From the IMG/VR virus record IMGVR_UViG_3300008111_002316: a stretch of DNA of 35,431 nt; one strand, 5' to 3'. Origin of the DNA: an uncultured virus (IMG/VR IMGVR_UViG_3300008111_002316) (Duplodnaviria > Heunggongvirae > Uroviricota > Caudoviricetes). The notes beneath the pieces are model-generated. The model was given only the letters and a program-made list of their open reading frames with translations, was not told the DNA's origin and did no database searches. This document shows positions 1 to 35,431 of the stretch, one piece after another. Every line of letters begins with the position of its first letter. Within the stretch, counting starts at the first letter, position 1. The position numbers were made by a program, and so were the translations under genes.

Positions 1-10
1 TTATTTAGGG

Positions 11-535
11 ATGGATTTAACGGACTTCTATGTAGTAGCGGCTGAATCAGAGCAGAGTGATTCAGTAGATATGAGTAATTATCGAGTATGGCATCGATTA
101 TTTCCAGACTTAGAAGAGTTTAGTTTTGGGGGTTGCATGGAATTTAAAGCTTTAATGATTCATAAAGATTCTTTGCTATTAGAAGCAATAGATGAGAAAA
201 AGAAAAGCTTGGAAGACTACTCAATACTAGATGAACAAGACTTGTCTGACTTAGAATATGAGCAGTGGTATGAGTATTGGTCAAATTGGGGATATATTGA
301 GTGTTTTAAGGAATTGTTAATAGCAATACCTGAGTTAAAAGATGATGAACGAGTAACGAGTCTGGATAATAAGTGTGTATTAACCAGTGATGAGTTAGGT
401 GAGTTAATTGAGGATTTTGCTAACGATTTTGCGAATCTAGACGATTTTAGTATTAGTTTTAATTTTAGCGAGTCTGAGAAGGAATTGCTACTGAAAAGAC
501 TAGAGGACATTTTAAGCCGAACTGAGGAAAACTAA
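11..535 (+). CDS. Hypothetical acidic phage protein
   Basis: 174-aa ORF with AGGG before the ATG and a hairpin downstream; no family recognised. Confidence 0.7.
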   Translation: MDLTDFYVVAAESEQSDSVDMSNYRVWHRLFPDLEEFSFGGCMEFKALMIHKDSLLLEAIDEKKKSLEDYSILDEQDLSDLEYEQWYEYWSNWGYIECFKELLIAIPELKDDERVTSLDNKCVLTSDELGELIEDFANDFANLDDFSISFNFSESEKELLLKRLEDILSRTEEN

Positions 536-542
536 CATAAAC

Positions 543-572
543 AAAAGGGTGAGTTAATGTACTCACCTTTTC
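543..572 (+). terminator. Intrinsic terminator
   Basis: GGTGAGT...ACTCACC stem followed by TTTT and preceded by an A run. Confidence 0.7.
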
Positions 573-749
573 TTGTCTATACCAAACAAGGCAGAAATAT
601 GTAGGAGTTGTGTAATAAAGAATGAATAATGCAGGTATGTGTATCAGGTTTGTATATAAGCAAAACTAATAACAAAGATAAGAAAAAATTATATAAGGTA
701 AAGTTATAGCAAGGGCGGATAGGGATAAGAAAATAAAATACGAAAAGTA

Positions 750-778
750 TTGACACAGGACTGAAAAGATAGCATAAT
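750..778 (+). promoter_or_regulatory. Sigma70-like promoter
   Basis: TTGACA-N17-CATAAT upstream of a GAGG RBS and ORF 811. Confidence 0.75.
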
Positions 779-810
779 GGGTACATAAGCAAACAAAGAG
801 GAAAAAGACA

Positions 811-1242
811 ATGTATAGCACAAAATGGACAGAAATACACTATCTGGGAAAACGAAAAAAAGACGGAAAACTAATATATATAGCCGCCCCGACATGGGAT
901 TGTGATTGGTACTGGTCTTTCGGGTATTTAAGGGCAAAAGGGGAACATTACCACTTGAGCAACTATGGGAATATCAACTGGCAAGAGGCTCTAGAAAGAG
1001 ACTACACTTTAAACGTAAAATTGAGAGGGGATAACCTATGGAAGTTTTACGAACTAGCGAAAACAGCTTATGGATTAAAGGAAGTAGCGGAAATATTAGG
1101 TAGAGGTGGTTCTCATGTAACGGTAAACCCGTTAGCAGAGGTAATCAAAAATAAAGCAGAGGTTGACAGAATCAATCAGATAGTATTACCTCAAATATTT
1201 GATGCAATAAATGAGATGTTCGAGGTAAGAAAAACACCTTGA
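811..1242 (+). CDS. Hypothetical phage protein
   Basis: 143-aa ORF with promoter, RBS and downstream hairpin. Confidence 0.75.
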   Translation: MYSTKWTEIHYLGKRKKDGKLIYIAAPTWDCDWYWSFGYLRAKGEHYHLSNYGNINWQEALERDYTLNVKLRGDNLWKFYELAKTAYGLKEVAEILGRGGSHVTVNPLAEVIKNKAEVDRINQIVLPQIFDAINEMFEVRKTP

Positions 1243-1247
1243 CAAAG

Positions 1248-1282
1248 AAATAGGGTAGCCTAAAAAAAGTTACCCTATTTTT
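1248..1282. terminator. Bidirectional terminator between convergent genes
   Basis: AAATAGGGTAGC...GTTACCCTATTT inverted repeat. Confidence 0.7.
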
Positions 1283-1294
1283 AGATGTAAATTG

Positions 1295-2065
1295 TTAGTT
1301 AGCTACCTTACCATATTTAGGTAAATGACTACGATGTGTTTCAAAGAAACCGGGCAAAACAGCGAAGGAGGTATCTTTAAACTTAGCGTAAGAACCTTGA
1401 TGAAGTAATTGAAAAGACTGGTCAATATAATTTTTAGATTGACCGTATTTACCTTCAATCCCAGAATCATCAAGGTCTGAAACAAGCCACTCGATGGTTT
1501 CCTGTCTAAGGTCATCCAAGTCAGGGGGAATAGAAAGTCCTAACATTTTAGCGATAGTGCCGTTAGTTCTAGCGTGAATTGTCTCGTCCCTGCTAATCTC
1601 TGCGGAAACCATAGCTAACTGAGTACCACCTAAACGGCGGTATAAAGTTAAGACCGGAAAAAAGATAGATTGTTCGGCGACCCAAGTAACTAAAACGGGG
1701 TGATATTTCTCTCCCATTTTTAACCATTTAGAGACTAAAGAACGAGATTCAGACTCAATTTGTAGTTTATCAGTAAGATTAGCTAAAGAGATATTTGAAT
1801 AGGCATAATTTAACTGAGAGTCATGTTTTTTTTCGTCTTTAAAATTAGAGGCTAATAATAAAATACCGTAATCAGATAACCATTTTCTCTCTCGACTAGC
1901 ACACTCTTTAATCCATTGACCAACGGGTAACTCTAAGTGTCGAGCCTCTAATGCTTTTTGGATAGTTTTTTCCGCACCCCGAACACAGTGACCGTTTTGA
2001 ATAGGCATAACTGCCCAATCTCGTTTAGCGTTTAATAGACGTTGAAAAATTAATTGATCAGACAT
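1295..2065 (-). CDS. nrdB: Ribonucleotide reductase class I beta subunit, short cyanophage type (ferritin-like)
   Basis: 256 aa with two ExxH metal motifs (DEKKH, RDETIH), ELPVG and EQSIFF, resembling the short P-SSP7-type beta subunits. Confidence 0.8.
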   Translation of the reverse strand: MSDQLIFQRLLNAKRDWAVMPIQNGHCVRGAEKTIQKALEARHLELPVGQWIKECASRERKWLSDYGILLLASNFKDEKKHDSQLNYAYSNISLANLTDKLQIESESRSLVSKWLKMGEKYHPVLVTWVAEQSIFFPVLTLYRRLGGTQLAMVSAEISRDETIHARTNGTIAKMLGLSIPPDLDDLRQETIEWLVSDLDDSGIEGKYGQSKNYIDQSFQLLHQGSYAKFKDTSFAVLPGFFETHRSHLPKYGKVAN

Positions 2066-2222
2066 AAAGTTTTTACCAGTAAAAAATTTTTCCTTGTATT
2101 AAAGGATTGAGTGAACCCCTTGAAGGAAAGATTACCCCTGCATTATAACACAATAAAAAATTTTTAAAAATAAAAAAATCATGGTAGTATATGCACTAAA
2201 AAGCCAAAAAGTCAAGCGGTTA

Positions 2223-2291
2223 TGTGCCAGTTTATAAACTGTCCCAAAACACCAAAAACCCCTTGACATTACAAGAGATAAGTTACATAAT
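2223..2291 (+). promoter_or_regulatory. Palindromic operator plus sigma70-like promoter
   Basis: TGTGCCAGTTTATAAACTGTCCCA, then TTGACA(2263)-N17-CATAAT(2286). Confidence 0.75.
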
Positions 2292-2324
2292 AGAGACATA
2301 AACAAAAAACAAGAGTACCCAATT

Positions 2325-2753
2325 ATGAAGTTGTACCAAAAGATTGCAAGAGTTTTAAGTCAAAAAAACAAGTCGCTAAATGTGATAGAGAAAGAGTTAA
2401 CTTTGTTGAAAGAGTTATTGCCTAATGGTAATGTAATCGGATTACAACGTCATAACTTATCAACTGTGAGTTGCATTATATCCCTAAAATCAACTCACAA
2501 AAGAATAGTGATAGACACAGCGTATTGGCATCCAATCATAAGACAATGGACAGAGCATCAAGTAGTAATAACACCTAGTTTTGAGGACGAAATAAACATC
2601 CGAATAACTGGTAAAAATGAGGACAACGTTAAGGACTACTTACATGATATTTTTAGTGAGGCATTAATGAAAGAGTATGTAGTTTTTAAAAAGGGCTGGG
2701 ATGTCAAAGATTCATCAGAAATAGAATCTGAACTAGAATCTGAACTAGATTAA
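2325..2753 (+). CDS. Hypothetical phage protein
   Basis: 142-aa ORF after the promoter module; 12-bp tandem duplication at the C-terminus (ESELESELD). Confidence 0.75.
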   Translation: MKLYQKIARVLSQKNKSLNVIEKELTLLKELLPNGNVIGLQRHNLSTVSCIISLKSTHKRIVIDTAYWHPIIRQWTEHQVVITPSFEDEINIRITGKNEDNVKDYLHDIFSEALMKEYVVFKKGWDVKDSSEIESELESELD

Positions 2754-2977
2754 CAGACCAAAAAAGCTAAAGCAGTGGTAAGAATCACTGCTTTAATCTA
2801 AAATAACAATTGCAGGTGTGTGCATGAGGTTAGCACATAATAAAAACTTATTACAAGGATAATCAAAAGTTATATTAGGTAATCTTATGACGATAGGACA
2901 AAATTATAAGCAAAAATAATATTAGATAAACTTATGACAATACCTAAAACAGATAAAAAAAGACAAAACTAAAAGTA

Positions 2978-3006
2978 TTGACATTTTTTGAAAAAGATGA
3001 CATACT
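2978..3006 (+). promoter_or_regulatory. Sigma70-like promoter
   Basis: TTGACA-N17-CATACT; implies the real start of the next ORF is ATG 3039 after GGAG. Confidence 0.7.
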
Positions 3007-3038
3007 ATAAACATAAACGAAAACCGGAGTTACCAACC

Positions 3039-3452
3039 ATGACTACACTAGACACAATGATTTTAGATTATATCGCAATTGGGGCATATTGGGCATTTAA
3101 CGCTACCGTTGTATTCTTTACCGTAATGATGATAATATCGGGTGTTTTGCACGCATTTTGGGGCATTTTAGAGGGGGTGGATAGCCGAATATTTTATCCT
3201 CAAAACTTGCATAATATGGACACGACCGATACACAAATTGATACCCAAATTCCTAATTTAGAAAATCTAGAGGAAGACTTAAATTTAGTGTCTAAAATAG
3301 AGTCAATATCTCAAGTGGCGATTAAACAGGAACTGGTAGAATCAGAAGTGGTATCAATCAGACAATTAAAAGTGATGGCCAGAGAATTAAAAATTAAAGG
3401 TTATGGAAGTATGACAAAACAACAATTGATAGAAAAAATTCAACAGAGTTGA
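3039..3452 (+). CDS. Membrane-anchored protein with C-terminal Rho_N/HeH-like domain
   Basis: Hydrophobic N-terminal segment; C-terminal SIRQLKVMARELKIKGYGSMTKQQLIEKI matches the Rho termination factor N-terminal-like pattern. Confidence 0.65.
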   Translation: MTTLDTMILDYIAIGAYWAFNATVVFFTVMMIISGVLHAFWGILEGVDSRIFYPQNLHNMDTTDTQIDTQIPNLENLEEDLNLVSKIESISQVAIKQELVESEVVSIRQLKVMARELKIKGYGSMTKQQLIEKIQQS

Positions 3453-3471
3453 GAAAAAAGTCAAGGGGCTA

Positions 3472-3541
3472 TGTGCCAGTTTATAAACTGTCCTAAAACA
3501 CCAAAAAACCCCTTGACAATTCAATAGAACAGTGGCATAAT
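3472..3541 (+). promoter_or_regulatory. Palindromic operator plus sigma70-like promoter
   Basis: Near copy of the 2223 module; TTGACA(3513)-N17-CATAAT(3536). Confidence 0.75.
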
Positions 3542-3574
3542 AGACACATAAGCAAAAAATAGGAGTCACCAATT

Positions 3575-3922
3575 ATGTTTGTAAGATTAAGCTATCACAA
3601 TATCGACGACCTCTTTATTTTGTTTGATGCTGGGGTTATTGACTTAAAAACTAAGTCTCAGGTATCCCTATCAGAAATAGAAGACTATGATAATTTTGGA
3701 TGGTTAGAGTTAACGAGTAAAAATTTAGAGGCAATTTGTGAATATTGTGCAGAGTTAGGTATAGAGTCTAATGGTTCATTAGGTGATTTTCGTTACTGGT
3801 ATTCTGCGGACATGAACTACCATTTAGAGTTAAAAAGTGACCAGTCTGAAAACTTAGAGGTTAAAATTGGAGAAATCAACTTAAAGCTAGAGGGGTTAAA
3901 ATTAATTAAAAACGAAAGCTAA
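3575..3922 (+). CDS. Hypothetical protein, paralog of 4294..4689
   Basis: AGGAG RBS; shares LFDAGVIDL..IEDYDNFGWLELT with the 4294 ORF. Confidence 0.8.
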   Translation: MFVRLSYHNIDDLFILFDAGVIDLKTKSQVSLSEIEDYDNFGWLELTSKNLEAICEYCAELGIESNGSLGDFRYWYSADMNYHLELKSDQSENLEVKIGEINLKLEGLKLIKNES

Positions 3923-3929
3923 CAAAAAA

Positions 3930-3958
3930 AAAGGTTGAGAGCAATAGCTCAACCTTTT
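3930..3958 (+). terminator. Intrinsic terminator
   Basis: AAAGGTTGAG...CTCAACCTTTT. Confidence 0.75.
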
Positions 3959-4190
3959 AATTTGTGTCTAATCGAGTGCAAGGGTAAATTATCATGTTTG
4001 TACCATTTAAAGAATGCGAAAAAAATTGTTTTCACAGTTTAACGGCTTACATAGAATAGCATTGATAGAACTGCTGATTCTTATGTTTCTCTGGGGAGTA
4101 ATCGAGCAGTATAACCATTTCAAAAATGGTGGTACATTAAGAGATAGTGCAAGGGTACAAATTCAGGAAAAATAAGAGAGCCAGAGGGAT

Positions 4191-4259
4191 TGTGACAATT
4201 AAAAAACTGTCACAATCTAATTAAATCTCCTTGACAATTCAATAGAACAGTGGCATAAT
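4191..4259 (+). promoter_or_regulatory. Palindromic operator plus sigma70-like promoter
   Basis: TGTGACA-N10-TGTCACA, then TTGACA(4231)-N17-CATAAT(4254); the -35 to -10 stretch is identical to 3513-3541. Confidence 0.75.
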
Positions 4260-4293
4260 AGAGAAATAAGCCAAAAAGTACAGGGGTTAGACA

Positions 4294-4689
4294 ATGATTA
4301 AAGTAAGATTAAGCTATACACGACGACTTTATTTGTTTGATGCGGGGGTCATTGACTTAAACACTAAGTGTCAGGTATCACTAGATGACATAGAAGACTA
4401 TGATAATTTTGGATGGTTAGAGTTGACGGCGGATAAATTAGAAAATGTTTGTGAGTATTGTTCAAATTTAGGAATAGAATCTAATGTTACATTAAGTGAT
4501 TTTCCTTACTGGGAACTTTCTTACTGGTACTCCTACGACCAAAATTACCGTTTAGATATAAAAAGTGATTCAGGTGAGGACTTAGGTTTAGTTAATAAAA
4601 TATTTGAGATAAACTTAGGACTTTGGAAATCCAAGCTAATCAGAGAAAATAAAAATCTAAAACGGATAAATAGTTCGCTCAATATTTAA
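4294..4689 (+). CDS. Hypothetical protein, paralog of 3575..3922
   Basis: Clear nucleotide and protein similarity to ORF 3575. Confidence 0.8.
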   Translation: MIKVRLSYTRRLYLFDAGVIDLNTKCQVSLDDIEDYDNFGWLELTADKLENVCEYCSNLGIESNVTLSDFPYWELSYWYSYDQNYRLDIKSDSGEDLGLVNKIFEINLGLWKSKLIRENKNLKRINSSLNI

Positions 4690-4831
4690 GTGAGTGTTTA
4701 TTTATAAAGCTACAATGAAAAAGAAATCGTGCGGTAAGAAGATTAAAAAGGTTACTCCAAAGCCGGTTAAACCTTCTAAATAGTCAAGATAAGGACGGTG
4801 TATCCCGTCCTATTTTATTAAAATAAAAGTT

Positions 4832-5032
4832 ATGAATCTAATAAAAAATTGGTTAGTAATAATGTCTTCAGTAGGCTTATTAGGGGTTAGCGTATTGGCT
4901 ATTCAAAACCCTGACAAATTCGGGCGAAACGTTGTAGAAATAACAGCGGTGCTAATAACGTCAGTTATCACCTTAGCCAAACAAAGTGATGAACATCCTA
5001 AACAAAATGATGAACCGCCTAAGAAACCTTAG
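4832..5032 (+). CDS. Small two-TM membrane protein
   Basis: 66 aa, two hydrophobic segments and a charged tail. Confidence 0.55.
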   Translation: MNLIKNWLVIMSSVGLLGVSVLAIQNPDKFGRNVVEITAVLITSVITLAKQSDEHPKQNDEPPKKP

Positions 5033-5249
5033 AGCCTATTCCAAAAGTGCTAGTTTAAGAGGTATCACACCTGCAAAAAAGGTCAAAATATCAAGTCCAA
5101 TTATGCCAGTTTATTAATTGTCACATCTATCACAAAAAAGTCAAAATGTCAAGTAAAATTATGCCAGTTTAGAAAGTGTCACATATAGTATAGAAAGTTC
5201 TAAAAAAGGTGACATAATAGTAATATAAAGAAAAACACAGGAGTTCCAA

Positions 5250-5594
5250 ATGACTAACACGGTAAACGGTGAACTAACTTGGTTCAGAATATTAGGGCAA
5301 GATTGGAATGGTAAGACTCGTACAATGGAGATAGAGTTAGGCAAGTATGACGTAGGGGAATTAGAAAACTTAGGATTAGGATTAGGAGAATCCGAAAAAG
5401 AAGCGAGAGAGGTGATAAATCAATGGTTGAGGGCTATAGGTATTTATGAACCTCATGGCTTTTGGAGTGTTGATTTTAGTTCAGTAACGGATTATGATTG
5501 TCAGATTGAGTTAAGTGATGGACACTATTTAAGTGTAAATTGGGAGGACGATAAAAACTATGCTAAGTATCAAGAGATACTAAGACTTATCTAA
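5250..5594 (+). CDS. Cassette 1: hypothetical protein
   Basis: 114 aa, follows the shared promoter/RBS module (AAGAAAAACACAGGAGTTCC). Confidence 0.8.
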   Translation: MTNTVNGELTWFRILGQDWNGKTRTMEIELGKYDVGELENLGLGLGESEKEAREVINQWLRAIGIYEPHGFWSVDFSSVTDYDCQIELSDGHYLSVNWEDDKNYAKYQEILRLI

Positions 5595-5820
5595 GCTAAA
5601 TGTCAAGTCCAGATGTGCCAGTTTATAAATTGGCACATCTACCACAAAAAAGTAAAAATGTCAATACCGATTGTGCCAGTTTATTAATTGTCACATCTAC
5701 CACAAAAAAGTAAAAATGTCAAGTCAAATTATGCCAGTTTAGAAAGTGTCACAAAGGGTATAGACGTTTCTAAAAAAAGATGGCATAATAGTAATATAAA
5801 GAAAAACACAGGAGTTTCAA

Positions 5821-5964
5821 ATGATTAACCCACTCAGAATCAAATTATCTGCTAAACATATTGTGGCTAAACGGGGTAAAGAAATAGTAGTGATCTATAA
5901 TTTTATGCCCACAAATAATTGGAAAAAAAAAGCTAAATGGTTAAAAAAACTATTGTTTAGCTAA
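5821..5964 (+). CDS. Cassette 2: 47-aa basic protein (not in ORF track)
   Basis: MINPLRIKLSAKHIVAKRGKEIVVIYNFMPTNNWKKKAKWLKKLLFS, directly after the shared promoter/RBS; fills the gap between repeat blocks exactly. Confidence 0.7.
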   Translation: MINPLRIKLSAKHIVAKRGKEIVVIYNFMPTNNWKKKAKWLKKLLFS

Positions 5965-6362
5965 ATGTCTATAGGTAATGTGCCAGTTTATTAATTGGCA
6001 CATCTATCACAAAAGGTAAAAATGTCAATAGGTAATGTGCCAGTTTATAAATTGGCACAATAGGACTTAACAAAGAGTAAAGTCAATGCAGGTGGAAATG
6101 TGCCAGTTCATAAAGTGTCACAGCTACAACAAAAAAGTCAAACTGTCAATAGGAAATGTGCCAGTTTAGAAAGTGTCACAGCTATCATAAAAAGGTCAAA
6201 ATGTCAATAGGTAATGTGCCAGTTTAGTAATTGGCACATCTACCACAAAAAGTAAAAATGTCAATAGGTAATGTGCCAGTTTAGAAAGTGTCACATAGGG
6301 TATAGACATTTCTAAAAAAAGATGACATAATAGTAATATAAAGAAAAACACAGGAGTTCCAA

Positions 6363-6611
6363 ATGATTTACGACATCCCCCTGTTTGAAGTTGAATCCTC
6401 TGTCTTAATGTTTGTAGGTTATGAGCCAATTAGCGAAACATTAAGAATAGTATTTAAATCTGGAAGTGAGTACAAATATACAGGAGTACCAATTCAGGTG
6501 TATCAAAATCTCTGTAATGCAGAATCTATAGGACGAGAGTTCAATCGTACTATTCGTAACAAATACGATTGTACTCTAGTACAAGAGTTAAAAGTAGCAA
6601 GAAAAGCGTAA
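6363..6611 (+). CDS. Cassette 3: KTSC domain protein
   Basis: SS..VGY....TL.IVFKSGSEYKY.GVP..VYQ.L..AES.G..FN..IR..Y is the KTSC pattern. Confidence 0.9.
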   Translation: MIYDIPLFEVESSVLMFVGYEPISETLRIVFKSGSEYKYTGVPIQVYQNLCNAESIGREFNRTIRNKYDCTLVQELKVARKA

Positions 6612-6895
6612 ATGTCAATAGGTAATGTGCCAGTTTATTAATTGGCACAGCTACCACAAAAAAGTAAAAATGTCAAGTCCAATTATGCCAGTTTAGAAAG
6701 TGTCACAATAGGACTTGACAGAGAGTAAAGTCAATGCAGGTGAAAATGTACCAGTTCATAAAGTGTCATAGCTACCACAAAAAAGTCAAAATGTCAAGTC
6801 CAATTATGCCAGTTTAGAAAGTGTCACATACGGTATAGACAAATCTAAAAAAAGATGACATTATAGTTATATAGAGAAAAACACAGGAGTTCCAT

Positions 6896-7051
6896 ATGAA
6901 AACTATCGACCTAATAATTTCAGTATTATTTTCAGTATTAATTATCGGACTTTTATTTATGGCTACGATACCTAACCAGAAAAAAGTAGAATGTGAAGTT
7001 GAAAATCAAAGTCCTGCAACGGTACGCAAAGAATACTTATACATGAGATAA
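6896..7051 (+). CDS. Cassette 4: 51-aa single-TM protein (not in ORF track)
   Basis: MKTIDLIISVLFSVLIIGLLFMATIPNQKKVECEVENQSPATVRKEYLYMR after the shared promoter/RBS. Confidence 0.7.
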   Translation: MKTIDLIISVLFSVLIIGLLFMATIPNQKKVECEVENQSPATVRKEYLYMR

Positions 7052-7229
7052 AAAAGTCAAAATGTCAATAGGTAATGTGCCAGTTTAGTAATTGGCACAG
7101 CTACAACAAAAAAGTCAAAATGTCAATAGGAAATGTGCCAGTTTAGAAAGTGTCACATATGGCATAGACAAATCTAAAAAAAGATGACATAATAGTAATA
7201 TAAAGAAAAACAAAGGAGTTCCACAATCT

Positions 7230-7584
7230 ATGACTAACACAATTGTGAGAACACACCCCCTGGAGAAACCATTTCCGACATCTTGAAAGAGAGAGGAATA
7301 CCCTTACGAATATTTGCTAATCGGATGGAAATGTCAAGAAAGGAAGCCTTTCGACTGCTGGCAAGTGAAACTGAGATTACAGGTCGTATTGCTTGCAAAT
7401 TGCAGTATGCTTTCGGCTTACCTACTGCTCATTTTTGGAAAGAGCGTGAAAGACTTTACCGAGAATCTCTAGCAAATCAAAACAATGTAATGCAGAATCT
7501 AGGGAACAATAGTTCAATCGTACTATCCGAAACAGATACGACTGTACAGTAGTACAAGTGCTAAAAGTAACAAAAAAAGCGTAA
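7230..7584 (+). pseudogene. Cassette 5: frameshifted HigA/XRE-family HTH joined to a KTSC 3' remnant
   Basis: ATG 7230 (MTNTIVRTHP) shifts frame at a C-run into PGETISDILKERG..FANRM..EIT..IA.KL..FG..AHFW..RE.LYRESLA. About 7486-7584 is a diverged copy of the KTSC gene 3' end. Confidence 0.75.
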
Positions 7585-7810
7585 ATGTCAAGTCCAGATG
7601 TGCCAGTTTATTAATTGGCACAATAGGACTTAACAAAAAGCAAAGTTTATGCAGGAAGTAATGAACCAGTTTAAAAAGAGTCACATCTACCACAAAAAGG
7701 TCAAAATGTCAAGTCAAATTATGCCAGTTTAGAAAGTGTCACATACGGTATAGACAATTCTAAAAGAAGATGATATAATAGTAATATAAAGAAAAACAAA
7801 GGAGTTCCGC

Positions 7811-8566
7811 ATGAGTTACGACACCTTCCTGATTGAAGTTAAATCCTCTGACTTATTAGCTGTCGGTTATGAACAGCTATTAAAAAACATGGCTAGTAAT
7901 TTTCAAGATAAACTACCGGTAGTTATCTCAATTGGTGCTAAAGATGCGGGAAAAACCTTTAATTATATTCAGCTATCTCGCCTACAGTCTTGGGGAAATT
8001 TTTTAAATAAAGTTGATCCTAAAAATCAAGAAAATTCCGGAGAAAATCTGGGTTTAATATTTCCTTTACTCCAATCACAAAATTTAAATGATAAGTCCAA
8101 AAATATTCTTGAACAAGCACGGCTAAATGTAAATAATACACTCAATCATAATTGTCAATTTTCCATATCGGATTTTAAAGACAGAATAACGCAGTCTCTA
8201 TCTAATCAAGATTGGAACGAGGTAGATTGGGCAAAATTTTGGGTCAAAGAATTTTCGAGAGTTTTAGGGTATAATCAGGAAAATTATCAACTAAATAAAC
8301 TGCATGAATACCTTAAACAAAAAAACTCGAAGATTATATTTTTAATTGATGGATTAGAAGATGCTTTTCCTAATGTCGCCAATGATAACGATAACCTTCA
8401 ACGAAAAGCCTTGAAAGCTTTGATCGATCATTTACCGAATAAATTAACAGAAATTAAGCAATCTAATCTAGGATTGATTGTCTTTCTGCGTCGAGATTTC
8501 TTGAGATATACAATCACACAAAACTCAGCACAATTTGAAAACTTATATCGTGAATACCGTTTTTAG
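7811..8566 (+). CDS. Cassette 6: KTSC N-terminus fused to a P-loop NTPase fragment
   Basis: MSYDTFLIEVKSSDLLAVGYE aligns with KTSC MIYDIPLFEVESSVLMFVGYE; then Walker A GAKDAGKT and Walker B IIFLIDGLED; appears C-terminally truncated. Confidence 0.75.
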   Translation: MSYDTFLIEVKSSDLLAVGYEQLLKNMASNFQDKLPVVISIGAKDAGKTFNYIQLSRLQSWGNFLNKVDPKNQENSGENLGLIFPLLQSQNLNDKSKNILEQARLNVNNTLNHNCQFSISDFKDRITQSLSNQDWNEVDWAKFWVKEFSRVLGYNQENYQLNKLHEYLKQKNSKIIFLIDGLEDAFPNVANDNDNLQRKALKALIDHLPNKLTEIKQSNLGLIVFLRRDFLRYTITQNSAQFENLYREYRF

Positions 8567-8928
8567 TGAAGACGGCAAACTACTAAAGAGTCAATAGGAA
8601 ATGTGCCAGTTTAGTAATTGGCACATCTACCACAAAAAGTAAAAATGTCAATAGGTAATGTGCCAGTTTATAAAGTGTCACATCTACCACAAAAAAGTAA
8701 AAATGTCAATAGGAAATGTGCCAGTTCATAAAGTGTCACATCTACCACAAAAAAGTAAAAATGTCAATAGGAAATGTGCCAGTTCATAAAGTGTCACAGC
8801 TACAACAAAAAAGTAAAAATGTCAATAGGTAATGTGCCAGTTTAGAAAGTGTCACATATGGCATAGACAAATCTAAAAAAAGATGACATAATAGTAATAT
8901 AAAGAAAAACAAAGGAGTTCCACAATCT

Positions 8929-9090
8929 ATGACTAACACAATTGAGGAAGCCTTTCGACTGCTGGCAAGTGAAACCGAGATTACTGATAGTATTGCTTGC
9001 AAATTGGAGAATGCTTTCGGTTTACCTAATGCTCATTTTTGGATATTGAGTGAAGAGCTTTACCGAGAATCTCTAGCAAGAAAAGCGTAA
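8929..9090 (+). CDS. Cassette 7: 53-aa internally deleted HigA-like ORF ending in the KTSC terminal codons
   Basis: MTNTIEEAFRLLASETEITDSIACKLENAFGLPNAHFWILSEELYRESLARKA; the last 17 nt TAGCAAGAAAAGCGTAA equal the KTSC gene end. Confidence 0.7.
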   Translation: MTNTIEEAFRLLASETEITDSIACKLENAFGLPNAHFWILSEELYRESLARKA

Positions 9091-9312
9091 AATGTCAATA
9101 GGAAATGTGCCAGTTTATAAATTGGCACACCTACCATAAAAAGGTAAAAATGTCAAGTCCCAATGTGCCAGTTTAAAAAGTGTCACAATAGGACTTGACA
9201 AAAAGTAAAATTTATGCAGGTGATACCCCTACCCCTCTTTTAGGCTAAAAAAGAAAGTGCCTCCTTTTTGTCCTAAATTTTTTTTTTGAAAATGAAAAAT
9301 CAATTTAGGCGT

Positions 9313-10194
9313 AAAACTGTACTACTTAACCAAAATCAATAAAACTCAATCATATCAAGGGTTTTAGCGTTTTTACTTTAAAAAACACCATTTTAAAATC
9401 AATAAAGCCCAGTCATAGTATAGCTTTGACCTGTTTGTACTATGTAGTAGGGGGGATAACTTTATTTTTTTTTTATCTACTACGCCTTTAATCATCGCAG
9501 TTTAGGTACAAAAAAAACATAAACTATATAGAATGAGCAAATTAAAGCATTCGGAAGTCCTAATAAGGTGAGTCTGTTTTTTTTTTTTTTGCTTTAACAG
9601 GGCGGGTTTTAGACTTTTCCGTATAGTGGCTTTTTTCTTTTAGCATTGTTCCACTTTAAGGTGGACATACACTACAGACAATAATAAACAGCCTTTTACC
9701 ACACTTCAGAGCGGGTCGTGATACTTTTACTATTAAACGAATTTGTAATGGTCTAAGGGGTTAAAAATGGGTAAATGAGCAAATGTGGGCTAAATATTTA
9801 AAATATGTATTTAATTTTTGGTAGGTTGATTTTTGAATACCCTAGAATTAAAGTAATCTAGTATCCTATCCCCCATTCTATTTTTTTTTTTCGCTATGTA
9901 TATAGCATAGCATGGGTATAAACAAAATGTCAAGGGGTAGTGGAAAAATATTTTTTTTGGGGGGTGGGGTAAGGGAGAGAGGCAAAAAAGTATGAGAGTT
10001 TTTAAACTGCGATGATTAAAAGTGTAGTAGATAAAAAAAATAAAGTTATCCCCCCTACTACATAGTACAAACAGGTCTAAGCTATGCTATGACTGAATTT
10101 TATTGATTTTTAAATGGTGTTTTTTAAAGTCAAAAATGTTAAAACCCTTAATAAGATTGAGTTTTATTGATTTTTAGAGGGGTAGTACAGTTTT
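9313..10194. repeat. Non-coding element with ~190-bp inverted arms (copy 1)
   Basis: 9313-9504 is an imperfect reverse complement of 10003-10194; core GACCTGTTTGTACTATGTAGTAGGGGGGATAACTTTATTTTTTT. Confidence 0.9.
9904..9933 (-). promoter_or_regulatory. Internal promoter of the inverted-repeat element
   Basis: TTGACA-N18-TATGCT with TG extension; conserved in copy 2 (35317-35346, TATGAT). Confidence 0.6.
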
Positions 10195-10269
10195 TTGAGT
10201 ACAGCGAAAAACAACAAAAAAAGCCCCTCTTTTGGGACTAAAAGAAGGGTTAAACGGCTAAAGTGGAAA

Positions 10270-11154
10270 TCAAAGAGAACAGGTAGAACCAAGTCGATAT
10301 TTGATGTCAAAAGCTAACTGACGATTAAAGGAACTCCAATGTTCAAGGGAACGGGAATTAGAAAGATTAAAGCATTGTTCAGAAGGGAGATTGGTTAAAC
10401 ACCAGCTTAAAAGTTTAGGTTGGTCAACGTCAGTATTAAGAGAAGTAATACCGGGACGTTGAATAGAAATACAATAAGGAATACAGGATTGAGAAAGGAT
10501 ATAAGATTGGAGAATGGATAATTCATGAGGATTACGGATAGCACCAATAACAACATCATGACGACGTTGGAGAAGCAAAAAATCTAAAGAATGACGAAGA
10601 AAAGGGGCAGAAAACTCTGGGTCAATTTTATCACGCATAACAGACCAAGAGCAGATTTCCAAATCTTTTAAAGAAAGATGGTCAACACTATCGGGCAAAA
10701 GAATATGGGTGATAAAACGGTGAGTCATGTCATAAAGAGAAACATTATAAGCACCATAAGTGTCAGAATAAAACTTGGAACAATAATGATAGGAAGCCAA
10801 AGAGGTATTAGAGTAATGACGGTGTAGAAATTCAAAACATCTGTCAAAAAGAATACCCATTTTGTTATTAAGAAAACGGTAAAAATTTGGAACAGAAGCC
10901 TTACCTTCAGGGGTATGCAAAGAACCGGACGGTAAATCGCACATAGACTCTAAGAAGGTTTTTAGGTCTTGAATAGGATGGAGAGGAACAAAAGAATGTT
11001 CCTGAAAAGCGTTTTGAGCAACGGATTTACCAGAACCAGAATCACCAAAGATAAGAACCAATTTAGGTAGAATTGATAAATTGGGGGAAGCAATACTAGA
11101 CATAGGAAAAAGTGGTAGGATTAAACTATACAATATAGTATAGCTTAAGTCCAA
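10270..11154 (-). CDS. P-loop protein, deoxynucleoside monophosphate kinase-like
   Basis: LVLIFGDSGSGKS, VVIGAIRNPHEL and ISIQRPG resemble phage dNMP kinases; true start probably the internal Met (MSSIAS). Confidence 0.6.
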   Translation of the reverse strand: MDLSYTILYSLILPLFPMSSIASPNLSILPKLVLIFGDSGSGKSVAQNAFQEHSFVPLHPIQDLKTFLESMCDLPSGSLHTPEGKASVPNFYRFLNNKMGILFDRCFEFLHRHYSNTSLASYHYCSKFYSDTYGAYNVSLYDMTHRFITHILLPDSVDHLSLKDLEICSWSVMRDKIDPEFSAPFLRHSLDFLLLQRRHDVVIGAIRNPHELSILQSYILSQSCIPYCISIQRPGITSLNTDVDQPKLLSWCLTNLPSEQCFNLSNSRSLEHWSSFNRQLAFDIKYRLGSTCSL

Positions 11155-11258
11155 AAAAAAAAGTCAACTATTTTAGAGTTGACTTTCAAAATTAATTTTC
11201 AGGGAAATGAGACTCCAAATAGTTCCTAATTTCCTGAATTTTTGCCTGTTGATAGCTG

Positions 11259-11384
11259 TTAAAAAGAGACAGAAAAGATTGAGTGGTGAAGCCAAAGTGT
11301 AAGCACAAACAATCCCACGAAAAAAAACTGGTGGTAGTTTTTGGCTACTAGAAATTTTTGAGCAATTAATTCATCGTCTGTCAT
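11259..11384 (-). CDS. 41-aa hydrophobic peptide
   Basis: MTDDELIAQKFLVAKNYHQFFFVGLFVLTLWLHHSIFSVSF with a GAGG RBS, between two copies of the same hairpin. Confidence 0.4.
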   Translation of the reverse strand: MTDDELIAQKFLVAKNYHQFFFVGLFVLTLWLHHSIFSVSF

Positions 11385-11456
11385 GGGTAAAGTCCTCTAG
11401 GGAATAAAAAAAAAATAATCGCACATTTTAGGTATTATAAGCGAAAACTTGAAAAA

Positions 11457-11481
11457 AAGTCAACTATTTTAGAGTTGACTT
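11457..11481 (-). terminator. Terminator hairpin after nrdA, duplicated at ~11160-11185
   Basis: AAGTCAACT-ATTTT(T)AG-AGTTGACTT with an A run on the + strand side. Confidence 0.7.
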
Positions 11482-11497
11482 GTTAGAAAAAGTTTAA

Positions 11498-13030
11498 TTA
11501 ATCACCGGCACAAGCTTCACAATATTGGGAATCGAGATTACAGACAACAACATCAGAAGAAGAAAAAGGGTAGTCGTCAGAATCAAATAAAGCATCAAAG
11601 TCAACGTCTGATACAGATTGAGAATTAGGCAGATAGGAAAGAGCATCAAGAGCCTCATCGGAAATGACACGAGACTTATCGTTAGAAGATTGGAGAGTTG
11701 CCAGACGGTAGTAAGTAGTTTTGAGGTCAGAAGCAAGGAAAGTATCAATAAAAGATTCATCAACAGGACAAGTATCCCAAATATTAGCGGAAATAGAATG
11801 GCTAAGACCAGTAGAGTCCATTAAACGTTGCCAAATATTAAGAAGTCGCCATTGAGTATCCCAACCGACATGGGAAGCAATTTGAACGTTGGGGTGAAAA
11901 TGAAAAATTTGAGAACCAAAAGTTTCAGAGGTACGTTCAATAGAACGACTTAAAGGAGGGCTAATTTCAGGAGTAATAGAGAAGCCTTGAGAATCAAAAT
12001 GCTTAGTAAAAGAGGTTGCGGTAGGAGCAACGCAGAAAACACGGTCAAAGTTGTAAAGCTGACCAATATCAGCCGCTTCATGGTAGCCTAAAGCAAGATA
12101 GAAAGCAATTTGTTGGGGAAGATGGAAAGAAGAAACAAACGGAAGAGTACAACGGAGAATATCAGGACGGAAACCAGAAGTCATCTCTTCAATGGACTCT
12201 AAAGCAGAAACGAAATCGGAATAGGAAACATCATGGATAGCTAAAAAAGAAGCTAAACCAATAACACCAAGTCCAATTTGTTTGTCTTCGGCAGGGGAAA
12301 GATATTGACCAGTTTCACCAACACCAGTAAGAGGATGTAAACGAGCTAACCATTCAGCCCCTTGACGGAAAGCAGTGGGAATCTCATGAGGAGAAAGTAA
12401 ACCCAAATTGATATTAGAGATAAGACAGGTAGCCCGACTTTTTAGTAAAATTTCTAAACAAACATTACTATAAAGACGTTCACCATGTTTATCGTATTGC
12501 TTTTTAGCTAACCAAACAGTACCATTGTCAACAGCTTCAGCTAATTTTGCTTTGATAGGATGAGTTTTTAGACCATCATCAACGTACATGGCTAATTTAA
12601 TCCAAGCATTTTCAAATTCGTCAGCATTTAAAAAAGCCAAAGCGTCAGGGTTATCGTAGTCTAGATAAACAGTAACAGCCCCATTTTTAAAAACCCCTCC
12701 TCGACGAAGAGTTTCATTAAGTCGAGAGTAAAGAGACATAAAACTAACAGCACCAGAAGCGACAAGACCTTTATCGTTAGTAGAACCAGAGGGGCGTAAA
12801 GAGTTAAGGTCAATAGCACAGCCTGCGGCATTACGAAGAGCATGAGAAGTAAAAATCCAACTAGCTTCAATGCCATTATCACCTTCCATAGAGTCTTCGA
12901 CATGGAAGACAGTACAACTAACAGGAAGACGACCTTCGCCCCAATCCCGAACACGACCAGTAAGAGCTAATCCATGTGGGATTTCGTTAAAAAGGTCATT
13001 TTTTAAAGCTTGACGTTCGGATTCAATCAT
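11498..13030 (-). CDS. nrdA: Ribonucleotide reductase alpha subunit, short cyanophage class I type
   Basis: GRLPVSCTVF, SNVCLE (N-C-E), QIGLGVIGLA, APTATS, the TYYR tyrosine pair typical of class I, and C-terminal CEAC. Confidence 0.92.
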   Translation of the reverse strand: MIESERQALKNDLFNEIPHGLALTGRVRDWGEGRLPVSCTVFHVEDSMEGDNGIEASWIFTSHALRNAAGCAIDLNSLRPSGSTNDKGLVASGAVSFMSLYSRLNETLRRGGVFKNGAVTVYLDYDNPDALAFLNADEFENAWIKLAMYVDDGLKTHPIKAKLAEAVDNGTVWLAKKQYDKHGERLYSNVCLEILLKSRATCLISNINLGLLSPHEIPTAFRQGAEWLARLHPLTGVGETGQYLSPAEDKQIGLGVIGLASFLAIHDVSYSDFVSALESIEEMTSGFRPDILRCTLPFVSSFHLPQQIAFYLALGYHEAADIGQLYNFDRVFCVAPTATSFTKHFDSQGFSITPEISPPLSRSIERTSETFGSQIFHFHPNVQIASHVGWDTQWRLLNIWQRLMDSTGLSHSISANIWDTCPVDESFIDTFLASDLKTTYYRLATLQSSNDKSRVISDEALDALSYLPNSQSVSDVDFDALFDSDDYPFSSSDVVVCNLDSQYCEACAGD

Positions 13031-13080
13031 TGAAAAATCTCCAAAAAAGTAAAAAGGTTGACAAAAAGAAGACTCAAAAA

Positions 13081-13443
13081 TTATTGAGGTGGTTTATTGA
13101 AAGGGGGAGTCTCTAAACCAAGAGACTGTTTTTGCATCGTCAACAAAAGAATATGCTGAGAGACAGTTTTTTGAAACAGCAAAGTAATTAACTCTTTGAT
13201 GCGTTCACTGCGAGCATTTAAATCTGGGATAGAAAACCGAATATGAGTGGCATTACGGGGCAAAAAATCACAGCTAAAAGCTTTATCGACTTCAAGCATC
13301 ATTCGTGCTAACTCGAATTGGTTAGGCAGGGAAAGATTTTGAGCAATATCTAAACGATTCTCTTCTTCATTGTGAAAAGAGCGGGTGTGAGCAAAGATGG
13401 TTGGCTCGTCTTCAGGATAATTTTCAGGGTTTAAAACAGGCAT
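13081..13443 (-). CDS. Hypothetical protein
   Basis: 120-aa ORF co-oriented with nrdA. Confidence 0.65.
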   Translation of the reverse strand: MPVLNPENYPEDEPTIFAHTRSFHNEEENRLDIAQNLSLPNQFELARMMLEVDKAFSCDFLPRNATHIRFSIPDLNARSERIKELITLLFQKTVSQHILLLTMQKQSLGLETPPFNKPPQ

Positions 13444-13520
13444 AAGCAGAAATTTTCAGGTTCTAAAACAGGCTTGAAGTAAATTTGAACAGAGTTTCGT
13501 AAATAGTATTTATTGTTGTA

Positions 13521-13769
13521 CTACCCTGATAATACTAGCATTCCTTCAATATTAGGACGGTCATTTTCTTCTGATTTTTCGTAAGTCGCTTCTTTGGCTT
13601 TATCAATCCAAGCATTAATTTGATCGTGTCTAATTGCTCCATAATCGACTTCATCATCAACTTCATTTTCAATCTTAATTCCTATAATTGAGAAACAGAA
13701 TAAAAAATTGTATAAATCAGTTTCGTTGACCGATTGTACTAACTCTTTAAGAACTTGTTTAGCGTCCAT
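13521..13769 (-). CDS. Hypothetical protein (start revised to MDAKQ)
   Basis: GGAG RBS before ATG 13769; the upstream codons (KQEMNVNIF) belong to a TnpB-end remnant. Confidence 0.6.
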   Translation of the reverse strand: MDAKQVLKELVQSVNETDLYNFLFCFSIIGIKIENEVDDEVDYGAIRHDQINAWIDKAKEATYEKSEENDRPNIEGMLVLSG

Positions 13770-13779
13770 TGTTATTTCT

Positions 13780-13875
13780 CCGTTATAAAAAATGTTAACA
13801 TTCATTTCTTGCTTCACTGTGGTAAGGACGTCCTAACACCACTCCACAAGCTAACACGAGCTAACTGCCCGCTTT
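13780..13875 (-). mobile_element. IS607/IS605-type TnpB 3' end and right-end remnant
   Basis: GTGTTAGCTTGTGGAGTGGTG...ACCACAGTGAAGCAAGAA...ATAACGG resembles the VLACG...VKQE tail of cyanobacterial TnpB and a GG-terminated IS607 end; no tnpB ORF. Confidence 0.5.
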
Positions 13876-13951
13876 ACCCTAGTTAAAAGGGGTTTTGACC
13901 CGTTATAATTAAGCTTGGTTTTCGCCTAACTAATTTTGTTGGGTTAAACCC

Positions 13952-13980
13952 AGTATAACAGATGGTAGTTATGATGTCAA
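13952..13980 (-). promoter_or_regulatory. Sigma70-like promoter
   Basis: TTGACA-N17-TATACT on the - strand. Confidence 0.75.
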
Positions 13981-14002
13981 GGGGGTTTGAGAAAAAAAAT
14001 TT

Positions 14003-14140
14003 TTAAGAATTGCGAGCTTTTTTACGAAGGGCGAAAACGGATTCAACGGGATTAGAAGTAGTTTTGCGGGGTTGTTTAGGGGAATCATTAGACCGTTTAC
14101 GACTTTCTTGACGACCATCCCCACCAGAAGTTTTTACCAT
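14003..14140 (-). CDS. 45-aa basic protein (not in ORF track)
   Basis: MVKTSGGDGRQESRKRSNDSPKQPRKTTSNPVESVFALRKKARNS, with T-ending codon bias like its neighbours. Confidence 0.5.
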   Translation of the reverse strand: MVKTSGGDGRQESRKRSNDSPKQPRKTTSNPVESVFALRKKARNS

Positions 14141-14205
14141 AAAAAAAATTGGAAACACTACACTAGAAAAGCGAGCGTGACCAATTTTTTTTGCTTGAAC
14201 GAGGA

Positions 14206-14502
14206 TTAATTATCACCCAAAACTTCGTATTGACCATCTATCGACGGCAAAAGACTGTTTTTGGTTTCGGGACTAACTAATAAGTTGGCAGTAACGGTAG
14301 TTTCAACAAAAGAGCCATTATTGGCTGGAAACGTTCTAAGATGCTCAGAAAAATCTAGTTGAAAAGGAGTATTGGGAGGCAATTTTTCTAAAACAAAGTC
14401 GAGTATTTGCCCATAAAGAGAGTGACGAATAGCGGAGTGTTGAGCTTGGTAATAGGTAGAATGGCACTGGTTAGAGACGGATATAGTTTCTAAAATAATC
14501 AT
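14206..14502 (-). CDS. Hypothetical protein
   Basis: 98 aa, AGGA RBS. Confidence 0.6.
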   Translation of the reverse strand: MIILETISVSNQCHSTYYQAQHSAIRHSLYGQILDFVLEKLPPNTPFQLDFSEHLRTFPANNGSFVETTVTANLLVSPETKNSLLPSIDGQYEVLGDN

Positions 14503-14512
14503 GTGTTTTGTC

Positions 14513-14929
14513 CTATTTTATTGCATACTTAAGATTTTCTAGATTAAGATATTCTAGACTGAGAAAATATAAGCAAGACATCTCTCCTTCTACAAATATA
14601 ATTGAAGCTATTGCAATAGTTACAGCAAAAAGATTAGTATTCTTTTTAAGCTGGTCAGGAACATTGACTCTGAAAAACAATATTACTGTAGCTAACAATA
14701 GTTGATTTTTGATAACTTCACGAAAATTCAGTACAGTATTTTCGTTTATTACACCATACGCATAAACTAGCCCATTGGCAATAGTGCGGTTGTAACAATG
14801 TTTAAGCAATGCTGAAAACTGTGGTTTTTGTTTTGCTTCATTGACTAAATCAGCGATAAAATCTTTTGTTGATTTAGGTAAATTATCGCAAACACTTTTG
14901 ATAGCTATTGCACCTCCGTAACTAATCAT
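14513..14929 (-). CDS. Hypothetical protein with hydrophobic segments
   Basis: 138 aa, AAGGAG RBS, upstream TTGACA. Confidence 0.65.
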   Translation of the reverse strand: MISYGGAIAIKSVCDNLPKSTKDFIADLVNEAKQKPQFSALLKHCYNRTIANGLVYAYGVINENTVLNFREVIKNQLLLATVILFFRVNVPDQLKKNTNLFAVTIAIASIIFVEGEMSCLYFLSLEYLNLENLKYAIK

Positions 14930-15004
14930 TTTTTTTGCTCCTTAGACGTTTTGCACTTATTTACATAATATAGCACATTCAAGACAAAATGTCAATAAAT
15001 AAGT

Positions 15005-15724
15005 TCAAATACCGACAGATTGTGTAAGCGAAGCTTTATTTTCTGTCTTCAGGTAGGTAGAGACATTAAAATCATCCTTAAAACGACCCCTAGCTCTATC
15101 AGACTCCTCTATAACATGACACCAGCCCATTTTTTGACATTCTTCTTTAACTTTGCGTCCTCCTCCATAAACAGTGAAAAAAATGTCAGAAGTACCAGCG
15201 TGGCGACAAGCCATATCAAATTCTTCATAGGTAGCGGCAATACCATCGGAATAGCCATGAGTACAGTAAGCATCCCAACCTTTAGGAACGCCTAAAAGAG
15301 CAATATCCTGAAATTCAGTAGGAACATTTACATCAACAAGAATACGAATACCTGCTTCAGCCCAATAACGAGAAAGCCAACGTTTTTTAAAAATTAGTTC
15401 AATAGCGATAGCTTTAGGAGTTTGAAGAGTAATGGTGTAGTTAACTTCACCAACAAGAGTGATTGAAGTATCGATTAATTTAGAAGGATTTTTCCAATGA
15501 CCATTAAAGCGATAATCGTCGGTATAGTGAAAGACAGTACCGGTAAGTGATTTGTTGCGAGCCTTAGCCCCCCAAATATTAATAGGAGTTTCTGGCCATT
15601 TACCCGCCATATTCAAAGGAAGGACAGGGATGCCCCATTCATTGTCAGTGGGAAACATCCAAGTTACAATATTATTACCTATGGGATTTAACAATTCTTT
15701 GATAGCCATGAAAAAAGATTTCAC
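15005..15724 (-). CDS. DUF4417-like protein
   Basis: N.WGIP.L, FHYTDDYRF, KKRWLSRYWAEAGIRI, GVPKG, VYGG; true start uncertain. Confidence 0.7.
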   Translation of the reverse strand: MKSFFMAIKELLNPIGNNIVTWMFPTDNEWGIPVLPLNMAGKWPETPINIWGAKARNKSLTGTVFHYTDDYRFNGHWKNPSKLIDTSITLVGEVNYTITLQTPKAIAIELIFKKRWLSRYWAEAGIRILVDVNVPTEFQDIALLGVPKGWDAYCTHGYSDGIAATYEEFDMACRHAGTSDIFFTVYGGGRKVKEECQKMGWCHVIEESDRARGRFKDDFNVSTYLKTENKASLTQSVGI

Positions 15725-15762
15725 TCAAAGTAAAGATATATCTTAGCATAAGGAAAAAAGAA

Positions 15763-16227
15763 ATGTCAAATAACGAACAACAAATTCCCACATTTGCGGA
15801 ATATCTATTCAAGCCCCAGAGAAGTGCAAAGTTACTATATGGTACATTTGTACTAAGAGATAAAGACCAAAAACAATTATGTGCGGTAGTGGCTACATCT
15901 GGGGCGGCAGGGTATCAAAATTGGACAGATTTTCAAAGGATAGGAAAGGGATTGATTCCGCCCTATGACAAATTTCAAATCAGAACCGATGGGTATCGAT
16001 TAGCAACAAAAGGAATCGAAGGTATGTTTTATCCGATAGAACCTAGTCCTGTCCCTATCTATGGAAGGTCTGAATTAGGGTTGCATTTTGACGCAAACGT
16101 ACCTGGTTCAGCCGGATGTATTGTGATAGAAAACAAAAACAGTTTTTTAAAAACAATAGTCCCTTTAATGTTAAAAGCGAAAAATGCAAAAATACTTAGA
16201 ATCCCGTTAAAAGTCAATTTTAGCTAA
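15763..16227 (+). CDS. L,D-transpeptidase/Tlde1-like (YkuD-fold) peptidoglycan enzyme
   Basis: ATSG, G.IPP and RSELGLHFDANVPGSAGCIV (H...GS.GC catalytic motif). Confidence 0.7.
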   Translation: MSNNEQQIPTFAEYLFKPQRSAKLLYGTFVLRDKDQKQLCAVVATSGAAGYQNWTDFQRIGKGLIPPYDKFQIRTDGYRLATKGIEGMFYPIEPSPVPIYGRSELGLHFDANVPGSAGCIVIENKNSFLKTIVPLMLKAKNAKILRIPLKVNFS

Positions 16228-16674
16228 TGAGAAACTAAAAAGGTTTTGTAATTCATTATCAGAAAAACACCGACCTTTAAGCCAAGTCTCAAAAGTTAAG
16301 GGGGAATACTGAGGATTACGCTCGCTTAATAGATGAGGAAGTTTTGATTTAAAATCTAGAAATAAATCAAATTCTTCATCATTTAAACAAGATTTATTAC
16401 AGGTTAGAGGGTGCAAAAAAAGGAAACCACTGGGTAAAACAAAACGAAACTGAGGCTTAATAAGCAAGGTCATAACTGCTGAAGAACTAATAGCCTTAAT
16501 TACAATTAAAGGGGTGTGACAAATTTCAGCGATATGGATAGCTGAAAGAATGTCTCCCCCTTTAGAATTTACAAAAATCCTATTTACATTTAATTTTTGT
16601 AATGCGATAAAATAGGGAATTGTGTCGTGGTTAATAACGGAAATAGATGGCTTAAAATCAGGTAATAATTCCAT
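16207..16674 (-). CDS. ClpP/crotonase-like protease, divergent
   Basis: IFVNSKGGDILSAIHIA, AISSSA (putative nucleophile) and FLFLHP. Confidence 0.6.
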   Translation of the reverse strand: MELLPDFKPSISVINHDTIPYFIALQKLNVNRIFVNSKGGDILSAIHIAEICHTPLIVIKAISSSAVMTLLIKPQFRFVLPSGFLFLHPLTCNKSCLNDEEFDLFLDFKSKLPHLLSERNPQYSPLTFETWLKGRCFSDNELQNLFSFSLAKIDF

Positions 16675-16684
16675 AGATTATAAA

Positions 16685-17317
16685 ATGTTTAACTTCTTAA
16701 AACGGGTAGTAACAAAAAGATTATTAATTTATGCGGTAAATATAAGCGTGAATATTTTAGTGATTTATTTTCAAATTTGGGGACAAGAGAAAATAGATAC
16801 AAAAGAAAAAGTAATTCTTCAAAAATACGTAAAAACAAAAGATAACATTACAGTTACAAAGGATACAGAAAATTTAGTTTATTTATTAGATGGGTACATA
16901 ACCAAAAGTACAACTTTAAAAATGCCGAAAGGAATAGGATTAAATAAAGAGAACAAAGAAATACTGTTAGAAAATATTATAACATACGTTTCTACAAAGT
17001 ATCCAGAGTCAACAATTTTAAAATCAAATAATTACGAAATATTAGTGGATTTAGGTTATACTAAAAGGCAAATAAATTTTTTAGGGTGGGAAAAAGTGAG
17101 AATGGTTTTATTTGTAGCGGGAAGTAAAGATGATTATAAACTTTATTTAATAGCAACCGTTAAAATAGCTTCAGGAAACCCTTTTTTACCCCCTCCAAGC
17201 AAAGAATTTACCCAATTAGAAGGTGAATCCGCCCACAATGTTAAGGAGTATTTAGAAAGGTTTTTAGCAGATTTAGGAAAAGCAATAAGTGAACCCAAAA
17301 CAGACACTAGAGATTAA
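16685..17317 (+). CDS. Hypothetical protein with N-terminal hydrophobic segment
   Basis: Long ORF; ATG 16685 avoids overlap with the divergent ClpP-like gene. Confidence 0.6.
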   Translation: MFNFLKRVVTKRLLIYAVNISVNILVIYFQIWGQEKIDTKEKVILQKYVKTKDNITVTKDTENLVYLLDGYITKSTTLKMPKGIGLNKENKEILLENIITYVSTKYPESTILKSNNYEILVDLGYTKRQINFLGWEKVRMVLFVAGSKDDYKLYLIATVKIASGNPFLPPPSKEFTQLEGESAHNVKEYLERFLADLGKAISEPKTDTRD

Positions 17318-17711
17318 GCAAAAATTAGGAAAAGAATACTTTATAGCCATAGGTTTTATATTTTGGACTACAACTTTGGTGAGAGTAATAGGGGGTTTAA
17401 CAGACGAGCAATTTCAATATACATTGTTGCTATTATTATCATCTGTGACAAATTTTAGCATACCTATTTTGAAATATTTTATAAGAGGAGAAGCCAAAAA
17501 ACCAACAATTAAGTTTACATTAGAGGGAAGCAGTATAGTGTTAGGAGTGGCGAGAGTTTACGGAATAGCAATAAGTTTAACCAATCTGTTAAGAGTATTA
17601 CCTATTCCCACGTTAAGCGTATTTTCCACATATTTTACTATAATGAGTAGCATACAAGCAATATTTAGTGTTTGGCTGTCATGGATTTTAACTGAAGTTT
17701 TTGAAGATTAG
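17289..17711 (+). CDS. Hypothetical multi-pass (about 4 TM) membrane protein
   Basis: 140 aa with four hydrophobic stretches. Confidence 0.6.
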   Translation: MNPKQTLEIKQKLGKEYFIAIGFIFWTTTLVRVIGGLTDEQFQYTLLLLLSSVTNFSIPILKYFIRGEAKKPTIKFTLEGSSIVLGVARVYGIAISLTNLLRVLPIPTLSVFSTYFTIMSSIQAIFSVWLSWILTEVFED

Positions 17712-17923
17712 AAATTCTTGACAAAAAACTCACCAGCAAGTGTTATCATAAAAAGTTCAAGGTCACGACCAACAGCAACTTTTTTGATTAAGCCTAAATT
17801 TAAAAGAGGTTGGAAATCAGGGTCATAAGGTTTTGTCCAAATTGTTTTATGATTTGCGATATATTTTAAAAGGTTTATATTGATAGTAGTGCTAGTTTTT
17901 TTCAAGACATTCTTTTTATTCAT
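17708..17923 (-). CDS. Hypothetical small protein
   Basis: 71-aa ORF downstream of the polymerase. Confidence 0.5.
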   Translation of the reverse strand: MNKKNVLKKTSTTININLLKYIANHKTIWTKPYDPDFQPLLNLGLIKKVAVGRDLELFMITLAGEFFVKNF

Positions 17924-18054
17924 AAAAAGGAAATGATTTTTTGTAAAGGTGGGTCAAAGATACCAATAGTTAGAGTATCAATGACACCACGAAAAAGAGC
18001 TAAGACAATTTTGATTTTGAGCGAGAACCTTCAGAATTAAGGAAATCTGGCGTA

Positions 18055-18909
18055 CTAATATTTCAAAAGGGAACCTTTAGTCACCTCAAGAATCTCTTGA
18101 ATGGTAGTGACTCGCCCTAAAGAAAGACCTAAAGGTTGAGAAGGAGTGATAGCGTGCTGGTCGGGGGACTTACGAATAGTGAAGTCAATATCGACACCTG
18201 AGAACCAAGCAACAGAAGCTGGTAAATCATAAAGTCCAACAGAATAAGAGATATAAGCCCTAGTCCAAAGGTGAGCTATTTGCAAAGCTAAACAAAAACG
18301 AGCAGAATCTTTAGCAAGAACAATGTACCGGTATTCATCATGAATAGTGATACAAAGTCGAGCATCAATGTCGTATTTGGAACAAAGATAATCAACAGCA
18401 GTAAGACAGATGTGTAAAAAATCAACACCGGAGCTTTGAACACAAAAATTAATTTTGCTAGTTAGATAATCTTTGTGACCAGTAAAACGGGGATGAATGG
18501 CATCACTCATAGTACGTTTTAAGGTAGGAGTGCGAGGGTCACTAGAAGTAGCAATACGTTCAAGTTCGTTAAACATAACGGACTCAGTACCTAAACGCCA
18601 ACGTCCTTCAATTTTTTTACCTTTTGTTTTGGCAAACATATCAGAAGCAAGCTGTTTAGCCTCAGCAGAAGTCAAAGTTTTACGGAACTCCCGCATATAA
18701 TTAATCATCGATTTAAGACCAGCAGAATATCGACGGCTATAGACGACAGTTTTAGCATTATCACGACTGATACCTAATAAAGAAGCAGTCATAGAATGAG
18801 GGTCAGTGCCATCTTCTTTACAGCCAACAAGTGTTTGAAAAGAGGAAGGCGTACCACCAATAATGCCAACATGAGCATCAGCTATAAGGTCAGAAATCCA
18901 TAACTCTTG
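18055..18909 (-). CDS. DNA polymerase gamma-like (family A), exon 2
   Basis: Starts QELWI, completing motif A GADVDS|QELW; motif B RDNAKTVVYSRRYSAG; TSKINFCVQSSGVDFLH; motif C ITIHDEYRY. Confidence 0.93.
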   Translation of the reverse strand, partial: QELWISDLIADAHVGIIGGTPSSFQTLVGCKEDGTDPHSMTASLLGISRDNAKTVVYSRRYSAGLKSMINYMREFRKTLTSAEAKQLASDMFAKTKGKKIEGRWRLGTESVMFNELERIATSSDPRTPTLKRTMSDAIHPRFTGHKDYLTSKINFCVQSSGVDFLHICLTAVDYLCSKYDIDARLCITIHDEYRYIVLAKDSARFCLALQIAHLWTRAYISYSVGLYDLPASVAWFSGVDIDFTIRKSPDQHAITPSQPLGLSLGRVTTIQEILEVTKGSLLKY

Positions 18910-19740
18910 CAAGTTTCTTACGAATAGCCCGCTTCCGACTATTCTCACTGAGTCTCCCCAGTGTTGAGACTATATCATATACGGTTTCCCGTATCTCCCC
19001 GTTTCGAGCTTGCTTAAGCCCTACGATAATAAGCCTAGTTCTTTCAAGATACCCTTATATGCTTTACCCTTCTTGATGTTAGCCACATGGGACTTCTGTA
19101 CTCCATGCTCTTTAGCTAATTGTTCATCTGGTAAGTCAGAATTGAAGATTTTTACAATATCTTCTGTGGTTAACTTGAATCTAGACGTTTCTCTAGTCGT
19201 TGAAGAGTCCTGTACAATCCTTCCCACTGTGGTTCTGTTCATGCCCACCATCTCCGCTATTTTTCGGGTGGTGTAACCCTGTACCCATAGTTCCATTACT
19301 TCTTCCCGGTGAATATCTCTGAAGTCCGAGTGTTGGTTTTTTCTACCTTGGGGGCGTTTGTCGCCCTTTAGCCGATAGTCTTCAGAGATATTGTGGGAAA
19401 TTGTACACCATTCAAGATTTTCAAGATTGTTATTGGTCTTGCAATCGTCTTTGTGGTGGACTACGGGGAGATTGTCTGGGTTGGGTAGATGGGCTAGGGC
19501 TACCATACGGTGAACCATGATGTTTTTAGTTTCCCCTGAGTCATTTGTTAGGACAGTTGCCATATATCCACTTTTATTGACTGCTGGTGACATAAAACGC
19601 TTGACTCGGTGGGAGTAGATACGACCCGTTTTAGTAACGCTGTACTTACTAAATCCGGGGATTGTAACTAGGCTTTCCCGCTGATTGTCCATAACCTTTT
19701 TTCCAGCAATTAGAGGAGTTTAACGACAGCCATTGTGTTA
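18910..19740 (-). ncRNA. Group I intron (831 nt) in polymerase motif A
   Basis: Exon GACAGU pairs with IGS GCUGUC giving the U.G splice pair; P AAUUGCUGGAAA, Q AAUCAGCGG, R UUCAACGACUAG, S AUGAUAUAGUC, P8 AUACGG-GAAA-CCGUAU-like, terminal G at 18910; splicing restores the frame. Confidence 0.9.
19021..19692 (-). CDS. Intron-encoded NUMOD4/HNH homing endonuclease (I-HmuI-like)
   Basis: IPGFSKYSVTKTGRIYS; VHRMVALAHLPNPDNLPVVHHKDDCKTNNNLENLEWCT; C-terminal HTH-like segments. Confidence 0.9.
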   Translation of the reverse strand: MDNQRESLVTIPGFSKYSVTKTGRIYSHRVKRFMSPAVNKSGYMATVLTNDSGETKNIMVHRMVALAHLPNPDNLPVVHHKDDCKTNNNLENLEWCTISHNISEDYRLKGDKRPQGRKNQHSDFRDIHREEVMELWVQGYTTRKIAEMVGMNRTTVGRIVQDSSTTRETSRFKLTTEDIVKIFNSDLPDEQLAKEHGVQKSHVANIKKGKAYKGILKELGLLS

Positions 19741-21564
19741 ACTGTCCACGTCAGCACCAATTTGAACATAGCCTTGTGGCATACGAACAGTGGTTTTAAT
19801 TTCACTTCCAATGCGATTAGCCCGGGGGTTAGCCGCAGTAAGCCAAGTGTTTTCAACAGCACGACCAGTGACAGTACCGGCAGTAATTAATTGAGGACAA
19901 ATAAAACCAGTTCGATTGTCAGAAGACAGAACAACAAATTGATTTTTTACTCGGTCTTGAACAGAAACCCAATAAGCGCAAGAAATAGCAGATTGGAGGG
20001 CTAATTTAGCTTCAGGGAAGTCAGAATCAAGAATACCTCCTTCCATTTCAGACAGATAATCTTTAGACAAAGGCGAACCAACATTGGAATTTTCACCGGC
20101 TTTGTGAGGTAGGGGATAATACAGAGTATCGACATAAGAAAGACCACCATCGTGAGAGATAAAGTTTTCAAGAAGCAAAGGTGTGGTATTGGAAGAAACA
20201 TCAGCACCCTGAGTGGCAAGAAAACCCCACTTACGATCCTTATGATGATAAAGAGGGAAACCCATCCAAGAGAGACGTAAAAGATAGGGGGTACATTGGG
20301 AACGAACAGTAAGGTTCAGTTTATCACCCTTGAATAGCTTACGATACCATTCTGGTTTGTCTTTATGTTTTTTAGCCCGTGAAGAAGGCATAGACCAATC
20401 TAAATGACGAAGCCAAGCATCAGAGTTAGGGTCTAATTCACCGCTAATAAACTTAGAAACTGCATCATCAGCCAACATTTGCAAGTGGGAATTAATTTTT
20501 AAGCGTTCGGACTGAAACAACTCTTCACACCGATTGATATAGCCATACCAACTTTCACGGGTAACAGGAAGGATAGCAGTACCCATTTGCAACATTCCGC
20601 AAAAAGTCACAGCAGAAGGGCATTTTTCCTTAAAGCGGAACCATAAAACTTGATAAAGTTGAAAAGTGACTTTAACATCATTAGCACAGTATTGAGCTAA
20701 TTGCTGAAAACGATTTTTTATTTCCAAAAGAGTACCGGTAACAAAATAATCACGGTCGGATTTGGAAATAGAATAACCTAAATGCAATCTTGAAGTTTCG
20801 GCTAAAGAATTACCGCTAGAAACCTCAAGCCAATCAAAATAAAAAGGAGACTCACCTTGCTCATCAAGAGCTTTATTATGTTTGATGCTAAGAGGACGTT
20901 GTTTTGAACTTAGACCAGCGACGCATTGGTGCATAGACAAAGTATCCCAAAAACGAACGCCTGAGAGTTTGAGGTCATAAGTTTCTAAGGTTCTTGCACG
21001 GTCATAACTGGCATAATGAGCAACAACAAATTTGTCGGATTTACCCAAAGGACAAAGAGTATCAGAACCGTTTGAAACCAGTTTAGGGGAAACCCAAAAA
21101 TACCAAGCGACAGAAGAAACAGCACAAGCCATGACAGGGTAATTAGAGCTAGTAACAGCAACCTCACAGTCATAAACAATGGACATCTCAAGAGGGTAAG
21201 GGACAGAATAGGGTTCCGACCCATCCATAGGGTAACAAGTCCAACCGCACTTGAAAATAAATTCAGAAGGAATAGGTGGAATACTGGTACGAGCTAAAGC
21301 CTCCGCTAAATCTAAATAAGGTTTAGAACGCTGAATAGCAATGTTGTGAAAATGTTTTTCAAGGTCTTCACCTTCAAGAGGGGGTAAATCAAATTCAATA
21401 GTAGGAGGAGTAGGAATGTTCGAGCCACTCAGATTGAAGCTCTGTAACTGTCTTTTGGCTTCGTCACGAGCAGTTTTGCTTGGGTGGTTTTCTAAATCCC
21501 CAAATAATTGCTCCCTTAAGGATTCAGAAATCAAAGGAATCCCTACAGCATTTTTTCTAGACAT
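19741..21564 (-). CDS. DNA polymerase gamma-like (family A), exon 1; spliced product about 892 aa
   Basis: ExoI VYDCEV, ExoII AHYASYDRAR, FWDTLSMH, ExoIII QYCANDV, LPHKAG..NVGSPLSKDY, GTVTGRAVENTWLTA...IGSEIK, GADVDS; all match mitochondrial Pol gamma signatures. Confidence 0.93.
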
Positions 21565-21739
21565 ACACGGTTTTATTTTAAGTGGTTTACATTTTAAGTA
21601 TCGTACAAAGTTAATCTTTTGTCAAGGTTGAAATATTGACAGGGGATGGAATAATCACACAGCAAGGATTGAGCGGGGAGGGGAAAAACAAAAAAACATT
21701 GACAATGGTTGTAGTCGATGTTAAAAACCTAATAATCAT

Positions 21740-22493
21740 ACTTGGTGCTAACTTAGAATTTCTCTGGTTAGAGAATCGCTTTTGTCGATGCGCTCTCAGG
21801 GGAAAAGGAAACTTACGGTTAATTCGTCTCCCTCGTCTTCCTCGTCGCATTAAACGACTACTATCCATCCGTTTTTCAACTCGTTTAAAGGGAAGCTCTA
21901 GGTGAGCCGTCTACAGAGTAAAACCAGAAGATGGGACATTAATTCCAGAAAACAATTTGCTGGGGTCAATTCCTACAGAAATAGGTTGAGTTTTATTTTC
22001 TTGATCATCTTGCTTTGTAGAATCAGGTGTAAGAGGAAATTGAGGATTAAATCGATGAACAAATCACTGTTATCCTAAAACAAAATCCCCTTGACACCGT
22101 GTTTGTAACTCATTGTTAATGAGATCAATCTGTTTGCTTCCCACTGCGATTTTGACCACTCCTCAATGTTTTAGCAGGTCTAGAACGTCCAACATCACTA
22201 TGAATAGAATCTTGTAAAGCATCAATTAATATCTCCGGTGGTAAAGGCCTACGAAGCTCACTTTCCTCCTCAGACAAGGGTGTTAATTGCGGTCTTTGGG
22301 GTGGATTACCACGCCCAAGATTCTCTATTACTTTATCATTGTCAGAAGGTTCTGCTATCAGTTGGACATAGAATTGTCCTAAGTCGTTGAATTTACCGAT
22401 GGCTTTTCCTTCTTTAATCCACCGTCTAGCCCGACTAGGTTTAGTCGGCATTAGAGGTCGATTGTCTGAAGAGATTACAGGTATTCTTTGCAT
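21740..22493 (-). pseudogene. iscB: IscB (RRXRR family) pseudogene, interrupted and truncated
   Basis: PLMP domain at 22338-22493; ~340-bp insertion; then 21740-22000 ENKTQPISVGIDPS (RuvC-I), in-frame TAG at 21911-21913, bridge helix MRRGRRGRRINRK..RQKRFSN..KLAPS; HNH and RuvC-II/III absent. Confidence 0.88.
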
Positions 22494-22737
22494 GGAGATA
22501 ATCCTTAAGAGTGAAGTTAATGTCCTTTACCGCAACACAATCAAGATGTCTTGTCTAACAACGCTTTACCAATAAAGCTTAGAGATAGTCCGAACGAGGG
22601 AAGGATTCGTAAGTCTGGGACAGATTGTGTCTCAATGCGGTAGTCGCTACTTGCGTTGCTTAAATTGGTCTAGGCAAGCCCCGCACCTTTAGGACGGGGT
22701 TAGTAACATAATGAGCAACAACAAATTTGTTGGATTT
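22494..22737 (-). ncRNA. IscB omegaRNA scaffold (~214 nt) with 5' guide
   Basis: Begins GTTACTAACCCCGTCCTAAAGGTGCGGGGCTT (typical end hairpin) and runs to the iscB ATG; the 5' flank 22707-22737 matches 21012-21042. Confidence 0.8.
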
Positions 22738-22813
22738 TATTGAGGAAAAAGGTTAAGAAGCAACGACAGCACTACAATTAATAGTAATGGTTTGAGCGAC
22801 AGGGTGAAGTCGT

Positions 22814-23311
22814 TTAGACACTGCCAGTGAAGTGTTTTCTAGTTCGAGCGTGTAAATAATTTTCTGGACGGTTAGTGACTTTAGCCATTTCTACATTAGC
22901 TTTAAAATCTTTAACTTTCTTAATATAGGAATCAATAGTTTGTCGTTGATGCACGTCACCCAGACCTTTAAATTTTGGTCTATTAAGATACCAAGTTTGA
23001 TATTCGATTAGGACATCAATTAAGGGTGAAAAGACAATGCAATAAGGTTGAATAGAGGTCAAAATGTCGATAGCTAATTGACCTTTGATAATCCATTTTT
23101 TGTTACGATTGGGAGGTTTTGCGATATAAACAGTTCCCCCTAACATTTGACTAACTAGATGCAAATAATTAATATTTTTGTGATGAAATTCGATGGCAGG
23201 GGTAACAAAGTTTTTATGACGCATTAAGCTAATAGAGGCTTTGGCTTCAATCATACCAGCGACATAAGCAGTTTCGAGGGGAGATAGCGTGTGAATCAGA
23301 CTGTTGGACAT
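22814..23311 (-). CDS. Free-standing LAGLIDADG-like homing endonuclease, degenerate motif
   Basis: TAYVAGMIEAKASISL helix, LGGTVY, KWII.G.A...L..I.PY. Confidence 0.6.
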   Translation of the reverse strand: MSNSLIHTLSPLETAYVAGMIEAKASISLMRHKNFVTPAIEFHHKNINYLHLVSQMLGGTVYIAKPPNRNKKWIIKGQLAIDILTSIQPYCIVFSPLIDVLIEYQTWYLNRPKFKGLGDVHQRQTIDSYIKKVKDFKANVEMAKVTNRPENYLHARTRKHFTGSV

Positions 23312-23369
23312 AATAAATTTTGGTACAAATTGGTAGAGGGACTATGTGAAAGAATTAGAAATACCGAAA

Positions 23370-23999
23370 TCATTCAGCTAAAGCATTAATTATGGAGCCA
23401 TAATTATCCTCAATGAAAGACAGCAAATTTAAATCATTATCTAGGGTATCGTCATCCACGTCATTTGGTGAATTTTTATCCCATTCCCAAGCGTAAAGGA
23501 TAGCATTGTGAAGAATAAATTTGGAAAGCAGAGGTAAACGAGAAAGACGAAAAGCTTGAATATAATCAAAGTATTGCTGTTCACGAATAAGCATAAAACT
23601 TAAAAACCAAGCATGATAATTATGGCTTAGGTATTCGAGACAAGATTCAGGAGAATCGAAAAGATGTTCAAAAGGGTATTTTTTTCCTTGTTCTTCAGGG
23701 GGCAAAAATTCATACCAATCTTGAATGGACTCTAGAGGGTAACATTTGTTACGCCAAACAAAATACTCGTCTATTAAAGAAGGAAAAAGGTCTTTAACAG
23801 CTTCAAGAGTGTAAAGGTTTAGAGTCATTTTGTACTTTAAAGGAACTTTAGAAACCTGTAAGGTTTTCAAATAGGTAGAAAATTGTCTATTAGAGATAAG
23901 CGTAACTAAAGAACTAACGGTTTCAGCTTCTGTATGGTTCATAGGGGAGGACTCCAAATTGATTAGTTTAATCATAGCACGGTTGACGGAAATGGTCAA
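23370..23999 (-). CDS. Hypothetical protein
   Basis: ~200-aa ORF; start uncertain. Confidence 0.65.
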   Translation of the reverse strand: MTISVNRAMIKLINLESSPMNHTEAETVSSLVTLISNRQFSTYLKTLQVSKVPLKYKMTLNLYTLEAVKDLFPSLIDEYFVWRNKCYPLESIQDWYEFLPPEEQGKKYPFEHLFDSPESCLEYLSHNYHAWFLSFMLIREQQYFDYIQAFRLSRLPLLSKFILHNAILYAWEWDKNSPNDVDDDTLDNDLNLLSFIEDNYGSIINALAE

Positions 24000-24000
24000 G

Positions 24001-24030
24001 AAAAACCCACCTATATTACGGGTGGGTTTT
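24001..24030. terminator. Terminator after the helicase
   Basis: AAAACCCACC...GGTGGGTTTT. Confidence 0.75.
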
Positions 24031-24035
24031 AAAAA

Positions 24036-25643
24036 TTATTCTTTGATGAAAACTTTTTGTTTAGCTCGTGTGAGAGCTACATAAAGCAATTTTTTCCAAT
24101 TAGGGGCGTTATATACATCAAGACCATCGATAAAGACAACATCAAAACCAGACCCTTGACTTTTATAGACAGTCAAAGCATAATTATATGCCCAATGATA
24201 CGTCAAAAAGCTTAAGTTTTGCCATTCTTTATAGGCAGAATATAGAGCTTTACAATTGGATTGTAGCTTAGAACTGACAGAATAAAGAGCGTCAGGGTAG
24301 GCTCGTTCAAGATAAGTTAAAGCTTCTTGAGCAATTGCCAAAATAGAGGGGTCTGGAACTATAGGAATTACGCCAGAGATTAAACCATCGATACAATAAA
24401 GAATGGCTGTTAAATCCTTCAATTCTTCTTGCAAAGTTATAGAACGATTCATGACCTGAATCATTTTATCGTTATTGCGAGGGTCAATAAAAGAAACCGT
24501 CCATTGTAAATCTCTGTCTAAAGATTTAACAGTAGTATCCCAAACATCAACAGTAAAGTTGGACATTTTGTGAAAATTAAGAGTAAATTCCACTAACTCT
24601 TCAGCGTCAAAAATGTCGATTTCTTTCTCTTTAAAGGGGTCACAAAGTTTGCAAGTTGAAAAATGGGAACTAAGGATGGACACGATTTCACCATTAACAA
24701 AATTGGCAACTTTATTAGCACGGTTAACATATTTAAAGTAGTTATTACGGCGTAAACTGATAAGTTGTTCGCCTTCAGCAAAGGGTTTATTAGCGATACC
24801 TTTTATTGAACGAATAAGTTCGTTATATTGACAAACTTTATCGTTTTTATGAGCTAATATTTTGAACTCAATATTTTCTGAAGCTACAGTATTTTTTAGC
24901 TTTTCATACCATTCATTAGCAGAAATAAGTTCAACATTGTGCAAATCAGGGTCTAAAACCAATTGTTTATCAATAATAGACTTTAACGTTGGCTTTTGGG
25001 AGTCATGGACATTAATGAGTTTCCGAAGATGTTCAGCAATTTTAAGAACACCAGCATCATAACGCATGACTTGTTCTAAAATAGAACTACTACCACAATT
25101 AAAAACATTACTAGCTTTTTGACCGGGTGGGGGTAGTTGACAAGAATCACCAACCCAAAGAATTTTAGCTTTGATTTGGGACGCTTTTTCCCTTAAACGA
25201 CACTCCATATCCTTAGAAAGAATAGAAACTTCATCAACGATAATCAACTGGTATTGGCTAGTGACAAATTTAGAGTTACCGGTATCTAAAGTAGATTTTT
25301 CAGAGTCTCTGGTAACTCGGACACCTTTCATTTTGTACTGCCCACCTTTTTCTTGAATTACAAGTCCTAAAATGGCATGAATAGTATAAACATCTGCGTT
25401 AAATGTCAACTTTTCTTTAAGGACAGAAGCCGCTTTATTGGTAGGACATAAAATAGCAATTTTTAGGTTAGGGTGTGACTGTATCCAATGAGCAATTAAA
25501 GTGGTTTTACCAGTACCAGCCCCCCCAGAAATTAAATGTTCCCCCTTTTTTGAACCCCACCAACGTTCTAAATCTTCGAGAGCTAACCTTTGGTCTTCTG
25601 TTAATTGAAGGGGTGTGGTTTCGATAGCTACAGACGATGACAT
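24036..25643 (-). CDS. SF1B Dda/RecD-like DNA helicase
   Basis: GGAGTGKTT, PTNKAA, TIH, IIVDEVS, VGDSCQLPP, YALTVYKSQGS, LLYVALTRAK. Confidence 0.92.
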   Translation of the reverse strand: MSSSVAIETTPLQLTEDQRLALEDLERWWGSKKGEHLISGGAGTGKTTLIAHWIQSHPNLKIAILCPTNKAASVLKEKLTFNADVYTIHAILGLVIQEKGGQYKMKGVRVTRDSEKSTLDTGNSKFVTSQYQLIIVDEVSILSKDMECRLREKASQIKAKILWVGDSCQLPPPGQKASNVFNCGSSSILEQVMRYDAGVLKIAEHLRKLINVHDSQKPTLKSIIDKQLVLDPDLHNVELISANEWYEKLKNTVASENIEFKILAHKNDKVCQYNELIRSIKGIANKPFAEGEQLISLRRNNYFKYVNRANKVANFVNGEIVSILSSHFSTCKLCDPFKEKEIDIFDAEELVEFTLNFHKMSNFTVDVWDTTVKSLDRDLQWTVSFIDPRNNDKMIQVMNRSITLQEELKDLTAILYCIDGLISGVIPIVPDPSILAIAQEALTYLERAYPDALYSVSSKLQSNCKALYSAYKEWQNLSFLTYHWAYNYALTVYKSQGSGFDVVFIDGLDVYNAPNWKKLLYVALTRAKQKVFIKE

Positions 25644-25693
25644 AGCGACAAACTCCTTGTTGAATGTTAAAAAGCGAATTTTGATTGAAACTC

Positions 25694-25830
25694 GGTTGTG
25701 GTTTCGATATTGACATACTCACCGTCCTTAAAGAGTGGTGATTCTTGACGCTTCACCGACTGACGCTACCGAGGTAGTCTTACTCTGTCTCTGCGCCCGT
25801 TTAGAGTCTCCCAATGCCCTATGGCGACTT
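25694..25830 (-). ncRNA. Orphan IS200/IS605 TnpB omegaRNA/right end with 3' guide
   Basis: GGGCATTGGGAGACTCTAAACG...GTAAGACT...GGTGAAGCGTCAAGAATCACCACTCTTTAAGGACGGTGAGTATGTCAA has the QESP...GE.V tail, subterminal hairpin and TCAA end of IS605-group elements; no tnpB ORF. Confidence 0.75.
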
Positions 25831-25841
25831 TCTTGTTTGGA

Positions 25842-26327
25842 TTATACCCAATCTTTTTCGTTCCATATTTGTTTGTCAATAAAATCTGAGATAGACTTTA
25901 CTATTTCGTCTGTTTTGTCAAGAATAAAATCAATCTCATCTTGCTTGTCGGAAATTTCAGATTCATCCCAAACAAGTGCCTCATCATAGCTTAATCCTAT
26001 ATATCTATATATTTCTTTTATTTCTCCGGTTCTTAGATCAAATATTCTACTACTTACTTTAACTACTGGTAAATCATCAAAATCTCGGTAATAGCACATA
26101 ACCTTAATATGCGCTATGGTCTGACTATCTAAAAGAACCTTAGCATTACCCATTAGGTAAATTGTAGTCGCTGATGTTATTTTCCATTCTGACCAAAGAA
26201 GATATTTGAATAACCAATTATCCCAAAAAGACCATGTATTATACTCTTTGTAGCAAAAAGCCGCAATCTTTTTGAGTATATCTATTCTTCGTGGCTTATT
26301 AAAAAACTTTTCTGTTGTTGTGTTCAT
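25842..26327 (-). CDS. Hypothetical protein, divergent member of tandem family
   Basis: KI..FC...Y..W N-terminal motif and I.DFI..QI C-terminus. Confidence 0.7.
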   Translation of the reverse strand: MNTTTEKFFNKPRRIDILKKIAAFCYKEYNTWSFWDNWLFKYLLWSEWKITSATTIYLMGNAKVLLDSQTIAHIKVMCYYRDFDDLPVVKVSSRIFDLRTGEIKEIYRYIGLSYDEALVWDESEISDKQDEIDFILDKTDEIVKSISDFIDKQIWNEKDWV

Positions 26328-26749
26328 AGCGTCACCTCGGTTTGTATTTCAGTTTCGATAAATGAAAGGATATTAATCAAGATTTGTGTTCCTTTTTCAC
26401 ACCATAAGTTTAGTTCTTTATGTTTAGCAGTCCCACTTTTCTTGAACAAGATTTTACTGTTTTTTCTATCATTTATCCATATAAGAAAACTTCCTTCCCA
26501 ATCTAGATTAGAGATAGTAGACCGACCTTCTATATAATTTCTAAAATCACTAGGTGAACCGTTACTACTATAAGAGTTGTTGCTATTGACCCTTATATCT
26601 ATTTGTATTCCATTTATAGAATTAAGAATAGAGCGATACCCGTAAATGATGTTTTCAGTTCTACTTAAAGACGTAAATGACCACTTTAGCTCTGGGTAAG
26701 TTTTTTGGCAGAAATTAAATATTTTTTGGGTTGTTTCTGTAGTGTTCAT
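26324..26749 (-). CDS. Hypothetical protein, tandem paralog
   Basis: QKIFNFCQKTYPELKW...FIETEIQTEVTL; ATGA overlap. Confidence 0.75.
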   Translation of the reverse strand: MNTTETTQKIFNFCQKTYPELKWSFTSLSRTENIIYGYRSILNSINGIQIDIRVNSNNSYSSNGSPSDFRNYIEGRSTISNLDWEGSFLIWINDRKNSKILFKKSGTAKHKELNLWCEKGTQILINILSFIETEIQTEVTL

Positions 26750-27126
26750 AATGTCATCTCGGTTTGTATTTGAGTTTCGATAAACTCAAAAATACTTGAC
26801 AGCATATCTTTGGGTTTTATAAATAAATCTGTTGACGTATCAAAATCTTTTTTTGATTTAAAAGAGAATTGAGATTCTTTTCTATCTAGCCAAATTTTGA
26901 AAGAACCAGACCATCGCTCTGAACTAGAGATAAACGTGCTTACTTCTCCTAACACAACAGAACTTCTTAATAAAGTACCAATAGTCTCTATACTGACATC
27001 AATCTCTGTTATTTTACCCCAAATATGAAAAGTTGAATTTGTGTAATTTGTTTGTTCCCAATTTATTTCTGGGTAACGGTCTTTACAGAAATCTAATATT
27101 TTTTGGGATGTTTGCCATGTGTCCAT
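26746..27126 (-). CDS. Hypothetical protein, tandem paralog
   Basis: QKILDFCKDRYPEINW...FIETQIQTEMTL; AGGAG RBS. Confidence 0.75.
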   Translation of the reverse strand: MDTWQTSQKILDFCKDRYPEINWEQTNYTNSTFHIWGKITEIDVSIETIGTLLRSSVVLGEVSTFISSSERWSGSFKIWLDRKESQFSFKSKKDFDTSTDLFIKPKDMLSSIFEFIETQIQTEMTL

Positions 27127-27184
27127 TTGTTACTCCTATTTACTCTTGGATTTCACCAGACCAGATTGGTTCGTAAATTAATTA

Positions 27185-27274
27185 TATATTGGTTTGAGTA
27201 AAATGTCAAGAGGCATAATATCTTGGTACATAGTTTTAGGGCTGAGGGGGATAGTTAAAGGCGAAATATTAGTG
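27185..27274. repeat. 90-bp direct repeat, copy 1 (contains a - strand TTGACA)
   Basis: Near-identical to 32148-32237. Confidence 0.85.
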
Positions 27275-27554
27275 AAACTCAGTTTAGGAAACGAATGAAC
27301 GCAGATAGAATTACACTAAGACAGACTACAGACACAGCAATTCCAGAATCAAAATTTTCAGGGGTTGAGAAAAATCTTTTAGACTTTAACCCTAGTATAA
27401 AACTACCGTAAATGTTAATGAATGTTAACAAATGCGGGTCTAAGTCAATTAGGTAGTGTCATTCCAGTCAAAAGCATTTTCCACTACATTTAAATCCTTA
27501 TCGTACTCACGATTAAAGGCGTAATCGTCGTAGGGATGCCACTGAGCCAGTTCT

Positions 27555-27746
27555 TTAAGGCTTTCGTCTAAAACTATCGATTGTATCTAGAAAAGAGCAT
27601 GAGTATTTTTTCCAAAATCCAAAGTTTTGATCTCTCATAAAACTTAATGCTTGTTTAAAATCTTTTTCTTTAGTTTCATGCTTCGAGATAAATTCATTGT
27701 TCCAAAAAAACTGAATTGTCATGATTTCTCCTGTTGTTTTGTCCAT
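27555..27746 (-). CDS. Hypothetical small protein
   Basis: AGGAG RBS suggests the start is the second Met (MTIQFF). Confidence 0.5.
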   Translation of the reverse strand: MDKTTGEIMTIQFFWNNEFISKHETKEKDFKQALSFMRDQNFGFWKKYSCSFLDTIDSFRRKP

Positions 27747-28321
27747 ACTTTAATCTAATCACCTCGCCCTATATCGTGGTTAATTAAATGTGACATTATC
27801 TCAACTGTCACACCTCCTGAAAATAGATACGATAACCCTCAGTCTGTTTGCTTACCCCGTAATCCATCCACCGCCCCAGCAATCGGCTGAAACTGAAGCA
27901 CCCCGAACCGTGTCACCGGCGCATTAGGGACGTGCCTATCAACGCACTCCACCAACTTATACTTAAATAGAGCCAGTCTTTACAAAAGAAAAAACGGGCA
28001 AATAATAATGGCTTTTCGGATGACACCAATCTAACCCAAAAAGGCGATCGATATGCTGACCTCTATCGGCTACAAGGGAATAAGTTCATCAGAGAAGGCG
28101 AGAAAAAAGGAGCCTACTATCCAGTGATTAACCCAAACAGTAGCGACAATGCTCCCATCTGCTTTATCGGCTATTACGATTAATCCCCCAACCCTGAATA
28201 GTTTTGTCTTTCTAACCTGGTTATCTCTTTAAGTAGCTCGTTTCTTTCCTCAATAAGTTTTTGGTTTTCGCTTAAAGCCTATCTATTTCAGCTTTTAACT
28301 TTTCCTTTTCTTTAAAATTAT

Positions 28322-28519
28322 TCATTGTATGTAACCTCCATTAATTTTTACACTTGGATTTGATTCTTGGTAACTGCCATTACTTTTGATAAAAGGTAAA
28401 GCAAGTTTATAAACATTATCAATTTTAATATAGCTTTCAATAATTTGAAGCGTTATGTCCACAATAGGAATTTGCCCAATTTCTATTGTTGCCTTATCAA
28501 ATAAGCGCCGTGAAGCCAT
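28322..28519 (-). CDS. Small hypothetical protein of the virion module (start revised to MASRR)
   Basis: ATG 4 nt after the stop of the preceding gene. Confidence 0.55.
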   Translation of the reverse strand: MASRRLFDKATIEIGQIPIVDITLQIIESYIKIDNVYKLALPFIKSNGSYQESNPSVKINGGYIQ

Positions 28520-28523
28520 ACGA

Positions 28524-29327
28524 TTACTGCCCGAAAAAAAGAGAACCTGAAAGAGTTTGAGTAGATGTCGATGGAAATAAAAAACCAGACAAACAAGCGA
28601 CTGGGAAGATTTTGCAAAGGCTTCCAATAAATCCCCCCGTACTTACAGAATCAACTGGCTGGTTAGACACAGACATCATAGCCAAAGGCTTGAATAGGAT
28701 CACCCCAAAATTACCAGCCGTGCCAGTGCTGGCTGATAAAGTTACTGACTTTACAGCACGCACACCAGTATCCCCAGCGGCAAGAGGTATCAAATGTGTT
28801 CTACCTGAGTTTCGTTCACTGGTGGAACTAGAAGGAGGAAAAGAATACAAAGAGCTAATTTTCTCCGATACCCCATCTTGATTGGTATAATTAATTGAGG
28901 CAGTAACAATTGTGCCTCCTATAGCTGTCCAAATAATTAAGCCAGCAAATACCCCTTGACCATTTGTATATCTTGTTAAAGGTGCTGTTGGCAAGTTGAT
29001 AGTTTGTTCTGTGGTGACAATCCCACTTAGCCCGCCAGAGATATTAAGCAAATCTGCCACGATCAAAGTGCCTGCTCCATTATAATCAAATTGGCCTCCC
29101 AGCAGGAGGGTATCACTTGTGCTCAATGAATTTAATTGATTATTTATTGCATACGGACTGGTATTGTCCAAGTTAATACTTAAAGATGGAATAGAAGGCA
29201 CAGTAGGAAAAAATCTGGAGATCAACGACGCTTTAGCAATAGATGCCGACGATACATAACTTTGAAAATTTTCTGCATTTTGCAAAGATATTTGGCTAAG
29301 ATAATCTTGATAATTATTAATAGGCAT
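28524..29327 (-). CDS. Putative virion/tail-associated protein, paralog of 29330..30169 (start revised to MPINN)
   Basis: LTRYTNGQG, YTNQDGVS, GDTGVRAVKSVTLSASTGTAGNFG. Confidence 0.7.
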   Translation of the reverse strand: MPINNYQDYLSQISLQNAENFQSYVSSASIAKASLISRFFPTVPSIPSLSINLDNTSPYAINNQLNSLSTSDTLLLGGQFDYNGAGTLIVADLLNISGGLSGIVTTEQTINLPTAPLTRYTNGQGVFAGLIIWTAIGGTIVTASINYTNQDGVSEKISSLYSFPPSSSTSERNSGRTHLIPLAAGDTGVRAVKSVTLSASTGTAGNFGVILFKPLAMMSVSNQPVDSVSTGGFIGSLCKIFPVACLSGFLFPSTSTQTLSGSLFFGQ

Positions 29328-29329
29328 TT

Positions 29330-30169
29330 TTACTTCTCCACAAAAGCTAAACATCCAAAAATATCGGGAGCAGTTGTCCCTCCTGCCCGGAAAATATACG
29401 AGAGACAGGCATTCGGGTGGATCGAAGGAATACCAGGTAATCCTGTTGTGTAATCTCGCCAACCCATTATCCCTGCCAAAACTACAGACTGCCAAGATAT
29501 TGGAAGAACAAGGGTAATTCCAAAATTACCAGCCGTGCCAGTGCTAGCTGATAAAGCAATTTTTTCAATTACTCTGATTCCCTTATCTCCGAGAGCCAAA
29601 GGTATTCTTTGCATTCTCGTCGCTTCTCTAAATCCAGTTCCTCCTATGTTTATAGTCGAAACTCTTCCTGGTACACCCTCTTGATTTGTGTAAGTCATTG
29701 TCAAAGTGGTACTGGTTGTTCCGATCTGACTGTATATTTCGTAAAAAGCAATATTTCCAATGCCCTCCGTATTTCGGGTAAGAGCGGTAGAACCTTGTAT
29801 CGACTGATCCGTAGTTATTGCAGCATTTAATCCTCCAATCTGAAATAAGCGATCATAAACTACGTAGGTTCCAGCGACAGTAGAAGTGATCCCAGCACTA
29901 ATTAACAATTTTTCCTGCGAGGCTACAGGAGCAGTAAAAGGCATTGCTCCTATCGTCGAACGGCTTGGAATTTCGGCAATTGTAGGAACAGCCCCACCAC
30001 TCGGAATTCCCTCGTATTGCCATAAAGACTGATCCCTCCCAGTGATTGGTGATGTGGCACTGGCTACCCCGATTCGAGGAACTTTATGGAAAAAGAGGTT
30101 ATCTGGATTTCCGTTGTTACCTCCAGATTGCCTGTTAATTAAATCAGATAATCCACTTAAAGCGGCCAT
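29330..30169 (-). CDS. Putative virion/tail-associated protein
   Basis: LTRNTEGIG, YTNQEGVP, GDKGIRVIEKIALSASTGTAGNFG; G/S/T-rich. Confidence 0.7.
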   Translation of the reverse strand: MAALSGLSDLINRQSGGNNGNPDNLFFHKVPRIGVASATSPITGRDQSLWQYEGIPSGGAVPTIAEIPSRSTIGAMPFTAPVASQEKLLISAGITSTVAGTYVVYDRLFQIGGLNAAITTDQSIQGSTALTRNTEGIGNIAFYEIYSQIGTTSTTLTMTYTNQEGVPGRVSTINIGGTGFREATRMQRIPLALGDKGIRVIEKIALSASTGTAGNFGITLVLPISWQSVVLAGIMGWRDYTTGLPGIPSIHPNACLSYIFRAGGTTAPDIFGCLAFVEK

Positions 30170-30372
30170 AAGTTTCTTTCGGTTATGAATTGGTTAACTT
30201 CAACTAAAAAAGTTGATAAATTCAAAAAATTAACTGGACTAGCTACGATTAGCCTCGAATCTGGTAAAAATTGAGGCAAAATTTCAACACCTTCATTTAT
30301 ATACCATTTGCAATGCCAGTCGCCTGCTTCAGATTCAAAAGTGTAAGATTCAACAGTTTCTATGACTCTCAT
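30157..30372 (-). CDS. Small hypothetical protein
   Basis: 71 aa, tightly packed in the operon. Confidence 0.6.
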   Translation of the reverse strand: MRVIETVESYTFESEAGDWHCKWYINEGVEILPQFLPDSRLIVASPVNFLNLSTFLVEVNQFITERNLWPL

Positions 30373-30389
30373 GATTTTTCGGGATTAAG

Positions 30390-30578
30390 TTAACTAGAAA
30401 TGCGAAAATAAATACTACCTTCTGGGTTTCCGTCGCTATTATTAGGAGCCTCAGTTCCGTAGGTAATAATTGTAATGGTTGGTTTCTCCGAAATATTAGC
30501 CCAAGTTAAATAACTTGATACCCATCGGGTTGTGACAACGCTATCTAAAGTGTTAATTGGGCCAAGATACTCTTTCAT
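30390..30578 (-). CDS. Small tail-fibre-associated-like protein
   Basis: TWANISEKP and ITYGTEAP...G..GSIYF resemble fibre-protein motifs. Confidence 0.55.
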   Translation of the reverse strand: MKEYLGPINTLDSVVTTRWVSSYLTWANISEKPTITIITYGTEAPNNSDGNPEGSIYFRISS

Positions 30579-30586
30579 TATACTTA

Positions 30587-31396
30587 CTAAGCTAACAATT
30601 TGGCTACAAAACCATTGACAGGGGGAACTGCTGTAGAGGCAAAAGTTAGGCGAATCGAAGTGTTACTTAATCTTTCTGTGAATACGCCCACAGTATCTCT
30701 ATTGCCGCTATTGCGGATCACTTCTACACTAGGATTAATATCAGTCAGTGTGTGGGTAATTACAAAAATCGTATTAGTGCCGTCTCCAAAAGGATTGGTA
30801 GTTACAGATCGCCGTCTGCCTGACCAACTGGCAAGGATAGAAGGAGTGACATATTTAGCCGTATCTGTCCCAGATTCTAATTCGGCTAAAGTAGCACGCT
30901 GTACCTTGCCTGCTGTGGTTTCACTTGCATCCGGTACTCCCGACCCGTGAACTTGCCAGATAATCGCAGAAGTACCAATAGTCACAGATTGCGTGATTTG
31001 TCGATAAGTTACCCCGTCATCGTTATTCCCACTACCAGACGCAACAGTGACGATTGCATTTCTTAGCTCGGACCCCGTACTAGCGTCAGCAGTGCGAGTA
31101 GCCGGAACAGAAGCTCCGTTCCAATTGTAAAGTCCATTTTCTGTGTTATCGCTTTGATTTGCGGCAATAAAGCGAGAATTAGCCAGGGTCATAGTTACCC
31201 CACCAATGATCGACCCGGGAGCATTTAAATTGATATTTGATGGGGCAGATGCAAAGACAGCATCTTTATAATCAAATCCTTCTAAGAGGGCATTTACAGT
31301 GCCAAAATTAACTAGATCATTAGGGTTTTCCGGAGCAACAGAAGCCTGGATTTTTCCCTTAAACTCAACATCAGACCAATATTCAATAATCTGCAT
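30587..31396 (-). CDS. Tail fibre/decoration-like structural protein
   Basis: NQSDNTENGLY, TRTADA, DASETTAGKVQRAT..E..GTD..KYVTP (fibre repeat), GDGTNT.FVITH.L. Confidence 0.7.
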   Translation of the reverse strand: MQIIEYWSDVEFKGKIQASVAPENPNDLVNFGTVNALLEGFDYKDAVFASAPSNINLNAPGSIIGGVTMTLANSRFIAANQSDNTENGLYNWNGASVPATRTADASTGSELRNAIVTVASGSGNNDDGVTYRQITQSVTIGTSAIIWQVHGSGVPDASETTAGKVQRATLAELESGTDTAKYVTPSILASWSGRRRSVTTNPFGDGTNTIFVITHTLTDINPSVEVIRNSGNRDTVGVFTERLSNTSIRLTFASTAVPPVNGFVAKLLA

Positions 31397-31398
31397 AA

Positions 31399-31716
31399 TT
31401 ACCTCGATAAGATTGCGTAGCCACTAAAAGGACTACTAAAAACAATTTGAGTAGTGGTTAAAGAAAGATTTTGTGTAAAAGCCTCTATTTTTACTCCTCC
31501 CGAACTAAAAACTTGAGTTTGTGGCTCAAAGTTTAAATTATGCACAATTATCCACGTTGCAGACGGAGTGTTTTGAGTGTGCTTATAAAAAACGCTACCA
31601 TCTCCGGGTGGTCCGGGTGGGCCAGGTGGGCCTTGTATATAATTGTCCGGGTCTCTAGCCAGAACAAAAATCGCTGATTCTTCCTCTTGCAGGACTACTA
31701 TCGTCGGCTGATTCAC
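31399..31716 (-). CDS. Virion-associated protein with short collagen-like repeat
   Basis: QGPPGPPGPPGDG; HTQ..PSATW.I.HNL. Confidence 0.7.
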   Translation of the reverse strand: MNQPTIVVLQEEESAIFVLARDPDNYIQGPPGPPGPPGDGSVFYKHTQNTPSATWIIVHNLNFEPQTQVFSSGGVKIEAFTQNLSLTTTQIVFSSPFSGYAILSR

Positions 31717-32132
31717 ATTAAAACCTCCGTTACTCGATCGCTCACCTCCACCAATCCCTCAAAAAGCGTAAAAATTCGCTCAAAATTTGTAGGATGCCGT
31801 ATCTTAATATCGTACTCCCACAGATGTCGTCCGACCACAATCGCTTGACCAGCACTCGGTGACTTAGTTGGTGGCAAAGCTAAAGCAACCGAAGCTCGAA
31901 GGAATGGTACAATTCTCGTGCATTCCGTCTCCACCTCGTTAATCGGAATGATGATCGGAATCATCGGCTCAAAATCAAAAGCTCCGTAAAGATCACCCCC
32001 TGCCTTTTTGCGAACCTCCCCAAAAATTAGCCAGCTAGTAAAATCGCCCTCGATCGCAAAAGTGCGCCGCCGCCATTCACTGCCACGCTCTATCTTCAAA
32101 TCACCAATTAAATCAAATCTAACCGGTCTCAT
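31713..32132 (-). CDS. Putative baseplate/tail-associated protein
   Basis: L.IERG N-terminus; YDI....TLFEG.VEV..RVT C-terminus; GGAGG RBS. Confidence 0.6.
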   Translation of the reverse strand: MRPVRFDLIGDLKIERGSEWRRRTFAIEGDFTSWLIFGEVRKKAGGDLYGAFDFEPMIPIIIPINEVETECTRIVPFLRASVALALPPTKSPSAGQAIVVGRHLWEYDIKIRHPTNFERIFTLFEGLVEVSDRVTEVLM

Positions 32133-32147
32133 GTCTTCCCTCCTTTC

Positions 32148-32237
32148 TATATTGGTTTGAGCGAAATGTCAAGAGGCTTAATATCTTGGTACATATATTT
32201 AGGTCTGAAAGGAATAGTTAAGGGCGAAATATTAGTG
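32148..32237. repeat. 90-bp direct repeat, copy 2
   Basis: Near-identical to 27185-27274. Confidence 0.85.
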
Positions 32238-33236
32238 GACATGAAGGAAAGGCTCTCCGTATAGTTTTAACAATACTTTACGGGCAACAGCTTTGACAAC
32301 TGGAACTGCAACAGAATTACCAAATTGTTTATAGGCTTGTGTGTTAGACACTACAATTTGGAAAGAATCAGGAAATCCTTGCAATCTTGCCCATTCACGA
32401 GGGGTCAAAAAGCGAATGAAACGACTATTTTTTTCAGAGGGATAATTAGAAGGAGGATTAATATCTTGAATAAGATTGCGCTCTCTCCCCTGACCTCCAA
32501 CCATTATAGCATTAGAGCAACCCTCCTTGTCAAGTATTTCGTACCCAAAGTTGTTACCTAATTCTAAATGGCGTGCTTTGTGAGCCTGTAAACTTTGCCA
32601 ATAACCTTCGTTTAGGTAGTATTTTAAATCAACGGGTTCCGTCTCTAAAATGAAACGAAGGTGAGGGTTTCTGGTTTCGGGAGTAGGATAGTCAAACCAG
32701 TGATATTTCCAAGAAGCTTGGACGTTAGGTTCAAAACCTACAATAAAAACACGAGGGCGATTTTGAGGTACTGAAAAATTGCGGGCATTCAAGATTTCTG
32801 GTTCAGGGACATAATAGCCCAACTCCCCTCTTAAGATGGACAAAATAGTTTTTAAAGTTTTTCCCCGTTCAATAGAGGCTAAACCTTTAACATTTTCCAA
32901 AATAAAGGCTTTAGGTCTTTTAGCCTTTAAAACTTTGACAATATCAAAAAACAGATTACCCCGTTTATCTTGAAATCCTAACTTTTTACCAGCCATTGAA
33001 AAAGGTTGACATGGAAACCCCGCAGTCAGTATATCAAAATCGGGAATAGTTTCAGGGTTTAAATCCCGAATGTCTAAATTATCAAAGGTCTTGTCAAAAT
33101 TTGCAAAATACGTTTTTTGACAAAACTTGTCTATTTCCGAACTAAATACACACTCACCACCCAAACTACTTAAAGCAAGACGAAAACCGCCAATTCCCGC
33201 AAATAAGTCGATAAACTTGAAACTATTTGAAATCAT
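32232..33236 (-). CDS. DNA (cytosine-5)-methyltransferase, M.HpaII-like
   Basis: FIDLFAGIGG, GFPCQPFS, ENV, PQNRPRVF, YKQFGNSV; variable region GNNFGYEI...NAIMVGGQGRERNL resembles M.HpaII. Confidence 0.93.
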   Translation of the reverse strand: MISNSFKFIDLFAGIGGFRLALSSLGGECVFSSEIDKFCQKTYFANFDKTFDNLDIRDLNPETIPDFDILTAGFPCQPFSMAGKKLGFQDKRGNLFFDIVKVLKAKRPKAFILENVKGLASIERGKTLKTILSILRGELGYYVPEPEILNARNFSVPQNRPRVFIVGFEPNVQASWKYHWFDYPTPETRNPHLRFILETEPVDLKYYLNEGYWQSLQAHKARHLELGNNFGYEILDKEGCSNAIMVGGQGRERNLIQDINPPSNYPSEKNSRFIRFLTPREWARLQGFPDSFQIVVSNTQAYKQFGNSVAVPVVKAVARKVLLKLYGEPFLHVH

Positions 33237-33265
33237 AAAGCCTCCTATTAGCTATTTTAGAAAAT

Positions 33266-34117
33266 TTACTTAACTTGTAAATGCTTACCTAAATATTCTT
33301 CAATTTGTTTTTTGCATCTGCCGTAATTTTGTTGACGGGGAGAAGGTAGCTTAAACCAATTGAGGTAGTCTTGCTCACTGTAAGGCAAAACTCTAAATCT
33401 GGAGTAATAAGGACTCAATTTCGCCCAAATATAAGGCGTTTTTAAAGGCTTATTACATTCTCGCAAAACTTCGGTTTCGGAGTTAGGTAAACGTTCCCAC
33501 TGGGTTAAAACAACAGGTTTAGAGGGGATTTTAGCAAAGTGATTGACTAAACCGTTTACCCCTTTGAACCCAGTGCTTCCAACTTTCTCTTTTAATAAGA
33601 TACGGGCTATGTCTTCCCATTTTTTAATCTTATAACCGTAGGGAAGCTGAAACGCATATAAATCCCAAGTTAAAGTGACAAAAAGTGGGTTACTAACACT
33701 ATCACTATTTCTTCTTTTGGATTCAATATTTATTAATCTATGCTTCATGTCAAGATTGAAACAAATCAAATCCCCAAATTTAAGTTCCTTAGAGATTTTA
33801 TTCTCTAATTGCAAAATGTGTCCATTTGACTCTAAGACCCACAAAAGAGTATGCCCTACCCAGTCTCTGTGCCAGTCTACCTCTTTGCAAGATAGCATTG
33901 GTAAATCCTTAAATTCAAAAGAATAGATTTCTTCTGATTCTATATTTGATGCTTCACTAAAAACAGACTTATCAAGGGATAATTCTTCGTGCAATTCAAG
34001 CAAGCTTGGAGTAACTAAATTGCCTAAATCTACAAAAGCTTTTTTTGTTGGCATGACGATTTTTGATTTTTCTAACTTTTCTCTATTTAAACAGATTTTT
34101 TTGAGTTTGTCAAGCAT
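33266..34117 (-). CDS. Putative DSBH/2OG-Fe(II) dioxygenase-like protein
   Basis: VDWHRD (HxD) ... L.FGDLICFN...H spacing. Confidence 0.45.
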   Translation of the reverse strand: MLDKLKKICLNREKLEKSKIVMPTKKAFVDLGNLVTPSLLELHEELSLDKSVFSEASNIESEEIYSFEFKDLPMLSCKEVDWHRDWVGHTLLWVLESNGHILQLENKISKELKFGDLICFNLDMKHRLINIESKRRNSDSVSNPLFVTLTWDLYAFQLPYGYKIKKWEDIARILLKEKVGSTGFKGVNGLVNHFAKIPSKPVVLTQWERLPNSETEVLRECNKPLKTPYIWAKLSPYYSRFRVLPYSEQDYLNWFKLPSPRQQNYGRCKKQIEEYLGKHLQVK

Positions 34118-34195
34118 TTTATTTATAGTATATCTGTACTAGGTCACTTAAAGTATTTAAGACATATATAGGGTAGTATTTAAAATTCTAAACCA

Positions 34196-34477
34196 ATGTG
34201 TAAAAAGCAAAACGAATATCGCAAATTATTTAACAATTGGAAAAAATCAAATGTTGGTAAAACAGGAATTGATTTCCTGAAAAAAAAACAACGGTTCATG
34301 TGTCCAAATTGTTTCAATAATTTGAACAATGGGTATCATGTTCATCATTTAATACCCATATCTAAATTAGAAGAGCAAACTAAATCTTTAGCCATTGACT
34401 TAAGGAATTTAGTTTTGCTTTGTCCTAGTTGCAATTTAGCACAAGGCAATAAGATTGATACTCGATTTGACGACTAA
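34196..34477 (+). CDS. HNH endonuclease (small, Zn-binding)
   Basis: CPNC..YHVHHLIP...NLVLLCPSCN..GN. Confidence 0.85.
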   Translation: MCKKQNEYRKLFNNWKKSNVGKTGIDFLKKKQRFMCPNCFNNLNNGYHVHHLIPISKLEEQTKSLAIDLRNLVLLCPSCNLAQGNKIDTRFDD

Positions 34478-34740
34478 GACTTACTAGCTTCCCAAAATGT
34501 GGGCGTTACAGTGTCTAAAAAAACCATAGAACGTTCGCCGTATTCTTTTTTCAAATCTGTTGTTATCTTTTCAATCATCTCAGTAATTAAAGAAGAATAT
34601 TCGTCCATAGCCTCTTTTAGTCTAATATAAGGTTTCGTGGTAATAACAACATTAGCAAACACGGCAAACTGCTCAGTATCACCTAAGATTTTGGTTTTAA
34701 CTATAAATTTGAGGATTAGCATGGCATTGATTGTATTCAT
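34474..34740 (-). CDS. Hypothetical protein
   Basis: 88-aa ORF. Confidence 0.55.
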   Translation of the reverse strand: MNTINAMLILKFIVKTKILGDTEQFAVFANVVITTKPYIRLKEAMDEYSSLITEMIEKITTDLKKEYGERSMVFLDTVTPTFWEASKS

Positions 34741-34829
34741 CGTAAAATTAGGAGTTGTATTACGTTTTGCATCTAGAATTTATTTTAGCATGGTTGACGA
34801 AAAATTAACCTAGTGAGCTATCTAAAAAA

Positions 34830-35431
34830 TGTACTACTTGGTCTGAAATAAATAAGATTTAATTATATCAGGGGTTTTAACGTTTTAGACTTAAAAAAAG
34901 TGCTATTTTAAAATCAATAAAACCCAATCATAGTATGGCTTTGACCTGTTTGTACTATGTAGTAGGGGGGATAACTTTATTTTTTTTTTTTATCCCTTAC
35001 CCCTTTAATCATCGCATTGGAGGGTTCCAAATTTTAAACAATTCCTTTCTTTTCAGAGCGGGTTCATAACACAGCCTTTTCCTTTCCTTTCAGAAGGGGT
35101 TCATAATCCAGCCTTCCTTGCACTTCAGAGCGGGTCATGATACTTTTACCATTAAACTAATTTGTATTGGTCTAAGGGTTAAAAAATGGGTAAATGGGTC
35201 AATGTGGGCTAAATATTTAAATATATATTTAATTTTTGGTAGGTTTATTTGTGAATACCCTAGAATTAAAGTATCCTAGTATCCTATCCCCCACTCTATT
35301 TTTTTGCTATGTATCTATCATAGCATAGGAATAAACAAAATGTCAAGAGGTAGTGGAAAAAAATTTTTTGGGTAAAGGGGGTAAAGGGAAAATTTGTTTT
35401 AAAGGTAAACTGCGATGAATAATGAGGTGAG
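34830..35431. repeat. Inverted-repeat element, copy 2 (right arm cut by the window end)
   Basis: 34830-35016 matches the left arm of copy 1; 35121-35370 matches 9703-9960; TAAACTGCGATGA at 35406 begins the right arm. Confidence 0.9.

Follow-up and report, generated by a model that had tools for sequence, protein, structure and literature searches.

Redundant KTSC gene copies in the early cassette array of a Mic1-like Microcystis phage were probably overwritten by imported genes, one of them derived from a host ATPase

Phage genomes are mosaics, and in the 'moron' model they take up foreign ORFs through short stretches of homology or none, with selection retaining the products that are expressed. 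Poxviruses, by means of gene accordions, quickly change the copy number of early and accessory genes through repeats. Phage counter-defence loci are reported to undergo segmental amplification, with fast, repeat-driven changes in copy number (PMC13096335). Orphan antitoxin-like counter-defence genes of phages, members of an antitoxin family with no toxin partner, have also been reported (PMC11825919). The closest described relative of the locus presented here is the early region gp63–gp73 of phage Mic1. The portions of the Mic1 papers at hand report repeated promoter motifs, the same as those found here (Yang et al. 2020, PMC7156551), and show by RNA-seq that gp49–gp73 are early genes, with gp69–gp73 peaking at 0.5 h (PMC11237433); in those portions there is no account of cassette turnover or of chimeras.

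The window, that is, the whole stretch of 35,431 nt analysed, comes from a Mic1-like siphophage of Microcystis, a host that forms harmful blooms and whose phage–host dynamics are studied for bloom control. The window is 81.5% identical in nucleotides to Mic1 across the array, and NrdA and its neighbouring genes are syntenic in the two phages. The array, at 5086–9223, consists of seven cassettes; in each, palindromic repeats of 58 nt and a promoter of the extended −10 type precede a small ORF with a constant leader. The promoter was found at 7/7 cassettes on the plus strand, one per cassette, at 5191, 5761, 6303, 6836, 7165, 7751, and 8864, with a TAGACA-like hexamer, a 17-nt spacer, and TG-n-CATAAT. 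Comparison of the repeat families showed that the leader with its RBS is nearly constant across all seven, and that the 58-nt repeat occurs in 21 copies within 2206–9203. The noncoding modules of the cassettes discussed below, together with the intact KTSC gene, are as follows.

6198–6362, plus strand: 58-nt palindromic repeats, promoter (6303–6331), and leader/RBS of cassette 3 (repeat families, promoter search)
6363–6611, plus strand: cassette 3, intact KTSC-domain gene of 82 aa (Pfam PF13619, E = 3.2e-19)
7059–7229, plus strand: repeats, promoter (7165–7193), and leader of cassette 5 (repeat families, promoter search)
7585–7810, plus strand: repeats, promoter (7751–7779), and leader of cassette 6 (repeat families, promoter search)
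8585–8928, plus strand: five 58-nt repeats, promoter (8864–8892), and leader upstream of cassette 7 (repeats, promoter search, related contigs)

The Mic1 region and this array have in common the promoter motif and the 58-nt repeat, as well as genes of the KTSC, cassette-2, and cassette-4 types. In both phages, gp74 and NrdA lie downstream of the array, and the Mic1 genes are immediate-early. By contrast, Mic1 has three full KTSC copies, and its array lacks the KTSC remnants, the HigA-like gene, and the gp5 copy described below. The array of the window is thus part of the immediate-early genes of a Mic1-like siphophage, with operator-like 58-nt repeats and a sigma-70-type promoter. The KTSC gene is present once in the window, twice in the related contig L021, and three times in Mic1, which bears out the duplication of a KTSC cassette proposed in a sequence-only reading of this DNA. 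The cassette-2 and cassette-4 types each occur three times in Mic1, and from 0 to 8 repeats precede a promoter. These comparisons show that the number of cassettes and repeats is altered through homologous recombination among the repeated noncoding modules, even in near-identical genomes. Compared with segmental amplification and gene accordions, the amplified units here are promoter-led mini-genes.

The product of cassette 3 matches the Pfam KTSC profile PF13619 over positions 1–58 of 58, scoring 68.8 bits (cut-off 25), and its dN/dS against the Mic1 KTSC copies is 0.25–0.26. A blastn search of the whole window with cassette 3 gave only two matches other than itself. Nucleotides 140–249 of the KTSC gene match 7476–7584, at the end of cassette 5 (83.6%, E = 5e-28; 92/109 nt identical), and nucleotides 1–62 match 7811–7872, at the start of cassette 6 (80.6%, E = 4e-11; 50–51/63 nt identical). 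Neither identity was reached in shuffled sequences (0/2000), so the KTSC similarities reported in the sequence-only reading are significant on alignment. Both remnants are about equally close (79–85%) to all five KTSC copies tested, so that they may come from a Mic1-type paralogue or from the cassette 3 type. The 251-aa protein of cassette 6 has no KTSC match in Pfam, just 21 of its codons being derived from KTSC. The junctions in the array differ in place, lying in the leader and at KTSC nucleotides ~62, ~140, and ~232, and those in coding sequence fall at short imperfect homologies. An integron-like, site-specific cassette system would use one fixed recombination site, and the array junctions do not share one.

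We suggest that, in an unstable immediate-early array, recombination at microhomologies probably inserted other genes into redundant copies of KTSC and so gave the chimeras, and that one of the imports was a copy of gp5, itself a piece of a host gene. KTSC copies in this lineage were partly overwritten through recombination at short imperfect homologies, as the earlier proposal of partial replacement had it. The HigA cassette would then have been duplicated, and cassette 7 would have arisen from one copy when slippage between TAGCAA-like repeats removed its KTSC remnant. Overall, an immediate-early promoter would thereby gain control of accessory genes. Two imported genes took the place of parts of spare KTSC copies; the chimeras are real, yet they are most likely the product of ordinary sloppy recombination. 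How the events followed one another is less certain: there may have been one block insertion or two events, and slippage or recombination between paralogues; the hybrid alleles P0270 and P0271 fit either. Relative to the moron model, the target is a redundant gene within a repeated promoter–leader scaffold, and the import in cassette 6 uses the promoter, the RBS, and the first 21 codons of the resident gene. The KTSC gene itself does not appear to be the special landing pad it had been taken for, since the 5′ junction of the HigA-like gene sits in the leader, outside KTSC; the pad would be the cassette scaffold, with KTSC as its redundant occupant. Resolved at the level of the base, the junctions suggest how a cyanophage brings accessory genes under immediate-early expression.

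The HigA-like cassettes contain the following features.

7230–7286, plus strand: ATG of cassette 5 with an 18-codon dead-end ORF; TG insertion at ~7246–7247 (related-contig comparison)
7238–7483, plus strand: HigA-like HTH frame of cassette 5, with native gene sequence to ~7483 (TIGR02607, identity to MaMV-DH01, X1 contigs)
7476–7584, plus strand: KTSC 3′ remnant (nucleotides 140–249), translated in another frame than KTSC into a 25-aa tail (blastn, shuffles, alignment)
8929–9090, plus strand: cassette 7, HigA-like gene of 53 aa with a 114-nt in-frame deletion, junction at 8946/8947 (related contigs)
9074–9090, plus strand: KTSC-type tail of cassette 7, comprising TAGCAA, then the final KTSC codons with the stop codon (sequence, alignment)

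The HTH frame of cassette 5 matches TIGR02607 (HigA) with E = 3.1e-7 and 30.1 bits, under the cut-off of 47.7, and its homologue in MaMV-DH01 scores 31.4 bits. The gene falls into PHROG 1381, 'plasmid antitoxin with HTH domain' (E = 1e-7), and the HTH is 71.6% identical in amino acids to the C-terminal half of the MaMV-DH01 XRE gene. No toxin-like ORF, as for a HigB-type partner, was found on searching 6896–9300, where the neighbours are cassettes 4 and 6 and repeat blocks. The gene thus resembles the orphan antitoxins in being a phage-borne member of an antitoxin family without a toxin partner, and differs from them in scoring below the TIGR02607 cut-off and in being damaged here. Two X1 contigs part from the window sequence at 7481 and 7483, and the leader of cassette 5 has 5 extra nucleotides before the ATG, which are also present in cassette 7. 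These data show that a HigA-like gene with its own ATG was placed behind the cassette RBS and that its 3′ end was joined to KTSC nucleotide ~140. A possible origin of their MTNT start in cassette 1 was discarded, as MTNTTEN is the native beginning of the HigA-like gene in L024.

The sequence-only reading had described cassette 5 as a HigA-like HTH followed by the KTSC 3′ end, and this arrangement stands; the reading frame from its ATG into the HTH does not hold in the window. With the 2-nt TG insertion at ~7246, the ATG (7230) no longer reads into the HTH. The insertion is missing from 6/6 related contigs, in which the ORF is intact and encodes 106 aa, and from RNA-library contigs of X17 and X18. 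Likewise, the TAGCAA junction of cassette 7 to the KTSC end was correctly seen, the 17 nt of 9074–9090 matching 6595–6611 at the end of cassette 3, while the HigA-like gene there is not intact. Its 114-nt deletion is found in none of the 4/4 related contigs that reach cassette 7, in which 91 aa are encoded, and the undeleted form is visible at a loose end in X18. Thus, both HigA cassettes of the window were damaged after their formation and are intact in sister contigs. Recombination products segregate in natural populations as intact, frameshifted, deleted, and hybrid alleles.

This damage raises the question of whether cassettes 5, 6, and 7 are simply recombination debris, functionless pseudogenes in a hypervariable array. 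In the window, cassette 5 is frameshifted with its KTSC tail out of frame, cassette 7 is missing half its HTH, the HigA paralogues have a dN/dS of 0.76, the Mic1 array does without both inserts, and in the Walker A motif of cassette 6, GAKDAGKT, a D replaces a glycine that is nearly invariant in the family. However, sister contigs have intact copies of cassettes 5 and 7, and all five contigs that cover cassette 6 (5/5) carry one identical, unbroken ORF of 251 aa, with one further contig truncated; the one variant fusion allele, P0274, is open too. The fusion was seen only in this phage species and as P0274, so that it is not a widespread full-length family, in line with the sequence-only reading. 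Furthermore, the gp5 C-terminal block has a dN/dS of 0.2–0.35 and repaired frames. RNA-library contigs from two studies, which may include DNA, contain the KTSC–gp5 junction and bridge it with 0 differences; many bins are without RNA-library cover, which is no sign of silence. We therefore think it unlikely that all three cassettes are debris, although the HigA part of the array, at least, may be decaying.

Overwriting of redundant KTSC copies by phage-borne genes remains our preferred reading, and the features of cassette 6 bear on the source of its insert.

7811–7872, plus strand: KTSC 5′ remnant, codons 1–21, which gives the chimera its start codon (blastn, shuffles)
7873–7877, plus strand: junction of KTSC and gp5 in a patch of imperfect similarity between the parents (alignment; blastn match to L023 from 7875)
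7875–8566, plus strand: gp5-type AAA+ core fragment with the Walker A motif (protein searches, alignments, fold)
8567–8586, plus strand: 3′UTR carried with the gp5-type gene, ending at the first 58-nt repeat (alignment to L027)

The ORF runs from 7811 to 8566, with residues 1–21 KTSC-like, and the in-frame fusion of about 21 KTSC-like codons to a P-loop NTPase fragment, noted from the sequence alone, is confirmed by the blastn match. Among the best 150 of 335 relatives, residues 22–249 match the interior (~450–700) of proteins of mostly ~850–950 aa, and no best stretch begins before query residue 7. The match to NF047389 (P-loop ATPase, Sll1717 family), with 29.6 bits against a cut-off of 75, spans only profile positions 35–242 of 454; therefore, cassette 6 carries a domain fragment. 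On alignment, KTSC codon 21 was evidently joined in frame, in one event, to a copy of a gp5-type gene together with its stop and ~20 nt of 3′UTR.

It had been proposed that the KTSC cassette gave rise to three further copies and that host cyanobacterial DNA, captured directly, replaced each of them independently. In keeping with this, KTSC copy number varies, the NTPase part is 90.6% identical in nucleotides to an M. aeruginosa gene as against 89.9% to gp5 of L023, and residues 186–247 are the most host-like, with 94% nucleotide identity to the host allele and 83–90% to the gp5 alleles. However, the insert ends at the same truncated ...YRF stop as Mic1-family gp5 at another locus and runs on into its 3′UTR, agreeing with L027 gp5 in 18/20 nt after the stop, whereas the host gene and L023 continue for hundreds of codons beyond that point. 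Residues 117–185 are also nearer to the gp5 alleles (93–95%) than to the host (88.9%). Since residues 186–247 are host-like, a later exchange with the host or an unsampled gp5 allele must be assumed. The immediate donor of the insert thus appears to be a Mic1-family gp5, with the host only as its deeper origin. Nor was a host donor found for the HigA-like gene: a protein search gave just three close proteins, all from the Microcystis phage group, and 0/384 candidate stretches were confirmed in a pattern scan of genome contigs. Finally, cassette 7 is more simply explained as a cassette-5-like copy that has lost its KTSC remnant by deletion, and if the loss occurred between the TAGCAA-like repeats, there were two KTSC junction events rather than three. 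Direct capture from the host in three separate replacements is accordingly quite improbable.

In the favoured scheme, then, the insert came by way of gp5, a gene located in Mic1 (Mic1_05) between gp4 and the FEN gene. Published as 'ParA', gp5 is an internal fragment, residues ~478–705, of a ~913-aa Microcystis KGGVGR/Sll1717 protein with two ATPase parts. The phage fragment is 85–86% identical in amino acids to the M. aeruginosa proteins of 913–923 aa, and 47–55% to those of the next-closest named cyanobacteria (Dolichospermum, Calothrix, Nostoc, and others). Contigs L023–L028 share with the window just the NTPase segment and 234 nt; that they are an unrelated phage lineage was ruled out, as L025 is 95% identical to Mic1 2148–14780 and represents a different locus of the Mic1 family. 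In all, 34 short variants, 155–339 aa long, were found, and the phage-type members of the 17 variants read retain the C-terminal block. In L024, L025, and L027, a frame-breaking deletion is followed by a compensating 1-nt insertion. The dN/dS of residues 117–247 is 0.20–0.35 in all phage–phage and phage–host pairs; for residues 24–60 it is 0.45–2.0, among phage copies and against the host allele, with the top values in copies with a dead Walker A. By these ratios, the C-terminal ~130 residues of gp5 are evidently under purifying selection. The Walker A motif is frequently degenerate or deleted. The gene has long been retained by the phage family after its capture from the host ATPase gene.

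The structural model of cassette 6 has a pLDDT of 90.7, with residues 1–12 under 50. The best fold match is BrxC (9zll_A; Z = 10.4, rmsd 3.8 Å, 186 residues aligned), followed by ORC/Cdc6 with Z = 8–9; a Foldseek search of the PDB gave nothing at E ≤ 0.001, the top match being BrxC at 4.9e-3. Thus, the gp5 fragment is predicted from the model to be a BrxC/ORC-like AAA+ core. Although the fold is like that of BrxC (BREX) and the ORC/Cdc6 AAA+ proteins, the sequence identity is 12–15%. The cassette 6 protein differs from them in being a core only, in which the domain of its own family lacks the C-terminal half, and there are no BREX genes nearby. That the insert is a ParA partition ATPase, acting with ParB and a parS palindrome in a prophage kept as a plasmid, is very improbable: Mic1_05 carries the annotation 'ParA family protein', full-length host homologues often bear that name, and the part of the Mic1 genome paper available to us argues for a ParABS system (PMC7156551), but the host protein resembles ParA in its N-terminal KGGVGR domain (residues 138–332), which is absent from the phage fragment, cassette 6 has no Pfam ParA, CbiA, or AAA_31 match, neither it nor gp5 has a PHROG, the nearest folds are those just named, Mic1 gp5 and many other alleles have lost the Walker A motif or retain a degenerate form of it, and the matching inverted repeat downstream in L024, L025, and L027 is followed by a T run, as in a terminator. 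The ParA/ParABS reading of Mic1 gp5, on which the published idea of a Mic1 plasmid prophage had rested, is thereby overturned.

The fragment would need to bind no ATP for its action and most plausibly binds the host ATPase or its partners. A speculative extension, which we put forward only tentatively, is that the retained piece of the host BrxC-like ATPase, itself a candidate PDC-M28-related defence protein, is an ATP-independent decoy or subunit poison whose second copy is immediate-early, that the HigA-like genes are orphan antitoxins or Aca-like regulators, and that the array serves as a platform on which counter-defence genes can evolve. A literature search on PDC-M28 and on KGGVGR found nothing, and the phage fragments match no PADLOC model. 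The host 923-aa protein matches PADLOC PDC-M28 models B (E = 1.3e-15) and C (E = 1.3e-10) in one fused chain, and a 144-aa ORF upstream of the host ATPase matches model A with E = 0.0026. The widespread cyanobacterial two-gene operon of a small protein and a ~913-aa KGGVGR/Sll1717 ATPase is likely a phage-interaction system, for which the phage-borne fragment would serve as a natural probe. Two more host loci again match B and C, with A at E = 0.0011 in one and no match to A in the other. Apart from L013, in which it was not identified, and L014, which ends short, the upstream ORF is kept in the host loci retrieved, that is, in 4/6 (L012, L015, L016, and L017).

The array consists of seven units between ~5086 and ~9223 of the window. 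Each unit contains the following parts:

58-nt repeats, variable in number, with the palindrome TGTGCCA-N10-TGGCACA or a near variant at the core
promoter, + strand, with a TAGACA-like hexamer, a 17-nt spacer and TG-n-CATAAT
leader, nearly constant, ending in GGAG
ATG and a small ORF

The 58-nt repeat is present in 21 copies at 2206-9203, centred on TGTGCCA-N10-TGGCACA or TGTGCCA-N10-TGTCACA, and its last copy adjoins each -35 hexamer. The number per promoter varies from 0 to 8 across near-identical genomes. These repeats look like a putative operator array for a dimeric regulator. The corresponding region of Microcystis phage Mic1 has 81.5% nucleotide identity to the window array, and the genes that come after the array are homologous to Mic1 gp74 and NrdA. 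The available text of the Mic1 genome paper already reports repeated promoter motifs (x10 and x8; PMC7156551), and that of the RNA-seq study places gp49-gp73 in the early class, with the gp69-gp73 cluster peaking at 0.5 h (PMC11237433). Because of these reports, "early cassettes" would be a fair description of the window array, by homology to Mic1. The nearest record to the window is a near-identical viral contig of 33 kb (G001), and five further IMG/VR contigs (L018, L019, L021, L022, and L029) are sister genomes at 97.9-100% identity; L020 is from the same record as G001.

Cassette 3 (6363-6611) is a genuine KTSC gene by its Pfam match (E 3.2e-19). When it was compared with the whole window by blastn, only two partial copies were found, KTSC nt 140-249 at 7476-7584 (83.6%, E 5e-28) and nt 1-62 at 7811-7872 (80.6%, E 4e-11), and shuffling controls reached either identity in 0 of 2000 cases each. 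The final 17 nt of cassette 7 (9074-9090) also match the end of cassette 3. Thus, the sequence-only reading described the KTSC-derived parts of cassettes 5, 6, and 7 correctly. In Mic1, KTSC is present as three full copies, of which one is missing from the annotation, and partial copies are absent. The annotation-empty stretches of the Mic1 gp67-gp70 interval (L001:2969-5790) hold further promoter-led cassette ORFs, namely this third KTSC copy (L001:4464-4712; the record contains an N), three 47-aa ORFs of the cassette-2 type, and one 81-aa ORF of the gp73 type. A third cassette-4-type ORF of Mic1, at L001:7101-7250, is likewise unannotated.

Residues 22-249 of the chimeric cassette 6 (7811-8566) match the interior (~450-700) of proteins that, among the best 150 of 335 matches, are mostly ~850-950 aa long, and no best stretch begins before query residue 7. 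Identity is highest to M. aeruginosa proteins of 913-923 aa (85-86% amino acid and 90.6% nucleotide), and one cluster of these, with 175 member sequences, is located on a 5.48-Mb contig. The named cyanobacteria that come next are at 47-55%. In the host protein, an N-terminal KGGVGR (ParA-like) ATPase domain occupies 138-332 and a second, Sll1717-type region starts at ~490; the phage piece corresponds to the first half of this second ATPase region. A free-standing gene of the same piece is found in contigs L023-L028. That these represent another phage lineage is ruled out by the 95% identity of L025 to Mic1 2148-14780. The gene is Mic1_05 (gp5), annotated as "ParA family protein", and sits between gp4 and the flap endonuclease.

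Cassette 6 shares an artificial end (...YRF, then stop) with the gp5 alleles of L024 and L027, and 18 of the 20 nt 3' of the stop with L027. In the host gene and in the longer L023 allele, the reading frame continues past this point. Because of this shared end, the immediate donor was a gp5-type phage gene and the host the deeper origin only. The earlier proposal that host DNA replaced duplicated KTSC sequence therefore holds for the ultimate source of the cassette 6 insert, but not for its immediate donor. Identity at residues 117-185 is 93-95% to gp5 alleles and 88.9% to the host; at residues 186-247 it is 94% to the host and 83-90% to gp5 alleles. The copy is a mosaic, and a second allele of the fusion, P0274, has a gp5-type C-terminus instead, so the gp5/cassette 6 copies are still undergoing exchange. 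The 5' junction is at 7873-7877, in a patch of imperfect KTSC/gp5 similarity, and at the 3' junction the imported 3'UTR meets a 58-nt repeat at ~8586.

At 30 bits, the cassette 5 frame and its relatives fall below the curated HigA cut-off of 47.7, and they match the PHROG "plasmid antitoxin with HTH domain"; a role as a putative regulator or orphan antitoxin is favoured. The close relatives are all in Microcystis phages, and genome-contig and protein searches found no cellular relative. The phage relatives include the C-terminal half of a 148-aa XRE gene in Ma-LMM01-type phages (83.6% nucleotide identity in the MaMV-DH01/DL01/DL02 records, 72.8% in MaMV-DC) and a 93-aa gene beside gp5 in L024, on the opposite strand. 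The latter (L024:5474-5755, minus) lies directly upstream of gp5 (5953-6528) with divergent transcription, so in this phage family HigA-like and gp5-type genes lie side by side at two separate loci.

Since the native HigA-like gene starts with MTNT.EN (and ends with ...RESLANQ plus 2-3 residues), it brought its own ATG into cassettes 5 and 7, where the 5' junction is in the leader, just 3' of GGAGTTCCA. The 3' junction of cassette 5 to KTSC is at 7483-7486, with ATCAAAA-like microhomology. Two X1 contigs match the window HigA sequence to 7481 and 7483 and are then unlike it, supporting this placement. The KTSC remnant of cassette 5 is out of frame and forms a 25-residue tail. In cassette 7, the last KTSC codons directly follow TAGCAA. 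A deletion in a cassette-5-like copy, from TAGCAA of the HigA end to a TAGCAA-like site near the KTSC end, would give exactly the observed sequence. Recombination between the paralogues is ongoing, since among variant proteins in public data P0270 joins a cassette-7 body to a cassette-5 tail and P0271 a cassette-5 head to a cassette-7 tail. In the window, a 2-nt insertion parts the cassette 5 ATG from the HTH frame, and cassette 7 is shortened by 114 nt, a loss of 38 codons that make up the first half of the HTH. The cassette 5 ORF is intact at 106 aa in all six sister contigs, and that of cassette 7 is 91 aa in the four that reach it. Uninserted cassette 5 is also present in RNA-library contigs of X17 and X18, and undeleted cassette 7 in one from X18. 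The otherwise unrelated cassette 1 (114 aa, no family) has the same Met-Thr-Asn-Thr start (5250-5261) as the HigA-like genes (7230-7241, 8929-8940). The first ~11-12 nt are apparently shared (in one alignment cassette 1 differed slightly), either by chance or through an old junction.

We suggest that KTSC redundancy provided a tolerated target for overwriting, by which imported genes would gain immediate-early expression. The order of the recombination events is one that we infer. Alternatively, KTSC nt 63-139 may have been replaced by a block of gp5 fragment, promoter, and HigA in a single step, after which the HigA cassette was duplicated upstream. This order fits both the succession of cassette 6 and cassette 7 and the hybrid P0270, and is indistinguishable from two separate events. 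Gene mosaicism through illegitimate recombination is well known in phages, as is moron-like acquisition. Accessory-locus amplification driven by repeats is reported for other phages in the available text of PMC13096335. What is new is the base-level record of a redundant resident gene overwritten within a promoter-leader scaffold, the recognition of the Mic1 "ParA" as a fragment, kept under selection, of a host BrxC-like ATPase, and the re-deployment of that fragment to an early cassette.

The AlphaFold2 model of cassette 6 (52-sequence alignment) has pLDDT 90.7 and pTM 0.89, with pLDDT <50 at residues 1-12 only. Foldseek gave no match at E <= 0.001. With an exhaustive aligner, the top match was BrxC of BREX (Z 10.4, rmsd 3.8 A, 186 aligned), a modest lead over ORC/Cdc6 (Z 8-9), RdrA (7.8), and Avs3 (7.5). 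The predicted fold is thus an AAA+/ORC-like core, not a ParA fold. Mic1 gp5 (L036:6024-6644, Mic1 8171-8791) is a truncated fragment of an AAA+ protein; it was published as ParA, with a parS-like palindrome on its downstream side. At ~6530-6640 of L024, L025, and L027, a T run follows the corresponding inverted repeat, resembling an intrinsic terminator. The case for ParABS in Mic1 looks weak.

NG86 estimates of dN/dS were as follows:

gp5/cassette 6, residues 117-247, each pair, whether phage-phage or phage-host: 0.20-0.35
P-loop segment of gp5/cassette 6 (residues 24-60), phage copies compared with one another and with the host allele: 0.45-2.0, highest in Walker-A-dead copies
HigA paralogues, cassette 5 vs full-length cassette 7: 0.76
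KTSC copies: 0.19-0.45

Short variants (n = 34) are 155-339 aa long. Among the 17 examined, those of phage type often have Walker A mutated or deleted and keep the C-terminal ~130 residues. Cassette 6 has D at a Gly with at least 90% conservation in the family, and in L024, L025, and L027 a frame-breaking deletion is offset ~20 nt further on by a frame-restoring 1-nt insertion. A putative non-enzymatic, binding role is favoured for the fragment; that it acts as a counter-defence decoy seems unlikely.

The large host protein matches models B and C of the candidate PADLOC system PDC-M28 (E 1e-9 to 1e-15). In four of the six loci retrieved (Microcystis, two Electrothrix, and one uncultured bacterium), a 144-147-aa ORF lies 5' of the large gene; this ORF was not identified in L013, and L014 ends before that position. 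It weakly matches PDC-M28 model A in two of three tested (E 0.0026 and 0.0011). No published paper on PDC-M28 or KGGVGR was found in the literature. These matches provide a lead, not a demonstration, for a candidate defence role of the two-ATPase gene. The conserved two-gene operon (~145-aa protein and ~920-aa KGGVGR/Sll1717 double ATPase) occurs in Microcystis, many other cyanobacteria, and Desulfobulbales-type MAGs (L012:408-3583, L015:2148-5344, L016, and L017), and the L012 copy is beside toxin-antitoxin genes.

Other features of the window were also seen. Upstream of the array is a second cassette type, with TTGACA...CATAAT promoters at 2254-2327, 3504-3577, and 4222-4295 and a duplicated ORF pair (3575-3922 and 4294-4689; 83% over 181 nt, 3619-3799 vs 4332-4512). 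An inverted repeat pair of ~190 nt (9313-9504 vs 10003-10194) is at the array end, and a ~250-nt segment near the window end (35121-35369) matches the stretch just 3' of the array in sister contigs. In cassette 4 (6896-7051), a short deletion in two sister contigs (L020:5178-5369, L021:5184-5369) takes out the stop codon, and the ORF reads into the repeat to give 63 and 61 aa, respectively, vs 51; this is another recent rearrangement of the array.

Follow-up and report, generated by a model that had tools for sequence, protein, structure and literature searches.

OMEGA systems combine IsrB or IscB with a HEARO-type omegaRNA that carries its guide at the 5' end, or TnpB with an omegaRNA at the right end of the transposon that carries its guide at the 3' end. 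Such guides are regarded as tied to the site where the transposon itself inserted. TnpB has also given rise to the TldR proteins, which are RNA-guided repressors. Movement of an IsrB element from host to phage has been published: in the laboratory, a host IsrB with its 207-bp upstream RNA jumped into gp49 of phage Mic1 at ATGA (PMC11237433). Free-standing phage homing endonucleases such as SegF, SegB and Mob of T4 bring about intronless homing and marker exclusion (PMC13565253), and the table of homing types in that article places OMEGA only under homing by transposon presence or absence.

The DNA analysed here (the window, 35,431 nt, to which all coordinates refer) is from a Mic1-like Microcystis siphophage and contains three OMEGA (IS200/IS605) RNA scaffolds without a nuclease (r1, r2 and r3), all on the minus strand. 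The initial annotation had described three such minus-strand remnants and no intact nuclease, and both statements were confirmed: the scaffolds are homologous to omegaRNAs adjoining intact RRXRR or TnpB genes, and a tblastn search of the window with seven TnpBs and one IsrB matched only two IsrB fragments and no TnpB. The layout does not recur across the phage group: the insertions that hold the scaffolds are missing (3/3) from both Mic1 and G412, a complete relative. Recombined OMEGA fragments litter these phages. We favour, with a probability of roughly 0.6, the reading that r1, r2 and r3 are IS200/IS605 transposon relics of cyanobacterial origin which are decaying at module junctions and which in the past occupied or targeted sites in pol and helicase. 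One IsrB element with its HEARO omegaRNA and two TnpB omegaRNA ends may then be fossils of RNA-guided "intronless homing".

Scaffold r2 (22494..22707, minus strand) was identified as the HEARO-type omegaRNA of an IsrB element by cmscan, homology and covariation. The Rfam HEARO model (RF02033) aligned over its full length (1-211) to 22516-22707(-) with 23.1 bits (E 0.25), but the gathering score is 83, which no cmscan match reached. The model is weak for this clade, because on related phage contigs copies beside an intact RRXRR gene of 382 aa scored only 25-42 bits, and two of six such loci gave no match. Homology of r2 to 13 other copies begins exactly at 22707/8, and 19 of 59 consensus pairs show compensatory changes (11 copies); five of the 59 are broken in the window copy vs 0-2 in nine close copies. 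Directly 3' of the scaffold and on the same strand lies a broken isrB gene (21737..22493; Pfam RRXRR, with blastn and tblastn matches to Ma-LMM01 gp171), whose RRXRR fragments start at 22493. The ORF at 22125-22493 matches positions 1-48 of the 174-position RRXRR profile (E 1.1e-10) and the ORF at 21611-21868 matches positions 90-140 (E 1.1e-6). Codons 1 to ~52 (22339-22493, minus strand) are parted from codons ~68-152 (21744-21997, minus strand) by a foreign 340-bp insert (21998-22338, minus strand), homologous to a 71-aa ORF unit that in G412 sits upstream of helicase, and the 3' 230 codons are deleted. The system had been labelled IscB, but the element is IsrB-like, as its full-length relatives carry RRXRR only and give no HNH match. 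At present r2 does not constitute an autonomous IsrB/IscB element, that is, a nuclease ORF of ~380 aa with a right end at an NTGA TAM, and a search of its fragment boundary found no transposon right end. The isrB pseudogene indicates that r2 began as an autonomous element; r2 is an ordinary element turned pseudogene, with a decaying omegaRNA. The r2 insert shows microhomology (AAAAT vs TAAAT) at its left junction.

The guide side of r2 carries a copy of pol. This stub of 26-31 nt (22708..22737, minus strand) ends exactly at the 5' edge of the scaffold, and 22707-22737 matches pol 21012-21042 on the same strand at 30/31 positions (24 exact; blastn E 1.5e-7). The copied site (21012..21042, minus strand) encodes the ExoII-like KFVVAHY[A]SYD. 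The same junction between stub and scaffold is present in G001 and in the metagenome contig L209, and the layout is confined to this one lineage. At the TAM position of pol (21009-21012) the window has GCCA, where the family TAM, inferred here as ATGA in agreement with PMC11237433, would be expected. Among pol alleles aligned in register, G412 and L205 have ATGA, and Mic1, L207 and L208 have GCCA; the difference spans a whole codon (ATG vs GCC), and ATGA in register would arise by chance in ~1 in 256 per allele.

A second gene match adjoins r3 (25710..25828, minus strand), a TnpB omegaRNA scaffold of the mini-element (GTCGCC) type that ends in ...GGTGAGTATGTCAA. It shows homology to intact TnpB ORFs of 391-405 aa, at their 3' end and right end (79-83% identity to L027, L031, L032 and L034), and it has the features of a TnpB omegaRNA, namely tnpB 3'-end homology together with a right end, final hairpin and GTCAA. 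With 26 of 27 consensus pairs kept, one broken and 11 covarying, r3 is a nearly intact "mini-element" TnpB omegaRNA of a large cyanobacterial TnpB family (68 canonical members among 88 loci). The complete mini-element build (left-end hairpin, promoter, omegaRNA and right end) occurs in L027, L084, L085, L097, L115 and L112, and the lineage to which r3 belongs shows a compensated stem swap. These mini-elements are presumably non-autonomous IS200/IS605 derivatives of the PATE or MITE kind, with which r3 shares the GTCGCC scaffold start and a -10 box. It differs from them in its 16-nt gene-matching guide and in the left end, for which no hairpin was found in the window with up to 3 mismatches allowed. 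The -10 box, a TATAAT read from the sequence 12 nt upstream of the scaffold (25841..25846, minus strand), is placed as are the TAGAAT, TACAAT and TAAAAT boxes of mini-elements; the promoter scan missed it because no -35 is present. By tblastn the window contains no cognate tnpB for r3, and the r3-related tnpB of G412 is frameshifted. Scaffold r3 forms the downstream edge of a 6.56-kb island (25659..32217, minus strand) that runs from an m5C methyltransferase to helicase and is absent from Mic1. The island consists mostly of unknown ORFs, one of them head-decoration-like.

Between the end of the r3 scaffold and the native helicase 5' UTR lies the 16-nt guide TATCGAAACCACAACC (25694..25709, minus strand), whose length matches that of a TnpB guide exactly. 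The native UTR begins GAGTTTCAATC in L161 and L162, and homology to G412 extends to 25692. Positions 25709-25694 match helicase 25626-25611 at 15/16, the first 13 contiguous, and for a match of 15/16 the estimated chance probability is ~8e-4 when both strands of the whole window are considered. The target, helicase codons 6-11 (25611..25630, minus strand), has TAGC at the TAM position, where 15 independent left-end junctions of the r3 family have TGAC (11), TCAC (3) or TTAC (1). The initial annotation had described two guides as sense-strand matches to the replication gene that follows, which holds for r2 with pol and r3 with helicase. Its proposed check for TAM mismatch at self targets gives GCCA vs ATGA at pol and TAGC vs TBAC at helicase, with both TAMs inferred here.

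An OMEGA guide is the DNA that flanks the transposon end, and the stubs therefore appear to record ends that once abutted pol and helicase in TAM-bearing alleles of related phages. A host element would have inserted at an ATGA site in pol, or a TBAC site in helicase, and RNA-guided cutting of element-free alleles would have followed. Through recombination the element, still with its old guide, could then have come to lie immediately before an intact gene copy that has no TAM, an arrangement equal to the 'intronless homing' of free-standing phage endonucleases, and the nuclease gene would have decayed later. We think it very improbable that illegitimate recombination or patch repair instead produced the stubs as neutral scars, with no history of insertion or targeting at the pol and helicase sites. 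The microhomology at the r2 junction, the lack of a right end bounding the r2 fragment and the abundance of recombined OMEGA fragments in these phages would suit such scars, but both stubs lie on the guide side and end exactly at the boundary of guide and scaffold, one is exactly 16 nt long, and another pol allele has ATGA in register despite the low chance expectation. Comparable matches are also missing elsewhere: a local guide match of 12 nt was found in 0/66 other family loci, a second match in whole contigs for 0/5 HEARO ends and 0/2 r3-type ends, and a second local match in 0/3 of a further set of copies. The same counts (0/66, 0/7 and 0/3) speak against the expectation that orphan guides elsewhere hit core genes. 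Orphan scaffolds are common debris, with <150 aa upstream in 23 of 46 r3-family loci.

The third remnant, r1 (13779..13875, minus strand), is a truncated TnpB omegaRNA whose core (13806-13872) comprises two hairpins plus GTGTTAGCTTGTGGAGT and ACAGTGAAGCA, followed by the palindrome AATGTTAACATT (13791-13802) with a T-run and then by the right-end-like TATAACGGA. The core aligns with the omegaRNA region at the 3' end of 392-393-aa TnpB genes in Ma-LMM01 and in all five candidate hosts (5/5), at 74-76% over 69 nt and with compensated hairpins. The scaffold is not complete up to the right end, as part of the 3' scaffold of the Ma-LMM01 and host copies is missing. All of this is part of a 528-bp insertion (13447-13974) that Mic1 does not have. 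Its described location upstream of nrdA stands, with two small ORFs in between, but no gene match was found at its guide position. Upstream of r1 the promoter scan identified a sigma-70-like promoter, TTGACA-17-TATACT (13952..13980, minus strand), with 11/12 matches and TG before the -10 box, among the two best sites in 13000-26500 and conserved in L035, L036 and L037. L035, a distant relative, also keeps the palindrome and T-run but has a different loop. Such features would fit co-option of the scaffolds, independent of any nuclease, as cis-acting RNA (promoter, leader and terminator modules of phage genes). Scaffold r1 would then serve, under its promoter, as a small RNA or structured leader that ends in a hairpin and T-run before a small ORF, and r3, with its TATAAT box, would provide helicase with a -10 box and a structured 5' leader. 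An exact 213-nt contig assembled from an RNA library (25561-25773), which bridges r3, the stub and the helicase start and may reflect DNA carry-over, points the same way. We regard this co-option as improbable for both scaffolds, since r1 and r3 fold no better than shuffles (z +0.20 and -0.60, respectively), the same genes are expressed in relatives that lack the inserts, and the guide-position stubs are left unexplained.

Whether the scaffolds still guide a nuclease would depend on possible partners in hosts and co-infecting phages. Six candidate host genomes (presumed Microcystis) carry HEARO copies 88-91% identical to r2, with downstream frames of 53-277 aa in four, an open frame of 376 aa in L170 and one unscored because the locus is short; three more distant host copies (77-83%) have frames of 168, 371 and 500 aa. 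Intact IsrB is carried by Ma-LMM01-type phages, and HEARO-family RNA is very abundant in all four freshwater metatranscriptome contig sets (4/4), in contigs mostly from other copies. On this basis r1, r2 and r3 could be nuclease-free guide modules whose putative omegaRNAs load host or co-phage IsrB or TnpB against the TAM-bearing pol or helicase alleles of rivals, which we consider unlikely. The fixed guides of such guide-only OMEGA modules would address helicase and pol next to them, at conserved sequences of the 5' region or an exonuclease motif, rather than their own empty site. It is likewise unlikely that an IsrB or TnpB from the host or a co-infecting phage nicks or cuts alleles of rival Mic1-like phages, so that a borrowed nuclease would bring about intronless homing or marker exclusion with RNA guidance. 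On this unlikely reading, the carrier's own alleles would be protected by TAM substitutions (ATG to GCC in pol, TAAC to TAGC in helicase). The 30/31 and 15/16 matches, the missing self TAMs with ATGA in two other pol alleles, the well-kept r3 stems with their compensated swap, the strong r1 promoter and the potential IsrB sources all argue for working guides. Against them stand the restriction of the layout to the window, G001 and L209 and its absence from Mic1 and G412, the lack of local guide matches for other phage-borne orphans, the isrB pseudogene, which shows that r2 was autonomous at the start, the five broken pairs of the HEARO copy, and the truncated r1 with no guide match. A search with the r3 17-mer, with up to 2 mismatches allowed, did not find the r3 family in any of the candidate hosts (0/5), and IsrB is a nickase according to the literature. 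The "phage mini-guide system" of the initial annotation is only partly upheld, in its scaffolds, guide matches and TAM-less self targets.

The transposon-relic reading draws on the decay of the elements (isrB in two fragments with a foreign insert, 5/59 pairs broken in r2, an incomplete 3' scaffold in r1, r3 with no left-end hairpin, and no TnpB in the window), on stub matches that each end exactly at the scaffold edge, as real target sites would, and on the ATGA that G412 and L205 carry in register, where the family inserts. Several observations pull against it: the scaffold of r3 is almost intact, with its TATAAT placed as in mini-elements and a stub of guide length; open IsrB frames occur in candidate hosts with 88-91% identical scaffolds; the exact RNA-library contig, DNA carry-over permitting, spans r3; and the r2 fragment has no transposon right end at its boundary. 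Self TAMs that are missing while relatives differ at just that position are, moreover, what an active system would select for, and an intact cognate nuclease might be encoded by this phage outside the window. Taken together, the locus suggests that rival phages may once have come under RNA-guided attack, but decay describes it better than a functioning system does. Most likely the scaffolds are today inert or merely transcribed, with no organised phage guide set.

As relics, the three share with IS200/IS605 OMEGA elements their homologous scaffolds, guides that are transposon-end flanks and the TAMs ATGA and TBAC. They differ in having no intact nuclease and no left end, and in guide flanks that are not local native DNA but copy, over a short stretch, genes lying 83 nt and 1.7 kb downstream. 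The likeness to T4-type intronless homing is that a selfish nuclease module adjoins a conserved gene and targets the copy in relatives, that few target substitutions separate self from non-self, and that the module decays after spread; here, by contrast, an RNA guide would provide recognition and the TAM would discriminate, and the nuclease is already lost. As in phage mini-CRISPR arrays and TldR systems, a guide RNA borne by a mobile element is aimed at a specific gene, and as in the arrays the nuclease would be supplied in trans, whereas the window has no repeat-spacer array, adaptation machinery or nearby nuclease-dead partner protein.

The locus shows that module junctions of Microcystis phages are shaped by host IS200/IS605 elements. 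Even as a fossil it offers concrete bench targets, namely the pol ExoII site with ATGA vs GCCA and helicase codons 6-11. A guide that matches a nearby essential gene, whose TAM self lacks and a relative has, would show how a transposon nuclease can be turned to competition between genomes. It would connect transposon homing with free-standing homing endonucleases and with CRISPR-like targeting and, if the modules do work as guides, the locus would represent a natural step from transposon homing to trans-acting, gene-targeting guides.

The initial annotation had recognized three OMEGA RNA remnants on the minus strand with no intact nuclease, and the homologies and fragments of all three (r1, 13780-13875; r2, 22494-22737; r3, 25694-25830) bear this out: no TnpB was found in the window, and isrB is broken. 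Genes encoded on the same strand include nrdA (11498-13030), a gamma-like DNA polymerase in two parts with an HNH endonuclease ORF in between (pol, 19738-21564 and 18055-18948), a UvrD-type helicase (24036-25643) and an m5C methyltransferase (32232-33236). The nearest record, the related phage G001, matched window 1-24149 at 99.7-100% identity, and Microcystis phage Mic1 (MN013189.1) matched region 13000-26500 at 93.3% identity over 74% of length. Segments of the window that are extra relative to Mic1 lie at 13447-13974, 14503-14954, 19025-19706, 21737-22757 and 25659-32217, and the remnants fall in the first, fourth and fifth of them. The complete relative G412 (96.8 kb) is also without these three insertions.

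Other features of the window were apparent. The polymerase halves are separated (18949-19737) by an HNH/NUMOD4/HTH homing-endonuclease ORF (19021-19692), the gap being only 412 bp in Mic1 and about 138 bp in G412; a group I intron signal at 18946-19041 is weak (19 bits, E 0.42), and this interval may represent an intron that carries or lacks an endonuclease gene depending on the phage. A 138-aa ORF (phrog_23556, 14513-14929) occupies a 452-bp insertion that Mic1 lacks; its DNA is 89-91% identical to that of Microcystis myophages of the MaMV-DC type, a sign that unrelated phages recently exchanged DNA. Many internal repeats (200-350 bp, 80-89% identity) occupy about 5000-8950, seen as multiple off-diagonal matches against G001 and G412.

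Judged by homology, r1 is a truncated TnpB omegaRNA. Its core aligns to the 3' end of 392-393-aa TnpB frames in Microcystis phage Ma-LMM01 and in 5/5 candidate host genomes, a relationship first spotted by eye and then confirmed by pattern and genome searches; when six phage TnpB loci were compared with the two remnants r1 and r3 by blastn-short, the sole match was one of 18 nt to r1. In the core, GTGTTAGCTTGTGGAGT links an AGTT-looped hairpin to a second one, after which ACAGTGAAGCA follows; both hairpins vary by compensated changes, and part of the 3' scaffold is absent. Upstream of r1 stands a promoter-like site that ranks among the region's top two, and r1 terminates in a palindrome and T-run; the distant locus L035 retains this ending with another loop.

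The identity of r2 was decided by context. An Rfam search of the window at gathering thresholds gave zero matches, and IS605-orfB-type families gave none even at E up to 10. The full HEARO model aligned to 22516-22707 (minus strand) at 23.1 bits (E 0.25, gathering 83); this model generally scores poorly on the clade, reaching only 25-42 bits beside intact 382-aa genes and finding no match at 2/6 loci. Adjoining RRXRR fragments that start directly after the scaffold, 13 copies in phage contigs and Ma-LMM01 (76-90% identical, all beginning at 22707/8) and covariation in 19/59 consensus pairs of the HEARO alignment together show that r2 is an IsrB-type element in decay. The element read as IscB in the initial annotation is IsrB-like: full-length relatives of the isrB remnant carry RRXRR alone with no HNH match, and PMC11237433 likewise calls a host homologue IsrB-like. 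In the isrB remnant a 340-bp foreign piece separates codons 1 to about 52 from codons about 68-152, and the 3' 230 codons are gone. Of the 59 RNA pairs, the window copy breaks 5; nine close copies break 0-2, and the distant copy L012 breaks 12. Insertion of the r2 fragment by TnpA is unsupported: IsrB homology stops at about 21748, with no transposon right end before native DNA. A model of duplication followed by deletion would depend on an unlikely coincidence of breakpoints.

We assign r3, again from homology, to the TnpB omegaRNAs of a large cyanobacterial family. In the phage collection, blastn gave no useful match to r1 or r3. A 17-mer of r3 matched 8 viral loci: four where TnpB frames 391-405 aa long have their 3' end (one element being represented twice), one orphan (L027), one partial and two unrelated. 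A genome scan gave at least 120 matches, with 88 loci examined; among the matches listed, 68/88 had the canonical end (AAGAATC, hairpin, GGTGAGTATGTCAA), mostly in Nostocales and Oscillatoriales, and the 46 loci with at least 1300 nt upstream comprised 18 intact frames, 5 partial and 23 below 150 aa. Family orphans are of two kinds, decayed tnpB genes and mini-elements built of a left-end hairpin, a -10 box and a scaffold starting GTCGCC. The window's scaffold belongs with the GTCGCC group and has a TATAAT box 12 nt upstream; the window was searched for the left-end hairpin, which is absent. Its structure is nearly intact (1/27 pairs broken, family covariation in 11/27), and folding r1 and r3 alone did no better than shuffles, a comparison that is uninformative for trans-acting scaffolds. 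Guide-only IS605-family mini-elements occur at cyanobacterial and viral loci (L027, L084, L085, L097, L112, L115). Their omegaRNA starts GTCGCC...GGGAGAC, against GTCGGG...GCCACGAC in full elements. This is a compensated stem swap, the stem being coding in full elements, and it suggests a maintained non-autonomous omegaRNA lineage.

Two guides had been said to match the next replication gene, and both matches hold up and are unusual. On the 5' side of the HEARO scaffold, 31 nt reproduce pol 21012-21042 on the same strand (30/31, 24 exact), the match ending at the scaffold edge. The r3 scaffold ends at 25710 and the native helicase leader, common to L161 and L162, begins at 25693; the 16 nt between them copy helicase codons 6-11 (15/16), the target lying 83 nt downstream. 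A longer helicase similarity (TTCAAT...) was dismissed, this stretch being the native 5' UTR common to those two loci. The expectation that orphan guides elsewhere would be enriched for their own core genes failed: among the matches listed, a second 12-nt seed match within 1.8 kb occurred at 0/66 family loci (1/66 at 11 nt), and curated ends in five whole phage contigs gave 0/5 for HEARO and 0/2 for r3-type ends. Further viral copies gave 0/3, these being the true right ends among 80 loci retrieved by a 14-mer scan of viral contigs. A loose TnpB right-end pattern run on whole contigs returned 40 sites, mostly false right ends, and was left out of the counts; four had 12-nt second matches, at least one inside a methyltransferase gene. 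Nor is the layout general to the phage group: Mic1 and G412 lack it, and the junction of pol copy and HEARO was found again only in G001 and metagenome contig L209.

The mismatch of target-adjacent motifs (TAMs) anticipated at self targets was observed at both genes. The IsrB-family TAM was read from two occupied/empty site pairs and three right junctions: ATGA stands immediately behind the element as well as behind the guide-matching flank, with a register uncertain by up to 3 nt in the pairs. This agrees with PMC11237433, which describes a host IsrB element inserted into Mic1 gp49 at ATGA and quotes an NTGA TAM. At the pol site the position reads GCCA in the window, Mic1, L207 and L208, and ATGA in register in G412 and L205, so that a whole codon differs (ATG vs GCC). 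For the r3 family, 15 independent left-end junctions gave TGAC (11), TCAC (3) and TTAC (1); the helicase site reads TAGC in the window and L161 and TAAC in Mic1 and G412, neither of which was observed among those junctions.

A working guide system that borrows host nucleases would need a supply of them. Within one cyanobacterial order, 45/401 genomes gave HEARO matches; in six (4.3-4.9 Mb, probably Microcystis) the identity was 88-91%. Beside these six copies lie one open 376-aa IsrB frame and four broken ones, the sixth locus being too truncated for scoring. In 5/5 of these candidate host genomes the r3 17-mer was absent. Among phages, Mic1 encodes an intact TnpB with a different type of scaffold at another place in its genome, and G412 has a frameshifted relative of the r3 family (61925-63177; 59% aa identity to L031, frameshift near codon 66), whose omegaRNA has an internal insert and which sits just upstream of the methyltransferase-helicase block. 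Expression evidence consists of assembled contigs of RNA libraries, which do not show transcription. HEARO-family word depths reached thousands in 4/4 runs, but from other copies: in freshwater metatranscriptome assemblies X1, X3, X5 and X12 contigs covered the HEARO/IsrB 5' sequence (22320-22751) at word depths of about 400-19000, compared with tens for neighbouring phage genes, and most of this came from non-identical (host) copies. Run X1 contains the insertion-free allele, and X5 holds exact low-depth contigs of the window phage, one being 25561-25773. No RNA-library contig bridging the junction of pol copy and HEARO was seen, uncovered parts being uninformative; library shares of at most 0.15 are uninformative on habitat. 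Loading onto a borrowed nuclease is putative, and we consider such a system unlikely.

Comparable scars occur in other phages, and OMEGA ends mark gene-module junctions in this Mic1-like phage group. A 15-16-nt HEARO start (GTCACTAACCCCGCC) directly follows the Mic1_87 stop codon (Mic1, about 10360-10375, minus strand) and the methyltransferase stop in G412 (65613), where the methyltransferase-helicase interval holds this start and a TnpB-type right end. The 340-bp piece inside the isrB remnant (21998-22338) is homologous to a 71-aa ORF unit (L162:1166-1500) found in G412 between methyltransferase and helicase, where it terminates in a TnpB-type right-end hairpin (…CTCGCTTTTAGCGATGGGAGCGTCAA); it appears to be a small composite mobile unit. 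In Ma-LMM01-like phages, full IsrB elements have arrays upstream (L006:915-1340, L009:1130-1340, L011:1020-1290, and Ma-LMM01 upstream of gp171) in which a truncated HEARO 5' end (GTCACTAACCC...) occurs 4-7 times, with a short unique stretch after each copy. The layout resembles repeats and spacers and may have arisen by repeated insertion or faulty homing.

Given the loss of the nuclease, the restriction of the layout to one lineage and the putative nature of any loading, we regard the remnants as most likely relics, with a probability of roughly 60%. The arrangement of r2 and r3 beside their target genes equals that of intronless homing as reviewed in PMC13565253, whose table of homing types lists OMEGA only under transposon-presence homing; full-text literature searching did not find the gene-copy guide arrangement. 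Since an OMEGA guide is set only by the flank of the transposon end, the two copied stretches would imply past contact of transposon ends with the pol and helicase sites. The components are ordinary: host IS200/IS605 elements that enter Mic1-like phages and decay at module junctions. What is not ordinary is that two guide positions copy adjacent replication genes, at sites with circulating TAM-bearing alleles.

Follow-up and report, generated by a model that had tools for sequence, protein, structure and literature searches.

An IsrB-family omegaRNA beside a dead nuclease gene in a Mic1-like phage, with a guide that copies the neighboring DNA polymerase gene

Why should a phage carry, next to its DNA polymerase gene, an omegaRNA scaffold with a copy of that same gene in the guide position and the remains of a nuclease gene on its other side? 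An earlier note on the DNA analyzed here, a 35,431-nt stretch from an uncultured virus (IMG/VR record IMGVR_UViG_3300008111_002316; the whole stretch is called the window below), had described the feature as an orphan IscB omegaRNA and had offered several readings of it: a homing element aimed at the polymerase (pol) alleles of related phages, a guide that borrows host IscB in trans, a regulator or decoy, or a neutral relic of an old insertion in pol.

The cassette occupies the spacer that separates the polymerase gene of a Mic1-like phage from the gene upstream. Directly downstream of it, a DNA polymerase gamma-like gene (19738-21564, minus strand; N-terminal, 608 aa, with a DNApol_Exo domain) contains one half of a direct repeat, in which 22707-22737 and 21012-21042 are identical at 30 of 31 bases and the 24 bases nearest the scaffold all agree. 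This 24-mer has only two sites in the window with up to three mismatches allowed, and a second match appeared in none of 100 dinucleotide-preserving shuffles. The target copy encodes pol codons 175-184 (KSDKFVVAHY), within the DNApol_Exo domain, and is followed on the pol coding strand by GCCAGT. On all these points the earlier description was confirmed, and only the extent of the guide had to be revised. Base 22707, the G of GTYAC, already belongs to the scaffold as its first base. The guide copy therefore spans 30 nt, from 22708 to 22737 on the minus strand, directly 5' of the scaffold; upstream of GTCACTAACC, the sequence differs in every copy of the family, and because the family boundary falls exactly at 22707/22708, the guide consists of the 30 nt preceding it. 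The corresponding protospacer-like target in pol is 21013-21042 (minus strand), whose 24 nt nearest the TAM position equal the guide; the single mismatch between guide and pol (A for G) is 25 nt away from the scaffold. The guide has the sense orientation of the pol mRNA.

We modeled the scaffold with a covariance model built from nine copies in other genomes, leaving the window out. The model matched 22496-22707 on the minus strand at all of its positions (1-213 of 213; 220.3 bits, E = 1.9e-66), as expected of the full-length scaffold reported earlier; intact family members score 247-263 bits on the same model. The consensus structure has 52 pairs, 12 of them with compensatory changes. Four of the 52 are broken in the window, against at most two in any other copy, and the window's scaffold has nine private substitutions among the 159 positions that are uniform in the other copies. 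One of these is at its third base, so that it starts with GTTAC where all other copies read GTCAC. The Rfam HEARO model (RF02033), suggested earlier as a check, gave a full-length match in the right orientation and position that was weak (23.1 bits, with E = 0.027, where gathering requires 83), and no match anywhere in the window reached an Rfam gathering score. On the strand that it shares with the nuclease ORF, the scaffold comes immediately before that ORF, stopping at the ATG at 22493, and the guide is 5' of, and outside, the transposon end.

This scaffold is common to 16 host genome loci and four viral contigs. Microcystis genomes carry intact 365-aa IsrB genes with scaffolds 89-92% identical to that of the window. 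The intact relatives (locus L022 and the gp171 region of Ma-LMM01) match only RRXRR in Pfam, with no HNH domain, and their best solved structure is IsrB (8DMB), which aligns over residues 2-361, whereas IscB chains align over residues 1-117 only. Since these relatives have no HNH domain, they are not IscB proper, and the family named in the earlier note has to be replaced: the closest intact relatives are 365-aa HNH-less IsrB nickases. Judged by these sequence comparisons, the element belongs among the insertion sequences (IS) of the Microcystis host.

The nuclease gene is dead, and all three lesions described before were found again: a 341-nt insertion, one in-frame stop, and the loss of everything past about codon 135. 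Codons 1-52 remain at 22339-22493 (minus strand) and encode the N-terminal PLMP region (labeled RRXRR in Pfam); they read in frame into the insert, giving a 122-aa ORF (22125-22493). The insert itself (21998-22338, minus strand) is a fragment of an uncharacterized cyanobacterial gene; it had no match in the phage collection, and its cyanobacterial homologue belongs to no Pfam family. About codons 53-135, with the in-frame stop, follow at 21744-21997 (minus strand); at the protein level, this second piece corresponds to about residues 48-138. Homology stops at 21744, and the far transposon end, conserved in six full-length copies, is absent from the window. The window also has no complete nickase reading frame (about 350 aa): nothing of the RuvC and TAM-interacting domains survives, and the region in which an HNH domain would interrupt RuvC is missing from the gene altogether. 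The element may have been broken already on arrival, as hinted by the viral contig L026, in which a homologue of the 341-nt insert stands beside a 49-nt omegaRNA stub.

Private changes fall at 9 of 159 sites in the scaffold and at 53 of 316 in the isrB fragments, the latter distributed as 17/112, 11/122 and 25/82 over codon positions 1, 2 and 3, with 43 synonymous against 27 nonsynonymous codon differences. This signature of purifying selection indicates that the gene was functional until fairly recently, possibly only before it entered the phage. The earlier note had taken equal decay of scaffold and pseudogene as a mark of a neutral relic; the scaffold does have fewer private changes, but we dropped its slower decay as a sign of selection on the RNA. 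As the isrB changes are biased to third positions and mostly synonymous, they are largely older than the death of the gene, and the contrast with the scaffold is no evidence of later selection.

The cassette is present in the lineage of the window, in three near-identical records. Over 21381-24149, the records G001 and L049 (a metagenome contig) differ from the window by a 9-nt indel only, and Mic1 and L026 are without window positions 21737-22757. A degenerate pattern of guide plus scaffold recovered the same lineage only, at one metagenome locus and one viral locus, and a pattern for the pol site occurred in two viral contigs only. As to intermediates, neither pol interrupted by the insertion sequence (pol::IS) nor an intact isrB with the same guide turned up in the viral scans or in a scan of one metagenome collection. 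At its truncated end, the cassette abuts TCAT (21736-21739, plus strand; ATGA on the strand of the element), which is native spacer in the canonical target-site position of this IS family. Homology to Mic1 and G001 shows that the flank starting with this ATGA is native, and relative to these two no native spacer was lost when the cassette came to stand at TCAT; the junction between them holds 4-7 nt of unclear origin.

ATGA recurs at host copies of the family. At one host locus, the flanks of the element abut in 12 of 14 other genomes, and all seven joins read consist of the left flank followed directly by ATGA; ATGA also stands just outside the element end in six of six full-length copies. 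As read from the empty sites of this one locus, ATGA is the TAM of the family, and it fits the NTGA motif published for IsrB; a second host locus was occupied in six of six genomes. The earlier note had proposed to determine the TAM of the closest host nuclease, and these host sites supply it.

The TAM position of the carrier's own pol reads GCCA (21009-21012, minus strand), codon 185 being GCC for alanine, and the same GCCA follows the protospacer in G001 and Mic1. L026 has the same protospacer as the window, contains no element, and reads ATGA directly after it, with ATG for methionine at codon 185. Guide and motif together therefore make up a canonical target only in the allele of the sibling. 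ATGA has a frequency of 0.004 per base on the protospacer strand, and codon 185 is among only three of the 608 codons at which all three bases differ between window and L026. By sequence and the TAM rule, this would be a homing-type pattern, with a sensitive target in the element-less phage and a resistant one in the carrier. The comparison of guide, target and TAM across related phages, also proposed earlier, gave a difference in TAM between carrier and sibling; the cassette itself occurs in near-identical records only. Outgroups have alanine (at 50% identity) or cysteine (at 65%) at codon 185, and alanine is found in nine of the 11 cluster members listed, from a pol cluster of 116. Going by the outgroups, Ala-185 may be the older state, and it is the majority allele among the members listed; the carrier's TAM-less allele therefore needs no selection to account for it. 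Recombination is common in this region, as the mosaic structure of the pol alleles shows, and the likewise mosaic divergence profile around the cassette is not diagnostic of co-conversion. The carrier's pol has an ATGA of its own farther downstream, 7 nt from the guide match. It was considered as the original insertion site, but would require one more deletion, and the L026 allele replaced it as the candidate.

Transcription into the omegaRNA would have one plausible source, the upstream gene (22814-23311, minus strand; function not assigned), which is oriented the same way and stops 76 nt short of the guide; the rule applied here is taken from Meers et al. Between this gene and the guide, no minus-strand terminator was predicted, and a search of that strand upstream of the guide gave no promoter-like site. 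RNA runs matching 21000-23300 contained at most 0.23 of the sampled words. Among the contigs of four RNA libraries, at a likeness of at least 90%, the scaffold was covered and none bridged 22694-22770, a result that, coming from contigs, cannot show absence; these contigs derived from cassette-less Mic1-like phages and from host copies with other guides.

The reading that we favor, at a probability of about 0.5, is that the cassette is a decaying relic of an IsrB-type OMEGA element that could once have acted as a selective nickase, and that acquired its guide when it inserted canonically, at an earlier time, into a pol allele with Met-185. The element would first have inserted between the Tyr-184 codon and ATGA of such an allele, making the pol sequence its guide, and would then have moved with 30 nt of pol flank to TCAT in the spacer. 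We would ascribe this move to a transposase reading through an end mutated from GTCAC to GTTAC rather than to recombination, the alternative. As long as IsrB worked, its ribonucleoprotein (RNP) would have left the Ala-185 carrier alone and placed nicks in the coding strand of the Met-185 pol of co-infecting siblings, so that the element could have served in the past for homing or exclusion, as a free-standing nicking element guided by RNA. The present cassette would be its relic, and for any activity that is left it would depend on IsrB supplied by the host in trans. With its nuclease debris and one transposon end lost, the cassette has probably given up its mobility. The earlier proposal of a homing element aimed at the pol alleles of relatives thus receives real if indirect support, from the putative TAM that L026 pol has and the carrier's lacks.

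A purely neutral history is an alternative that we consider less probable: the element would have been dead on reaching the spacer, brought there from a pol::IS genome by illegitimate recombination or break repair, and would never have acted on pol. The majority status of Ala-185 among the cluster members listed, and its presence in an outgroup, suit this history, as do the three lesions in the nuclease gene, the partial decay of the scaffold, the mosaic pol alleles with their frequent recombination, and the module of insert and stub in L026, which suggests that a broken composite was already circulating. Against it, transposition explains better than random capture why the cassette stands precisely at a native TCAT and why no spacer was lost there, and the isrB fragments keep their signature of purifying selection. 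The neutral relic of an old pol insertion put forward in the earlier note fits the same data, and such an insertion is needed in any event for the origin of the guide.

We think it unlikely that the cassette is active today as a non-autonomous element, its omegaRNA made by read-through from the upstream gene and host IsrB nicking the Met-185 pol of siblings, which would exclude or convert them and might copy the cassette across. In its favor are the intact Microcystis IsrB genes with their similar scaffolds, the 220-bit full-length scaffold, the perfect match over 24 nt at the TAM side (the published IsrB guide length is 20 nt) and a naturally sensitive allele in L026, and Meers et al. discuss nuclease-less omegaRNA elements that need a nuclease in trans. 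Several observations weigh on the other side: no RNA contig from the four libraries bridges guide and scaffold, no promoter-like site was found, four consensus pairs are broken and an otherwise invariant position at the scaffold's 5' end is changed, and the cassette is confined to near-identical records. About equally unlikely is the specific version in which the phage omegaRNA directs host IsrB against the Met-185 pol of rival siblings while the three-base change at the TAM codon shields the carrier. A regulator or decoy, in which the RNA, with or without an inactive protein, would bind the pol template strand to tune expression or soak up host IsrB, is very improbable and found no support. 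The 122-aa ORF does fuse the first 52 IsrB residues to a foreign peptide, and domesticated TnpB relatives (TldR) act as RNA-guided transcription factors; yet a guide in the sense of the pol mRNA cannot act as antisense RNA, the phage's own target has no TAM of the kind needed for DNA binding, and the RuvC and TAM-interacting parts of the protein are gone. Chance likeness between flank and pol has only the AT-rich composition (36% G+C) in its favor and is for practical purposes refuted by the shuffles and by a match that stops exactly at the transposon boundary.

OMEGA nucleases cut the vacant site of their own transposon, and the nicking HNH enzymes of phage pol introns are comparable to an element beside a pol gene. 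The cassette resembles IsrB-type OMEGA systems (relatives of ISC1 and IS200-IS605, with DtIsrB of 8DMB) in its scaffold directly upstream of the nuclease gene, its guide outside the transposon end, an NTGA-like TAM and intact relatives of about 365 aa with RRXRR and no HNH. It differs in that its scaffold has about 213 nt (262 nt in DtIsrB), its nuclease gene is dead and its far end gone, and its guide copies a nearby essential gene rather than ordinary flanking DNA. To IscB/HEARO, it is linked by the weak RF02033 match and by the first 117 residues of the intact relatives, and it is separated by the subthreshold score and the missing HNH domain. With free-standing phage homing endonucleases (intronless homing, T4 SegF), as that concept is treated in PMC13565253, it would share a position beside a conserved replication gene that contains the target, discrimination of self from non-self by a few substitutions in the recognition site, and a sensitive allele in an element-less sibling; recognition here would be by RNA guide and TAM rather than by protein, and the nuclease is dead.

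The model of restorative and non-restorative homing by TnpB/IscB, as set out by Meers et al., likewise has guide and TAM define the target and one TAM common to transposase and nuclease, and the element's own empty site (guide flank plus ATGA at 21736-21739) would also be a target under it. In their model, self and non-self differ in whether one and the same site holds the transposon, whereas here the discrimination would be at a second locus 0.7 kb away, by the TAM codon. PATE-like nuclease-less omegaRNA elements, treated in that paper too, also lack a working nuclease of their own and would depend on one in trans; the present cassette differs in retaining nuclease-gene debris and having lost one transposon end. 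In its passages on these classes, PMC13565253 places OMEGA nucleases only under homing by transposon presence or absence, and homing by substitutions in a nearby gene only under protein endonucleases. Our literature search found no paper describing such a case.

Here a natural guide and TAM would tell apart, at a single codon, two alleles of an essential phage gene that are both in circulation. Should the RNP be functional, now or in the past, an RNA-guided element would have taken the role of a free-standing phage homing endonuclease, in a concrete case of competition between sibling cyanophages; with a host-supplied nuclease, should that reading be true, it would amount to RNA-guided intronless homing or marker exclusion. 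Even as a relic, the cassette would record an IsrB element entering phage pol and carrying a guide to a new site.

Two minor observations concern Mic1. A stretch of its spacer resembling the far end of the element was considered as a deletion scar and dropped, the native spacer of the window and L026 aligning about equally well. Just past the stop of its upstream gene, Mic1 has a 15-nt exact copy of the scaffold start.

The 31-nt direct repeat that the earlier note described between the 5′ flank of an omegaRNA scaffold and the phage's own polymerase gene (pol) is real, with 30 of 31 bases identical and the sole mismatch (A for G) lying 25 nt from the scaffold. The 24-mer adjoining the scaffold occurs at only two sites in the window, even with three mismatches allowed, and two matches were recovered in 0 of 100 shuffles; chance similarity of flank and pol is extremely improbable. 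The pol copy (protospacer, 21013-21042, minus strand) spans codons 175-184, KSDKFVVAHY as the note had placed it, in a 608-aa ORF (19738-21564, minus strand) with a DNApol_Exo domain (E 4.8e-80).

Four viral contigs and 16 genome loci (14 in Microcystis, two in Crocosphaera) share a 21-base stretch of the scaffold, a DNA search gave matches in 25 of 401 sampled cyanobacterial genomes, and scaffold plus gene match phage Ma-LMM01 and relatives at about 80%. Every copy begins with GTCACTAACC and is preceded by different sequence, placing the transposon boundary of the window copy at 22707/22708 and making the 30 nt upstream (22708-22737, minus strand) the guide. A consensus from ten full scaffolds has 52 pairs, 12 with compensatory changes. 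Against a covariance model built from nine copies, with the window copy left out, the window scaffold scores 220.3 bits (E 1.9e-66) and is full length, as it had looked to the note (intact copies, 247-263 bits). The Rfam HEARO family gives only a weak full-length match at 22516-22707 (minus strand; E 0.027, with 23.1 bits where gathering requires 83); no Rfam family reaches its gathering score anywhere in the window, and our model finds no second scaffold copy there. The window copy breaks four consensus pairs (two or fewer in any other copy) and carries nine private substitutions at 159 positions where other copies agree, including GTCAC to GTTAC in its first bases.

The family of the element is IsrB rather than IscB: the protein of intact copies is 365 aa long, shows RRXRR as its sole Pfam domain and lacks HNH. 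Among solved structures it is closest to IsrB (8DMB, E 1.7e-42, residues 2-361), IscB chains aligning to residues 1-117 only. The window gene is indeed dead. Compared with intact copies, residues 1-52 remain at 22493-22339 and about residues 53-135 at 21997-21744 (both minus strand), with one in-frame stop and a 341-nt foreign piece (21998-22338, minus strand) between the fragments; the rest of the gene and the far transposon end are gone. Private changes relative to host copies number 17/112, 11/122 and 25/82 at codon positions 1, 2 and 3, and codon differences are 43 synonymous versus 27 non-synonymous. This third-position bias indicates divergence under selection and a fairly recent death of the gene, and for the same reason we rejected slower scaffold change as a sign of selection after its death. 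The 341-nt piece represents part of a cyanobacterial gene that is uncharacterised (55% amino acid identity over 60 residues to a gene in genome G179). In RNA-library contigs a homologue directly follows a stub, 46-49 nt long, of this omegaRNA, and it does so too in the cassette-free IMG/VR contig L026 (515-793, a genome position other than the window cassette's), which suggests that stub and gene form a recurrent module. Window 25693-32231 (~6.5 kb) is absent from L026 (53-869), which has ~355 nt with the stub module instead.

The remnant cassette (21737-22757) is replaced by about 25-31 nt in L026 and in Mic1 (MN013189), a Microcystis siphophage whose polymerase gamma-like gene is split and which is 94-96% identical to the window in this region. 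The nearest record, IMG/VR contig G001, shares the window's arrangement at 99% identity; it and metagenome contig L049 equal the window over 21381-24149, save a 9-nt indel near 21731. Once this indel is put back, the native spacer that borders the cassette starts with ATGA and aligns to the Mic1 spacer, so on the plus strand the cassette immediately follows a native TCAT (21736-21739). Judged by these alignments, the cassette is a lineage-specific insertion, and the metagenome and viral collections scanned yielded carriers from one lineage only. Over 21540-21660 and 22758-23498, which take in the spacer, the opening ~80 nt of pol and the upstream gene, divergence from Mic1 and L026 is far greater than in the pol body (~17 differences per 60 nt, 88-91% identity versus about 96%), which places the cassette within a mosaic segment.

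One Microcystis locus carries the element in a single genome, and the two flanks abut in 12 of the 14 other genomes compared, the left flank joining ATGA directly in all seven empty sites read; ATGA also lies just outside the conserved far end in 6/6 full-length copies. Taken from these sites as the family's target-adjacent motif, ATGA agrees with the NTGA motif published for IsrB. A second host locus was occupied in all six genomes and gave no empty site. In the carrier's pol, the protospacer is followed by GCCA, as in G001 and Mic1, whereas in L026 the same protospacer is followed directly by ATGA, a motif with a frequency of 0.004 per base on this strand. Codon 185 is thus GCC (Ala) in the carrier and ATG (Met) in L026, differing at all three bases, which is true of only 3 of 608 codons between the two alleles (eight differ at two or more). 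At the protein level, 40 of the 116 cluster members were read and 15 listed; of the 11 listed ones that contain the protein motif, nine have Ala and two Met. As pol alleles are mosaic and the outgroups carry Cys in one case (65% identity) and Ala in the other (50% identity), codon 185 may have changed in either direction.

The guide can only have originated as a transposon flank, and since the Met-185 allele is an exact canonical insertion site, an earlier insertion there is its simplest source. The element would have inserted into a Met-185 pol, whose flank became the guide, and then moved in a single transposition, reading through a mutated end, into the spacer TCAT with 30 nt of pol; canonical TCAT on one side and pol on the other fit such an event. 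Alternatively, break repair may have copied it from a genome with the element still in pol. By published rules, a working IsrB with this RNA would be expected to nick alleles with Met-185 but not those with GCCA, the same logic as in intronless homing (PMC13565253).

We therefore favour, at a probability of about one half, a relic with a guide that preserves the trace of an insertion into the pol allele of a sibling, allele discrimination being possible while the nickase lived. The idea of an element aimed at relatives' pol alleles survives in part: L026 offers an ATGA target and the carrier's pol lacks the target-adjacent motif, but the nuclease is dead. That the carrier's Ala-185 allele is simply the common one leaves some room for a relic that never acted on any pol allele, a weaker contender, and also counts against present activity through a host IsrB. 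The latter is unlikely: the upstream gene has the same orientation and stops 76 nt short of the guide, and according to Meers et al. omegaRNAs of this kind usually arise by read-in from an upstream gene, but the scaffold is somewhat worn, the cassette's own nuclease is lost, carriers form one lineage, the window scan found no promoter-like site upstream of the guide on the minus strand, and, although contigs cannot prove absence, none of those from four RNA libraries that cover the scaffold bridges to the guide. A regulator or decoy is very improbable.

A 223-aa HNH_3/NUMOD4/HTH endonuclease ORF (19021-19692, minus strand) separates the exonuclease ORF from a second pol ORF (18055-18948, minus strand; DNA_pol_A part). 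With this ORF on one side and the IsrB relic on the other, the exonuclease gene of the window lineage is flanked by selfish elements. Window 19025-19699 corresponds to ~138 nt in L026 and likewise only a short gap in Mic1. A weak group I intron match (RF00028, 18946-19041, minus strand; E 0.031, with 19 bits where gathering requires 50) falls on the junction that precedes the second pol gene, and the Mic1 genome paper reports a 298-bp intron between the two Mic1 pol ORFs, so the HNH ORF may be intron-borne. G001 lacks 137 nt inside pol (21234-21370), not a multiple of three, and has 63 additional nt near 19700, which could reflect real deletion or an assembly fault.

Mic1 carries an exact 15-nt copy of the first omegaRNA bases just after the stop of the upstream gene, Mic1_87 (locus ~5095-5110), and the corresponding site in the window (~22795-22812) and in L026 has a degenerate form of it; similar solo copies lie upstream of elements in Ma-LMM01 and viral contig L006. 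These may be scars of older insertions. L006 has three scaffold copies, and in it and two further IMG/VR contigs (L005, L007) one IsrB element follows the initial ~190 nt of a different isrB gene, so that the guide there is isrB sequence, from nested or tandem elements.
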